Source: Tubiluchus corallicola
Lineage: Eukaryota > Animalia > Priapulida
Assembly (NCBI GenBank): GCA_030141605.1
Contig: JAQGDQ010000147.1
Location: forward strand, 310,001-374,000
Reading direction: 5' to 3'
Length of the DNA: 64,000 nt
Shown one piece after another: positions 1 through 64,000 of this stretch. Within the stretch, counting starts at the first letter, position 1. Each line of letters starts with the position of its first letter. The notes under the pieces were generated by a model. The model made no database searches. It saw only the letters and a program-made list of their open reading frames with translations, and had not been told where the DNA came from. The position numbers were made by a program, and so were the translations under genes.

Positions 1-700
1 GACGTGATGTTGTTTATCTTAGCAACTATATAGTCGCAGGTCCTAAAAAGCATTTATGCTCTTTGTATGCTCTAATTACCAAAATATCCATAGATTCTTG
101 CAAAAATCTGCCTAAGAACTTACAATTAAAAAACGATTATTATAAGAACTGTATTTAAATGTGTGCGTAAATGCACTTATATCCAGCAACTTCAACCTCA
201 GTCATACCATAAGTCGCAGTTGCCGATTAAATTCATTTATACCAGATGCAATTCTTGTAGTAATCGCAATATTTTTTCCTTATTGCTGTAGTGACAATGT
301 GTAGTTTGTTTACATTAGCAACTATACGGTAGCACCTGTAGTAAATAACATTAAACCTCTTTGTATGCCGTAGTAATTAAATTATTGATAGAAAACTGTC
401 TGAAATTTGTATTTAGGAAAAAATATTGTGAATCGCCTCTAAAAGAAATGCATACATGAGTTTAACCGGCATCATCAATTTATGACACGGCTGAAGTTGA
501 AGTTGCTAGGTATAACTGCATTTATGCATCTATTTTAGATGCATTTGTTATAATAACTGCGTTTTTCCTAATTGTAAGTTTTTCTACATTTTTTGCAAGA
601 AACTATAGCCATTTTGATAACGAGAGCAAGCAAAGAGCATAAATGGTTTTTAGCAGTTGCCAGTATATAGTCGCCAAGGTAAACAATTATCACATCGTTG
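1..700. repeat. Diverged inverted repeat / foldback- or MITE-like element
   Basis: 1-250 aligns to the reverse complement of ~447-697; a partial direct copy lies at ~285-420. Confidence 0.7.
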
Positions 701-1324
701 CTATAGCAACTTATGCTTCTCCGGTGTGTTAAGATTTGTTGTTAGTTCACAAAAGTAAAAATCTAGATTTCCCAAACTATTTTAAGCCTAACTTTGTTAT
801 CTATGCTGTTGCTAAGAAAAACAGTAGTCATGGCTAGCAAATTATGTCAAACAATTTATATTTATAGCCAAAAACAGTAACCTAGGCTAGGCGGCATTAG
901 ATGTCAAAAGCTAGCAATGATACTGCTGGCTAAAGCTAACCTGTGTGGGACGGTTAAACTTGAGCCGAAATAAGTGCTTCATTTGCATAAGGAGAGATGT
1001 GAGATTTTGATCTCAGGTAAAGGTAGCATTTTTTAATGTAGAACTATAGACCACTGAGAAAATTACAGAGGTATTGTGCCCTCTAAAAAGTGCTAAGATG
1101 ATTGTCTGGCTCATGACATGAGGTAGAGCCGTAAATATAAATGCAGCTTTGTAGTTTGTGATAAATTGCGGACGACTATAGACAATTGGTGACATTCCTA
1201 AAAGAATAATGACTTTTTCCGTTTACGTCTCACCAAGGAATTCGAATTGAATTCCACAAAGCTAGACGTATATATTGAATTACCTCTGCCCAGAAAAGTT
1301 CTATCAATGTCCATTGTGTGTGTG

Positions 1325-1475
1325 AAGATCACCTCACCATATTCACCTCAGCTCACCTTCCCTCACTTCATTTCACATTACCTTACTTCACTTTACTTCA
1401 TGTCACCTCATCTTACCTCGCCTCTCATCATCTCGCCTCACCTCACCTCACATCACCTCACCTCACCTCACTTCT
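1325..1475 (+). repeat. (CACCT)n degenerate pentanucleotide repeat
   Basis: direct reading. Confidence 0.9.
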
Positions 1476-2854
1476 TGTAAGATTATGAAATAGTTCAAAA
1501 AATTGTTTTTGATATCGAAGTCCTATAAGAATCGCATTTCAGGTTCAGATAAATTTATTTATCATTTGTAATACACGAAAAATCAAGTACATAGCAAAAT
1601 AAGTTATTAGTAGTCAGAGAAAGGGTGGCGAAAAAACCCTAGAGGTTAGCAAATCAGCAACGCTTTTTAGTTAAAGCTAGTACAAGAAAATCTAACGACG
1701 GACTTAAGCTGGGATAAAGAGACTGTTTCTGGTTTGTAATGGTTTAAAATAAGGTTATATGATAATACAAGAGACAAACCTGCACTAAAAAATAAAAACT
1801 GATATTGAAAAAACTGTGTAAAGTGTTAAATGCAAGTATGCAGTGTCTTTATTATAAGAACTTCCGTATCGGTCTGTCTGAGGCTACTGATTATACACGG
1901 TTTAAGAAAACTCAAGATTACATAAAATACCAAGTTAGTATCAGTAACATTTTCCTTGTGTGTTGTATTATATTCTGATATTCGGATTTTCTACAGCAAA
2001 TGAGGATAAGTAGCCAATTTGTAATAAAGCTTTTATTGTGTTCATCCAGGTCATAATGAAGTGCTGTGCTTTTATTGTGATACTGCACATTTTAATCAAA
2101 AACCTTTCTACGCCGAAACAGCCGTAAGCGAAGCCGTAAAATCTGTTTCTAAGAAAATTGCTCTAAAACAGCGACAGATCAATTGATTTTCTGTCTTAAT
2201 CTTATGTGGCTAAGCTGTTGGTATATATTATAAAGGCTTAATAGCCGGGCATCCAAACTGCATGAGTTAAGTGCTTCTATTACAGAAGCATTTCAGTTAA
2301 TTTTGTCACAAGAGGCAGGCGAGTACACACATGTGGGCAATTACAAAACTGGACTGAGGATTTTAATAACACAAGACTGAAACTAGGATTGAATATGACG
2401 ATAACTGATAATAATAATTAATTAGTGAATAACTGAGTGAATGTGATTCGGTGCGTCAGCACTTTTAGCTACAAACTGAAAATGCTAAGGAGAAATGAAA
2501 ATTCCTTCAATGGCAGTAGTGGGAATGAAAAATAAGCTGCATTTTGAAAAAGACAACTTAAAAAATAAAACTGACCTCAGATTTCAAGGTATCTCCAAGT
2601 CAAAGAAATTGAGGGAATAATTGTGTTTGAAATGTTTACACCGTAATCAATTGGGCTTACATTAACAAGATCACGACAACGACGATGACAACAACAACAA
2701 CAACAACAGGATTAGTAGGTACATCGCTTAACCGTTCTATAATTTAACAATTCCTCTTCTTCTTTCTCCTCTTCTTCTTCCGGTTCTTTCTCTATTTCTT
2801 ATTAGTTTGTAAATGTTAATCTCATCTTCATCCGCTTTCTCCTCCTCCTTATGA

Positions 2855-2909
2855 TCGTGATCATCGCTGTCGCATCATCATCGTTGTCATCGACTCGCCA
2901 TCAACATCG

Positions 2910-2959
<50 letters not shown>

Positions 2960-2992
2960 GTCGTCATCATCGTCATCGTCATCGTCATCGTT
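2855..2992 (+). repeat. (CAT/CGT)n microsatellite
   Basis: direct reading. Confidence 0.95.
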
Positions 2993-5002
2993 ACCGATTT
3001 CAACGACATTGGCGTCTAATGCTGTTAGGGTGATCATCATATTGTAGTGACCTAAAAGTGTCATTTTTTTACAATGAATACTTACCTATCCCATGTGCCC
3101 TTGTTGTTTTCTTCGATATTTATAACTTGAAGGCAAGATGTTGTGTGTTCAGATTACAATAAATCATCTTATCCGTGTTAAAGTCACCGTTTTCGAATAA
3201 ATCACGAAACGGCATAATTAGTATATATATATATATATATACATGTATTATGTATGCACTACATTTATTGAGGGCTTGAGAAAACAATGTTTAAGTCACA
3301 ACTTTTCTGTCAAAATTTGTTTCCTTTGCTTGGCCTTGCTGTATTTCAGTTATTACAACACGTGAAGCCAACGTATTACACTGTCACAAAGTAGCATTGA
3401 GACCAGATGGTTATGTTCAGTGCCTTTCTGCTGTTTAAAGGCACTGCGCAAATACGGATTGCGCAAACTCGTTGATTTAACCTGTGCCAAATTAGGCACG
3501 CATAGACAGCTTAGAATAATACAGGCAAGTCGCAATGCTGAACACTAAATGTTATTTCGTTCACTCACAAGTGCCAATTACCGAAATCTAGCAAATTTAA
3601 GAAGAGTGAAATTTGGCTTGCAAAACTTCCCAATTTCTATAGTTTGTTGTGCTTGTTGGCTATAATGTGATCAGCTGCAAATAAATAAACAAAAAGAAAC
3701 TATAAAGACACTTTGTTCTTGGGACTGCAAGCATGGAACAGTTGCTGCAGATTCAATTGTCAAGAGTCAATACTGTTGCATTAAACTCATGAAATGGCTT
3801 CAACACATCAACTCATTATTCTGGTGTTTAGGTTGATAGGTTTTGTCTATCCTATATTGTGCTTCTCAGAGTCGTCTAAGAGTCGAGTTGATTTGTTAAT
3901 AGTTTTGCAGATACGCCTAACCCGGGTGGTTTTTCTGATTAAGTGCTATGTTTTTGCAATAGCTTTTGTACAATAGCAGTTGTGTAATAGCCTTTGCCGA
4001 AAAAGCATTCGCCTATAAAATAATTTATCGATTGAAAACAGACAGTCATTTCTTTCTCCATTTGCTTTTAGAATGAGGAGTTCGTACGTACTAAATCAGT
4101 ATGCCCCAATTTAAATAATGATAGAAGGAAACAGATTTCAACAAATAGATTCATTGCCAATTTTGCACAACTAAAAAGGTGATTTGTTTTCCAGGAATAT
4201 TATTGATAACCGTTCATATAGCTGTAACAGTTCGATCGAGAGTCCCTACCATTATGTTTTGATTTTTTGAGTCCTAAAACTATGACGGACACAGAACATT
4301 ATTATTGGATTAGCTCTGTTATTACCAGCGTATATTATTATAGCTCACATAACCCAAGAATTACACGCCACCCCTAAACCTGCTATTATATACAATGACA
4401 TGTTTCATAAACTCGGATCAGGTCATCCATCCAGTGGCATTCTCCTCAAATTGTTACTATGCTACATAAAGTCCGCTAAACGTTACGCTGAATTGTGTAT
4501 GTGTAATTTTATTTTGAGTTACTTTGCAAACTTTGCGTGCGTTTTCAATCAACTATCTCTTATTAAACAATTTATATTTGGAATCAACTGTATGGATTGC
4601 TGTACATTGGGATTGTTTCCACGATTTTATTAGTTCTACAGGTATTGGGTTTTGGAATTGAGTATCGTTTATTGAACAACTTATGCTTTTGTATGGACTT
4701 ATGGCGTGATGTACATTGAGGAATATATTGTCTCTGTTATCGTGTCTGTTATATTGGGTTTTATAGATTTTAATTAGTCAATTAACGAACAACATGTATT
4801 TTTGAATTAATATCAAAATGTTATGGATGATGTACCATTCAATTAACTATTTGTGTAATTATATTCTAGAACTAATTGTATGCTTAATTGTATATATCTG
4901 CCCGCAACTAAAATGTACCACATTTTTCCTCCACTGCATGTAGTGTAAATACTGTTATCAGCTATACTGTGTCGTAAATCCACTTAAAATAAATAAATAA
5001 AT

Positions 5003-5105
5003 ATGTATATATATATATGTGTGTGTGTGTGTGCGTGCGTGCGTGCGTGTGTGTGTGTGTGTGTGTGCGTGTGTGCGTGCGTGCGTACGTGTGTGTGTGT
5101 GTGTG
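5003..5105 (+). repeat. (TA)/(GT)/(GCGT) compound microsatellite
   Basis: direct reading. Confidence 0.95.
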
Positions 5106-7840
5106 AAGTTCAGTTTTGAATATTACATATTTATAATAATATTTTAATGTGAAGATGATTATCAAAATTATGCTCCTATATAACACGGTATGTGAAAACG
5201 ACATTTAAGAATTGTGTTTGTGTAACAGCATGTTGATAAAAATAACGTTTAAGCATGCTGGAGTAATACAATCATGATGAAAATGACGTTATGAGTTATA
5301 TTTTTACATTTGTTTAAGGATGTAAATGTGGTAATTAGAGTATACAACATGGTTTCGTGAAATAATGAAAACGTGAACTCACTTGTTAAAACGTAAATAA
5401 ATAAGTAAACGTTACACGGACATTTTAGTGTTATTTCACCTTTCATTAGCACATAGAAATAAGAGCAATGAGTTGATTTGATTTTGGCATTTCAGTAGTT
5501 CGCCATCTGACAAAACCAGTCATTAATGGTTGCGATCTAGCATGATCCATTAGTTTGATTGCTCGTTTCGATCTTCATAAAAAGACAGGATGAAATATAA
5601 TTTACAGAATTAGTTAATGCAAGTGCAACGTAATTGCTAATTTTGGCCAGTTGGGTTACTCAGATTTATTATTATTATAATTTCGCCAGTTTAGTTGCCT
5701 CAAAACTAAAACAAGTGGCAGCCCACATTCAAGGCCCTTGAGTACAATAATCATGGAATACTTACAATAACTGAGTACGTTTATTATAGAATGACTCGAA
5801 GTCTTAAGCAATTGAGGAACTGTTCCTGACGTCCAAGAATTTTCCTATGATAATCAAAATTCACCTCCAAAAATGACTACTTTTATGCCGCAGGTTGCTT
5901 AAGTAAACACGAGCTAGGAAACTCCTCATTCAGTAGGAGTTCATTTTGCACAGTTGCTCGGCAGAATTCATCACATAAAATGGAGCAACGCTGTTCTGAG
6001 AAACGCTGCAGCTTTGAACGTAATCCCCTGCCGATTTATGGCGTTATAATGCGGCATTTATAAAACACGATTAATGTTATTCAACGCTTCGCAAGCGCAA
6101 AGCAACTACTGGAACTTTATATCACGCAAATAAACGTAAAACGTATTGGGTATGACGAAAAATCGACAGTGGCAGCGAGGCGAATAAACAACGAGGGATT
6201 TACGTGTGCAGAACAAGCTAATTTGTTCTAGTCTAGGTTTGTAAACGGGATGTCTTTGTAAGCCATTTATTAAAAATGTTTCTTGAGTGCTGACACCTAC
6301 ATTGTTCACAAATGGCTTCTAATACACACTCTATTTACCATCATTTTTCATCCGTTTTTTCTGTCAAAAAGTTTCTACATTTGTCAAATTGGTTTTTAAG
6401 GTTTAAGATTTAGTTTTCGAAAATTTTTATACAAACACAAAAACATTGCTGTAAGTTTATAAATTTATTTTGCCATTGTGGTCGTTCCTGTCATGTCACG
6501 GATCAGTGGCGAGTTTCATGCGGCCAGATTTTGGACAACCCAGTTGACGAGAATGTAAAATTTTGAAAACCCACTAATTGTCTAGGCTTCACATCCTAGC
6601 CGTGTAATTGCCTGTCAGCGTGTGTTAGTAAGTTGTAAGTACAAGTATACCTATAAAGAAAAATAAGTAATTATTGTTATACACTGGGAATAGGAAATAG
6701 TTGGAACTTGGAATGGTGTTTCTCTTTTATTTCCAGACAAAATTCAAGTTGGACTAGTTAAAATTGTTACTGAAAATCGATATTAAGGCGAGCATGTTAG
6801 TGTAATGAAGATTTCTAGCAGTTGTTCAATTCTTAGCTAATTTTTATGTAGTTCTGCAGTTCTGTGTCCATTACTAGTTTTTCCATTGCTAACTGGTCAG
6901 TCAATATCCGTTTTCAGTAAAAAGAAGCCATGACCTTTTTTGTTGCTTCACATCGCTGTCTTCCTTTTCTGCAATCAGTGCAAGACTAATTTCATTTTTG
7001 CTTAAGAGATCCCAACTTAATATTATTACATCTCTCTAGTTCAGTGTCCATTTGAGGTTCTATTAAGTATACCGAGTAACCTTGATTGCCGTACTTATAG
7101 TTACAAAAGGTTCTTAATCCTCTAGTATTTCCTGTGAAGTATCTTTTTTCCATACAATTTTCCTCCTGAAGTTCCTGAACATTTTTTCAGTGATGTATTA
7201 ATTGTGGTTTGAGAAAGGTCGGCACGAATGAACTCCAGAGCACTCAGATAATATTCAACATTTATAGGATAATTACTATGCATACAATACACCACAGTAA
7301 CAAAACAATAATGCAAGATAAATACAATAATTTAAAGAAAAGATAGAATATCAAACCTTGATGTAAAGGCGCAATGGAACAACGAAAGCATAGTTTAGGA
7401 TTTTTAATTTAATGGGTAAAAACTTATTACAGGAGCACACAGTCATCACAGTTAAAATACTCAGAAAATTATTTGTACATCCATTTGGCTTTTTTTTGTT
7501 GAGTATTCGGCTTTGCTGTATATATCTTTTACAATGAGAAACATTTTGCTGTTTATGCTGTGTTTTGCTAATTTGTTCAATAACCACTTCGCCAAACGCT
7601 GTCCAATGTACGTTTAATGTCGAAGAAACATGTATATAGTTGACCTTTATCTGCTTTAACTTGTTCACCGACTGTTGTTTTTATGTTACTAAATTACGTT
7701 TCTTTTCTCCATTTCTCTAAGTGTTCGCGTAGTCGTTCATTGAGAATTTTTGTAAAAGTTTACTTAGACAGCTTGCGCTAGTAATGCCTCGAAAATTTTC
7801 TGGGTCTTTTTATTTCCACTTTGATTATTCGGTAATATTA

Positions 7841-8061
<221 letters not shown>

Positions 8062-8429
8062 CGTTAGGGCTACGTTTGTTTCTGGGTGTACATTAGATTT
8101 TTTTTAGTATTCCAGGACACGACGAAATTTATTGACATGTACTTGAGATAGAATTACATGCTTCAGAGATATTCTCTTGTGATATGTTATAAATTTCGCT
8201 AAAAATTTTTCAATCTTTAAAGCGTGACGATTTAAAGCGCTATTAATAGCGGTATGCGGTTTTGGTTTCAATTTTGGGGGTAGGCCTAAATAACGTAGAT
8301 CAAATTCGCTGTTTTGAAAAGTCGAAATTTCATCGAAAACGCTCGCTATGCAGATTTAAATTTTACAATGATCGGGAAAAAGAGTTTTATCACTTACTTT
8401 ATAATATACAACGTTATGATTTTAATGGT

Positions 8430-9050
8430 CCAGTGTCAGTTACACACTAATCAATTAGTGATGTATCACTGAGATAAGAACAGGTAAAGCTACCCGACAA
8501 ATCGCCTAAATAACGGCCATCTAAAATTGTGAGTTTTAACTTTTATATATTTGCAATAGTTTTTTACCGTAATTATTGGGCGGATGCTTTTCTTGTGAGA
8601 TTCTGGTGTGTAAAAAATTGTCGTATTATTAGGGGAATTGGGACGTAAATATCATAATCGTCGCTAAAATAATTAATCTCGTTTGCTGTTCTAGAGTTTA
8701 GGTCACAGACTACAATTTTGGGTACAATTTTTCCCAATTTAGTATATTTTATCACTTCTTTTTCTAAGGTAATTTTTACGTCCAATGCATTGCTCACTCA
8801 AAATGCGAAAGATGATCCTCTGGTGAAATGTATGTTGTGTACAGATAGATATCCTCTGCTAGATTGCAAAACTTATGAGTTCTTAGTTCTGTAAGTTATA
8901 AGCAGGTAATTTCTAATTTTATTCTCTTTCTTATTTTATAGTTACGCATATTACTATACATTTCCCAGTCACTTTTTCCATATTCACCAGCAATTTTGCA
9001 AGCAGGTTTACCCAGGCAAAGTTATAATGCCAGTTTACAATTAAGGTTAC
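8430..9050 (-). mobile_element. Decayed non-LTR retrotransposon AP-endonuclease fragment
   Basis: Frameshifted motifs EDIYLYTTYISPE, VCDLNSRTA (GDxNxR) and DGRYLGDLSGSFTC. Confidence 0.75.
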
Positions 9051-9229
9051 TATGCGTTGCAGTCAAACAAATAATGTCATTTTTGTTAATTAAATTTCCA
9101 AACTGTGAAGCCTCACACAAACAACATTTATTGCTTCCTAGTTTTTCGTTTAGGCCGTTTAGATTTCAAGCAGAAATTTTTAATGAAATTCTACTCATTC
9201 ATATCTGGAGTTTCTCTATCTACGTCTAC

Positions 9230-9535
9230 CCATCTATCTTCGTCTGATATACTCGTATAGTGGTTTGATACTTAGATATGAAATTGTTCGATTGTCGGTA
9301 TTTGTGTAATAAATACTCGAATTGTCGATGCTTTCGTAGTGGAATTTTGTCACTTGAGTAGTGACGATTTAGACAACTGACATTACTTTGTATATTGAAC
9401 ACTCGCATAGTTGACACTTGGGTAAAGGATACTAGAATAGTTGTCGTTTAGGCCATGGACACTAGCATGCTACATATCAGCGACCTTCGCCTGTCGAAAC
9501 GACTATCTACACTATCCTACTTAAGTGGCGTTTAT
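9230..9535. repeat. Degenerate ~15-bp periodic repeat (MITE-like)
   Basis: Recurring gacacttgggta / atactcgaattgtcg-type units. Confidence 0.45.
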
Positions 9536-10269
9536 GCAGCCTGTGAATGCGTTATTCTTTTTCCCCTAGCTATTTCCTATTGATTTTTCTCCGCAACTGT
9601 TCCGTATTAGAAAACGCATCCTCATCCGCATCCGCATCCTCACTCTACATAACGCCACTTTAGTTGTTGACTAAGGCGCCGGTTGTTATTAGAAACTTAC
9701 TTTCATCACGAGCAGGAGACGTGTATTGAAAGCAGTTGCTTAAGTTGAACTTAATTGTGAAAGAAGCATCCATTTGCATACTCACGCACCACTTAATCAA
9801 AGTATCTGCACACATCACACATACAGAGATTCACTTACTGATGACCATCGTGTATCATGTTGTCTTTATCGTGTAACCCGTTTTCATCTCTCATTTGTCA
9901 TTATCGGTGATCAAAGTCACGTTCGCTGGGAGGGACGAATTGTCAAATTGTTGCAATATTCGTGTAGAGAATTAGTGGTAAATCCTGAGTTTGCTGTTGA
10001 GTTTGCACATAAAAGTTTTTAATAAATCTTGTGAATATTATGAAAAACAAATCTTTTGTCATTTTTTTCAGCTGCGATTTTAATTGGACACCTAACAAAG
10101 AATTGATTTGAGGTTACGAACGAATAGAGATATTCTTTCCACTAGATATTAAATGGAGATGGCTTTAATCCTCAATGATAGCCAGGTAGTCAGTATAAGC
10201 TAGAAAACAGAAGATTTTTCTCTAATGATTTTAATGTAGTAAAGGTAATAAAATTAACCAAATGAGTAA

Positions 10270-10600
10270 TCAGCTGGACCACTTACGTTGGTGTAGAAAG
10301 TTAAGTTGGTGATACATGGACAGCTAACACCTACGTAGTAGTGAATCTTCAGTAAATTGACACCTGGCCTGGGTAACGGAAACTTGCCTAGTTTACACCT
10401 GAGAAGTGGAAACTTGGGTAAGTGACACTTGGATAGGGGAAAGCTGGATGACTGACAATTTCGTAACGGAAACTTCGATAATTGACACTTGTCTTTTTCT
10501 GTTTCCTATATGTTCATTGCCTCATTGCACAACCTTGCTAACAACTGGCCAAGTGTCCACTTTGTATATTCTGTCCAAGCAAGCAGTAAGTGAAGCAACA
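10270..10600. repeat. Degenerate ~15-bp periodic repeat with inverted copies (MITE-like)
   Basis: gacacttgg/gaaacttgg units, then ccaagtgtcc in the opposite orientation. Confidence 0.55.
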
Positions 10601-13600
10601 GTCTTCCGTCGAAATGTTCTACTGCCAAATGCCGATTCCCAAATTATGATTATCATTTTTTTGCTGCTCACACGATCCTTATTTCTTGAATGCATGTGCA
10701 ATACTGCTGTCTGACGAGTTGTCTTTACTGGTTGACTTTAATAGTCTCTCAGCGATGCTAATGATTCCGTAACGCTCACACATGGTTTGAGAAGGGTAAC
10801 ACGTTAGCGAGAGGCTATTACGCTTTCTAAGTTTTAATAGTAAGTGAACAGTAAACTAAAGTGGTTGCGGTTATCTCTGTGAATTCTCTAATCACCATTT
10901 ATTATAAATGCCTGTGGCTGTTAGCGGTTTAGTGTTTAACTAGAGTTTTTTAGCACTACAAAGCGAGTATTAATTGCATTTTATGATTAACGCGGCGCCT
11001 ACAAAACACTTTTAATCATCATTATTTAAAGAAGATCCTCTGAGTGATGAGACGCTATCTATTTCTTATTCAGACTACAATTCAGGCACAAATTGCGAAG
11101 AATAATTACCAGTATTTATCATATCTTTGCGATAAAAATGCAGCATTAATTAAACTAAACGTTCTGCGAGTCGCTCGTTAGTAAATGGCTTCATTATGGC
11201 TGCGCGTTTAAGTAAAATTACAATAGATAATTGACAAGATTTGCATGTGAAGTGGATTCCATTTCTTTTTGGATCCTTGTGTGACTCAAGTCTCAACCTA
11301 ATGACGAAATTTCCGAAGGAAAGTTCTTGGTATAAGATTTGTTGTGTGTTTTTGTTTTACAATGAGGACTAAAAGGAACAAATGCTTTGAATCGAGTAGG
11401 GAAAGAGTTATGTGCAATAGTGAGAATCGTCAAAAATCAATTGTTAGCTCGCCTTTTGCGAATCACGCAAGCACTATAAATATTGCAAAGGATATCGGTA
11501 AGAGTTTCTAAAAATGTCACGTAATTTGGATTTTTGAGCCCTTATTCTTATGTGCTTATCAGTTTCAAACCACTAACGTGATTAAAATAATAACAATACT
11601 GCTGCTGATGAACAGCGATGATGATGATGATGACAAAGGTGACGATGATGACCACGATGGTCATGATGGCAAAAGTGTTGCTTGTCGTGAGATGCTGATG
11701 CTGAAGTAATGGCGTTAGTTATGGAAGTGAGAAAAGGTGACGAATTGAGGTGATAAGGACAGTGACAGTAATAGCAGTGATTGAGGTGACGTGATTGTTG
11801 TAGCGGTAGCGATGTAGTTTGTGGTATAATAGGATAGACAAGTGGCAATGACATTTCAAATGGCTGATTTTCACTGGTGGTGTGGTGGCAGTAACGATGA
11901 CAGTAACGACTGCCATTACAGAAAAGTATATGATGCAAGGCTTGAAAAACACAGAATTGTATTTTTACATTACTAGTCGTCATCCGTCGTCTCAAATCTT
12001 CATTCAATCACAGGGTACAACCTTGCGTGACTCTTTCCAATTACGCACATACTGAGTCTTCGGCCGCAAATTGATCGAAGTTAATAAAGTTCGAGACGGA
12101 AAGGCACAAATATTCCGCGTTTAATGGATTGGCATCCTTCCTAGCACTGTGTAAGCTGTAACTCATCCTATGATTGAAACAGCACGCTTCAGTATCACAG
12201 CCGGCAAATATTAGCTATCAGTTTCGTGCTTAATTGAATAAGAAATGACCAAAGCCCTGCAAATGGGTGGAATTGTGGACATTTAAAGGCAGATGGGTTT
12301 TTAGGTTTGTTGCGTGCAATATGCGAGCCGTGTGAGGTAATTATTCGTTATAATATCAACTGCATCTGTGAAATTATAACCATTTAGGATCCTAGACAAA
12401 AATGCTAACAAAAATACAATATTTTGCTTTTGAAACGCCACGCATCTCCAAGACCTCCTAACAACTTACGAGTAAGTCCTGGGACAATTCTAACAATAAC
12501 AATAAGAAGCAATAGCAACAATCCCCCCACATCTACAGCGTTCAGGACAACGATTACGCTGGCGTTGGCGACCAAGACTGATAGCAACAACGTCTACCGG
12601 ACGCAACAACAACATGAACAACAATAGTAACAGCAGTAGCGTCAGTGGCAGTACCTAGCGCTAAACGCGTTCGGACGCACAAACTTTCGAAGAAAATCGT
12701 TCATAAGAACTTTAGTGAATCCGGCCACAAAACTTTGCCATTTCTGAATACTACTTTTAATGGACCCCTTTAAAGCGCCAGGTGAAAATTCAGCGCGGCT
12801 GTTTAGGAGTTTCAGAAGCTTTAACATTCGTTGAAACAAAATCAAATTTAATTGCAAGTCAATTATTTCGGGAAAAGGAGGTGGTAAAATTTTAACAAGA
12901 AAATACTTCTATAATGAGTAGCAACTGATAGGCAGTTTATCAAAGCCTTCCAATTATTCAGAAAATCTGCAAGGAGCGAAATCAATAAAACTCGTTCAGG
13001 AAAGCAATTGAACGGTAGCATGAGTTCATTAATTGCTTCTAGAATCCCATCTTCGTTCATTGCGTATTAATTAGCACCCTATACGCCTACACATGCCAGT
13101 GAGCCGTTGTGTGAATCACTTTTGATCGTCAAACACACAAACTTTACTCAAGTCAGTGACACCCTTATTTGAGTCAGTAACAATTTCTCCTCTTTTAACA
13201 CATGACTTCGTACCGTTTTATGCCTCCTTTTTAATACGGAAATGCTTGGGATATTACTAGTGTACCATTTAAGGAGTTTAAATACCGAGTATGCCACTTC
13301 GTGTTGTTTAACGAGGGTCATTAACAATTTGTGGCGTACTACATCGTCTTGGTTTTTTCTCGAAGTTGCTTCTTAACAATATGTTCACAAAAATTGTTCA
13401 CTAGAGCTTTGAAGACAATTTTTCCATTTTTTAACTGACCAATGTTAAATAACCGTGAACCTGGTCAGTAAATGAATGGCGACAGCCAGAAACGAGATGA
13501 ATGTTAAGATTTCCAACAAACTAATAGCCAAGCTACAGCTAGTGAAAAGTCACTTTTGGCGAGCGTTGAGATACCAAATTCGATTCGTTTTCTTGTAATC

Positions 13601-14483
13601 GCTTTTGCCAATTACTTATTACCGCTGGATATCTAATTTCCAGTTACGAAAACTATTGTTACTACATACATACATTATCACCTAGTGAAAGATTCATTTC
13701 AATTATATATATGATGACATCCTAAAATTGAGAGCGCAAGTGACAGAAGAGGGAGAGAGAGAAGAGAGAGGGAGAGAGAGAGAGAGAGATGGTGGAGGCA
13801 AAGAAAAAGCGATGCAAAGAAAACATTAACAAGTCAGTGTAATTTTGCTAGACAAATCTAATCACATTCATAAAAGTTTACACACAGCATCACTAAACTT
13901 ATCGCACGGGATTTGAAAATTCGCAATATAAACGTTATGATTAAAACTGTCTATGACATATGTAGTTATAATTTCAAGGTAATGGAATAATAATAATTAA
14001 GAATAATAATTACAAGATATAAATTGTAAATTCTACAAGCTCCACAAAGCTTCTACAAATTCTACAAATTCCAAAATGCTAAGGCAAATGCTTTCTTTAT
14101 ATTTAATTTGTAATGAACACTTTCGTTATATAGAAGTTACGTATTTTTAAAAATCATATATTAAAAGAGTTGTCATGAGTGTGATTCTGGACTATTAGTA
14201 ATATGTAATATCATGTGCGCATGTGCACAAAGAACTCACCTATCTCTGTTTTTAAGTTTACTACAAAAATGAGCAGTTTTACAGTTTAACCTAGCTTTCG
14301 CATAATTATGCAGCTTTCTCAAGTTTAAACCAGCTTTCTCAAAGCATTTAAAAAATTGTTAAAATTCTTTAAAAACGAATTAAATTAAATAAAAATTACA
14401 GATAGCAGACAATTAAAAGCGTGTTTACAATTGCATGACTATTTACAATTAAGTTCAAGTTCACTATCGAAGCCTATTAAAAG

Positions 14484-14633
14484 CTATAAATGTGTAGAAT
14501 ACTCGAAAACTGGGTTTTCATATTGACCTTGGTAATAATGTCTTGGCTTTTCGTGATTCTCGTAAGTTTCTTTCTCAAAACCATAATTCACCTTTTCTTT
14601 TTGTGAAGAAATTACAGTGCTAACCTGATTTGC
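14484..14633 (-). CDS. SLC5 terminal coding exon 16
   Basis: ttttcag acceptor; ANQVSTV...YENPVFEYSTHL*; ends in a T-x-L PDZ-type motif. Confidence 0.8.
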   Translation of the reverse strand, partial: ANQVSTVISSQKEKVNYGFEKETYENHEKPRHYYQGQYENPVFEYSTHL

Positions 14634-14763
14634 CTGAAAAGGTATTGAGTTTAAGTTTAAACAACGACATCTAGCAAAGTAACTAGATAGGCTAGTTTAG
14701 GTAGATGCATAGTAAAAAAGCAGCAATGTTAATAATTAAAAATCATCATCATCATCCATCACC

Positions 14764-14802
<39 letters not shown>

Positions 14803-17800
14803 CCATCACCATCACCATCACCATCACCATCACCATCACCATCACCATCCACCGTCACCGTCACCGTCACCGTCACCGTCACCGTCACCGTCACCGTCAC
14901 CGTCACCGTCACCGTCACCGTCACCGTCATCGTCGTCATCGTCATCAATATCATCATCATCAATATCATCATCTATATCATCATCATCACCATCACCATC
15001 ACCATCACCATCACCATCACCATCACCATCACCATCACCATCACCATCACCATCATCATCATCATCATCATCATCATCATTGTCACTATCTCTATAGCTA
15101 TCGCTATCACATCACTATCACATCACTATCATTATCATTATTATTTTTATTGTTAATTTACTAATTAGTCACTGCTATTAATTACCTCTTTGTTGAATCC
15201 CTCGTTTTCCTGGACAATATCATCTTCCAACTCACTGGCACATCCATAACAACATCGCAAAATATACTCACGTCTCAACGGCTTTTTATTGCCACCTAGA
15301 GGACAAAATGTGAACCATCAGACTAAATCCAAGACACATGCATTGGACGTCAGACTGACAAGCAAAAAATTTTGTTAAGCAAGAAATCAATTGATACATT
15401 TTTTATTTTAGTGATGCTAAGTAAACATTAGACAAAATGCGCCATTATAATCAACAGTGTCCAAATATATTTTCCATCAAGTCAAGATTTTTATAAAATC
15501 TTTGCGCCTGTTGAAAAGAAACAATTTCCTTTGAAAGTGGTGACACCTGCTGTTGAATGTAATCACTAATACGACTCACCATCTTTAATTTTCCAAAATT
15601 TTATGACAACCTTTGTACTCAAAAACTACAAACGTTTTTGCAGTTCAGGAAGTGAAGTGGTACAATGTAGTAATAAAGTTGGAACACCGATTCCTGCTAA
15701 TGCACACTAACCCGTAATGACGCTGACCAGCACTCCCACAATGCAGCACGCTAACATGGCTATAATAACGTAGTACATGTATGATATTTTGTAGAGGCCA
15801 AAATGCTCTTCTTCTACTGGCGCTCTGTAAGCAAAGAGTGTTGCATTATTGCCTATTCGTAATGCAAAACATACTGGTATGTTATATAATAACTGAAAAA
15901 TTTATTGTCGCTTTTACTGAAAAAACTAACGATACTTGATGCTGAAAATAAGATTTATCTTACATTGTAGTTTCCAGTGTGGCAGCTATGGTTGTGGTGG
16001 TTGTGAAAGCTGACTCAGTATTATTACAACCCGCAGTACTCATAGGCAAGATTGGTGGCTTTACTTTTGCTAATGTAGTGCCAACGCCAATCCATAGTGA
16101 TAAAGCCAGGGAGCAAGTTAGACCTGCTAGCGCCCCCTAAAAAAACAATAAAAACGATTGAAATATTATAATTAACATTATGGTAAACAAGAGCAACACA
16201 AGAAACAGGCACTATAAATCTATTGCAAAAACAACAGTAAAAGCTGGCGAAAAACACTCTAAAATAAAAGAGTAGGAAGCTACAAAACATTTTACAATAA
16301 CTAAAACAACAAAACAAATGGTTAGCAGTGAAGCAAGAAGATGTATTGCATGACACTACCACAATTACTTTTAAAGTTGAAAAAGCAACAAAACAGAACA
16401 ATCAACAACAATGATATGCAACACTGAAGTAGAAAAAGGTACAGCACACGCAACAAAAACATTGAAAAAGCAACGATTTGTAACAAGAACTGCCATTAAG
16501 TCTAGCAAAACAACGCATTTGGACAGGAAGAGCAAGAATTTAGACGTAGTACTGCAATAAAGAACAAGGAGGAGCAGCACTGCAATAAAAACAGCAAAAG
16601 CTTGCAGCACTGCAAGTAAGTGAGAACAGCAAACAAGCGCAGCACGGCAGCAAAAACAGTGCTCAAGGAAGTGCAATACTCTAACAAACCATCGGAAATG
16701 TAGCACTGCTACGAAAAAAAACCATGAGCTAACAGAGCAACAGAAACTGAATGGTAAGGAATTGGCATAAGAAGAATAAAAAAAGATCTACAACTATTTA
16801 TTCCAAGTTTACTCACCCATTCGTTTGCACAAGGGAATACAATACCAAGAGTAAACACTCCAGCTACTGGACCACCAACCATTCCTAATAGTGAGATTGC
16901 TATCTGTGTTAAAAACATACAAACTTTAAAGTTTCATTAACATCCACGTTACATAACGTGTAATCGTATTTGAATCTCAAATATTCTTCAGTTCTGCTAG
17001 AAGGTAGGGATGCTTGTGATTTAGGTTCGTGTTTTGACTCACGGCGACAAAATTATATTTAACTAAGTCAGTGGTGGTATTTAGAGAGCACCGTTAATGT
17101 GAATTTCGTTGCTATTCAATGGCGGCATACCACCCACTGATATACAAGAATTCGTTTATATGGTTGTTAATTAATCGCTCAGCAGTAAATTTATGTGCTC
17201 GAAAAATTAGCGAGTTACATACTAAAAAGCTTAATCTCGTTAAACCACTGTCCATTCATCCAATCAGTTATAATTAAAGAAAACAGGTTTAAGTTACTTC
17301 ATGAAGTTACGCAAACCAAAACTGCAGTCATTGCTATTCATTTGTATGTAAAACTTAAATTCATTAAACAGGTTTATGCTGGTACAAAACTGCTGATCTC
17401 TTAAGGACAAAATCCACAAGATAAAATACTGTGAGAAGTATACAAGTTGACAGCTACTGCAACGTTGACGAATTCTACTCCTGTACATTGTTTCTACGTG
17501 TTTCAGTGTAATGGGATACAAAAGGTATAGACGTTTTAAAGTGAAAAATGTTTATAATTACTGTTATAAATATTACTTTCCCAGTTACAAATAAACCAAT
17601 TTATATGAAACCGAATTAATTATAAGCGATATTTTCACTAGACATTTAATATTCACAGCGGCGTAGAGTACATCCAATATACGCCCGCAGCGACGCGCGT
17701 CTGTTTTGTGAAATATAACGCGAGAAACCCTGTTAATCGAAATATGAGGAAAGGGTTAGAAGCTTAAAACTACTGTGTTCCGTACATGCATCTTTCTTCA

Positions 17801-20800
17801 TAAATGTTACTTTAGACGTTTTTCAAATCCATGCTCTTTTTATCAAACGAAGGTTATTTTGAGATACAAAGATAATCTGTAAGGTACAAAGAAATTTGTT
17901 CGTAAAAAAAATTTCAAGACATTACAAAATCTTTTCAAATTCATTTTAAAATCTTTGCGACCGTGCTTTCTAAAACACGCAAGTAAATTCAAGAAGTCGG
18001 CGATAACTTACAGTTAAAACGGCATTTCCAAACACAGATGTCATAAATGCTAGTCCTATTGTAAGCAGGCCATAAAAGCAAGCTGAAAAAGAAAGCAAAA
18101 ACGGAAAAATTAGTTTGAGACATTGTCTACATAATGGCACTGTTGTCGTGCGTTTAGGTAGAAAGAAATACCGAAGACGCTACGCCAAGAGATGAATTTG
18201 GATACCCAATTATCTGCAGAATGTGTTATCTAGAAATTTCAGTCAGACGGTAGGCAAGATTCCATTGATCAAAATCAAGGCAGGGGTTTTCTTTGTCGAC
18301 CTAGCTTCTGTAATCAGTGAAGAGCAATGTGAAAAGGCAAAAGCACAGCTACTTAGGCTAATACCTAAAGAAGTCACGGACAAGGCTAAACCATGCTACA
18401 AGCACACCGGCAATTGATGTACTGATTAATCTCATAAATATTGAATATGGTTAAATTGATGATTGTGATCACATGCCGATGTGTGTTGAATTTAATACTA
18501 AAAGAGATAGAATCTAAGTGGGAAAATTCTCTATTAAAGCTTTTTAGTTCAGTAGATGATACCAATCTTCCGTGTGTGTTGTTGCAAACGCTCTCAGGAA
18601 TCACTGAAAGTGTTCCTGCTTTGTCAATCCATAAGTTTCAGGTTGCTATAAGCAATCATTCTGCCCATAAATCAACAGTCTGATGATATTCAGGCAGAGC
18701 ATTTCATGCGTGCGTCGCCAACTACTACCCATTCTGGTTTCGTTATTTTGCTGTTCATGTATAAACCACGACGCCTCCCTGATGCCTGTAGATTGCTTAT
18801 GCTGTTTTCCTTTAGTAAAGGACAAGAATGGATAACAGATATGAATACTTATAGACCAACAGCCCAAAAAATACAAGTCAGTCAGTCAGTCAGTCAGTCA
18901 GTCAGTCAGTCAGTCAGTCAGTCAGTCAGTCAGTCAGTCAGTCAGTCAGTCAGTCAGTCAGTCAGTCAGTCAGTCAGTCAGTCAGTCAGTCAGTCAGTCA
19001 GTCAGTCAGTCAGTCAGTCAGTCAGTCAGTCAGTCAGTCAGTCAGTCAGTCAGTCAGTCAGTCAGTCAGTCAGTCAGTCAGTTCACCAAGTCAGTCAGTC
19101 ACGTCAGTCAGTCAGTCAGTCAGTCAGTCAGTCAGTCAGTCAGTCAGTCAGTCAGTCAGTCAGTCAGTCAATCAGTCAGTCAGTCAGTCAGTCAGTCAGT
19201 CAGTCAGTCAGTCAGTCAGTCAGTCAGTCAGTCAGTCAGTCACTAAAAAGTAATCGGTTCAGCAAACAGACAAACAAACAAACTGATCAAACAAAATTGC
19301 TCACTCTGCTTTTAATTTGGTATTGCGTAAGACATTTACTGTGTCGCACGTGAAACGACAGTATTGTACGCTTTATAAGAAACACACGATTTAGGGCTTC
19401 ACGACAGTTCATATCTCTCATATATAAAAATATCAGTAACATTTACCCAAAAGTTTGGAGATTGTTGTTGCCATTTCATCACGCATGCTACCATGCGTCC
19501 TCCACATATAAACTGGTTTAATGATATCAACCAGGGTAACAGCAGCTAACGAATTAACTCCTGATGAGACTGTGCTGTAACACATATAAATTTACATATA
19601 CATAACAATCACATTATATTTAGACAGTGTTTTCTGCATTGCATCATGTGAAAAATGCAGTGGAAGGAATTTACAACCCCCCCCCCCCCCCACACACACA
19701 CACACATTTTAAGTACCCTAGCCGTAATTTTAACCCTAATCCGCTTCACGAACTAATTTCTTGTGTGTGGGAATTGTAAATTTTAGCCGATTTAGTAATT
19801 ACGTAAGATTTGCATCACGCGTAAGCCTGCATTACTGATCCAACCTTTTTCACTTTTTCACATTTTCAGAATTTTTCACTACGGTTTTTAGTTACTGTAC
19901 GTTAGCACTTTCTGTAGCAAAACTTGCGTTTTAAAACGCTTTCAACCCTCAAACACAAAAATGTGCAGTGCCACCTATTAACAAGAAAGAATAATATTAT
20001 AATCTAACGCCTCTTTTAAACTAAAATTCCTAATAACCTGAGTGCTGCACTGAACACCGAAGCGGTAAACAGACCCGGAAGACCTCTAGCGAAGCTCAAT
20101 GTTTCCATAACAAACAATGGAAATAACTGAAAATAAAAATAAACTAAATTTTAGAAAACATTGTTTACTGTGGTTTTTGAATCAATAGGCCTAGCTCTAG
20201 GCTGCTCAAAAATTACAATACTCCTTTTCAAAAAAGAAATATAATGCTAAAAATAGGGATAAAAAATCTACTGCTGGGATTTGAACCCAGCACTCTTCTG
20301 TTACGTCCCTGAAATACGTTTGACACATCAACGAGGAAAAGAAGAGGTTAAAATGGCTACCTGGTCAGGTTTCTCCACGCCTTTAGTTGTGAGTGGGTCA
20401 CAATCAGCGTACTTTGCGTACATTATGACTCCGACAAGCGTAAATATGAATTGTATGATGATCCAGGAGGGCGCCATAAGCCAGCAGCAACTGTGTATAA
20501 AAATGCGAATATTGAACATCGGTGTCTCAACATCTTGTTGGATGCTGGGTTTCACAATTCTTTACTTATCAGTGACAAAATAAGCAGTGTTAATGACAGT
20601 AACATAATTACCATTACAAATACCATTGGCATTGTCCTTGTCCTGTTATTACCAGTATCAATATCAACGTCTTTGCCATTGGCGTCGTTTTCTTATCACT
20701 ATCATCATCGTCACCGTCGTCATCGTCGTCAACCATTATTATGGTTACCGTCGCCATCGTTATCATTTTATTACTATTATCATAATCAATTTATTTAAAT

Positions 20801-23800
20801 TTGTTACAGAAAATTTCTTTTGTTACAGAAAATTTCTAAGAAGATAAGGAAGACAATGCTTTAAAAGAATATTTTTTAAATTATTAAGCTTACAGCTGGG
20901 CTCTTCTTAGTGAGTTGATGCTCAAATATCTCTGCACTGTTGCCTGATTCGTTGCATACAAACTCATCCAGAAAAATGCACCCCCCACTATCAGCGTCCA
21001 GAAACTATGTCGTATTGTGGGATCAGGATCAAATCTGTAACCAACAATCAATATATCAATTTCCTTAAAGCTCTAAGGTGCTCACTACTTGGTAGGCACA
21101 GGCCTAGTGACCATTCGTTATCAAACAAAGTAATTATCCTTCAGCCAGCTGGACCCTCAACCCAATAGTCCAGTGCCGAGCACATACACATACAAGTGCC
21201 GTACACAAAAATTAAACTATACATGTGAGCTTATAATATGATGAAAACACTTTTTATTACTACTTATTGTTCCCATTTTTATCAGTTCCACCTTAGGATA
21301 TTAATAAGATGTTTCAACTTGATTCGAATATTCAGCAAAACTAAATACGCAAAACAAAGTTTGTAAAGTAAAAAAATACAGTTTATCTCACTTTAATCTC
21401 ACTTTGCGCATTTTTTCACAAAACTTGTAGAATTAAATCTGAAGAACAGCTGCGAGAGCCAGGAAGCTATCATTGTCAAGATCATTCAACGTAGGGTGTA
21501 ATAGATTTAGCTTGGTTTCCCGGAATGTCAAGCCTTCTCGCAACTAGCAATTTCCCGGACCCAACCACCTGATTTTTTTAAAAAAGTTTGATCAAACGCC
21601 AAAATTCTTTTGGGGGTACAAAAGACTTAAACATAAAATACAATAAATAAAGAGCTATATAAACCAAATGCAGGTATGCCTAAGCAACAGAAATATTTTC
21701 ATTGCGATTTAACAACTCTTTAATATTTAGTGATTTTAAAAGAAAAGAAAAGACAAATACAAATTTAAAGTGGAAAATGGACGTTAAACGATATAAAGTG
21801 GAAAATGGACGTTAAACGATATAAAGTTGTGTAACTTCTTCAACGTTAAATTTCGGCTAAATTTTCAGTTCCCTAAAGTTGGGCATACTGTTTAAAATAA
21901 CACAGATTAGCCTTTCACGCTCCAAGCTCATTTAAAAATCCGAATCCGCCAGTGTTTAAAATTTAATCATTCGCTCTATCACATATTTTTCCAAACCTGT
22001 TTCCAAAAGTCAGCGCTTTATTTTATAGATTCGTTTCTAATACATGTACTTGACAAGAGTGTCGGCGTAATTGGGTGAGAACTCATTATTCTACTGGAAT
22101 GAAAATGAAATCACACATTTTCTTTACGTTGTAAAAGTATTTGTTATTGCATGACATATAATTCAAAGCATATTAGCTTTTGCTATCAATGTAAGGTAGA
22201 CGTTAACCTAGATGGAAAACTGGCTTAACGCGATACTGTAAATATAAGCCCATAGGTTTATAACGTACAGCAAATGTTAAATATAAATCTGTGAAGTGCA
22301 GATATGGCATTATTCAAGTAGGCTATTTGACATTAAACAGCACGATTAAATGGCTGACACTGCAAAAGTGGTTGTTTCTTGGAATATTTAAATTACAAGA
22401 GACTATAGTCGATATAAAGACTTCAGTGTCATGTTAGTATAAATCATTATTAATGGACAAATTCTTACTCAAACCACTGTATTCTGTTTCCTTCACTAGC
22501 AATCGTCCATGCCTCGCTGATTCCTCCCAATTCTATTGAACCCTTGATGACTACAATGACAGTGCCGACAATGATAACCAACATTTGGAAAGTATCTGTC
22601 CACATGACAGCTTTCATGCCACCCTAAAAAATAACAATTAAAACTAATATTACCTAGTTGCAAGATGTGAATCTTTACATGTCACTCACCACTGCTTACC
22701 ATTACAGTGTGCCAGGGTCGAATAGAGCAAATGTGGCGTAAATGTGTCTTCATAGATCTCAAAAGTTACTATTGTAAGGTACCCCAAAGATAGACAGTGT
22801 AACTTAGGAGGGGCGTGAAGATGTTCTCATGGACCTCTCATTCACTATCGTAAAGTGTCACAGAGTCAGGTACGGTATCTTTTACTAGCTGCAGTGATAA
22901 AACTCATTCTATTGGGTGCCACTGTTTGTAACATAATGATGTATTAAATGTCATCTTTATAATACCTCAGGTAATTCTAGTTCTAGTTAAATGACTAGCT
23001 TTTAACATTGTCATAAAACTCCTTTGGACAGGGCGCTTTCCTTTAACACTATGCAGCCATTAACACCCTTATTTCTGTCTTTGTTTGCTAGTTCTCGCTT
23101 ACAAGGTAAGCGTCATGACTGCTAGACTATCAACCTCTTCTTTCGAATAAACTTGGTTTTAAAAATCAACAACTAAAGATTCATTTCACGGTTAATAATA
23201 ATATTGAAATACACAATTAAAAATAATGGAACTACCTTACAAAGTACACGCATAAAATGCCTATTAAATCACGTTTATCTCCCGCCAAATAATACCAGCT
23301 GGCTGTCAGCGTGAAGATACCCATAACAAAATTTCTGTAGATCACTCAGAAGTTCCGTTATTAATGTAACGCAACGCAACGCAACGCAACGCAGCGCAGC
23401 GCAGCACAGCACAGCACAGCACAGCACAGCACAGCACAGCACAACACAACACAACACAACACAACACAACACAACACAACACAACATAACATAACATAAC
23501 ATAATATAATATAATATAATGTAATGTAATATAATATAATATAATATTATACGTGAATTGTATTGTTCTTAGTACAATCGTATTATTATCAGTTATTGTA
23601 TTAAATTGTTGTGTGTTATCTGAATCGTTAACTGTGAGTGATACAATTTGACTGAAAATGGATTTAAAAGTATAATGTGTAAAGCTGAATTAAATTTCAG
23701 GAATACAGTAGCTACAAATTGCATTACTTTCTTAGACTACTAACCTGGCGCATTTCATATATACATGAATGTGTGTATAACACGCATACGCACACGCACA

Positions 23801-26800
23801 GATATATATAAAATATTATTAGAAAACACCTCTGGTGTGCGGATCTATAAGATGCGAGTCCACAATATAGTAACAAAAACATTAGAGAAAAGCACGCACG
23901 CAGGCACGCGCACACGCACACGCACACGCACACGCACACACACACACACACACAGCAGTTAATCTTCCAACATTAATTTAATTTAGATGTTTAGCTTTCG
24001 ATACATATATATATATATAATTGTATATATAATATGTTCATTACATATAGATAATTGTAACTACAGCTGCAAAAAAATTTGCTCAAGCAACAGGTGGGAT
24101 AGATGTTGGTAATTACATACACTGTACCCAATGACGTTATTCTTCGTTCAAAATGAGTGCCTCCGGGCGTGAAATGATCGCGATTTCAAATTGATTTTAC
24201 TAATTATACAAGACGTTTATCATAATTTTATTTATTGCTGAAAGTTTCTAATATTTGTCTCAAATATTAAAATAGGTTGAACTTCCCTAGAGCATTGACT
24301 TCTACTTTAAGATTATAAATAATTTTCAAGTTAAGCAAATGATCTTCTTAATGATAAAAGTGTGATTTTTAATAATTATAACTTGTGGATGGAGACGACC
24401 AGCTGCTTTGATGTTGTACAGGGGATAGGAACAACCTTTTGTGTTGATTTATCCGATTCTCCCAACACATTGCATGCATTCCTGACTTTAAATCTTGTTT
24501 AAAACCTGTTTGAGTCTTTTATCAGCGTCAATATCATTACGCCTATTACTAAAGAATTATACGTCTGAGTGCGTGTTTGAGGTTTGGGCATTAAATAGAT
24601 AACGTCGCAACTAAATTATACAAGGAACGATCATCCATTTACGCAATGCGATGGGATTGTATGTTGTGTAATTTATATGTATTTGTATATTATATACTCA
24701 CTATTGTGGTATAGAACGTACAGATTAAGCCAGAGCTCACGACGGACACCCAAACTTCTAAACCTGTTACTGAAAACAGAAAAAAAACGATGAATAAATT
24801 GTTTACAAATATTTAGGAATTGGATGTATTGACACAAGAGGTGCTAATGTTTATCAAAAGTCTTAGTTCTCATTTTTGCAACTTACCTTGTGCCAAAGCT
24901 AAAGCTGGGGCGTATAAAACCACTGCCATATAGAGAAACTGTAGAAAAATGAAAAAAGCAGAATTATAATAGAAACTAGAATCAACGCTTAATTAAAGAT
25001 TTTTATTCTGTTGAGTATCAGACGTTATCAGATTTTAGCTGTTGCAAAGGCTTATGAAATATGTGAAGAATGCTGCAGATTATATTTTAGTCTAACTTAG
25101 TCGGTCGTTTAGCAAGTGACATAGTCAGACCCAACAATTTTACTCTTCATGTATAACTGTAGCTGTCTCAATTAGATTATACTTGCAACATTCATACAAA
25201 CTAAAACGCTAAATGCCGTTAACATTTAACAATAAAATTTGTTCAACTTCATATTTAATATTTAATAAAAAATCATACCATTGTCATGATGAATAAAACT
25301 ATTCCAAACCGTCGTATAAGCTTATTGAATCGAACTTCTAGATACTGAAAACAAGAATATGCACTTAATCAGTAGCAGGCTACGTTGTTGTGCAGTTTTA
25401 CTCTAATGACGTGGTTCAAACGCCCATTGTTAATTTACATAAAATAGTGCCCATGTTAACGTTCATTAAAAAAGAGCAAAAATAGAAATTTCTAACTTTC
25501 GTCCAACGAAACGAGCGGAGTATATAGATTTGTGCTTAATACTTAGCTAAGGATAAACGTACTTTCGAAAGGGATAAAAAGTTTGAGTCTATAATCGATG
25601 CTCAGTGGTGATACTACAGACTTTGGAATGGTTTCAAATTATCCCTTTTCAGTAATCTTCTGCATTCTACTGCTTAAAATACACAGATATGTATTACCTC
25701 TGACAAATGCTGCACCTCTTAGAACAAAATATTAAGCACAATCTAAAACAAAAACCATGCTTTTTATTTCCAATTTCAAGGCTATGTTTCTAGAGACATA
25801 TGTAGCACAGCTCACAAGGTTAACTTAACTATTATTGTTCAGGTCTTTTTCAGCCCTATAGGTAATACGTTTTGTGAAGTACAATTCCGCCAAGCTAATC
25901 CTGCAAAATTCACGCTTTCATAAAAAATCACTGCAAACGAGTGTTAAGATGTGTTCAACAAGCTGAAATCTAGGAGTGCTTTTTCCGAATGAAAAGCGCT
26001 AAATGGCCAAATCGTTTTAGAATGTTTTTTTAGACAAAATGAAGACTGTTGTGCAAAAGCCTGCGTTCACGGCCAAGCTTGCCCAAAAACAGCAAGGAAT
26101 ATAGCAGATAACAATGACTCAGAACAACAAAGAATATGGAAAAGAACGACGACTCAAAACAGCACAGAATGTGCAAATGACTCGAAACATCACTGTTTCG
26201 AAAGTGTGAACATTGAAAGAACAACATGGAATATGCGAAGAATAACGGTGCGCGGTAAAAATAGCACAGGTAAAAATGGCACAGGAAAAATGGCACGATA
26301 ATAATGGCACAGGGAAAATGGCACAGGAAAAATGGCACAGGTAAAAATGGCGCAGGAAAAAGTGCACAGGTAAAAATGGCACGGACAAATGGTACAAATG
26401 GAAAAGTAAGTGAAATGGCACAGGAAAAATGACACAAATGGAGAAGTACGACAAGGATGGCACATATGTTATTTTGATGCAATTGATTTCTATAATAAAC
26501 TAGAATGCGCTCAATAGGAAGCAAATCTCTGCCAAAACCGAACAATCCTATTTCGTCTGATTCTTTTGATCAAAAAAATTTAACACAAAGATAAACAAGC
26601 AAACATACAAAAATGTACAAGTATTGGTATTACACAGACTAGCATAAGACACAAAATATTTGTTCATTAAATAGGAAATCTGTTAGGTAGTTTTTGCGTA
26701 ATAAGCTTACTACCATAACAGACAAAAACAACCAAACAAACAGACAAACAAACAAACAAACTTCGATTAATCATTTATTGAGATTTTTCTGCCAAACTGT

Positions 26801-28047
26801 CTAGATATTATGTTACTCAGAATCCCATTTAGCGTTGCAACAGAATCCATTTTATCGTAAAAATTTAGACTAACGAGTAACTTTATTGTGACTTCATAAT
26901 ATAAAAATTGGCTAGAAAGTTACGGAATGAATAACAACGAAAACGAGACCGGTCGTCTGACGAAAGCAAACTGTTTATAAAGTTACATCGTCAACTAGTA
27001 ACTTAATAATTTAAACTAAGCATAAATTAGTTTCTGGTTTTTACGTACCTCATAAGCACTAGTGAGATTCAATTTATGATAAACTGGAATATAAATGTGT
27101 GCTGTCATTGCCATTGCGGGAATCATTGAGAACATAGTTATCCAGTACATTGTACTAAACCTAAAAATTAATGCAGTGAATTAACAGACAATTAACAAAC
27201 AGTTAGGAGCCAGTTAGTCAGCAGTTTTGTGCAAAAACAGAAACCTCGACTCAGTTATTATACGATCGGAATAGCCAACTAAATTGAGGTTACGATTTAT
27301 TATTTATTTCAGTTTCTCAAGTAGAAGCCATAATTCTGTACGAAATTAATAGCTACATTTGGTAAAACTGCCGGCTATGTTGAGCTGCTGCTTGAGAAAA
27401 ACACTGTGGCTCACATGTATGTTGGGATGTGCATTAGCTAGCCAAATTTGTGGCCCCAAAATATATTTTTATTGCTGGGAACATGTGAATTGTTAATAAT
27501 TTTGCTATATGCTTATCTGATTTGCATGCAGAAATGCATTTTTGGTCGAAAACATAGTGGCCGCGGCACGCTGGCTCGTGAATGAATTTATTTATTGCTG
27601 TATTTTGGCGTTCATCGACCCATTTCTTGTTTTAAAAGCAGGTTTAATATGGCTTTAGGTCAAATTGTTATCACATCATACCTGAGTGCATAATTATATT
27701 GCTGTGTAGCTTTGCAAAAAATAAATTAAATGGTTGCATGTTTAATGCGTTGAATTAAGCCTATATGAGTAAACTTTCTAGGGCTACTATTCATGTGCAA
27801 TGAGTGTTTACCTGTAGGTTTCGGACGGTACTCCTAGTACTGATATTCCTGAAACGAAACTGGCTACGAGGGACATGGTTGCCGGGAAAAGGCCCATTTT
27901 TCGATTGCCCAGTAGGAATTCTTTCGTTGTCTTTTGTCTGCCTCCGGTGCAAGCGTAGAATACCCCGATTGCTGCAGAAACTGTCAACGAAATGCCGAAC
28001 ACGACATAATCAACAACTGTAAACTTCGGCGAGTCTACTGCAGACAT
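14484..28047 (-). CDS. SLC5A8-like: Sodium-coupled monocarboxylate/multivitamin/iodide symporter (SLC5A5/6/8/12 clade), whole gene, 16 coding exons, 626 aa
   Basis: 16 GT-AG exons join in frame (1881 nt): 27812-28047, 27049-27160, 25279-25344, 24887-24938, 24702-24769, 22469-22623, 20894-21034, 20361-20490, 20038-20126, 19447-19574, 18012-18082, 16817-16903, 15964-16136, 15712-15824, 15186-15295, 14484-14633. SSS-family motifs: DYVVF, SLVASFVSGISVLGVPSE, TSAYEYLEVRF, YAPALAL, GGMKAVMWTD, FDPDPTIRH, NQATVQRY, SAALSTVSSGVNSLA. The exact vertebrate orthologue cannot be resolved without a tree. Confidence 0.95.
14742..15150 (+). repeat. (CAT)/(CACCAT)/(CACCGT) compound microsatellite in the last SLC5 intron
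   Basis: direct reading. Confidence 0.97.
15186..15295 (-). CDS. SLC5 coding exon 15
   Basis: GNKKPLRREYILRCCYGC...FNKE, phase-compatible, open. Confidence 0.8.
15712..15824 (-). CDS. SLC5 coding exon 14
   Basis: HFGLYKISYMYY...VGVLVSVITG (last TM helix). Confidence 0.9.
15964..16136 (-). CDS. SLC5 coding exon 13
   Basis: GALAGLTCSLALSLWIGVG...LPMSTAGCNNTES (N-glycosylation sequon in a Thr-rich loop). Confidence 0.9.
16145..16790 (+). repeat. A-rich low-complexity degenerate repeat (gcaacaaaa/gcactgcaa units)
   Basis: Fills SLC5 intron 12 and generates spurious F/C/L-rich ORFs. Confidence 0.7.
16817..16903 (-). CDS. SLC5 coding exon 12
   Basis: IAISLLGMVGGPVAGVFTLGIVFPCANEW. Confidence 0.94.
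18012..18082 (-). CDS. SLC5 coding exon 11
   Basis: ACFYGLLTIGLAFMTSVFGNAVLT. Confidence 0.92.
18150..18560 (+). mobile_element. Highly decayed LINE endonuclease remnant in SLC5 intron 10
   Basis: GN*CTD* (~GxSxIDY) followed by DCDHMPMCVEF (~SDHxP), with stops. Confidence 0.4.
18877..19241 (+). repeat. (GTCA)n tetranucleotide microsatellite
   Basis: direct reading, ~365 bp. Confidence 0.98.
19447..19574 (-). CDS. SLC5 coding exon 10
   Basis: TVSSGVNSLAAVTLVDIIKP...ISKLL (Na2-site helix). Confidence 0.94.
20038..20126 (-). CDS. SLC5 coding exon 9
   Basis: LFPLFVMETLSFARGLPGLFTASVFSAALS. Confidence 0.94.
20270..20335 (-). mobile_element. tRNA-derived SINE head remnant
   Basis: B-box GGTTCAAATCC within a T-arm-like stem (ctggg...cccag); no full cloverleaf. 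Confidence 0.4.
20361..20490 (-). CDS. SLC5 coding exon 8
   Basis: CCWLMAPSW...YAKYADCDPLTTKGVEKPDQ. Confidence 0.93.
20894..21034 (-). CDS. SLC5 coding exon 7
   Basis: FDPDPTIRHSFW...NQATVQRYLS. Confidence 0.95.
21766..21827 (+). repeat. Perfect 28-bp tandem duplication
   Basis: taaagtggaaaatggacgttaaacgata x2. Confidence 0.95.
22469..22623 (-). CDS. SLC5 coding exon 6
   Basis: GGMKAVMWTDTFQ...EGNRIQWF. Confidence 0.95.
23363..23548 (+). repeat. Compound pentanucleotide microsatellite
   Basis: AACGC, AGCGC, AGCAC, AACAC, AACAT, AATAT blocks. Confidence 0.97.
23893..23954 (+). repeat. (CA)/(CACACG) microsatellite
   Basis: direct reading. Confidence 0.95.
24702..24769 (-). CDS. SLC5 coding exon 5
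   Basis: VTGLEVWVSVVSSGLICTFYTTI. Confidence 0.93.
24887..24938 (-). CDS. SLC5 coding exon 4
   Basis: FLYMAVVLYAPALALAQ. Confidence 0.93.
25279..25344 (-). CDS. SLC5 coding exon 3
   Basis: YLEVRFNKLIRRFGIVLFIMTM. Confidence 0.92.
26255..26465 (+). repeat. ~14-15-bp minisatellite (AAAAATGGCACAGG)n
   Basis: More than 10 degenerate copies. Confidence 0.9.
27049..27160 (-). CDS. SLC5 coding exon 2
   Basis: FSTMYWITMFSMIPAMAMTAHIYIPVYHKLNLTSAYE, canonical splice sites. Confidence 0.92.
27812..28047 (-). CDS. SLC5 coding exon 1
   Basis: MSAVDSPKFTVVDYVVF...GVPSETY, donor AG|GTAAAC. Confidence 0.9.
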
Positions 28048-29241
28048 GACAGGATGGCTAGGCACTGTCACAAAATAATAAAATTTTGCTATTCTTTGTC
28101 GCTGAACGCTTTCATAAAACCCTTTCTTGTCTTTTGCGGTTTCTACAACACACTGATTAAGTGTGACCTTCTCATCTCTTAACTGTTTTCGCAACTGTGA
28201 TTATGTTATATAAGACGGAAACCTCGGTTACTGAAACTTTTAACATGCATTAATGCTTTAAACCCGTTTCACTGCACTGAATAATTATTGTCGCAGATAC
28301 AGCTTGTACTTGTAGGCCTTACAAATAGCTATACCTTGCCTTCTGCGTATGCTATTTACGTAGCTTTCAAAGTCGTTCAAGCTTCAGCGAATTTGCGTTT
28401 CCGTAAAATTCGCATTTCATTCCGTAAAGAAAATGGCATGTACATGTGGAAGTACATGTACATGTATTTATGTGAGTACATATTATTTCGGATTTTCGTA
28501 GAAATCATGGAAGCGTGAAAAGTGTACCAGCTAAAAAGCTAGCAGAAATTTGTACGAAAATCAGGTGATAATAGCTTAGCAACACGCTTTACTGATCAGT
28601 GCGTAACCGCATATGCAGTGTGCTATTTGAAGTATTCATACAAATTTAAATTTCTTTCACCATGAAATCTCAAAAAGCTGGACACTCGTACGTAATTGCT
28701 AGTTGCCGTGTGTGCAGTATGCGCGTAGTATGAATTTGTCATTTAGCATACAGAGTGTCAGAGATTTTGAAACGCGTTCATTAATTCGATTTCACTTTCT
28801 TTGTAGCTAATCAACCAACGTAGCAGTAATGTTCATTTTCTGGTAAACTGTTTCAGCAGGTACTATTGAGAATTTTTTAGTTTACATTGGAAGTTCTTCT
28901 GCTCTCATGCTGAATCTAGAACAGAGAGTAAACGAACCTAAAATCGGCTATATATAGAAAAGAGAGTAGTATATACATGCATGAGTAAATTAAAGCTGTT
29001 ACGGCACGAATCCAAGTTTGGTGCTACCAAAATTCCTATGAATACTATTGAAAAAATGAAAAAGTAAGAGCAAGAAAATTAAAAGGCTTAAAAAGAAATG
29101 AAAACATTAAAAATAATGAACATGTAACAATAAAGAGGGACTTTTTGGAGTCCAGTATACAACATGTTATGCTAACTTTCGTTTCCAGTTTCTGAGCAAA
29201 GTGTTGTTACAGAAAACGTTATTTTTCTGTACATTGTAAGT

Positions 29242-30465
29242 AATTAATAAAAACAATTGTAACCAAAAACTATAACTGGAAGCTTCTGCTGCTTGACAAG
29301 TTATTCCAGTAACTAAACAAAGGAACATGCGCATGCATGAAGAAATGAATAAAAACAACAAAAAAGCAGCTAGTCAACCAAGTGAACGAGTGAATAATCA
29401 CTCCAACGAACTAATAAAAGAGGTGAAAAGGAAGAAAGGATATAAGCGTGTTAATGATCCGCGTACTTTTAAAGGAAAGAGTTAATTCTAAATGAGTTTT
29501 ATGACAATGTTAAAAGTTAGTCATTAAACTAGAACTTCTCGTGAATTAAGCCTACAAAGACACACAATAGAATGAGCTTTATGAGTACAGCTTGTGAAAA
29601 ATACCGCATGCTTCTCTGTGACACTTTAGCTGTGAATGGGAGGTTATAAGAAGACATTTTCACGCCCACGTATAGTTACCCTGTCTGATTCTGGGACATT
29701 TTGCAATTGTCAGTAGGAGGTCTATGAGGACATCTTTACGTCCGCAGTTACCCTGTCTAACTCTGTAACACTTTTGAATAGTGAGTGGGTGGCATTTAGG
29801 CAGTAAAAAGGAATTTCGGTCAATGGACTACTGTTTGCGGATTTCCTTATACCAAATGATTGTAATTGCTGCTAAAATTCAAAAACAGGCCATTTTGATG
29901 GCCATAATCACACATTAAAATTTTGTTGATTGTTTTGTCGATATTTTCGAAGGAGCTTCTACCCGAATTAATAAAAACATTTGTAACCAAAAGCTATAAC
30001 TGGAAGCTTCTGCTGCATGACAAGTTATTCCAGTAACTAAACAAAGGAACATGCGCATGCATGAAGAAATGAATAAAAACAACAGAAAAGCAGTTAGTCA
30101 ACCAACTGAACGAGTGAATAATCACTCCAACGAATTATTAAGAGGTGAAAAGGAAGAAAGGATATACGCGTGTTAATGATCCGCGTACTTTGAAAGGAAA
30201 TAGTTCATTCTAAATGAGTTTTATGACAATGTTAAAAGTTAGTCATTAAACTAGAATTTCTATTGCATTAAGCTACAAAGACACACAATAGAATGCGCTT
30301 TATGACTACAGCTTGTGAAAAATACCGCATTTTTCTCTGTGACACTTTAGCTGTGAGTGGGAGGTCTATAGACATCTTCACGCCCACTTATAGTTACCCT
30401 GTCTTACTCTGGGACATTTTGCAATAGTCAGTAGGAGGTCTATGAGGACATCTTCATGTCCACAG
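29242..30465 (+). repeat. ~500-bp direct duplication (29242-29748 and 29966-30465)
   Basis: Near-identical copies ~720 bp apart in the SLC5/DHRS4 intergenic region. Confidence 0.93.
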
Positions 30466-30696
30466 TCCATAGTTTTTTGAGTGGAATAATTCTGGTTATA
30501 AATAAGCTATACATGTACGCTACTAATCATAACTTTACTGGGATGCAAGCCATTACTTTTTGTAGTAACCATTTTAGGCTGGCGGCAGATGGCAGCACCT
30601 ATCAATTTAGACAAACTGTAGTGAGAGCATTCACGGACTCCGTGAATGATCGAAGTTTGAGCTTGGTGTCAACTTATTTCATAATAATAATATTTA

Positions 30697-30738
30697 ATGT
30701 CAGTGCTAAGGTTGCTTAGGCATTCTGTCGCTTTGCAG
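30697..30738 (+). CDS. DHRS4: DHRS4 putative first coding exon ([14 protein letters not shown])
   Basis: ATG plus a consensus CAG|GTAAGT donor; phase 0 joins in frame to the acceptor at 30991. Confidence 0.65.
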
Positions 30739-33700
30739 GTAAGTTAGATTTGTGTTGGAACTGGACTCTGGAATCTGTGTACGAATATGTTTATGATCGC
30801 CTTTAGTAGGTTAATAAGCCGTTAGTACTGGATTGATTATAACTGTTAGACTATAAATAATTTGAAAAAACCTACGAGAATTATAAGGAGTTGTATAACT
30901 GGTGCAGCCATTTTATTTTGAAGATAAGGCAGTAGAGCTGCGTTTAAAAATTTGCGGCAACAAATTATTGCATTGTTTTTTTACGTTACAGGAAGGAACA
31001 TTGACTAAGCTAGTTTTACGTCTGGCAAGCTGCACAATTTTTGTAACTGACCCAAGTATGTCTACTGCAGCAAAACTGGCAGGTAAAGTGGCGGTTGTAA
31101 CGGCCTCAACAGAAGGGCAAGTACTAGACAATTTAGAAAAAAATTATTTTATGTAGACTGTAGAGTATAGAGTAAAGACCATTTTTCAGCATGTTAACAG
31201 GCAATGTTATAGGGTTTGTTACATTTGACTGTCACTATTATTCAGTATTTACAAGTTGATGATGTGTTCATAAATACATGGAAGATTTTTCTCATCATGG
31301 CTATTTTTCAGGATTGGCTTTGCCATCGCCAGACGGTTAGGCCAAGATGGAGCACATGTTGTAATTAGCAGCAGAAAAGAAACCAAAGTAGAAAGAGCTT
31401 TGCAGCAACTACAGTCAGAAGGCTTGAGTGTGGCGGGTATTGTGTGCCATGTTGCGAAGTCAGAAGACAGGACGCGACTCATTGCTAAGGTAAATGTTAT
31501 GTGCTGTAGTACACCCAGTCATCGATATATGTGCACATTCGGCTCTGACTGACTGGTTGTAAGGAGATTTGGATTTAAGACAGACATATATAATGGCTGT
31601 ACATTACCCTTAACTCATGGTGTTTGTTTATACTTGTGGTCGCAAAGTTGATGCAGATATTGTAAGTCCTAAGTCTACAACTGCTTAAATTATTAATTGA
31701 GCACTTTTATCCCCTGATTTTTCAAGTCTGTGGACTTTAAAGTCAAACTAAACCCTCACTATAATATAAGCTTTTACAACTTAAAATCCTACTCGCATTA
31801 CGAGTGTTCAATTTATTTTATTGTAAACCTACTGTAAAACTTGTTTCTTTTGATTTTTTATCACTTCATTGTTAATGGTATTAAACTTGAAGAACCGCCA
31901 TTTCTCGTTGCACAAAACGATTGACGTTATGAATATAGTCACATGGCCACCAAAGATCGGCAAACAAACATGGGTACCAAAGACGTTTTCTGTACTTCGT
32001 ACTTCATTCTCGCTCACTCGCTCCAAAGACTTGAAACATGGTGATTTTTACGGCAATGCACATGTTCGAAATTTGCCAGAAAAAGGTTGATTATTTAATT
32101 TATAAGTTTATTTTATTTAATAATAACTATGAATTATTTGTGTGATAATGCATTAAAAAAACTTCAGTGTTTGTGTGGTTACATAGGCCTTTAATTGCAT
32201 ACTGTATTTTTTTCAGGCTTTAGAAAAGAATGGTGGAATTGATATTCTCGTGTCAAATGCTGCTACCAATCCACACATGGGACCAATGTTGGAGGTACTT
32301 CATTAATTTAATATTTCTGTCTATATTGTAAGATTATGCTTCAATTACTGCATTCTAACTTCGCAATTTTTTCTTGTGTAGCACTATTAATTTAAGATTT
32401 ATTAAATCAGTCCTTGCTGTAGAAATTGTCAGCAAGCTTATGCTTTTTCTTGCTGGATGGTATTGATAATAAGTCTCTTTTATGTTTGTCTATTAACATA
32501 TGCTACGTAAATTGGACTTTTTGGCTAACATGTAGTTCTATGCTGTAATTTGCAATAATTGTGTGCCATTTTTCTCGTAGTTTCACTTTTTGTCTTTGGA
32601 TTTCGCCTTACCTTAATCAAACCACTTAACTAACTAAACCGATTTATTTTACTTTGTTTCTAAACCATTTTTAGGTAGTAAGCTTAATTTATTTGCTTTT
32701 GTGTGACATTGGACTGCTTTTCAAACTGTGATCTTTTGGAAAGAAATGCTTATAACCAGTAGTAACTGTTATGCTTTGGTAAAATGAAAGTAATTAATTA
32801 AATAGAAAATCTAAAATATTATCGCTAGTTATTGCCTTTCAGTGACAAAGGGAACTCAGTGATTAGAAATTGGCATAATAATTTTTTCTAGTTTGTGTAT
32901 CATATATTATATGTCTTGCAGTGCATTTATTGTAGTATTTGTATAATATGAGACAGATTTCAAGATTAAATTTCAACTGATCACAGCTACAACTGTGCAT
33001 AATGCATAGTTGATGGATGGTTTCATACACTCAAACTTTCAAACACGTGACTTTCTTGCCATCTAGTTAGCATAATACACGGAAACCTTCATAAATGGCT
33101 GTCTTGAATCTTAGTAATGGAGGTGTTCTGTGAAAGTTGTTCTATGGAATTTGTTTTTTTTCTGTTGCAGACAACAGAAGAACAGTGGGACAAAGTAAGT
33201 GGTAGACACGTTTTCGTGATTGTCTTCATTGACATATCCATTTGGCAGGTTTGGCCTGCCTATACACTTCTCTTATTTTTGGCTGTGTCCTCAAAGGCTC
33301 CAATTAAATTATAAATAATTATTTGCCTAGGTTTATGTTTAAGTTGATTTTTGTGACACACCTGTTACTCGGTTTGATAAAGCTGAGCACCAGTAATATC
33401 AGAAATTCTTTTTCGGTGAAATTCTGGTAGCAATAATAACCTTAATCATATCACTAGCCATAGCAGTCTAACAAGCTCGAAATTTGAAGTAATTATGATT
33501 TTTACAAAAGTTTGAAAACTTGTAGACTAAAAATGTCAAGTGTCACTTAAACCTTCTGATGGTTGCAAAGGTAGCAAATGTGTTGCCAGCTGGAACTTGA
33601 GGAGAGAAGCTTATTTACTCTTAGACTAAGTTAGGCCTAAAGCCAAGAAAAACCGAGTGCCAAATTGAAGCTTTCTGTTTCAAAATCCTAGATCCGACAC

Positions 33701-35505
33701 TACTTTTCTCATGCCATTTTGTCATGGATTTCAAGTCGATCATATGTTTAATTTGATAAGAAATTCAAGTCTTCTATAGAAGCAACAGCAGTGTTTTCAT
33801 AACTGCTTAACAGAAAATTGTTAAATTAACTGTGAATAACAGTTTATAATTCATTAATATTTGGAGGGAATAGTTGCAGCAATCGCTTTTTACCTTTTGC
33901 AGCTGTTTGACACCAACGTGAAGGCTGGATTTTTTCTAATCAAAGAAGCTGTGCCACACATGCAAAAGAAGCGGTAATTTTTTATTACTTAATGTTAACT
34001 TTTTTCAAGAAACAAATTTTTTCAAACTCAACTTATTCCTGTTTACTATGCATTTAATCTGAGCTGATTTGATGCGATTTGATATAATCTAATCCAGTTA
34101 TAGAAATTTCCCTTTCTTGGGAAATAAAGATGTGTTTTTGCCTGAAGTTTATACGGTATCTGCTTTTTCGTGAGTACCACTTTGTTTGGCATTTAGGGAC
34201 CAATTATTAAAATTTGAATAACCAAACGAAGTGATTTACTCACATATTGTCTTTTAGCCTATTTTTTTTACATTATTTCAGTAACGGTAGTATTGTGCTG
34301 GTTTCTTCCATTGCTGGGTATGTTGAGCGTAACCAGGTAATTTTGGTTTCCTGACGATTTTTAAGCTGTATTTTGCATTATTTTCAGTGGTGGTAGTATT
34401 GTCCTGGTGTCTTCCATTGGTGGGTATGTTCCACTTGAGGTAATTTTGGATTCCTGATTATTTTAAAATGATGAAGTATTCAATTTTATTTTAAAGCTAA
34501 AATTAACCGTAATCTAATGTTACATATTAATTGTGTGATAGTAATCTAATTAATTAATTTAAAAGCGATATTGCCCATGAAAGAGTTGATACCTGTCCAG
34601 TTAACAAGCTGCTAATTAAATTGCTGGGTGTCTTAATTCATTTGTTTTATCTTAAATCGAGTGAATGATAAATTTGTCTTATATCAAAGTAAAATTAGCA
34701 GCCAAATGCATTATACTGAATTGAGCTTCAAGTATAATTTATTGTATATTATATTTCTCAAAAATGTTTCTTTATTTAGATGCTGGGTCCATATGGGCTA
34801 ACTAAAACAGCTTTGTTAGGCCTGGTAAAAAACTTAGCACCACAGTGTTCCAAACTTGGGATTCGAGTTAATGCAATTGCACCCGGTGTCATAAAAACTA
34901 AATTTAGTTCAGCGGTAAGTGTAATAAAATGTGATGAGATGTTTTGCGAATTAGTGAAAAGATTAATGAGGATCTATAGGAAAGTCATAATTATCTGGCC
35001 CGAATTATTGGGAATGTGATATACTGTATGAAATATTTTATCTGTAGATTCTATAGTAAAGAGCTTTTTAATTGATATTGGTCATTAACGTGAATGTAAA
35101 CCAAAACCTTTTGAATAGTGTTTCTTATTTTTTATGCACATTGCAGTGAATATTTTTAATATTCACATAAACATTTTATTTAGAGCAACAATTTGTTAAC
35201 TTTTGATTTGACTGCCAAGCTATGTATTTTAGCAGTGATGAAGGTAAGTGTCTGTGTAGTACTTTGTAGTTGGATGGCAACAGTTATTAAGTGTAGCCTC
35301 ATACAAAATATTTTATCTAGTCTATTTTTTACAGTTATGGACAGACGAAACTTTGGCCGACGAATTTTTGAAGGTTTGTCCGATGGGTAGATTCGGTGAG
35401 CCTGATGAGTGTGCTGGTGCTGTTTCATTTCTTTGTAGTGACGATGCTTCTTATATTACTGGCGAAACATTATGCATAACTGGTGGCATGATTTCCAGAC
35501 TGTAA
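30697..35505 (+). CDS. DHRS4: Dehydrogenase/reductase SDR family member 4-like (peroxisomal NADPH carbonyl reductase), whole gene; 291 aa from ATG 30697 or 255 aa from ATG 31058 (with exon 7b)
   Basis: Exons 30697-30738, 30992-31116, 31312-31489, 32217-32294, 33171-33194, 33903-33973, 34282-34336 or 34388-34439, 34780-34914, 35335-35505. DHRS4-type TASTEGIG cofactor motif, [12 protein letters not shown], catalytic VSS...YGLTK, SYITGE, C-terminal PTS1 -SRL. Confidence 0.95.
30992..31116 (+). CDS. DHRS4: DHRS4 exon 2 (internal ATG 31058; GC donor)
   Basis: ...[22 protein letters not shown], donor GG|GCAAGT. Confidence 0.88.
31312..31489 (+). CDS. DHRS4: DHRS4 exon 3
   Basis: [22 protein letters not shown]...[16 protein letters not shown]. 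Confidence 0.96.
32217..32294 (+). CDS. DHRS4: DHRS4 exon 4
   Basis: [26 protein letters not shown]. Confidence 0.96.
33171..33194 (+). CDS. DHRS4: DHRS4 exon 5 (24-nt microexon)
   Basis: ttgcag|TTEEQWDK|gtaagt; supplies the conserved EExWDK. Confidence 0.92.
33903..33973 (+). CDS. DHRS4: DHRS4 exon 6
   Basis: [23 protein letters not shown]. Confidence 0.95.
34282..34336 (+). CDS. DHRS4: DHRS4 exon 7a (alternative, duplicated)
   Basis: [18 protein letters not shown], 55 nt, intact AG/GT, same phases as 7b. Confidence 0.7.
34388..34439 (+). CDS. DHRS4: DHRS4 exon 7b (ancestral-like)
   Basis: [17 protein letters not shown], 52 nt. Confidence 0.9.
34780..34914 (+). CDS. DHRS4: DHRS4 exon 8
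   Basis: [15 protein letters not shown]...[17 protein letters not shown] (YxxxK). Confidence 0.96.
35335..35505 (+). CDS. DHRS4: DHRS4 terminal exon
   Basis: LWTDE...[27 protein letters not shown]...ISRL*. Confidence 0.96.
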   Translation, partial: LWTDETLADEFLKVCPMGRFGEPDECAGAVSFLCSDDASYITGETLCITGGMISRL

Positions 35506-35575
35506 ACTTTGTGCATAGCAGTTGGTGTGATATCTAGACTGTGATTTATTGTGCATAATTGGTGGTAGACTGCAA
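35467..35575 (+). repeat. Three tandem copies of the last ~39 nt of the DHRS4 CDS
   Basis: [12 protein letters not shown] / TLCIAVGVISRL* / LLCIIGG---RLQ. Confidence 0.85.
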
Positions 35576-37807
35576 CGATGCAATGTAGCGATGAATGTTT
35601 GTGATCAAGAATTGTGCTGTTTCTGATTTTTGAACAGCTTCAATCGAATATCCAGTTTGATTACAGTTTGTTTACAGCTTATGCCAAACATTGCCTGTGC
35701 TGGGGAATTTTGGTTAAAATTATGTAATTTATGAGTAACGATTTCTTAATTAGTTAATTTTTTACTTTCACTTGACCTTGTTACTGAGTTAAGTTGCAAA
35801 GCTGTTACATTATTACATAATCACTTATATTAATTACTGTTGTATTATCACCATTTGGCAGATTTTTATTAAAGTTTCTTATATGGTGTCTCTAATGTGT
35901 TTTTAACAATCGTTAAATTAAAATGGATTTTAGCGTCTTTAATTAGTTGCTGGTGCAAAATTGTTATTGTTCTAATATTGGTAGTTTTTCAAAGTTACGT
36001 ATGCAATAAAACGATGATGCGACCTATTTGGCTTTAGGTGAAATGTACAAGAAATTTCCTCTTGTTTCGGGATTATGTGGTACTTATAATTATGTGACAT
36101 GGCTAGAAAAAAACTAGGGCCAGTGGAAGATTTTGCTTTATGATGACTAATCCTGGCCTTTTTGACATCTTTGAAGTGATAAAGTGTTTTCATAAAGAAG
36201 CTAGATAAAGACAATTATAGTACAGCCGATAATTTTCATATAAAAAATACTACGTTGAATAGACCTCTGAAGAATTTTCTAGAATCTTAAAAATAATTGT
36301 GGTACCAATAGTAAACTTATACATTACCGCATCGTAAAACAAATCCTCATAATTCATTGTGAAAAAATTTGTGCAACAACTATGGCTATGTGTCTTCACA
36401 TGTAAATCATTGAATGTCCCAGTAGCCATAATATGGATTAGGCATCCTGCGAATTTTACAACAGTTGACAGCACTCTTTTTGGCACTAATCTACTATTAC
36501 ATGTTTATCACCTGCAATATACGCCAACGTTGAAAACGCGTAAAAATCCTTGACAACTGGCAACTATGTGTTAATGACATTGTATTTATATAAACATGTT
36601 TGGATAACATGCAGGAATGCCAATTATTACAAACAGACAACAAATGTTTTAACGATGGATGTGGAGCTATTGCAAACTGATTTTGGAACCTTTTTAATGT
36701 GCAGTTTCTACTTAGAACTTTTATCTCAGAGCAAAATTTTTAATACTTGATTATATTTGGCACAAGTGTTAAATGGAAAACATATAGGTGAAACTAGTAA
36801 GAATCAATAACAACAGCAATTGCAATGCTCATCAATAACAATCAGTCAATATTCACACCTGTGGCAGTTATGCAAGTGCGTCAGCAAGGTCAACAAGTTG
36901 CATGCGGACTGTTAGGATTCCCACTGGAACTTAACGACACCCGAAACATTTCCTTATTACTTTCGTTCAGTTAACAGTATCCAGACTGTTAGGCTTCTCA
37001 AAGATGTGACATTCAAATAGTCACCGTCATTCAATACATCAAATTTGCAAACCACCATTTTTCAAATTGCAAATGAAATTGCTGTTCATTGAAGATAAAT
37101 GAAAATATGTACATACTGTCGCAAATTGTCACTTCGCGTTTCTTTGAAAAACAGAAAATGCAGCCAAACATGTAGTAAACGAAGATATGCTGACTTTAGT
37201 CCTCACTTGTTCATACCAGGTTTTTTTGTACATCAGTCACACATTGCACAAAAATGGCCTCACATCCAAAATGCTACGTTTTTATTGAGTTTAGAGCAGC
37301 CGCCGCCATTTCCTTCACCAAAATTAAACACTAATTATTACATTAATGCATAAACGTTGAGCAATTATTTTTCTAGCGCATTATAGAATTAGGCCATGCA
37401 TCCAAAATGTGCGGTAGCAATAAATCTGGGCTGCAGAATGTGAAAAAATGAACAGGCGAATATGTTGATAGTGTGACTTACTAAAATCGCTCATTATACT
37501 GCTGCCCAACCCCCAAGCTTGCACACTGTGTTGTGGATGCGTGGATATTTATATATACATGCGTCTAGAGAAACGGACCAAAATCAAAATTACCGAACTA
37601 ACAAAAATTATTTGACAAAAGCAGCTGGTCACAAAGCAAAATTCACTTTACAAATTTGCCTTTCATTTACTTACCGTGTTATCAACATGATATTCTCAAT
37701 TAGCGCAAACCAATTTACTATAGGTAAATAGCCAATAACAAAACTAAAACTAGCAGAACAAAAAGCATCGTATAGTACACAGTGTAACATAACAGCACTG
37801 ATGGTTG

Positions 37808-37896
37808 CTAGGTGGTGGAATTACTACTTCTGTTCAATTCTTTGTCAATGACGGTAACAGCCTTTTTAGATGTATCTGCTCCTATGTTACTCCGAA
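37808..37896 (-). CDS. Probable terminal coding exon of the membrane protein (VRSNIGADTSKKAVTVIDKELNRSSNSTT*)
   Basis: Strong acceptor (tttcttttttcttttcag), phase-1 compatible, open to TAG; two N-glycosylation sequons fit a lumenal tail. Confidence 0.65.
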
Positions 37897-40361
37897 CTGA
37901 AAAGAAAAAAGAAATGCACTCAACAACAACGACTCTAATTTAATTACAATGTTTAAATTGATTAATTTGATTACAATGAATGATCACTAGCTGCTTGACA
38001 GCCAATTTCAGTTAGTTAATGAATCTCATACGAAATGTGTGTGAATAAATAAGAAAAAGTTGACAAGGTACGAACAAACCTACGATTTAAATTCTAAGCT
38101 TTGCGCTAAATACAGTGTGTTCTAAAAGAGCAGTGTACTAGCAAAAGCAATAAGCACGCCAATATACACAAGCCCAATAGTGTGGTCTACCAAGTTACAT
38201 GATACGAAAACAGAAATTATGCAAATATAATAATATTATTTTTACGTATTATGATGTCATAATAATAATTCCATAATGTTCATTTTGGAACATTTTCTTC
38301 AGCATATTTCTACTGCACTGTTTCTTTTGGAATATCCTGTACGACTGAACTTCATTGAACAGCGCCATGTAATTAATCAGCTGATACTGAAATTTGCACT
38401 ACAATTCGTATTACTCAAAATGAATGTAAAAAGATCGTGCTGTTAACATTAAAGGCGAGTTCACACTTAAACGACAATGTGAACTGTAAACGGTACCGGT
38501 AAACGGGTCATAAATCACAGATGGAGAGGCTACAGCATACAGATGATAGATGTTGTCGGGCTTTCAATTTTGTTTTGCTGTTTGCTAGACATACTCATTT
38601 CAAATGAAGCCATTGTGTACATGTGTATTTTGAAGCAATAATATTCGCAGTTATAACAATTGTGATTATCAGCTGTTGTCGCCACCACCACTGTTATTGT
38701 GGATAGGTTTACAATTATACTTAAAAGCACGTTGAATTCTTGGGCAAGTTTTATCACAGCTAATCCAGCAGCAATTACGGGATAATAAATTTTGGACTCA
38801 AAACCAGGTTTAGTCCTTTATAAATTCTCGAAAGGCTCTTAACTGAGTTAGCAGGCCAGTGATCACTGCTGTTATGGCTTCACAAAGTTTTGCTGTGAAC
38901 AAACGAGCAAGAAACCGTGAAGATTTTGCAGCATGGCCAGGCAATTCCCAACGGATGCAGAGCTGGAAATAAGTGCTCAATATTTCATGGACTGTGTTTA
39001 CAGCACTGCAAAACCAATAGTTGGTTATAGATTCTTAATGTTAATAAGAAAAATTGAGTAATTACCTATGAAACGACACCTTCTTTGGTAAACAAATTAT
39101 AAACTGCTTATTAGTTGTGTGCATTATTAGCATTATTTTTTTTTTCATCAATATAAGATTTTTGCAGCTAAAATTTGTTTAGCAGTAAAATAGAGACATT
39201 ATGATGATGAAACGTTATGCTTGGGCACATATACTTGATGTAGACGTAATCTGCTGGAAAGGTTAGAAAGAGTCAGATTTAGTCCTTTAGATTAATCACG
39301 TATACACTTTATTTTTTTAAGCAGTGGGAACTAATTTTATTGGTTTGTGCGTCAACTGAAATTTTTCCATCAATTGTCATCGAGCAATTAGCTCGAAGGT
39401 TTAAACGTTTATCTTCATATAACGTGCATAGTCTTAAGTGAAACAAATAAACCCTTTTCTGCAATGATTTAACAATTTCTTGTGTAGTCTAGTAAGTTAT
39501 ATATTTTCTGGATTGACAAAAAAGGTTACTAAACACGCCCGCATTCTTCATGTTTTGTTGTAGTTTGTTTACAGGTTTTACATTGTAACCGCTGTCAGAG
39601 AGCAAGAGTTTGTGAGAATGGGTCGGGTAGGTGAGGCTTAGCACGCGCCGCCGGTCTGAATGTTCCTTCTTTCTAACTGTAAAGTTAGAAGAACCTTTAT
39701 TTAGAAAATTGAGAAATTTTGGTATTCCTATCTGGCTGGCGTAATTTCACTTCCAGGGAAAACGGACTTTGAAGAAAGATCCGATAATTGTTAGAAATGA
39801 ATACGTAACCACAATTTCAAATTTCAGCAATAAATGAGGCAACATGACGGACAGTGATCGAGAGATCAGATATCAGCACGGAATTTTTTGGAGAAGTCAT
39901 CGAAGATACAATTGTATGTATTACCTTCACACACTGTTTAAAAATATAATCGTGGAAAGTTGCAACAATATCAGGCCTAGCGATTTATGCATGCAATTTT
40001 GGTGAATCGATTTCATTTAAGTCAAATCTTTTGTTGACTGAAGGAAGCAATTCGAAGGACCGAGACTCGTGTGTTTTACATTCGCTTCACACACGCAAGA
40101 CAGACGCTATTCGTCCACGATTGATTGACTGTGTTTGATCACAGAGTGTTTGAGTTTAAAAACTTGATGAAGGCACCCAAGTGCAATCTTTCTGCTCTTG
40201 CGCCAGTACACTGCCGTTTGTCAGACTTCTGTTAAAGGAAAAGCCGAGGCTTCCGGAAAAATGTAGCATTTCAGCAACAAAAGTGCGATAAGCGTTTTGT
40301 GTAATTAGCAAAATCACTTTAGAGCAGCAATCATTTCATGCTTGGGCGCGCTCATACTGAA

Positions 40362-40376
40362 CCAATAATGACGTCA
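40362..40376. promoter_or_regulatory. Adjacent CCAAT box and perfect CRE (TGACGTCA)
   Basis: ccaataatgacgtcat in a relatively CpG-rich patch; motif match only. Confidence 0.3.
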
Positions 40377-42343
40377 TGCGGCCAACATAAAAAAGCGACG
40401 TAAATGTATAATAACAAGTATTTATAGAAAGATAGATAGCTAGTTTTGCGGTATTTCTGAGCAAAATTAGGTAAGCTGCAAGAATTTGCATGGATTTTGA
40501 TCTTGACTTTTCCTTTACGCTTACTGCTCACTTTCCCTATTCGCATTCACATCTGTCTGACGGGCTTTTCTGGTCCTATTATATATATAGTTTTGTGTTT
40601 CTGCACTAAGGCCTCGCCCACATTCTGTCTGTTTTTAGGCACGGTAACATAATTATTTTTCAACAATGTGGAGACTATGATACACGTCTGTCTTTGTTCT
40701 ATTACGATTATTACTAGGAAAGCTTATGAACTTCGACATTTAGGCATAATCAATAATATTTAACATCAATGGTGTTCGTAAAAGCAATGCATTTTTAAAG
40801 CATGCGGCTATTACATGTTGTGTAGACTTGATTTTGCATAATACTTTAGTTCCAAGGCTCAAAATGTGGTATCGTCACGCATGTTTGTGGAAAAACGAAA
40901 GCACAAATAAAATCAGACCTATTTTTGTTACCGCGGACAGTTTACTCAGACTCGTTTGCGCCTTAAAGATTTACTCACATGGCCATGCTTACACTGTAAT
41001 GGGTGGGACATATTCATTGTTTATCAAATAACGGTTGTTTTATAATATTTCACGTTCTAAGTCACGTTCACACTGCAGCGGTTTGTTAATTAAACAATGC
41101 TTGAACTAGAATGGTTAAACAAAACAGTCTGGTTAAACTGTAAAGATTGATTCAAGCTAAACACACATAGTCTAATGACAAACGTTTGGTAGTAGGTCAG
41201 AAATTTTTGATCATTAAACAATCTCCAAAATTGTACATAATCGAGCAGAACAACTGTAAAATAAGTGTAGTCTGTAACTGCTGGATATACGTTACTCCAC
41301 GGGCATTTAGCAAGCAATGTGGCGTTTGAGAACTAATGCTTTATAGGTAAATACGAACATTAAGCGTAATGCCCCTTATTCATTTCTTGGGTGCTAAATG
41401 TGAAAAAAATCAATACTAATTGACGAATATCAAAATAATTAATATTATGTTATTGCTTAGTTAATCTATGACAATTATGTAAATCTTAATAACAATGGCA
41501 TAATGACATGTACATATATCACATGCACGCTGTATGATGCAGAGCACAGGTGTATTAAGGGAGACTAATTAGTCATAAAATCGTGCTCCACTTTTATGCA
41601 GTCATAAATCTAAACATAGTCGTTTAAGTGTTGAAATTAAATCTTCATAGCAATCTGCGATCAAACATCTCGCTTGGCTTATGCAGTTTCTTTTGAAGAC
41701 TAATTGCTTGCATGTGCACTATCAGAGAGACAACCTTGAATATTTTAGTAGGTCCATCATCATGTATCAGTTTCACTGACGTCAGCATCTTCAGTCGATC
41801 CAATTAAACTATTAGACATTACAGGTTACCTTGTTTGGTGCCCTAGTTTCACAAGATGCTAAACAGACAGTCTTTATAAGCTATTTATTATTACCGAAAG
41901 TGAGAAGTTTTAGTTCGTGATTAACAGAGCAACAGATATAGTTACTTTTGTTAAAATGGAGTTAGGGCTTATTTCAAGAACAACTGGATAATTAAAGCCT
42001 ACGTGCCTTGGCACAAAGTTCGTACTGTTAACTACGAGAAATTGTGGTTTATAAGACATTACTGTTTAAACTTAGTCAAAAAATCTGAATTGCAATATCT
42101 GATTTGTATTAGCATGCGATATACGGTGTACTCTCGACAAGGTGTGGATAGTGTGGTTAAGTGCTTTAACAAATGTATGGAATACAGACCTTTAAAGCTG
42201 TCACAAAAAAATTACAAAAAATTTTTGCACGGTATAGTTTTATAAAATTCAAACATCTTTATTTGTAAAAAATGTGTCAACACGTTTATGGCGCCATATA
42301 AACGATTTTTTACACGTTAATGTGATTAATGATTTGTTATGGT

Positions 42344-42508
42344 GATCATCATCATCATCATCATTATCGTCGTCATCATCATCATCACCGTCATCATCAA
42401 CACCATCACCACCACCACCACCACCATCATCACCACCATTACTACCACCAGCATCACCACCACCATCATCATCGTCATCGTCATCACCATCTTCGTTATC
42501 ACCATTAC
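42344..42508 (+). repeat. (CAT/CAC)n microsatellite
   Basis: direct reading. Confidence 0.95.
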
Positions 42509-45500
42509 TGGTATTCGTTTTATTTTTGTTCTCGGGGCCGCTTATCTGTTAGAGTTGAAAATGGATGTCTTGTTTGTTAGTTTAAATAATTTACCAATGA
42601 GCCTTGGGCAGATTGTTAAATAAATCAGTTGGCTACTCGCTTGAATTCAAGGCTTTCAAGCAGAACAGGGAAACTCTCTCAAGGATTTTATCTGTCAGAA
42701 TTTCTTCTGAATCCACCGAGAAATAAACGAAACTGGAGATTCGCTCATACAAACGATTTTCGGTGCGCTTGAGTGGGGCGCCTTTTCGTACGAGCTCTCG
42801 GAAGCCATTATGTGCTGTCGTGCTGGACAGGTTTCGATTCGGAAATCAGAAATTTGATTGGAAACTCTAATTTAAATTAATACGGAAGTATATCAAGTAT
42901 GAAATACACCTGTCACATATAAGTAGGTCAAAAACAACTTCAAAGTACACCACGAAATGATTTCATCGCAACAACAACAACAAATAACAACAAAAAACGG
43001 TAAATAATGCTGTATCGAAATAAAAATGCATTGTTTCAGTCCAAATGCAGTTCAATGTGATCGTAAACTGGAAGACTTGGGGTGGTTTTCAATGGGAAAA
43101 TGAGTTTTTGAGCAATACTCAAAATGAAACGAACAGTTGGTTTTGTATAAAATGAAGCTCTTTCGGAGAAGTTGAACTATCACGACGGACAAGAGTCTAG
43201 TGAGTTTAGCAATAAAATTTTTGAGATTTTTCTATTGTCACGAAAAAATTGCTTACTTGTCTTCACAAATTTTTTTTGTTTTGCTGATATTGAATTTCTA
43301 TTTACCATTTCAGAGGTAGAAAGTATCTGGTCCTCAATTATTTCAGCCAATTAATTTCACGGTTTGAAAATTGATGATAAAGCTCGACAGTTTCTCAAAT
43401 TTATGTTTTGATGCCAGGATAAAACATTCATATGTGTCAGGATGCAGACACAATTCATTTCATTTTCTGTCGACCATTTATTACCAGGGTTCTTATTTCC
43501 CGCAAAAATTGGTCAGCTACCGAGCTGCACTTTGGTCAGAAATAAAAATTATCGAGTTATCTGCATACACAAGTAATTTAGATAACTCTAATAAAAATAC
43601 TGTAACATTTCAATAATACAATAAAAGAGCTAGAACAGGCTCTTGTGAGACCAGTCACAGTCCACGTCACCCGTGTAATACCCATTTCACCTAGGTGCAT
43701 AATATAATACTGTTTATAGCACTATCATTTGTCACGTATAGGCTTAAGCAAAGCACTTCAATTTTTCGATTGTAGACTAATTAGCTTGGGCGGTTTGACT
43801 GCTGGTTCGTTAGTTGGTCCGCTAGTTAGTCAGTTTTTGATTGTTGATTAGTCAGTGAGTTGGCTTGGTTATTTGTGGTTGAATGGGTGGGTGACTGGTA
43901 GATTAGTTGGCTATTTAGTGGTTGATTTCGCGACTGGCTGACGTCGTGTCAGTTTATGATTTATTAGCTAGCTGGTTGCTTTAGGCTACCTTAAAAGTAG
44001 TAGTTGAACAAAATGCTTGTGCTCTATAGTAGAAATTTCTGAAATTCCGCCGTAACGTTTTCATTATGCAAATTTGCTTTATCGAAGCGAATACACACTC
44101 GAGCGTTTACTTTGCGAATTGACTCAACTTTTGATGAGTTATTTGATATGGCTAATATCCATTATTATTATTATAAACCGACTTATAATAACGCTGTAGT
44201 CGGTCAGGGAAGGAAAGGCAAGATATTTTTCTGGCACGTCTTGTGTAACAGTGAGTCTCTGGGTGTTACACCAAACGGCGTTGACAGTTTAGCATCATAT
44301 TCAGTGCTTATGCAACTGCTTATGCGTTAATTTGTTTCTTTTACGAACGCACAGATGAAATTTATTTCGCTAATCTATTGCAACATCAAAATCGACTAAG
44401 CTCGTTTACTTTCTACACAACAGATGCACATTCTGTTCGGGGGAGCAGTCTTCATGCAAATCTTTCCATTATAAGCACTAAATTTTTGTGTAACACTTAG
44501 TAGAGCGTCAGTTAACTCGGCACTGGAAAATATAAATTGAAGAAATCATCTTCCAAACTAATTGACGCTGTAAGGAATGGCTTTCTTCAAAAAGGGACGT
44601 TATATTGATGCAGTAACGTATCCTACTCACAAGGGCCTTAAAAGTTGAGAAAAGAAATTGATGGCTTAGTTTATCATTTCGTAATTATTACACAAGGAGA
44701 AGACACTTAATAGGATACCGGGCAAGAAGTCAACAGCATTAAAAGACATTTTCGTTTAATCATCAATGGCCACATCTTTTAAGTGGCTTCATGTACATTA
44801 ATGAGTTTGAATCACGATATGCACTTGATGTTGTTTAAAACACTGGCCCATGATAGATATTTTCGATTCAACGACGCTCAGTCTCTCTGTACAGAAAATG
44901 TTTTCTTACAACTTTATATGGGTTTAACCAAGTTCAAAGTCTCACGTAACCTATAAGATTCTAAGAATTATAAATGTGCAACTTTTTCATTTTCTGTCTT
45001 CTGTATTAGTAAAATTCGCATCACTGTTTGCTGGCAAGGAAAAAGATACGACGTGGAATTGGAAGCAATAATTATTCATATGATGTTATAAAGTAATATA
45101 ATGTGCATATGCATGATTGTTCAGGGCAATGTGTGATTATGCAAACTCATAGCCGAAGACCGTAAATCAGGGGGTTTCCCCAATGTTTTGTCAAAACTTC
45201 AAACGTTTCTGTAAGAGTTATGCGCGATTGCTTTTACATGCTATAGCATACAGTATGGTAAATAAATAGTGCGAGTAACGCTGCGTGCAGAAGTTGTGAT
45301 TTTTAAGCACATTAATTTTTAATCATCTTAATAATTAAACATTATCCTGATACCACCAGGGAGGTGATATGGCTGAGTTGTTTTTTGTGTGCTTAGTAGC
45401 AAAAATTAAATAGTGCTTATTCTAGTTGATAAATGGATGGGCGAGTGCCAGGAAAACTGTTTCTGGTCGGTTTTATATGCCGTCGTAACCTACCTCACCG

Positions 45501-47284
45501 AGAGAGTGTATACAAGTGCGCTAAGGCACTGCTATCGACTCTTGTCTGCCCAGATTCAGTTTTTCTGTTTGGCACCCCCCAATTTATTAACTAGATCTGA
45601 TGTTGCTTAACTTTGCCACCGAGCACACATTGCGAACACTTAGCTGTTTATCAGTAAAATGATAATTAAAAACTAATCAAGAAACCAAAAAATGTTGGAT
45701 ACCAAAATATATACATAGTTTAATGATACCGGAGAGAGCTGCCACTGACCGATAATCCCGTCAATCACTGGATTCAGTAGATTGCTATAAGTGGACTTAA
45801 TAAATAATGGACCTAATAAACTGTGTTTTATCAAGGGCTAGTTTGTAGTAATAACACTGTGGATAATTCTATGCGCTAGCAGTAATATTAAACCCACGAA
45901 ATGTTGTTAAACGGATTTCCATTATAAAATTTGATAAAACAAGGTGCATTACACATAAGCAGGAGCTTCTGAGAAAGCCTAAAGGCACTGCGGTAATTCC
46001 ATTGCGCCTGTTATTAAGTAAGGCCTATACTAAAGCTTCATAATAAATTAGGAATCATTAGGAACCTTCAAAGCAGGCCAACCTCGGGAAATCATTCTTT
46101 TCTGCTTTTCAAATAGCTGTAGCGCCGACACAAAGTAGTAATTATTACGGTACTGTGCTACTTAAAGGGAAAACAGAAATGTTAGGATAGTCTAAAAAAA
46201 GTCAAATACTGATTAAACTTGCTCTTTCTACTTTTCAAAAATTACAAGGTTGTTAATTACATCGAAACTAATAAGCGAGAAAAGTACGACTGCAATTTTC
46301 ATTTGAGCTATTCATATTAAATCACCAGGTACCAAGTGTGCAATAGAGCTAGAAAATTAGACCACTCAAGTAATTATAGTGTAGCAGTTTAGTTGAAAAC
46401 TGCAAATGACTTTACACTACGCTTAGTCTTACACCTCAGCACTACTAATAGGGAATGTCAGAGCTGCACCCCAGGTCTACGTGGTGTTCCTATTGGTTGC
46501 CATCCTTCCATTACATTTCCCTGGTCTACATTTCACGATTTAGCTTAAGACAGCTAGGTAGAAAGTAACCAGTTGCAATGTTTTAAGAGGTGAATAACTG
46601 AATATTCTGAGGAGATTTTAAAATGATCATTGGTTACTTGGTGAGCTTACTTGGTACCCATAACAAAATAATTAGAATTCAGTTCACTTCACTTCAGTTT
46701 TTCTTAAAAGCTATTCCGCTATGAGCTTTTAATAGCTCTTAAAATATCTGACGGAAACATATAAAGTTGTCACTAATTATTTTATACCATTTGTTTGTTT
46801 AGTGCGAAAATATAGTGCGAAACTGTTCATTCTAAGGATGTCGTGTGGCTTTTTTCGTAGACCTTCATTTGTGATCATTAGGCTATGTCGCTTATTAGTC
46901 GAAAAATACTTGGTTTCACTATGTGCCTGACTAAATTAAGCGGCTTAATTCTTCTAATCACAGTATCCCATTTACTATAACCAATTCCAGAGCCTACCGC
47001 AGCACCATTCTCAATAAATTAACTAGAACACTAAACTGCAATAATTTTACTGATTCCGGTCTTCTACGTTTCTACAGTACAATCTAATTTAATTTTGTTT
47101 TAAAGTTCGCTGGCCTGTTTGTGTCTTGACGAAGTTTTAAACTGTTGCAGTTTCGGGGCATTGATAAAGCTTTCTCGTAAAATGAGAAGCTCGCAGGAGC
47201 GACCAGGAGATGCTGAACGGCCTTGAGCTGCTTAACGGCCGGCGTCCGATTCAATGATGAATCACCGAAGAGGACACCGGATTC

Positions 47285-47482
47285 AAGTAGCAACATAAAC
47301 AGCAGCAATAGTAGAAGCAGTAGTACACTCTATAAGAGTAGTACCGATAGCAACACCAACAGTAGCACCAGCAGTGACAACAGCAGTAGTACACTTGTAG
47401 CATGTAACAGCAGTACATGTAGCAGCAGCAGCAGCAAAAACAACAGTAAGACCAGTACCAATATAGCAGCAGCAACAGTAAT
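47285..47482 (+). repeat. Degenerate (AGC/AGT/AAC)n trinucleotide repeat
   Basis: direct reading. Confidence 0.85.
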
Positions 47483-48809
47483 GGTATTGATAGCATACGT
47501 CGCTGCAGATAGCTAGTAACTAATTAAATCTACATCCGGTGGCTAAATAGGAATGAACGCAACAGTTATTGAATTTTTGAATTTCAAACTTTTTGACATT
47601 TTTTTTATTCCGGTCCCCAAGAGTGTGCCAGCTATCTAGTCATCAGCAAATTTCTAACAACCTTTTTGCTCAATTGAGATTTTAGAGATAAACTCCCAAA
47701 GGCAAGAGTTTAATTGAAACTATCCTGTGGCTTTTCCATCTCAGTGACTTCCCAGTTGGGAAAAGATGGATAGACGATAACGATCTTGTAAGCTTAGTTA
47801 ATTTGTAACTAAATTTGGTGGTAGTAACACACATGAACCATGTATGGTCATTTTAACACACACCATGCCATTTTCACACGTTAATTGTTTTAAATGCGGC
47901 TGACCAGAGCTGCGTCAGAGCCTTGATCGTACACGTGGTGCTAAATATTTTTTATTGGTCAGTGTTCATTCGTTGTATGTTAGAGTGCATGAATTCTAGC
48001 TAAATGCTAGTCGCAACATTGATTCTTGTTAAAATTCTCTGTTAATGATAAACAAAACTGACATCTGTGCTCAGTGAAAAACAGACAGAGACCGAAGTGA
48101 TCTATGACAACCATTTTTCTTTAAAAGAGCTTCATCTTTTAATTTTGCTGACACCGGGTTCAAATTGTAACTAAGAAACATTATTTTTTACTTTTATTAG
48201 AAGACTTTATGCTTTGAGCTATTAAAAATCCCCAGTGAAAAACGCTTTGCAAACTAGATCTTCAAAGTTTGCACATTACTGTAATATTGTATAATGACAA
48301 GGAATCTACAGCGATATACTTCAAAATAAGTTAACCGTTGCCGTCCCCGTTGCAACCTATCGGAATACGTCATATTCACTATACATCGTTGAGTTACTTG
48401 CGTAAGACAAAAATACAGAAGTTTTCTGAAAACCTGTCAATATTGCATCTCAAGACGTCAGTAACGATGGCTTGCCTGTCACACGTGTCTCGGAAGATTT
48501 CAGCGAAAGGTTAAAAGTGAAGCTTGATTGTTGTGGCTGGAAAGGTCACTCTGGCATTTACTCTCGCCATTGTTTTAATAACCATCGTTGAAACATTCAA
48601 ACGTTTGGAATTATACGCTTTGAATGAACTCTGAAGTTACATGATGTTTTATAACTTCACTGACAATATTAACAGATGGCGACACTGGTATAAAACTACT
48701 CAAATGATTTTTGATTGTTGCTCCAGTGTTGTAACAGAGTTGTACTCCCATACACCGCACACTAAAATTTTGCATGTTGTAGCATAAACATAAGCCATAA
48801 ACATTAAAC

Positions 48810-48990
48810 AAAGGGTCACTGGTTCGAATTCAATAGCATTCATACTTTTCGGCGGTAATTTAATGGTATCTCCTATGGGCAAGCCAGTAGTTTGACCAGA
48901 AATCAACCTCAAACTCCTGTAAAAGTTACATAATGTTGAGGATGACAGGAGAATTCATTGACCCGTTTGCAACTTCATATCGAAGGACAT
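48810..48990 (+). mobile_element. tRNA-derived SINE-like remnant
   Basis: B-box GGTTCGAATTC followed by a gggcaagcca CORE-like segment. Confidence 0.4.
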
Positions 48991-49454
48991 AGAGAGAGAA
49001 GGGTGCAGAAGCTAATCAATGTTAAGAGGTTAGGCAATTAGATGAGGTATAATTATGGTAATCGTTTCTGATTGTTGCCGTCTCTGCTCACTGATTACTT
49101 CATTGATTGTGAAGAATTATTATAGTGTTAGTTCCGCGAACGCTACTATTAATCTTCTTGTCTGGATTCATTGAAGTTTGTTAACTATACTGATTCATGT
49201 TACTGGTTTCTAAATACCGACACTTTGTTCAAATTACTCCTCGTAACCTAGTTCTGCTGCGCATAGCTTACCCTCTTTGTTTCTCTTAAAACTGTAACCT
49301 CGTCTGATTTAAGAAGAACATGAACAGATACTGTCTATTGGTAGTAAATTCATCGTTTGAATTACATTATTCTGAATATGTATTCATACTTTCATCTTTT
49401 AGGCTACCAGAGAACGTTGATTGTAGCCCTTTTATCTTAAGATCCTTTGATATC

Positions 49455-49860
49455 TCCCCTTAATTGTGGAGAAAACAAGGATCTCCCTATTTTTGTCGGT
49501 TGTTTTGCTTGTACATTAATCCACTAGTGCGAGCTCTGAAGGATTCCGGGCTGAATGGCTGGCTAGAAAAAACTTGCATGCATTATTCTTTATCGACGAT
49601 GCAGGCCTTAATGGTAACTTCTGGTCAACAATGTTCGGATAAATTAAGGGTATCTGCTAGATTTTTGTACAGAATTTGATGTGGATATCAACGCAGCCAG
49701 GACTGAGTTCACGGTTGTTAACGGCAGTAATCAGAATCGAAGTCAGCTTGTTATCGATGGATTAACTGTAAAGCATACTTCTCATTATATATCTAACCTA
49801 TATATAATTAATTACTGCTTGTGGAAAAGCAAGTACAATGGTCTCAAAGCATTTGGAGAT
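49455..49860 (+). mobile_element. Decayed LINE reverse-transcriptase fragment
   Basis: KQGSP..LFCLYINPL followed by frameshifted LFFIDDA (YADD-like). Confidence 0.65.
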
Positions 49861-51175
49861 TAAAGACCAACTTTAAAAGGGTTAAACCAAATCGTACCCA
49901 ATCTTAAACTGTAGGTCAAAACAATCTACTCTTTAAAATATTGAAATGTAACACACTATTTCTTCAAAAATGACTTAGTGAAAGAATTATTACCACACAA
50001 ACACAATTTCACGTTCGAGCCACTAGTTCTTCGCTGTTACATGCGTTTTGCCATTCGCTAGTTAGACTAGCACTAGAGCCTGCAATTCGGAAACGCAATG
50101 CATAAGAAACAGGTGCTGTACCTCTCAGTTCAGTTGTGTTAGTTTGTGACGAACTACATACGTTCGACAGCTCATGCGTGAGCACAGCGGTAAATTTGAA
50201 ATTTGAATTCTTATCTTAAAACTTGTCTAGTTTTAGTACAACACACTGAATATCTTACAGTAGATGTCTTGGAAATGGGGTAGTATTTGAAAATTCGCCT
50301 TGTCTTCCTTTAATATGACAACAAGTTTCACGCTTTTCTGAACAAAAATAGTGATTTCTTTTTTGGATGAAAGTAGGTCCTGGACAGCGCTTTTCTGGCT
50401 GGCGTCTTTTAGAACATAGAAACCTGAACCTCCAATTTGAGGTGTATTATGACAGAGTCAACCGTATCTAGAACTGTTGAAGTCTCTTTTATCTGTGAGG
50501 GTAAGCACGTGCTGACAGAAAGTGGTTATTCTTCATTTAAAGCGTGACACATAGAACGCCCGATAAATATGTGGTCAAAACTATCTTTGAACCCTTCAAA
50601 GTGACTGCATTGAACCTTAACAGAGCTGTTAACGGACAGTTGTCGACATATTTAGAAGAATTATCGAGTAATAAAACGATTTTCCTAGAAGTGAGTAAGC
50701 AAGCGATCATTGCATCTATTGAAATGAGTGATTCCACTAAGCTAAGCACCTAACGTATAGATTGTTTAACACAGATTTAAAGACTACTACGATATCACTT
50801 GGAACCTATGAATGCATCGTAATTGCTTTTACGAGGCTTAGTCAGCAGTCTTGCTATCCAAACAGACATTCACATTATTAGTCAATGTCTAATAACGGTA
50901 CAAATTAGGAATAATTATCGGAATATACACTTCCCATACTGAGCATATTTTTTTAAAAAATGGCTAAGTTTATGTCATTTGCTTTGATATATTACATAAA
51001 CTTGACAGTGACTAATAACACTTCACCTTTTGCTTAGCTGATATGTTTTTTTTACTTTGTAAACTAACGTCGCCTTACCCACAAGCAATATAAATTTGGT
51101 GGATTAAAATTTGTTATTTTTCTGATTGTCCAAATATTGTATAAGAAAAATTGGTCATAAATATATTACTACTGC

Positions 51176-51256
51176 GTAATTTTTTAATTATGAATTTTAT
51201 ATCTGAAATAAAGAGTTATGTAATTTCTTAATTATGAATTTTATATCTGAAATAAA
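51176..51256 (+). repeat. ~43-bp tandem duplication
   Basis: taattatgaattttatatctgaaataaa x2. Confidence 0.9.
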
Positions 51257-53904
51257 CAATTATTTTGATAACAAAGAATACAAAGTTTCTTATTTCACTT
51301 TTTGTTTCAGGCTGCGCGGCTTAATTGTTTTCATGGATACCATATATTTTTTTGAGGAATGTATAGCAGTAATTAGACATTCTGGCTTCAGAATTAAAAC
51401 ATCATCGCGAACCGTCTACATTTTCAAACTGATCCTGCTTTTCGATTATCAACATAGGGTAAACTGTATTGCTGGATGAACATTCATTTTTAATACACCA
51501 AACTTTTTAGTTTAACTTTTATACGAAAATACAAAATATTACGGTTCCAAAAATGAAATAATATCACAGGAAATACACTTTGTAGCAAATAGATGAAAAC
51601 AATTTACTAAGAAGAGGACAATATATATAACAGCTTCGACGTAAGATATAGCTGGGTCGTTATGACCACTTCCGTATATCTGTGAAAACGAGTGGTACCC
51701 CTTTTATAGATAGCTCGTCGTACAAAAAAGAGTCGACATGGCAGCCAAGAAATGAATGGCTGTCATTGATTTTTGACAGGGTGAATGGTCTAAATTTCTG
51801 GTGACTTTCAGTAAGACTGCCCAGGATTTCTTATGGCGTTGCAATAGAATAGTCTTCCAGACTGGCATATCTATGAGAAAAAGTGAATCTAATTATTAGT
51901 TTAAACATTACTACAATTTAACTTTCTATGACGTGAATAAAAATAGCGAAGCATTTCATGGCACTTAGTTGCAAAGTCAAATGAGCTGTATAACAGTTTA
52001 AGAATTACGCTTGTTAGACAGTACAGTTTATGCAAACCGACTCGACATTTTGCAAAATAACGTTTTATCGTTATTATGGCAAGGTCGAAAATGTCAAGAA
52101 CAAACTGACCTTCATTACAGACACACTGGCGCTCATACGTTGCCTATGTTATGTTTTTATTCACAGCGAAGGCTGATAATGAAAATTACTGCTTTGAAGC
52201 TACCGCGACGATTACTCATTGTGATCAGAGTGAAAGGGGAAATATTTGTAAGCCGCAGCCGACATTATCGATAAAATGCTAATAGATCAAACATCCCGTA
52301 ATAGATAATCAAGATAAAAGCTCAAGCAATTTCTAGAAGTGAAGCCATGTTATTCGCAAGTTTGTGTGCAGATAACTGACAGACAACTGAGATACTACAA
52401 CGGTGCCTTTGTTAGATGATCCCCAATTAATCTCAGTTAATGTTGTACGTAAACAGAGTATTACTGTTTAATGGGAGCACATTTCGTCATATGATAGACA
52501 ACATTGGGCTGTTTTTATAATAAACGATGTCACTGAAAGTCGTACCAAGCATAATATGTTTTGTTACAGACATTACTGTGGCATTACAGATTGGATTAGA
52601 ATAAACCGGGTCAATCAATATAAGTTTTCGGTTTGCAAATGCCATTTTGGTTAGTAACTACACTGCATTTTCAGAAGCAAGAATATAAAAATCAATGTTG
52701 AATTCATGCATAGTTCTTTTAGAGTTGACGGTCAATAATTATCAATATATAATAACTACAAATTTTACTCTGCAGACAGCAAAGATGGTTTGCTTTATTT
52801 TTGAAGTTACTGTTGCGCAATTGACATCTTCTTTACCTAACAAAGCGTAACGCGTTACTAAACATTACCCATTAATCTAGACCCGGCTTGGCTTCAACAA
52901 TTCTCTTTGCTTGGCAACGCGGTTCAACAAAGCAACAAATTTATTTTGGTCTATCGGTTCCTAACTAGACCAAAGTCAGGTGTCAATAAAAGTTAATGAG
53001 CACGTAGAGCGTGTATATGTAAACTACCATATATAAAAGAAGTGCTCTAATGAGTCTAATCACTTCATTGAGTTCTGTCCATATAAAGGCACTAAAGGTG
53101 AAGCCTGTGGTGTGGAAAAGTGTGTATATGCCGTTATAACAAAAATCGTTAAGTTCGTATAATAAAAAATCTGATTTTTTTCTTGCAGTACAAGCTTCTC
53201 TCGGAATTTTGAAGTTAGAGGGAAGTGTGCTTAGTTTTGATGAAGCATAGGCTTTATTTCAATAGAGAAAATTATTTGATTTGAATTGTATGTTTCATCT
53301 TATGTGTTTTAAGATATGAATACCTAGTGATACACTAATCTTGATTTTCACAAGGAAAAATTAGTTTCCAGTCGATGTTGCAGTGACTGTCACTTCGTTA
53401 GAAAAAATACGCAGAATGAAAATGAATATGACTGTAATAAATAATGAGCATACTGCAAATGACGTTTTTTTTCAGAGCAACAAAAACGGCTTTGTCAGGT
53501 TCCAGAACCTTGTAGTACCACCGCGGTGGAAGATGTGCAGTAATCGATTAAATAGGAAAATTTCATGTGTATCTGAATATTATTTCAACACTTTATATTA
53601 TGCTGTATTTTAATTAAGTTACAAGATGAACTTTATTGGAACATCTCATAACAGAAGGGTTAAATGCGTCAGTTTGCATCTTATTATGACGCTGACTTAA
53701 AGTAAAAGCCTCTGGAAGTAATTACTGAAGAAGCCTCATCCGTTACAACCGTCAATTATCTGCTAATGAGCGAAGAGAGACTAGACGTGTAGCTCGTGAA
53801 GGACTCTAGGCGATTCTAAATGCAGTTTCTAAGAAACCGGAATATTTACATTTGATTATAGTGTGAAAACACGTGAAACACATGCCCACAACGTTAGAAA
53901 TAGG

Positions 53905-54890
53905 TTTAAGTAAGTGAGCAAGCAAGCAAGCAAGCAAGCAGGCAGGCAAGTAAGTAAGTTTTGCTTTACGCCGATTTTCATTACATACAAGAAACATTAG
54001 TCCACAAGGGACTATCCAATTGACTAAAAATTATAACAACCACAAATTAAAACAATAAATAAAGGCTTAATTAAGACTTATCGCAACTTCAGAATTACTC
54101 TTATGCTAAAAAAGTAAAATGCCAATTTGCGCATATATTAATAAGATAACGTTTCTTGACTTTGCGGGAGAAGTGTTGGCGACGTTCTAATACTATTATT
54201 AAGATCATTCCAGATTTTGGATCCTTCATATATAATTTATATAAATGAATTTAATCCATTTCTTGTAGCTTAGACTAACGGGATTTTTAATTTCAAATCG
54301 CTTCTTAAAGGATATACTGTGTTTCCCTTCTCAAACATTTGGCATATATAAGAGGGACTGACTTACACACTTCTTTAAAAAAATTGCATTTATATATTGT
54401 AACTATACTAGGCACTTTGGCCTTTTTTTAACATTGTTATGTAGCTTGAATTAAAGTCTTGATACACAATTCTCAGTGTTCTCTCTCGGAGGTTCTCAAA
54501 ATTGCGCATCTGTGTTACACAGTGACCTAGCTTCACCAATGGGCAATGTGTAAAATTTTCCCTAACAAAACTTTGATATGCAGTCAATCTCGATTTTACA
54601 TTTAAACTATCGGCAATTCTTCTAAACGCATTTAACTGCCTTCTTGGTTTTCTAGATAAAGCAGCAATATGTGCTTTAAACTCAAGCTTCGGATTTATAT
54701 GCACACCAAGAAGATTTAAGCAGTCCGTTAGCTAGCAGATAATGGTACTTTTCAGAGTTTGCCTGCATTTGGTTACATTGAAATTTTCTATTTTCAAGAT
54801 CTCGATTTTCACCTGCAACAACTAGCATATTATCATCAGTAAAGTTACCAAGTTTAAAACGAGCGTGAAATCATTTAAAAACACGTTGAA
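53905..54890 (-). mobile_element. 5'-truncated CR1/L2-group LINE (RT C-terminal part, 3'UTR and tetramer tail)
   Basis: FNVFLND, NFTDDN (YADD-like), NQMQANSEK, LLGVHINPKLEF, RQLNAFRRI, GSKIWNDL; (CTTG/CTTA)n tail at ~53905-53960. Confidence 0.85.
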
Positions 54891-57119
54891 TTAGTCTTTC
54901 TCCGCTAAAAGTTTCTGAATTCGAGAAGCTAATGACTTCCGTCAAGTTTTTACAAAGGTTCATTCAAAAACCTGCTGTATCTGGACCCACTTATTATGGT
55001 TTAGATTATTGGTCAAAGCGTGGCTTACTGTAGACGTATTGTTGAAAGGTAGCTGGCTACTGGCTCCTATTTGATTGCGATCTTGGCCTGCTGTAACAGT
55101 CTGAAGAAAATGATAATATGGCATTATTGTGTTCACTTGCTTCGTGTCCGTAAAGGTCACCATAGTAGCTAAGGTCATGTAATCTATCACAATTGTTTCT
55201 CTCACATAAGGGGGTTGACGAATGTACTGTTTTAATAGTCGTGTCTCCACCTGGTGAGCCATATCTGCTACTAGGCTGAATATATGCTCCATAATAGCTG
55301 TAATTCGGTAAGCCATTTACCTTCTTTTATTATAGAAACCCGCAATATTACGATTTGATTAGAATAATCTAATATATAAACTGTAAAAGCTTTTAATTGT
55401 ATTCTCATCTCATTCTTATCGAAGTTTGTTCGTTGGTGTCTTATATTGTGCCCTACGACCCTAGTAACATTTCAAGTTATTTAATAGTAATGAGAGTAAC
55501 CTGTCTCAAAACGCATAAAAGTTAATGATTTGCAGCAAGAGAACCACATCTGATATGCTCGGACCTGACCATTTTCTTTCCTGAAACTAAGACACTAAAT
55601 GTGGTTGAATTAACGATGCCCTTTGATATCCTGATAACATACAGAGGACTAGAGAAAACCGAGATACGCTGCTTTGGTCACAGATTTGCAAAATCGTGAA
55701 TTCATTGTAAAATATAGGAGTATCATTTGAAGTCACAAATCGCGCCGGGTATATTTCTACGGATAATATAAAGCAGCTAAACAATCGTTTAAAACTGTGC
55801 AAGTTTGCCGGAAAAAAGCCTACAGTTCATAACAAAACATCAAAGTTAGCAATGCTCTGTTCATACACTATTTTTAATTCGAAGTTTTCATCTCAGTTGG
55901 TCAGTAATAATTTATGATAATTTCTAGTCATTTTTATATGCTTCACTGATCCATTGAATCAGTTAATCTCTTTGTGTCTTTACCACTCTCTTGTAAATAT
56001 TTTATTTGTATGTTTTTTGCCAACAAGTAGTTATATATATCAATGGCGTATATATATATATATCAATAGTATATAGTATTATACACTATATATTAGTATT
56101 ATTATACTACAATACACTATATTGTAGTATTATTATAGTATATAGTATTAGCAGGTATCATATACATATATATATTGTTTTTATTGTAGACTGTATTTTA
56201 CTGTTGGACGTGAAACAAATAAATAAATAAATTGTACGATTGCAATTTTTGGATATAAAAGTAATATGTAAATAGTTTGTTGTATTGGAATTCATGTTAT
56301 GCCATAATACAGCTAAATACTTCCACTAGTAATTGCCACTTTTAATTGTTCTGTTTGCTATATGCGTTTGTGTCTTTTTGTAGCAAATCTTGTGAACCCT
56401 AACTGGGCTTCCATATACATTTATACATTCAATAAACATATATTTTGCTCACGGAAAGAAATTCTAAAAGTTCTAGAAAATTTTAAGAAATTCTACGAAT
56501 GCAAAGCTATTGAAGATTTTACTAGTTTCCTTTGGATTAAACATTTTTACATTTTGTATTTGCATCGGAAATTATTATGTAATTATAACCAATAATTGTG
56601 CCCAAAAACCACTCATTATCTTCGTTTACTTATTTATATTATTTGGCACATAATGGAAAAAACACATACCAACTTGACACGAACAACGAAAAACTTCTAT
56701 TTGACCTCAAGTTTAAAATATGGAACTCAGAATAATGCAGTAAATTGCACTGAGCAGGACTTACCGGATAATAAAAGAAAAGCTCCTTAGCAAATCAAAG
56801 GATTTTGTAATTCTTTACAGGGATTCAGAGTTTAAACGCAAGCTCATAAATCTCGTTGAGCAAGTAAAATCTTTGTCGTTATTATCCTTGTGAGGATACT
56901 AAGTAAGAGCCATTTGTCTTTACGTTGAGTTTAAAAATACTGATGCAGTTAAATGCCTGAGAGTGTTCCTATAAATACTATCAAATCTTATTTACTGTTA
57001 TTATTTTTGCCATGGTCATTGCACATATAATACGTCAGCATTATAGTCATCACAACCATCATGACTCTTATTACTATCATCAGTTAAGTAAAGCGCTTTT
57101 GATTTAACTGTTCATTAAG

Positions 57120-57745
57120 AATGTACACAACAAGTACTATTCCAGCAGAAGTGTCTGTATTGTAAGTTTGTGCAGAATAAGGATTAATCTAGACTACAAG
57201 TCATGACTTCAAAGCGTGAGCAGAATAAAGACTTTTCTAACAGAATTATGACGGTCACTCAGGACTAATCTATCTTCTCCTATTAAACTCAATAAATTAT
57301 TCCTACCGTGCTCGTTGACAGACCATTTCAGCTGGAACTTCCTGACTTCCAGACTTAAATGTGTGTGCAAGTATCTTTACCTTAACTGTGTGCACAACAG
57401 GTATCATTTTAGCAAAAGCGTCTATACTGTAAGTATTTGTGGAACAGGAAGATCACTCTAGCAGTAGTTCACGTACTTTCAGTGTGTGTAGAATACAGAC
57501 CATTCTAGGCGAAGTGTCTGTACCCTAAGTGAGTGCGATATAGGGAGCATTCTAGCAAATGAAAGACCTATGTGTGTGAAGAACATGGAGTACGCTTGCA
57601 AAAGTGTCCGTATTTTAACTGTGGGAAGAACAGGTAGTATTTTAGCAAAAGTGTCCGTAGACTCCGTGCTTTAAATGTGTGCAGAATAGGAAGTGCTCCA
57701 GCAAAAGTGTCCGTGTTTCAAGTGAGTGGGGAACAGGGAGTATAT
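57120..57745 (+). repeat. Degenerate ~47-49-bp minisatellite
   Basis: Recurring tagcaaaagtgtccgta...gtgtgcagaatagg units. Confidence 0.75.
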
Positions 57746-60710
57746 ATATTGCGTACTTTCATACATCAAAAGAAATAATCGATTTACTGTACTAAGGGCA
57801 CCGGGTGCATTTATTCTGTGCTGTGGCTTTGACTAGAGTTAACCATTGTAAATTGATTTTAAAAATTAACTCAGAAACTAACATGCCAAAAATTGTTATA
57901 CAGCTTTTAGCACACTTTTATATTAATTAAACCCTATGGGAACGATGGAGAAATTTTGTATCTGCAGACTTGATATGTAATAAACGGTGTCAGACAGGAT
58001 AGAATTCTGTCTCTTAGAGTCTTTAACTTTTATTTTAAGGACGTAAGTGTACGTCTTAGCGATACCCAAGTTGAGTGTAGATTAAATGGTAAACTACTGA
58101 ATATTTTAATACATGCAGACTATGTAGTCCATATTGACAAATATTGTTAAATATAGGAACAGTTTTGATTAATACTTATCAGTCTTTTCTGAGGAAGTTA
58201 AGCTGAATGCTGACAAAACAAAACAGGTGACAAACAATCCAAACAAATCGAAAAATATTTCTTTTGATGATGTATGTTGTGGAAGTTACAAGTTAATGCT
58301 ATACACATATACTTACTATACTATATACATATACATATACTAGATGCATAATATACATATATTTTGTACGTTTCATGAACTCTTAGTTCGAAATAAAACT
58401 TTTGCTTACTTAATGCGTGTGTATTGTTTACAGAATATGACCTACCATCTGGCGTACGCATTACATATCGCATGAGCCCATCGTTTCCCTGGTGTAGTAA
58501 TGGAAAACTAATATGGTGTCTTATCATTCGCAGTTGACTTATTACGGCATTAATGACATCTTATTAGTTGCTTGAATTTGTCAATAATTACTTTTATTCC
58601 ATTTTTGTATAGTTGCCCTACAACAAAGTTTAGTTTCTATCAGCTATGGTTCAAACATGAGAATCACACCATAGACAACTTAATATTGAATAAGCATTAC
58701 ACCATTGTACGTGATTAAAGGCGCAATTCAAGTGGACAGGTTTTTGGTGGAACGATAATAGTTGACCTATATCGTTATGCTATTATTTATCAGTGGAAAT
58801 AAGTTTGCCAACTGCATGTTCTTTACAATGGTTGCTTGAAGTAGTAACAAACAAAAAGCGTGTGTACTACCTCTCTCCATATATTTAACCCTCGCCTATC
58901 GGTCTACCGCTCTTTTCTCGTAATCAATCAGCCGTAAACAGTTTATGAGAAGGGCTTCGTGAGCTGACTGACAGTAAAAGTGCAGATTAATGACGAAATA
59001 ATGTGCAAAATTCGCAGCCGACTCTCTCCAAAATATCACATCCGATTGGCCGCACAGTACAACGGCTTTTTAATTGTTATTTAGAATCTAGCAAGAAACG
59101 CGCACGTTATATCATTCTGAAAATGGAATGACCATCGCGTGTTAAACGAATGGCCATAAACTACTGCAACACTTTCAGACATTGTAAAAGGTTACGTATT
59201 AATAATTTAGTGAGTTATAAGGCGTGCTTGGTAAAGTGGAAACTGAAAAGCTAATAGAGGGTAATTATGCTACTACTACTACAACAACTATTGTGGAACA
59301 GCAGCTAACAATTATAACTGCTAGTCACCTGGCTAGTGAAAGACATTCTTCAACGGCTAAATTAGATTTCATGTGCAAAAAGACAAAGTATTCACATTAT
59401 AATTATTTATAGTGAGTAGTGTTGAACTTAAGACTACTAAAGTTTTATCACTTTTGAGAACGAAAAATGAATGCGCACAAATTTGCCATAAAATTTTCTG
59501 TGTAGGCCTGCTCACACTTAGTTCTTAGTATGTTTTTGCGCCTAGTTTCAAGTCTTCATTTCAACCTTTTCAAAAATTTTCCGATTTGAAACGCAAACAT
59601 TTATTGTAGTAATCATATTTAACTTATACATGGCTTTATTGCTCATGATGATTAGTGTAAGACTAAGTTAAGGCAAAATGAAGTATTTTTTCGCTGCAAT
59701 TTTCCAAATTTTCTGCTTTTCGTGAATAGGCCCGAATGTGTCAGCGAGACTAGCAAAAGAAACCGAAGAGAAATATGAAGAGCTTTTGTAGGTCTATTCA
59801 GTCAACAAAACTACGTATCTACAATCACGTACAATCACAAAAACAAGCTTGTGCACTAAAGTCAAAATGGCTTCTTCTTGTGTTTAGTTGTCTATATTGA
59901 ACAAGCGATGCAATTTTGTCAAACCACGCCACTATTATTAAATCCTTAAGGCTGCTGCACTTACAAGAATGCCAAACGGTATAATTACTGAGATTAACCC
60001 CTTTGATTATTCCTCTTATTCGTAGGTAAAATTAGTTGTAACTTGTCAATGCGCGAACATTCCACATTGTCAGTACAATTTTTACAAAGGTTGTCAAAGG
60101 AGAGTTGGCTAGTTCATTTACTAATATTGATGAATATATACTTTCTCTGCATGCCTTTATAAAGTTCGTATAATTTCAAGCTCATTGAGATGCGTAAAAT
60201 GAAAAATGGTAATAACATTAATGCAACTTGCTAAAATAAAATAAAACGGCTCGGTGTAATAAGTAAAAGCTTTATCATTAACGCCTGTTAGCTAGCGTTT
60301 AACGAAAGAACAACGGCTAAAGCTTGCTTTTGTGTAATGGCTATGGCGTATAATGACTTTGATACGCTGTCTCTAGGGACTTGGGCAAATCTTGCAATTG
60401 CTTTAGTTCCGTGTACGTTTTCCCTCAGTTACTTAATGACCTTAACTTTGCATTAGCCAGTAGAAAATTTGCTCTGTCGAGATTAATAATTCAGATTTTC
60501 GAGTATGAGCGGAAAGCTGCATTCAAAACATTTGTCTGTCAAAATTTTCTCGAACAGCGTTCTAACATTGTGTAATTTTAATTCGAAAAATGCAGTCAGT
60601 AAGGACAGGCAAGTGCAACTATTGTAGGCCTAAAGACTGATGGCTTAGTCAAGGACAACTTCGAAGAAAATGATACCAGTTGCACTTTGTTCACAAGAAA
60701 GACCGTAAGA

Positions 60711-61180
60711 ATAGATTAGATTAGATTTATTCAATCCAAACATAGAATTGTACATATACAATAAAATCTTTTAAATATGATTAGCTAATGTTTTAGGAAG
60801 GGAGAAAGCCACTAGGCACGAATGCATTTACGGTGGCCCACATTAATTAGTTATTTCTATTAAATTTACAAGAAGGATTAAAATCAAACATAAGTAGTTC
60901 AAATGGAAAAGAACGTAGGCTGTTAGCATTAACAATCTCCGACAGTAAACTGTTCAACATATCGATCACACTGTTTGCAAAACAGTATTTAAAAATATCA
61001 ATACGACAATAATTTTTGTACAACTTGTAAGTTTGGCCCCTTAATTCAGGTGCGTAGGTAAAAATATCGTTAGAACTTAGATCTATAAGTACATGGCAAA
61101 CTTTGCACACCGCTTTCATATAAACGTCTGGTTTCAAAAGCCTGTAATTTTAAATGGTCTAGTCTACTAAAATAGTTAAC
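60711..61180 (-). mobile_element. CR1-type LINE 3' end
   Basis: LRGQTYKLYKNYCRIDIFKYCFANSVIDMLNSL (CR1 ORF2 C-terminus), then AATAAA and an (ATCTA)n tail. Confidence 0.85.
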
Positions 61181-62712
61181 ATAGTTATAAAGGATATTGT
61201 AGGGCGAAAACTACCTTTCCGTTGGCAGAGTCAAAATTTAATACGATTTAATCAAAAGCAACAGCGCATTTTTCTTCATCGTACAGACAACTTAGTTGTA
61301 TGGAATCGTTATTTTTTAAGTTGGTAAGTGTTACCTGAATGAATTACAACCAGATGAAATAGCTTTATTAATTTTTTATTAGAAAAATTCAATGTTTCTG
61401 CTGCACGTAAGCAGTCATCTTTAGGAAATAAAATGTTGTTATGTTTTAGTAAAATGCAAATGTAAATTTCGGTGTCTTCTTTTGCGATGTTCATTATAAA
61501 AACCGCACATAATACTAAAAGTGGAAAATCAGAAAGCGCAGAGTCAATTGATTGGTTTGAATTGTTATGTCATATAGGTATATTGCTGCTCATGTTTAAT
61601 TTACTGAAACAATTAATCTTAAAGACATTGTCAGAGTAGAGAAATGTCAAATCATTAAAACTTTATTAAAATTAATAAAGGCAAAAAAGCATAGGCACAA
61701 CATTAAATTTTAATGTCCCGTGCCCAAATGTCTCGTGTCCAATGGTTACCTAGGGCAAATCACCTATCATGCTAGTTGACTAGAGCAAAATCATTTTCAC
61801 AGACCAATGAATAGCAAAAAAGCTTAGACGTCAATACAACCAATTACTGGATGGAGCAGGCTTTTTACTACATACGTAGCATACCTAAGTACCCTAAGTA
61901 CCCAACTAGTAAGAAAGATGAGAACGGAACACTCCTTTCGTCCGAGTAAACTTTCGGTTTTAGCCATTGCAGATGGGAGTGATTTCAAGTCTTTAGTAAC
62001 AAGACCATTTTTACAGCTGGTAAAGCTTCTCTAATTAAGTACAGGCAATAAAGCTGTCAGAAACGACTCTATTCCTCTACTCTTCTAAATTATATGTGTT
62101 GTACTAGAAAGCTTATTTTCTTTCAGCATAATCAAAACAAAAGTCAAAGGCATATATGTTCGATGGATTTTGATACATGCTCAGCATTCACTGCCATGAA
62201 TCCGTGACATGATGGCATGATATGGAGCACAGCGGAACTCAATACAGATATCTAAAATTGTCGAAAATTGATTTAGAGCCTTACAACAATGGTGAGATCG
62301 GGTGCCGAGGGACAGTAGAATTCAATGAGCCAAAGTTAAATATTTCCTCATTAAAAACAAAGTTTTCTGTCGCAGGCACGTTAGCTTAAAGTGTTTCAGA
62401 GATGCAAAGTGCACTTAAAATGTACGTTAGTGGTCTTTTCGTTTGACTTGTAGTATAATAACATCTGACTGAGATTGAGACTGTTTCACATTTGCAGATT
62501 TTCGCCCTTTCGGTCATGTTTGATTTCAAAAATCTAATAATAGTGGGCTTTGCAGGATCTCTAACTCGTTTCGACAGTGTGTGTTCTTTGTAAAAGGCTT
62601 TAGGGCAAAGGCAATGATTTGCCTAAGACGTTGGTAAATCAGGCCCACAGTCACTGCACGAATCGCATACATTGTGAGCCCCCTCTATACGACTTCAACG
62701 TATTTTACTTAC

Positions 62713-63079
62713 CCATTTCATCCATTTTACTAGACATTCCTAACGTTGCTCCAACCAGTATCACACTCATTAGCAGAAGTCCTAGAGCTACTAGCATGAT
62801 AGCTCGACTGATCCTCTTTCTGCGTTTGGCTTCCTCTTTGTCCTCCTCGGATTCATAATCCTCTAAAGGTTCGCATCTGGTCGAATAACTGACTATTCTG
62901 CTGTCCTGGCTAATTCTGCTGACGCTACACAGGTCATTTTCAGACCGATACACGTGATAAGTTGGTTTGTAACCACGAACTGCATGGTGGTTGCACTCAC
63001 ACGGATATTCCATCGGGTATTCTTCGGTTGACAGAATTTCAATTTCATTGTCTTCCTTGTCCATTCTTAAGGAGCTCAT
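62713..63079 (-). CDS. Uncharacterised single-pass (type II) membrane protein, coding exon 1
   Basis: 122-codon complex ORF with acidic stretch, KRRKRISR, a ~23-aa hydrophobic helix and MSSKMDEM; donor G|GTAAGT. Upstream acceptor tttaacag at 63149 and a donor at 63344 imply a 5'UTR intron. Confidence 0.8.
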
Positions 63080-64000
63080 TGCGAAATAGATCTGTGACGA
63101 ATGACAGTTTAGAATTTACAACACAAGATCACAACATGAGATTATGCCCTGTTAAAGAAACTTTGAATTCTCTGTTTCCTTTTTGACGGATATTATCATT
63201 CGGTGATGTAATATTATTCGTATCATCATATAACGTAGAACAAGTTTAGAAAAATGATTGATTACGAAGTATCTAGCTATCTACAATAAGTAGCACGTGA
63301 AGTAAACGCCAGCTAGAAAAGTCAATAACATATCCAGAACTTACGAAACGGAAACTTTTCGGACTTCACAAACTTCATACTGCAGTTGCAGGAGCAGCCC
63401 TCTTCCTTCAGTGATCATTACCTTAATGTTAGCTGCCTATACCTGGTTGCCGTGACGGCTTGAAAAGCCTCATTGCTATTAAACCCAATGTATGCATTTC
63501 AGACAGTAAACCATTACGATGCGGCACTTTGAAAAGATTAAAGCAATTTCACGCGAACTCGTTTTTTCCTCGTTAAAGTCTTCAAAATAAACGTTATTAC
63601 TGAATGGCTTCACTGTAACGGCAGCCTTTACAACTCTTAAATATCGTTGAAGCCGCTACCCAGTTTAACGCGATTTAACATGTGTTTGCCCGGAGACCAC
63701 ACCACATCAGTCGTCAATGATGGTTCATTGCGAAGGTTAAGCTGATCAGTAACTTAGCTTCTGAGCGTCATAAACGTCAGTTGTGTAACCCCGCACGTGC
63801 ACACACGCTGTCCAATATCTGCATCTCAATGCGTCGTTGCGGTATTAGCCTCTCTGGCTTCTGTTGGCAACGAGCAACCAACACGCTTAGGCAGCTGGCT
63901 TCTCTGCTTCTCAATCAAGTCTCGCTGCGCCTGTTCTGTTCACTGTCATACGATTTGATCAAAAGCAGCAGCGCATTTTTCTGCATCGTTCAGGCAACTT

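What the first reader, a model, noticed from the sequence alone, without database searches (positions are those of the whole stretch)
34262..34465. Tandem-duplicated, probably mutually exclusive active-site exons in DHRS4
Seen: two homologous exons, 7a (55 nt, [18 protein letters not shown]) and 7b (52 nt, [17 protein letters not shown]), each with intact AG/GT sites, identical phases and duplicated intron flanks. Including both (107 nt) or neither shifts the frame. The spacer is only 51 nt, and its best branch point (CTGAC 34351-34355) lies ~18 nt from the 7a donor. The beta-strand and catalytic Ser are kept with synonymous changes (GTG/GTC, GTT/GTG), while replacements and a frame-preserving 3-nt indel cluster in the loop before the catalytic Tyr. 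Established: a short donor-to-branch-point distance enforces mutually exclusive splicing, and the SDR loop between Ser and YxxxK shapes the substrate pocket. From memory (to verify), residue 176 of mammalian DHRS4 in this loop affects 3-ketosteroid stereospecificity. Inference: one gene yields two reductases with a hydrophobic (VPLE) or charged (VERNQ) pocket. I know of no such switch described for DHRS4.
Basis: partly seen in the sequence, partly recalled or inferred. Interest (0 to 1): 0.85.

Follow-up and report, generated by a model that had tools for sequence, protein, structure and literature searches.

The report
Twin active-site exons in DHRS4
An invertebrate's DHRS4 reductase gene carries two side-by-side copies of the small exon that builds the catalytic serine and substrate loop, so it likely makes two enzyme versions by using one copy or the other; database records show a swap of the same stretch in amphioxus and an apple snail, but use of the second copy here is untested.

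Summary
Exons 7a (34282-34336, 55 nt) and 7b (34388-34439, 52 nt) are homologous, in phase, have intact splice sites and lie 51 nt apart. A DNA-run contig carries both. Using both or neither gives an early stop. 7b is the ancestral, working exon: it has the human exon's length, a relative's transcript-like contig splices 6-7b-8, and a relative's protein matches it 18/18. No record uses 7a, but assembled contigs drop minor isoforms. The 7a sequence alone does not prove selection: dN/dS is 0.61, near the 0.5 expected if only 7a drifts. It loses a Pro kept in 110/120 homologues and adds a residue. The best support is comparative and new: annotated DHRS4 isoform pairs differ only within this exon in amphioxus (4 pairs) and the snail Pomacea (1 pair), and no other internal exon shows this. 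In all three lineages the alternative exon has Ala two places after the catalytic Ser and a polar residue at pig Phe158's site, as human DHRS4 does. Verdict: a probable (0.6) mutually exclusive exon pair of a known kind, apparently recurrent in DHRS4. The scan noted similar pairs in two other dehydrogenases, not in DHRS4.

The parts
30697..30738 (+). DHRS4 exon 1 (start of an N-terminal extension)
   Evidence: Open frame and GT donor; 12 of 14 residues match the relative's protein P0048
30992..31116 (+). Exon 2, followed by a GC donor
   Evidence: tblastn to homologues
31312..31489 (+). Exon 3 (178 nt, same length as human exon 2)
32217..32294 (+). Exon 4 (78 nt)
   Evidence: joint in X2 contig
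33171..33194 (+). Exon 5 (24 nt; exons 4+5 = 102 nt, as human exon 3)
   Evidence: joints in X2 contig
33903..33973 (+). Exon 6 (71 nt, as human exon 4)
34237..34281 (+). Branch-point-like motif (A at -40) and pyrimidine tract of 7a, as good as those of the gene's other acceptors
   Evidence: motif scan, (prediction only)
34282..34336 (+). Exon 7a: derived copy, 55 nt; strand and catalytic Ser kept, loop ending VERNQ; use not shown
34337..34387 (+). 51-nt spacer made of the duplicated donor flank joined to the duplicated acceptor flank; CTGAC at 34351-34355
34388..34439 (+). Exon 7b: ancestral-type copy, 52 nt (as human exon 5), loop ending VPLE; spliced 6-7b-8 in a relative's contig
34440..34467 (+). 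Second copy of the donor flank (24 of 28 nt identical to 34337-34364)
34780..34914 (+). Exon 8 (135 nt, as human exon 6), carries the catalytic YxxxK
35335..35505 (+). Exon 9 coding part, ends in SRL (peroxisomal-signal type; label recalled) and stop
   Evidence: joint 8-9 in X2 contig

Best explanation
A tandem duplication of about 105 nt copied DHRS4 exon 7 with its splice sites, and the two copies are likely spliced one-or-the-other, with 7b as the main form and 7a likely a minor alternative predicted to change the substrate pocket. Shown: the duplication, the frames, the stops for both or neither, 7b splicing in a relative, and the exon's place in the fold (the strand before the catalytic Ser and the loop leading to the Tyr helix). 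Inferred: the duplication left 7b's branch point 18 nt from the 7a donor, too close for the two copies to be joined, so the pair was exclusive from birth, with nonsense-mediated decay as a backstop. 7b kept the ancestral job. 7a kept the strand and catalytic Ser and rebuilt the loop, replacing the hydrophobic residue at pig Phe158's site with a polar one. By analogy with pig versus human DHRS4 (recalled), the 7a form would shift stereo- or substrate preference towards the human type (3-beta products, weak on retinal). The high similarity of the intron flanks suggests a young duplication in this lineage that parallels the amphioxus and snail pairs.
For: Isoform pairs from one annotation that differ only inside this exon's span: amphioxus XP_078688695.1/96.1 (9 differences, residues 160-175), XP_078608711.1/12.1 (10), XP_066288363.1/64.1 (8) and CAH1269488.1/87.1 (8), all within 159-174 for the last three, and Pomacea XP_025115901.1/03.1 (11, residues 163-179). 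Among 210 DHRS4-like proteins, 42 of the 239 pairs that are at most 5% different outside exon 7 differ strongly inside it; all 42 are amphioxus or Pomacea, so two lineages. The same test gave 0 pairs for exons 4, 5, 6, 8 and 9, 1 for exon 3 (two Haemonchus species) and 2 for the exon-2 core (Dreissena). In 3 of 3 lineages the standard exon has Gly at Ser+2 and Phe/Leu at the Phe158 site, and the alternative has Ala and Asn/Ser (7a counted back from the Tyr); human 3O4R has Ala/Ser and pig 2ZAT Gly/Phe. Two of 7a's replacements are family residues: Ala at Ser+2 in 68/120 and Asn at the first codon in 2/120, one being Priapulus. Codons 2-14 carry 1 replacement and 2 synonymous changes. 7a keeps its donor, acceptor, tract and branch-like motif. 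The 51-nt spacer is under half the shortest other intron measured in the window (117 nt; 8 DHRS4 introns 195-876 nt). Under 50 nt from donor to branch point is the steric criterion in PMC5740500 (passages).
Against: No record uses 7a: 2 of 2 transcript-derived sequences covering the exon use 7b (P0048; X2 contig). Whole-exon dN/dS is 0.61 (Fisher P 0.47), close to the 0.5 expected if 7b is constrained and 7a drifts. With a one-branch neutral rate of 0.08-0.15, an intact core has P 0.09-0.39, intact AG+GT 0.52-0.62 (rates 0.11-0.15) and no stop 0.92-0.96, so intactness is not surprising. 7a gives Ser-to-Tyr spacing 14, against 13 in 119 of 120 homologues and in all amphioxus and Pomacea alternative exons. 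It has Glu where 110/120 have Pro and 0/120 have Glu, and only 2 of 120 homologues score as low on the exon profile. Priapulus caudatus, the nearest named homologue, has one annotated protein. Across the 120 homologues Ser+2 and the Phe158 site are not coupled (Ala: 55 hydrophobic, 12 polar; Gly: 34 and 11). 7a is not clearly closer to the amphioxus alternative exons (scores 37-42) than to the standard one (38). The genomic layout of the amphioxus and snail exons was not seen.
Confidence: 0.6

Rival explanations
1. 7a is a young, silent pseudo-exon. The duplication was harmless because the two copies cannot be joined; 7b took over and 7a is drifting, still intact by chance.
For: dN/dS 0.61 against 0.5 expected; each sign of intactness is unremarkable under a one-branch neutral rate; a loop unlike 119/120 homologues; only 7b seen in transcript-derived records; intron flanks have diverged about as much as synonymous sites (4/22 and 4/14).
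Against: Six of the seven replacement changes sit in the first codon and the loop, leaving a 13-codon run with one change to the family-consensus Ala (run-length P 0.008 if all 11 changes are independent point changes on 7a; this null overstates the case). Strong splice signals on a useless exon should waste transcripts and erode. The same exon is swapped in amphioxus and Pomacea annotations with parallel changes.
Confidence: 0.28
2. 7a is used, but it makes a weak or inactive subunit, or serves as a splice sink. It would then tune DHRS4 level or tetramer activity and not substrate choice.
For: Loss of Pro, an extra residue and two charges just before the catalytic-Tyr helix could spoil the site. 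P0001, a relative's 101-aa product from a 1315-nt contig, begins exactly at the first codon of exon 8, which fits a branch or frame break just upstream.
Against: The catalytic Ser, the strand and the frame are kept. Natural DHRS4-like proteins lack the Pro (10/120) or have a longer loop (a Ptychodera paralogue, spacing 15). P0001 is equally explained by a retained intron or a contig end.
Confidence: 0.07
3. The pair is not young: 7a descends from an ancient bilaterian alternative exon shared with amphioxus and snails, and gene conversion from 7b has overwritten its core and flanks.
For: Amphioxus and Pomacea pairs match across phyla: standard to standard scores 53, alternative to alternative 48-55, crosswise 29-35. 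They share rare states (Ala at the first position in 4/120, Gly at Ser-1 in 7/120). 7a shares Ala at Ser+2 and the penultimate Asn with amphioxus alternatives.
Against: 7a lacks Gly at Ser-1 and shows no clear score preference for the amphioxus alternatives. The duplicated unit includes intron flanks at 80-86% identity with a clean junction in the spacer. No second form is annotated in Priapulus.
Confidence: 0.04
4. The duplication is an assembly artefact.
For: Short AT-rich tandem units can be mis-assembled; run X1 may be the window's own source.
Against: The copies differ at 20% of sites plus indels, and one 831-nt short-read contig carries both.
Confidence: 0.01

Closest known systems
Mutually exclusive homologous exons from tandem exon duplication (Hatje et al. 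2017, PMC5740500; Martinez-Gomez et al. 2022, PMC9741552; passages read, author names recalled), e.g. KHK and ACOX1 among enzymes
   Same: Adjacent homologous exons in the same phase; steric branch-point distance under 50 nt; frame shift on joint inclusion; catalytic residue kept while neighbours vary (as stated for KHK); convergent origin in different phyla.
   Different: Most described events are ancient and validated by junction reads. This one looks young and has no read support for 7a. DHRS4 was not found as an example in the passages or the one supplement searched.
Annotated DHRS4-like isoform pairs of Branchiostoma (XP_066288363.1/64.1, XP_078608711.1/12.1, XP_078688695.1/96.1, CAH1269487.1/88.1) and Pomacea canaliculata (XP_025115901.1/03.1)
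   Same: Differences confined to the same exon span; standard form with Gly at Ser+2, Pro and Phe/Leu; alternative with Ala, a polar Phe158 site and often no Pro.
   Different: Their alternative exons keep the 17-codon length and have Gly at Ser-1; 7a has 18 codons and Ser. Their pairs look old and mutually similar; 7a/7b look recent.
DHRS4 (SDR25C; pig 2ZAT, human 3O4R, C. elegans 5OJG)
   Same: 57-58% identity, TM-score 0.97-0.98 to the mammalian structures for the 7b form of a relative; exon lengths 178/102/71/52/135 as in human; Ser-Tyr-Lys triad; C-terminal SRL.
   Different: Human DHRS4 has one such exon and varies by exon skipping and whole-gene duplication (PMC2892492, passages).

Membership tests
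DHRS4 (SDR25C) | Best sequence and fold matches are DHRS4 | tested here: met
   (done with the relative's protein P0048, 266/291 identical to the 7b form)
DHRS4 (SDR25C) | Catalytic Ser, Tyr and Lys present in both forms | tested here: met
DHRS4 (SDR25C) | Ser-to-Tyr spacing of 13 with Pro in the loop | tested here: inconclusive
   Met by 7b; 7a has spacing 14 and no Pro; 1/120 homologues has another spacing and 10/120 lack Pro
DHRS4 (SDR25C) | NADPH-dependent carbonyl reductase activity | not testable with these tools
   needs an assay
Tandem-duplicated mutually exclusive exons | Adjacent homologous exons, same phases, no in-frame stop, canonical splice sites | tested here: met
Tandem-duplicated mutually exclusive exons | A mechanism that bars joint inclusion (short donor-to-branch distance or frame shift) | tested here: met
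   Predicted branch A at +18, all candidates within 44 nt; early stops for both or neither; the branch point is predicted, not mapped
Tandem-duplicated mutually exclusive exons | Junction reads that bridge each exon to both neighbours | tested here: inconclusive
   6-7b-8 seen in one contig of a relative; nothing for 7a; only assembled contigs were available
Tandem-duplicated mutually exclusive exons | Both copies conserved in related species under purifying selection | not testable with these tools
   No genome of this species or a close relative was held; within-pair dN/dS 0.61 is inconclusive
Docker/selector RNA-structure type of mutually exclusive exons | Competing base pairing between duplicated flanks and a shared intronic site | tested here: not met
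   0 of 8 flank-intron duplexes beat shuffles (best 10 of 100 shuffles as good)

The most novel reading that the evidence does not exclude
Exon 7 of DHRS4 is a recurrent evolutionary switch. Chordates (amphioxus), molluscs (Pomacea) and this priapulid-like ecdysozoan each splice between a pig-type pocket (Gly, Phe/Leu) and a human-type pocket (Ala, Asn/Ser), so one gene toggles the stereochemistry of steroid or retinoid carbonyl reduction; this window catches a fresh, independent re-invention of that switch.
Probability: 0.25. Interest if true: 0.75.

Novelty: new member of a known kind. Interest (0 to 1): 0.52.

Why it matters
The architecture is textbook. What adds value is that the same 17-codon active-site exon of DHRS4 appears to have an alternative in three phyla, with parallel changes at the positions that separate pig from human DHRS4. 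If true, it is a compact natural experiment on how a splice choice can set the stereo- or substrate specificity of a short-chain reductase, testable with a few recombinant isoform pairs (amphioxus and Pomacea pairs are already in databases). If 7a is silent, the locus is still a clean example of an exon pair made exclusive by the duplication itself.

Tried and rejected
No whole genome is held for this window. The run search listed no RNA holder; the two runs are assembled contigs only, so the lack of 7a cover in X2 is no evidence. A search for short fragments around exons 6-8 found 7 of 7 candidates, none a close relative with a 7a-type loop. The metagenome scan gave 3 loci at 29% identity, not useful. 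Competing RNA pairing was not supported in 8 of 8 tests. My first neutral simulation (P 0.002-0.03) put all 11 changes on 7a as independent point changes; the one-branch version gave P 0.09-0.39 for the core, so the first is not used as proof of selection. One search used two wrong exon starts and was redone. Only the 7b form (relative's protein P0048 with 112 homologues) was modelled; the 7a form was not. The Endo et al. 2009 paper on stereospecificity is not held; only its title was seen in a reference list, and searches for the residues found no passage. Not-in-print searches: DHRS4 + mutually exclusive exon, 3 papers, DHRS4 passages read, none describes it; short-chain dehydrogenase + mutually exclusive exons + substrate specificity, 0 papers; DHRS4 + amphioxus + isoform + exon, 1 paper, passages read, no isoform pair mentioned; the one held supplement of PMC9741552 had 0 hits. 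Subscription papers and supplements of PMC5740500 were not seen and may bear on the claim. A search for priapulid intron lengths gave nothing useful (listing only).

Full report
What is there. The window holds one DHRS4 gene on the + strand, from 30697 to 35505 (tblastn shows no second copy in the window). Between exon 6 (ends 33973) and exon 8 (starts 34780) lie two homologous exons: 7a at 34282-34336 (55 nt) and 7b at 34388-34439 (52 nt). Both have AG/GT ends and the same phases, and a 51-nt spacer separates them. The spacer is the duplicated donor flank joined to the duplicated acceptor flank, so the unit is about 105 nt; the copies align at 80% over 100 nt and there is no third copy in the window. 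With 7a or 7b alone the frame is open (292 or 291 aa, ending SRL). With both or neither, a stop falls 178 or 113 nt before the last junction. One 831-nt contig of DNA-type run X1 carries both copies with two intronic differences. X1 may be the window's source, but together with 20% divergence this makes an assembly artefact very unlikely.

Gene and organism. A database protein from a close relative, P0048, is 266/291 identical to the 7b form. Its best structure matches are pig, human and C. elegans DHRS4 (TM-score 0.94-0.98). Exon lengths 178, 78+24, 71, 52 and 135 equal human 178, 102, 71, 52 and 135 (PMC2892492, table passage), so 52 nt is the ancestral length and 7a is the derived copy. In a 41-protein tree P0048 groups with Priapulus caudatus (99/90). 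The animal is probably a priapulid or a near relative; this rests on one gene. In the model of P0048 the exon encodes the strand at 175-180, the catalytic Ser182 and the loop up to the helix that carries Tyr195.

Which exon is used. A 197-nt contig of run X2 (RNA by guess; a relative, about 91-97% identical in exons) joins exons 5, 6, 7b and 8. P0048 matches the 7b peptide at 18 of 18 positions, while differing at 25 elsewhere. No record shows 7a. Only assembled contigs were available, and these drop minor variants, so this neither supports nor excludes low or tissue-restricted use. P0001, from another relative, starts exactly at exon 8's first codon; this fits a branch just upstream but also a retained intron.

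Exclusion. The only YTNAY motif before 7b has its A 18 nt from the 7a donor, and every A in the spacer other than that of the AG is within 44 nt. PMC5740500 uses under 50 nt as the steric criterion and counts frame shift as a second mechanism (passages). Animals with very short introns tolerate less distance (recalled). In this window, though, the other eight DHRS4 introns are 195-876 nt, and three of the shortest gaps in the neighbouring transporter gene measure 117, 139 and 234 nt. No competing RNA pairing beat shuffles in 8 tests. Exclusion is therefore well supported as a prediction, and it came with the duplication.

Is 7a under selection? The copies differ by 11 substitutions and one codon: 4 synonymous in 14 sites and 7 replacement in 37, dN/dS 0.61. 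Because 7b is constrained, a drifting 7a would give about 0.5, so the ratio decides nothing. The replacements are clustered: codons 2-14 hold one (Gly to the family-consensus Ala). A simulation with all 11 changes as independent hits on 7a makes that rare (P 0.002-0.03), but a one-branch rate gives P 0.09-0.39, and the loop changes may be two indel events. The 7a loop is odd for the family: spacing 14 against 13 in 119 of 120, Glu for a Pro kept in 110 of 120, and a profile score above only 2 of 120. A hand count gives about 9 synonymous changes in 37 sites of exon 9 between the window and X2 (a lower bound, since the table was cut). That is similar to the 7a/7b distance, so it is open whether that relative has 7a at all.

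The comparative result. Of 25 clusters whose members I listed, those of amphioxus and Pomacea hold same-length isoform pairs that differ only in this exon's span: four amphioxus pairs (8-10 differences; two annotations of B. lanceolatum, two contigs of a B. floridae hybrid) and one Pomacea pair (11 differences). A systematic test on 210 proteins found 42 such pairs for exon 7 among 239 close pairs, all from those two lineages. It found none for exons 4, 5, 6, 8 or 9, one for exon 3 and two for the exon-2 core. No swap was seen in Priapulus, oyster (15 of 54 members listed), Dreissena, Patella, Biomphalaria, sea stars, urchins, lampreys or Xenopus. I did not see the genomic layout in amphioxus or Pomacea; that these are tandem exons of one gene is inferred from the isoform names and the sharp limits. 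In all three lineages the standard exon has Gly two places after the catalytic Ser and Phe or Leu at the site of pig Phe158, and the alternative has Ala and a polar residue (Asn or Ser; for 7a Asn if counted back from the Tyr, Arg if counted from the strand). Pig 2ZAT has Gly/Phe and human 3O4R Ala/Ser (positions counted by hand). From recall, Endo et al. 2009 showed that Phe158, with Leu161, sets 3-alpha versus 3-beta products; I saw only the title, and that human DHRS4 makes 3-beta-hydroxysteroids (PMC3184775 and PMC2823645, passages). Leu161's site lies in exon 8 and is not swapped. Against over-reading: the two positions are not coupled across 120 homologues, and 7a scores no better against amphioxus alternatives (37-42) than against the standard exon (38). 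The amphioxus and snail pairs match each other crosswise-specifically (53 and 48-55 against 29-35), which hints at an old shared pair there; the window's pair looks like a separate, younger event.

Verdict. The feature is real. The most likely reading (0.6) is a mutually exclusive pair with 7b as the main exon and 7a as a minor exon that reshapes the pocket; a silent young copy is the main rival (0.28). It is a new member of a known kind: tandem-duplicated exon substitutions, including convergent ones and enzyme cases such as KHK, are documented (PMC9741552, passages). The searches named under Tried and rejected found no paper on this switch in DHRS4. The scan's own notes hold similar pairs in an RDH-like dehydrogenase and in HADH from other genomes, unchecked by me, and nothing for DHRS4. 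Interest 0.52, resting mainly on the recurrence in three phyla.

Noticed in passing
proteins P0056/P0360, P0326/P0361, P0327/P0057, P0330/P0059, P0142/P0352: Amphioxus and Pomacea DHRS4 isoform pairs swap the same exon and share rare paired residues across phyla. The amphioxus standard exon is identical in all 7 records listed while the alternative varies (loops RANE, RASE, KPNE). Possibly an ancient bilaterian exon pair; worth its own study.
   Followed up: partly
proteins P0118, P0096, P0115, P0078: A second amphioxus DHRS4-like gene and the snails Batillaria and Nucella have only an alternative-type exon on record; a Ptychodera paralogue has a loop two residues longer.
   Followed up: partly
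window 31116-31312: The intron after exon 2 has a GC donor (GC-AG intron).
   Followed up: no
window 30697-31057 and 35494-35505: A 36-residue N-terminal extension, also present in the relative's protein, precedes a second Met; with the C-terminal SRL this suggests mitochondrial and peroxisomal forms (labels recalled, not tested).
   Followed up: no
protein P0001: A relative's 101-aa product from a 1315-nt contig begins exactly at exon 8's first codon; its contig could show what lies upstream of exon 8.
   Followed up: no
window about 31737-32150: High-copy repeat in DHRS4 intron 3 (summed contig depth up to about 1600 in run X1).
   Followed up: no
window about 29250-30460: Two similar stretches about 720 nt apart just upstream of DHRS4, seen by eye.
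   Followed up: no
window about 15600-28100, minus strand: Multi-exon membrane transporter gene; about 14 exons mapped with 17 unnamed homologues. It looks like a sodium-solute symporter (name recalled; Pfam gave no hit on the first exon).
   Followed up: partly
window 62705-63115, minus strand: 136-codon open frame with a hydrophobic C-terminal stretch and no Pfam hit.
   Followed up: partly
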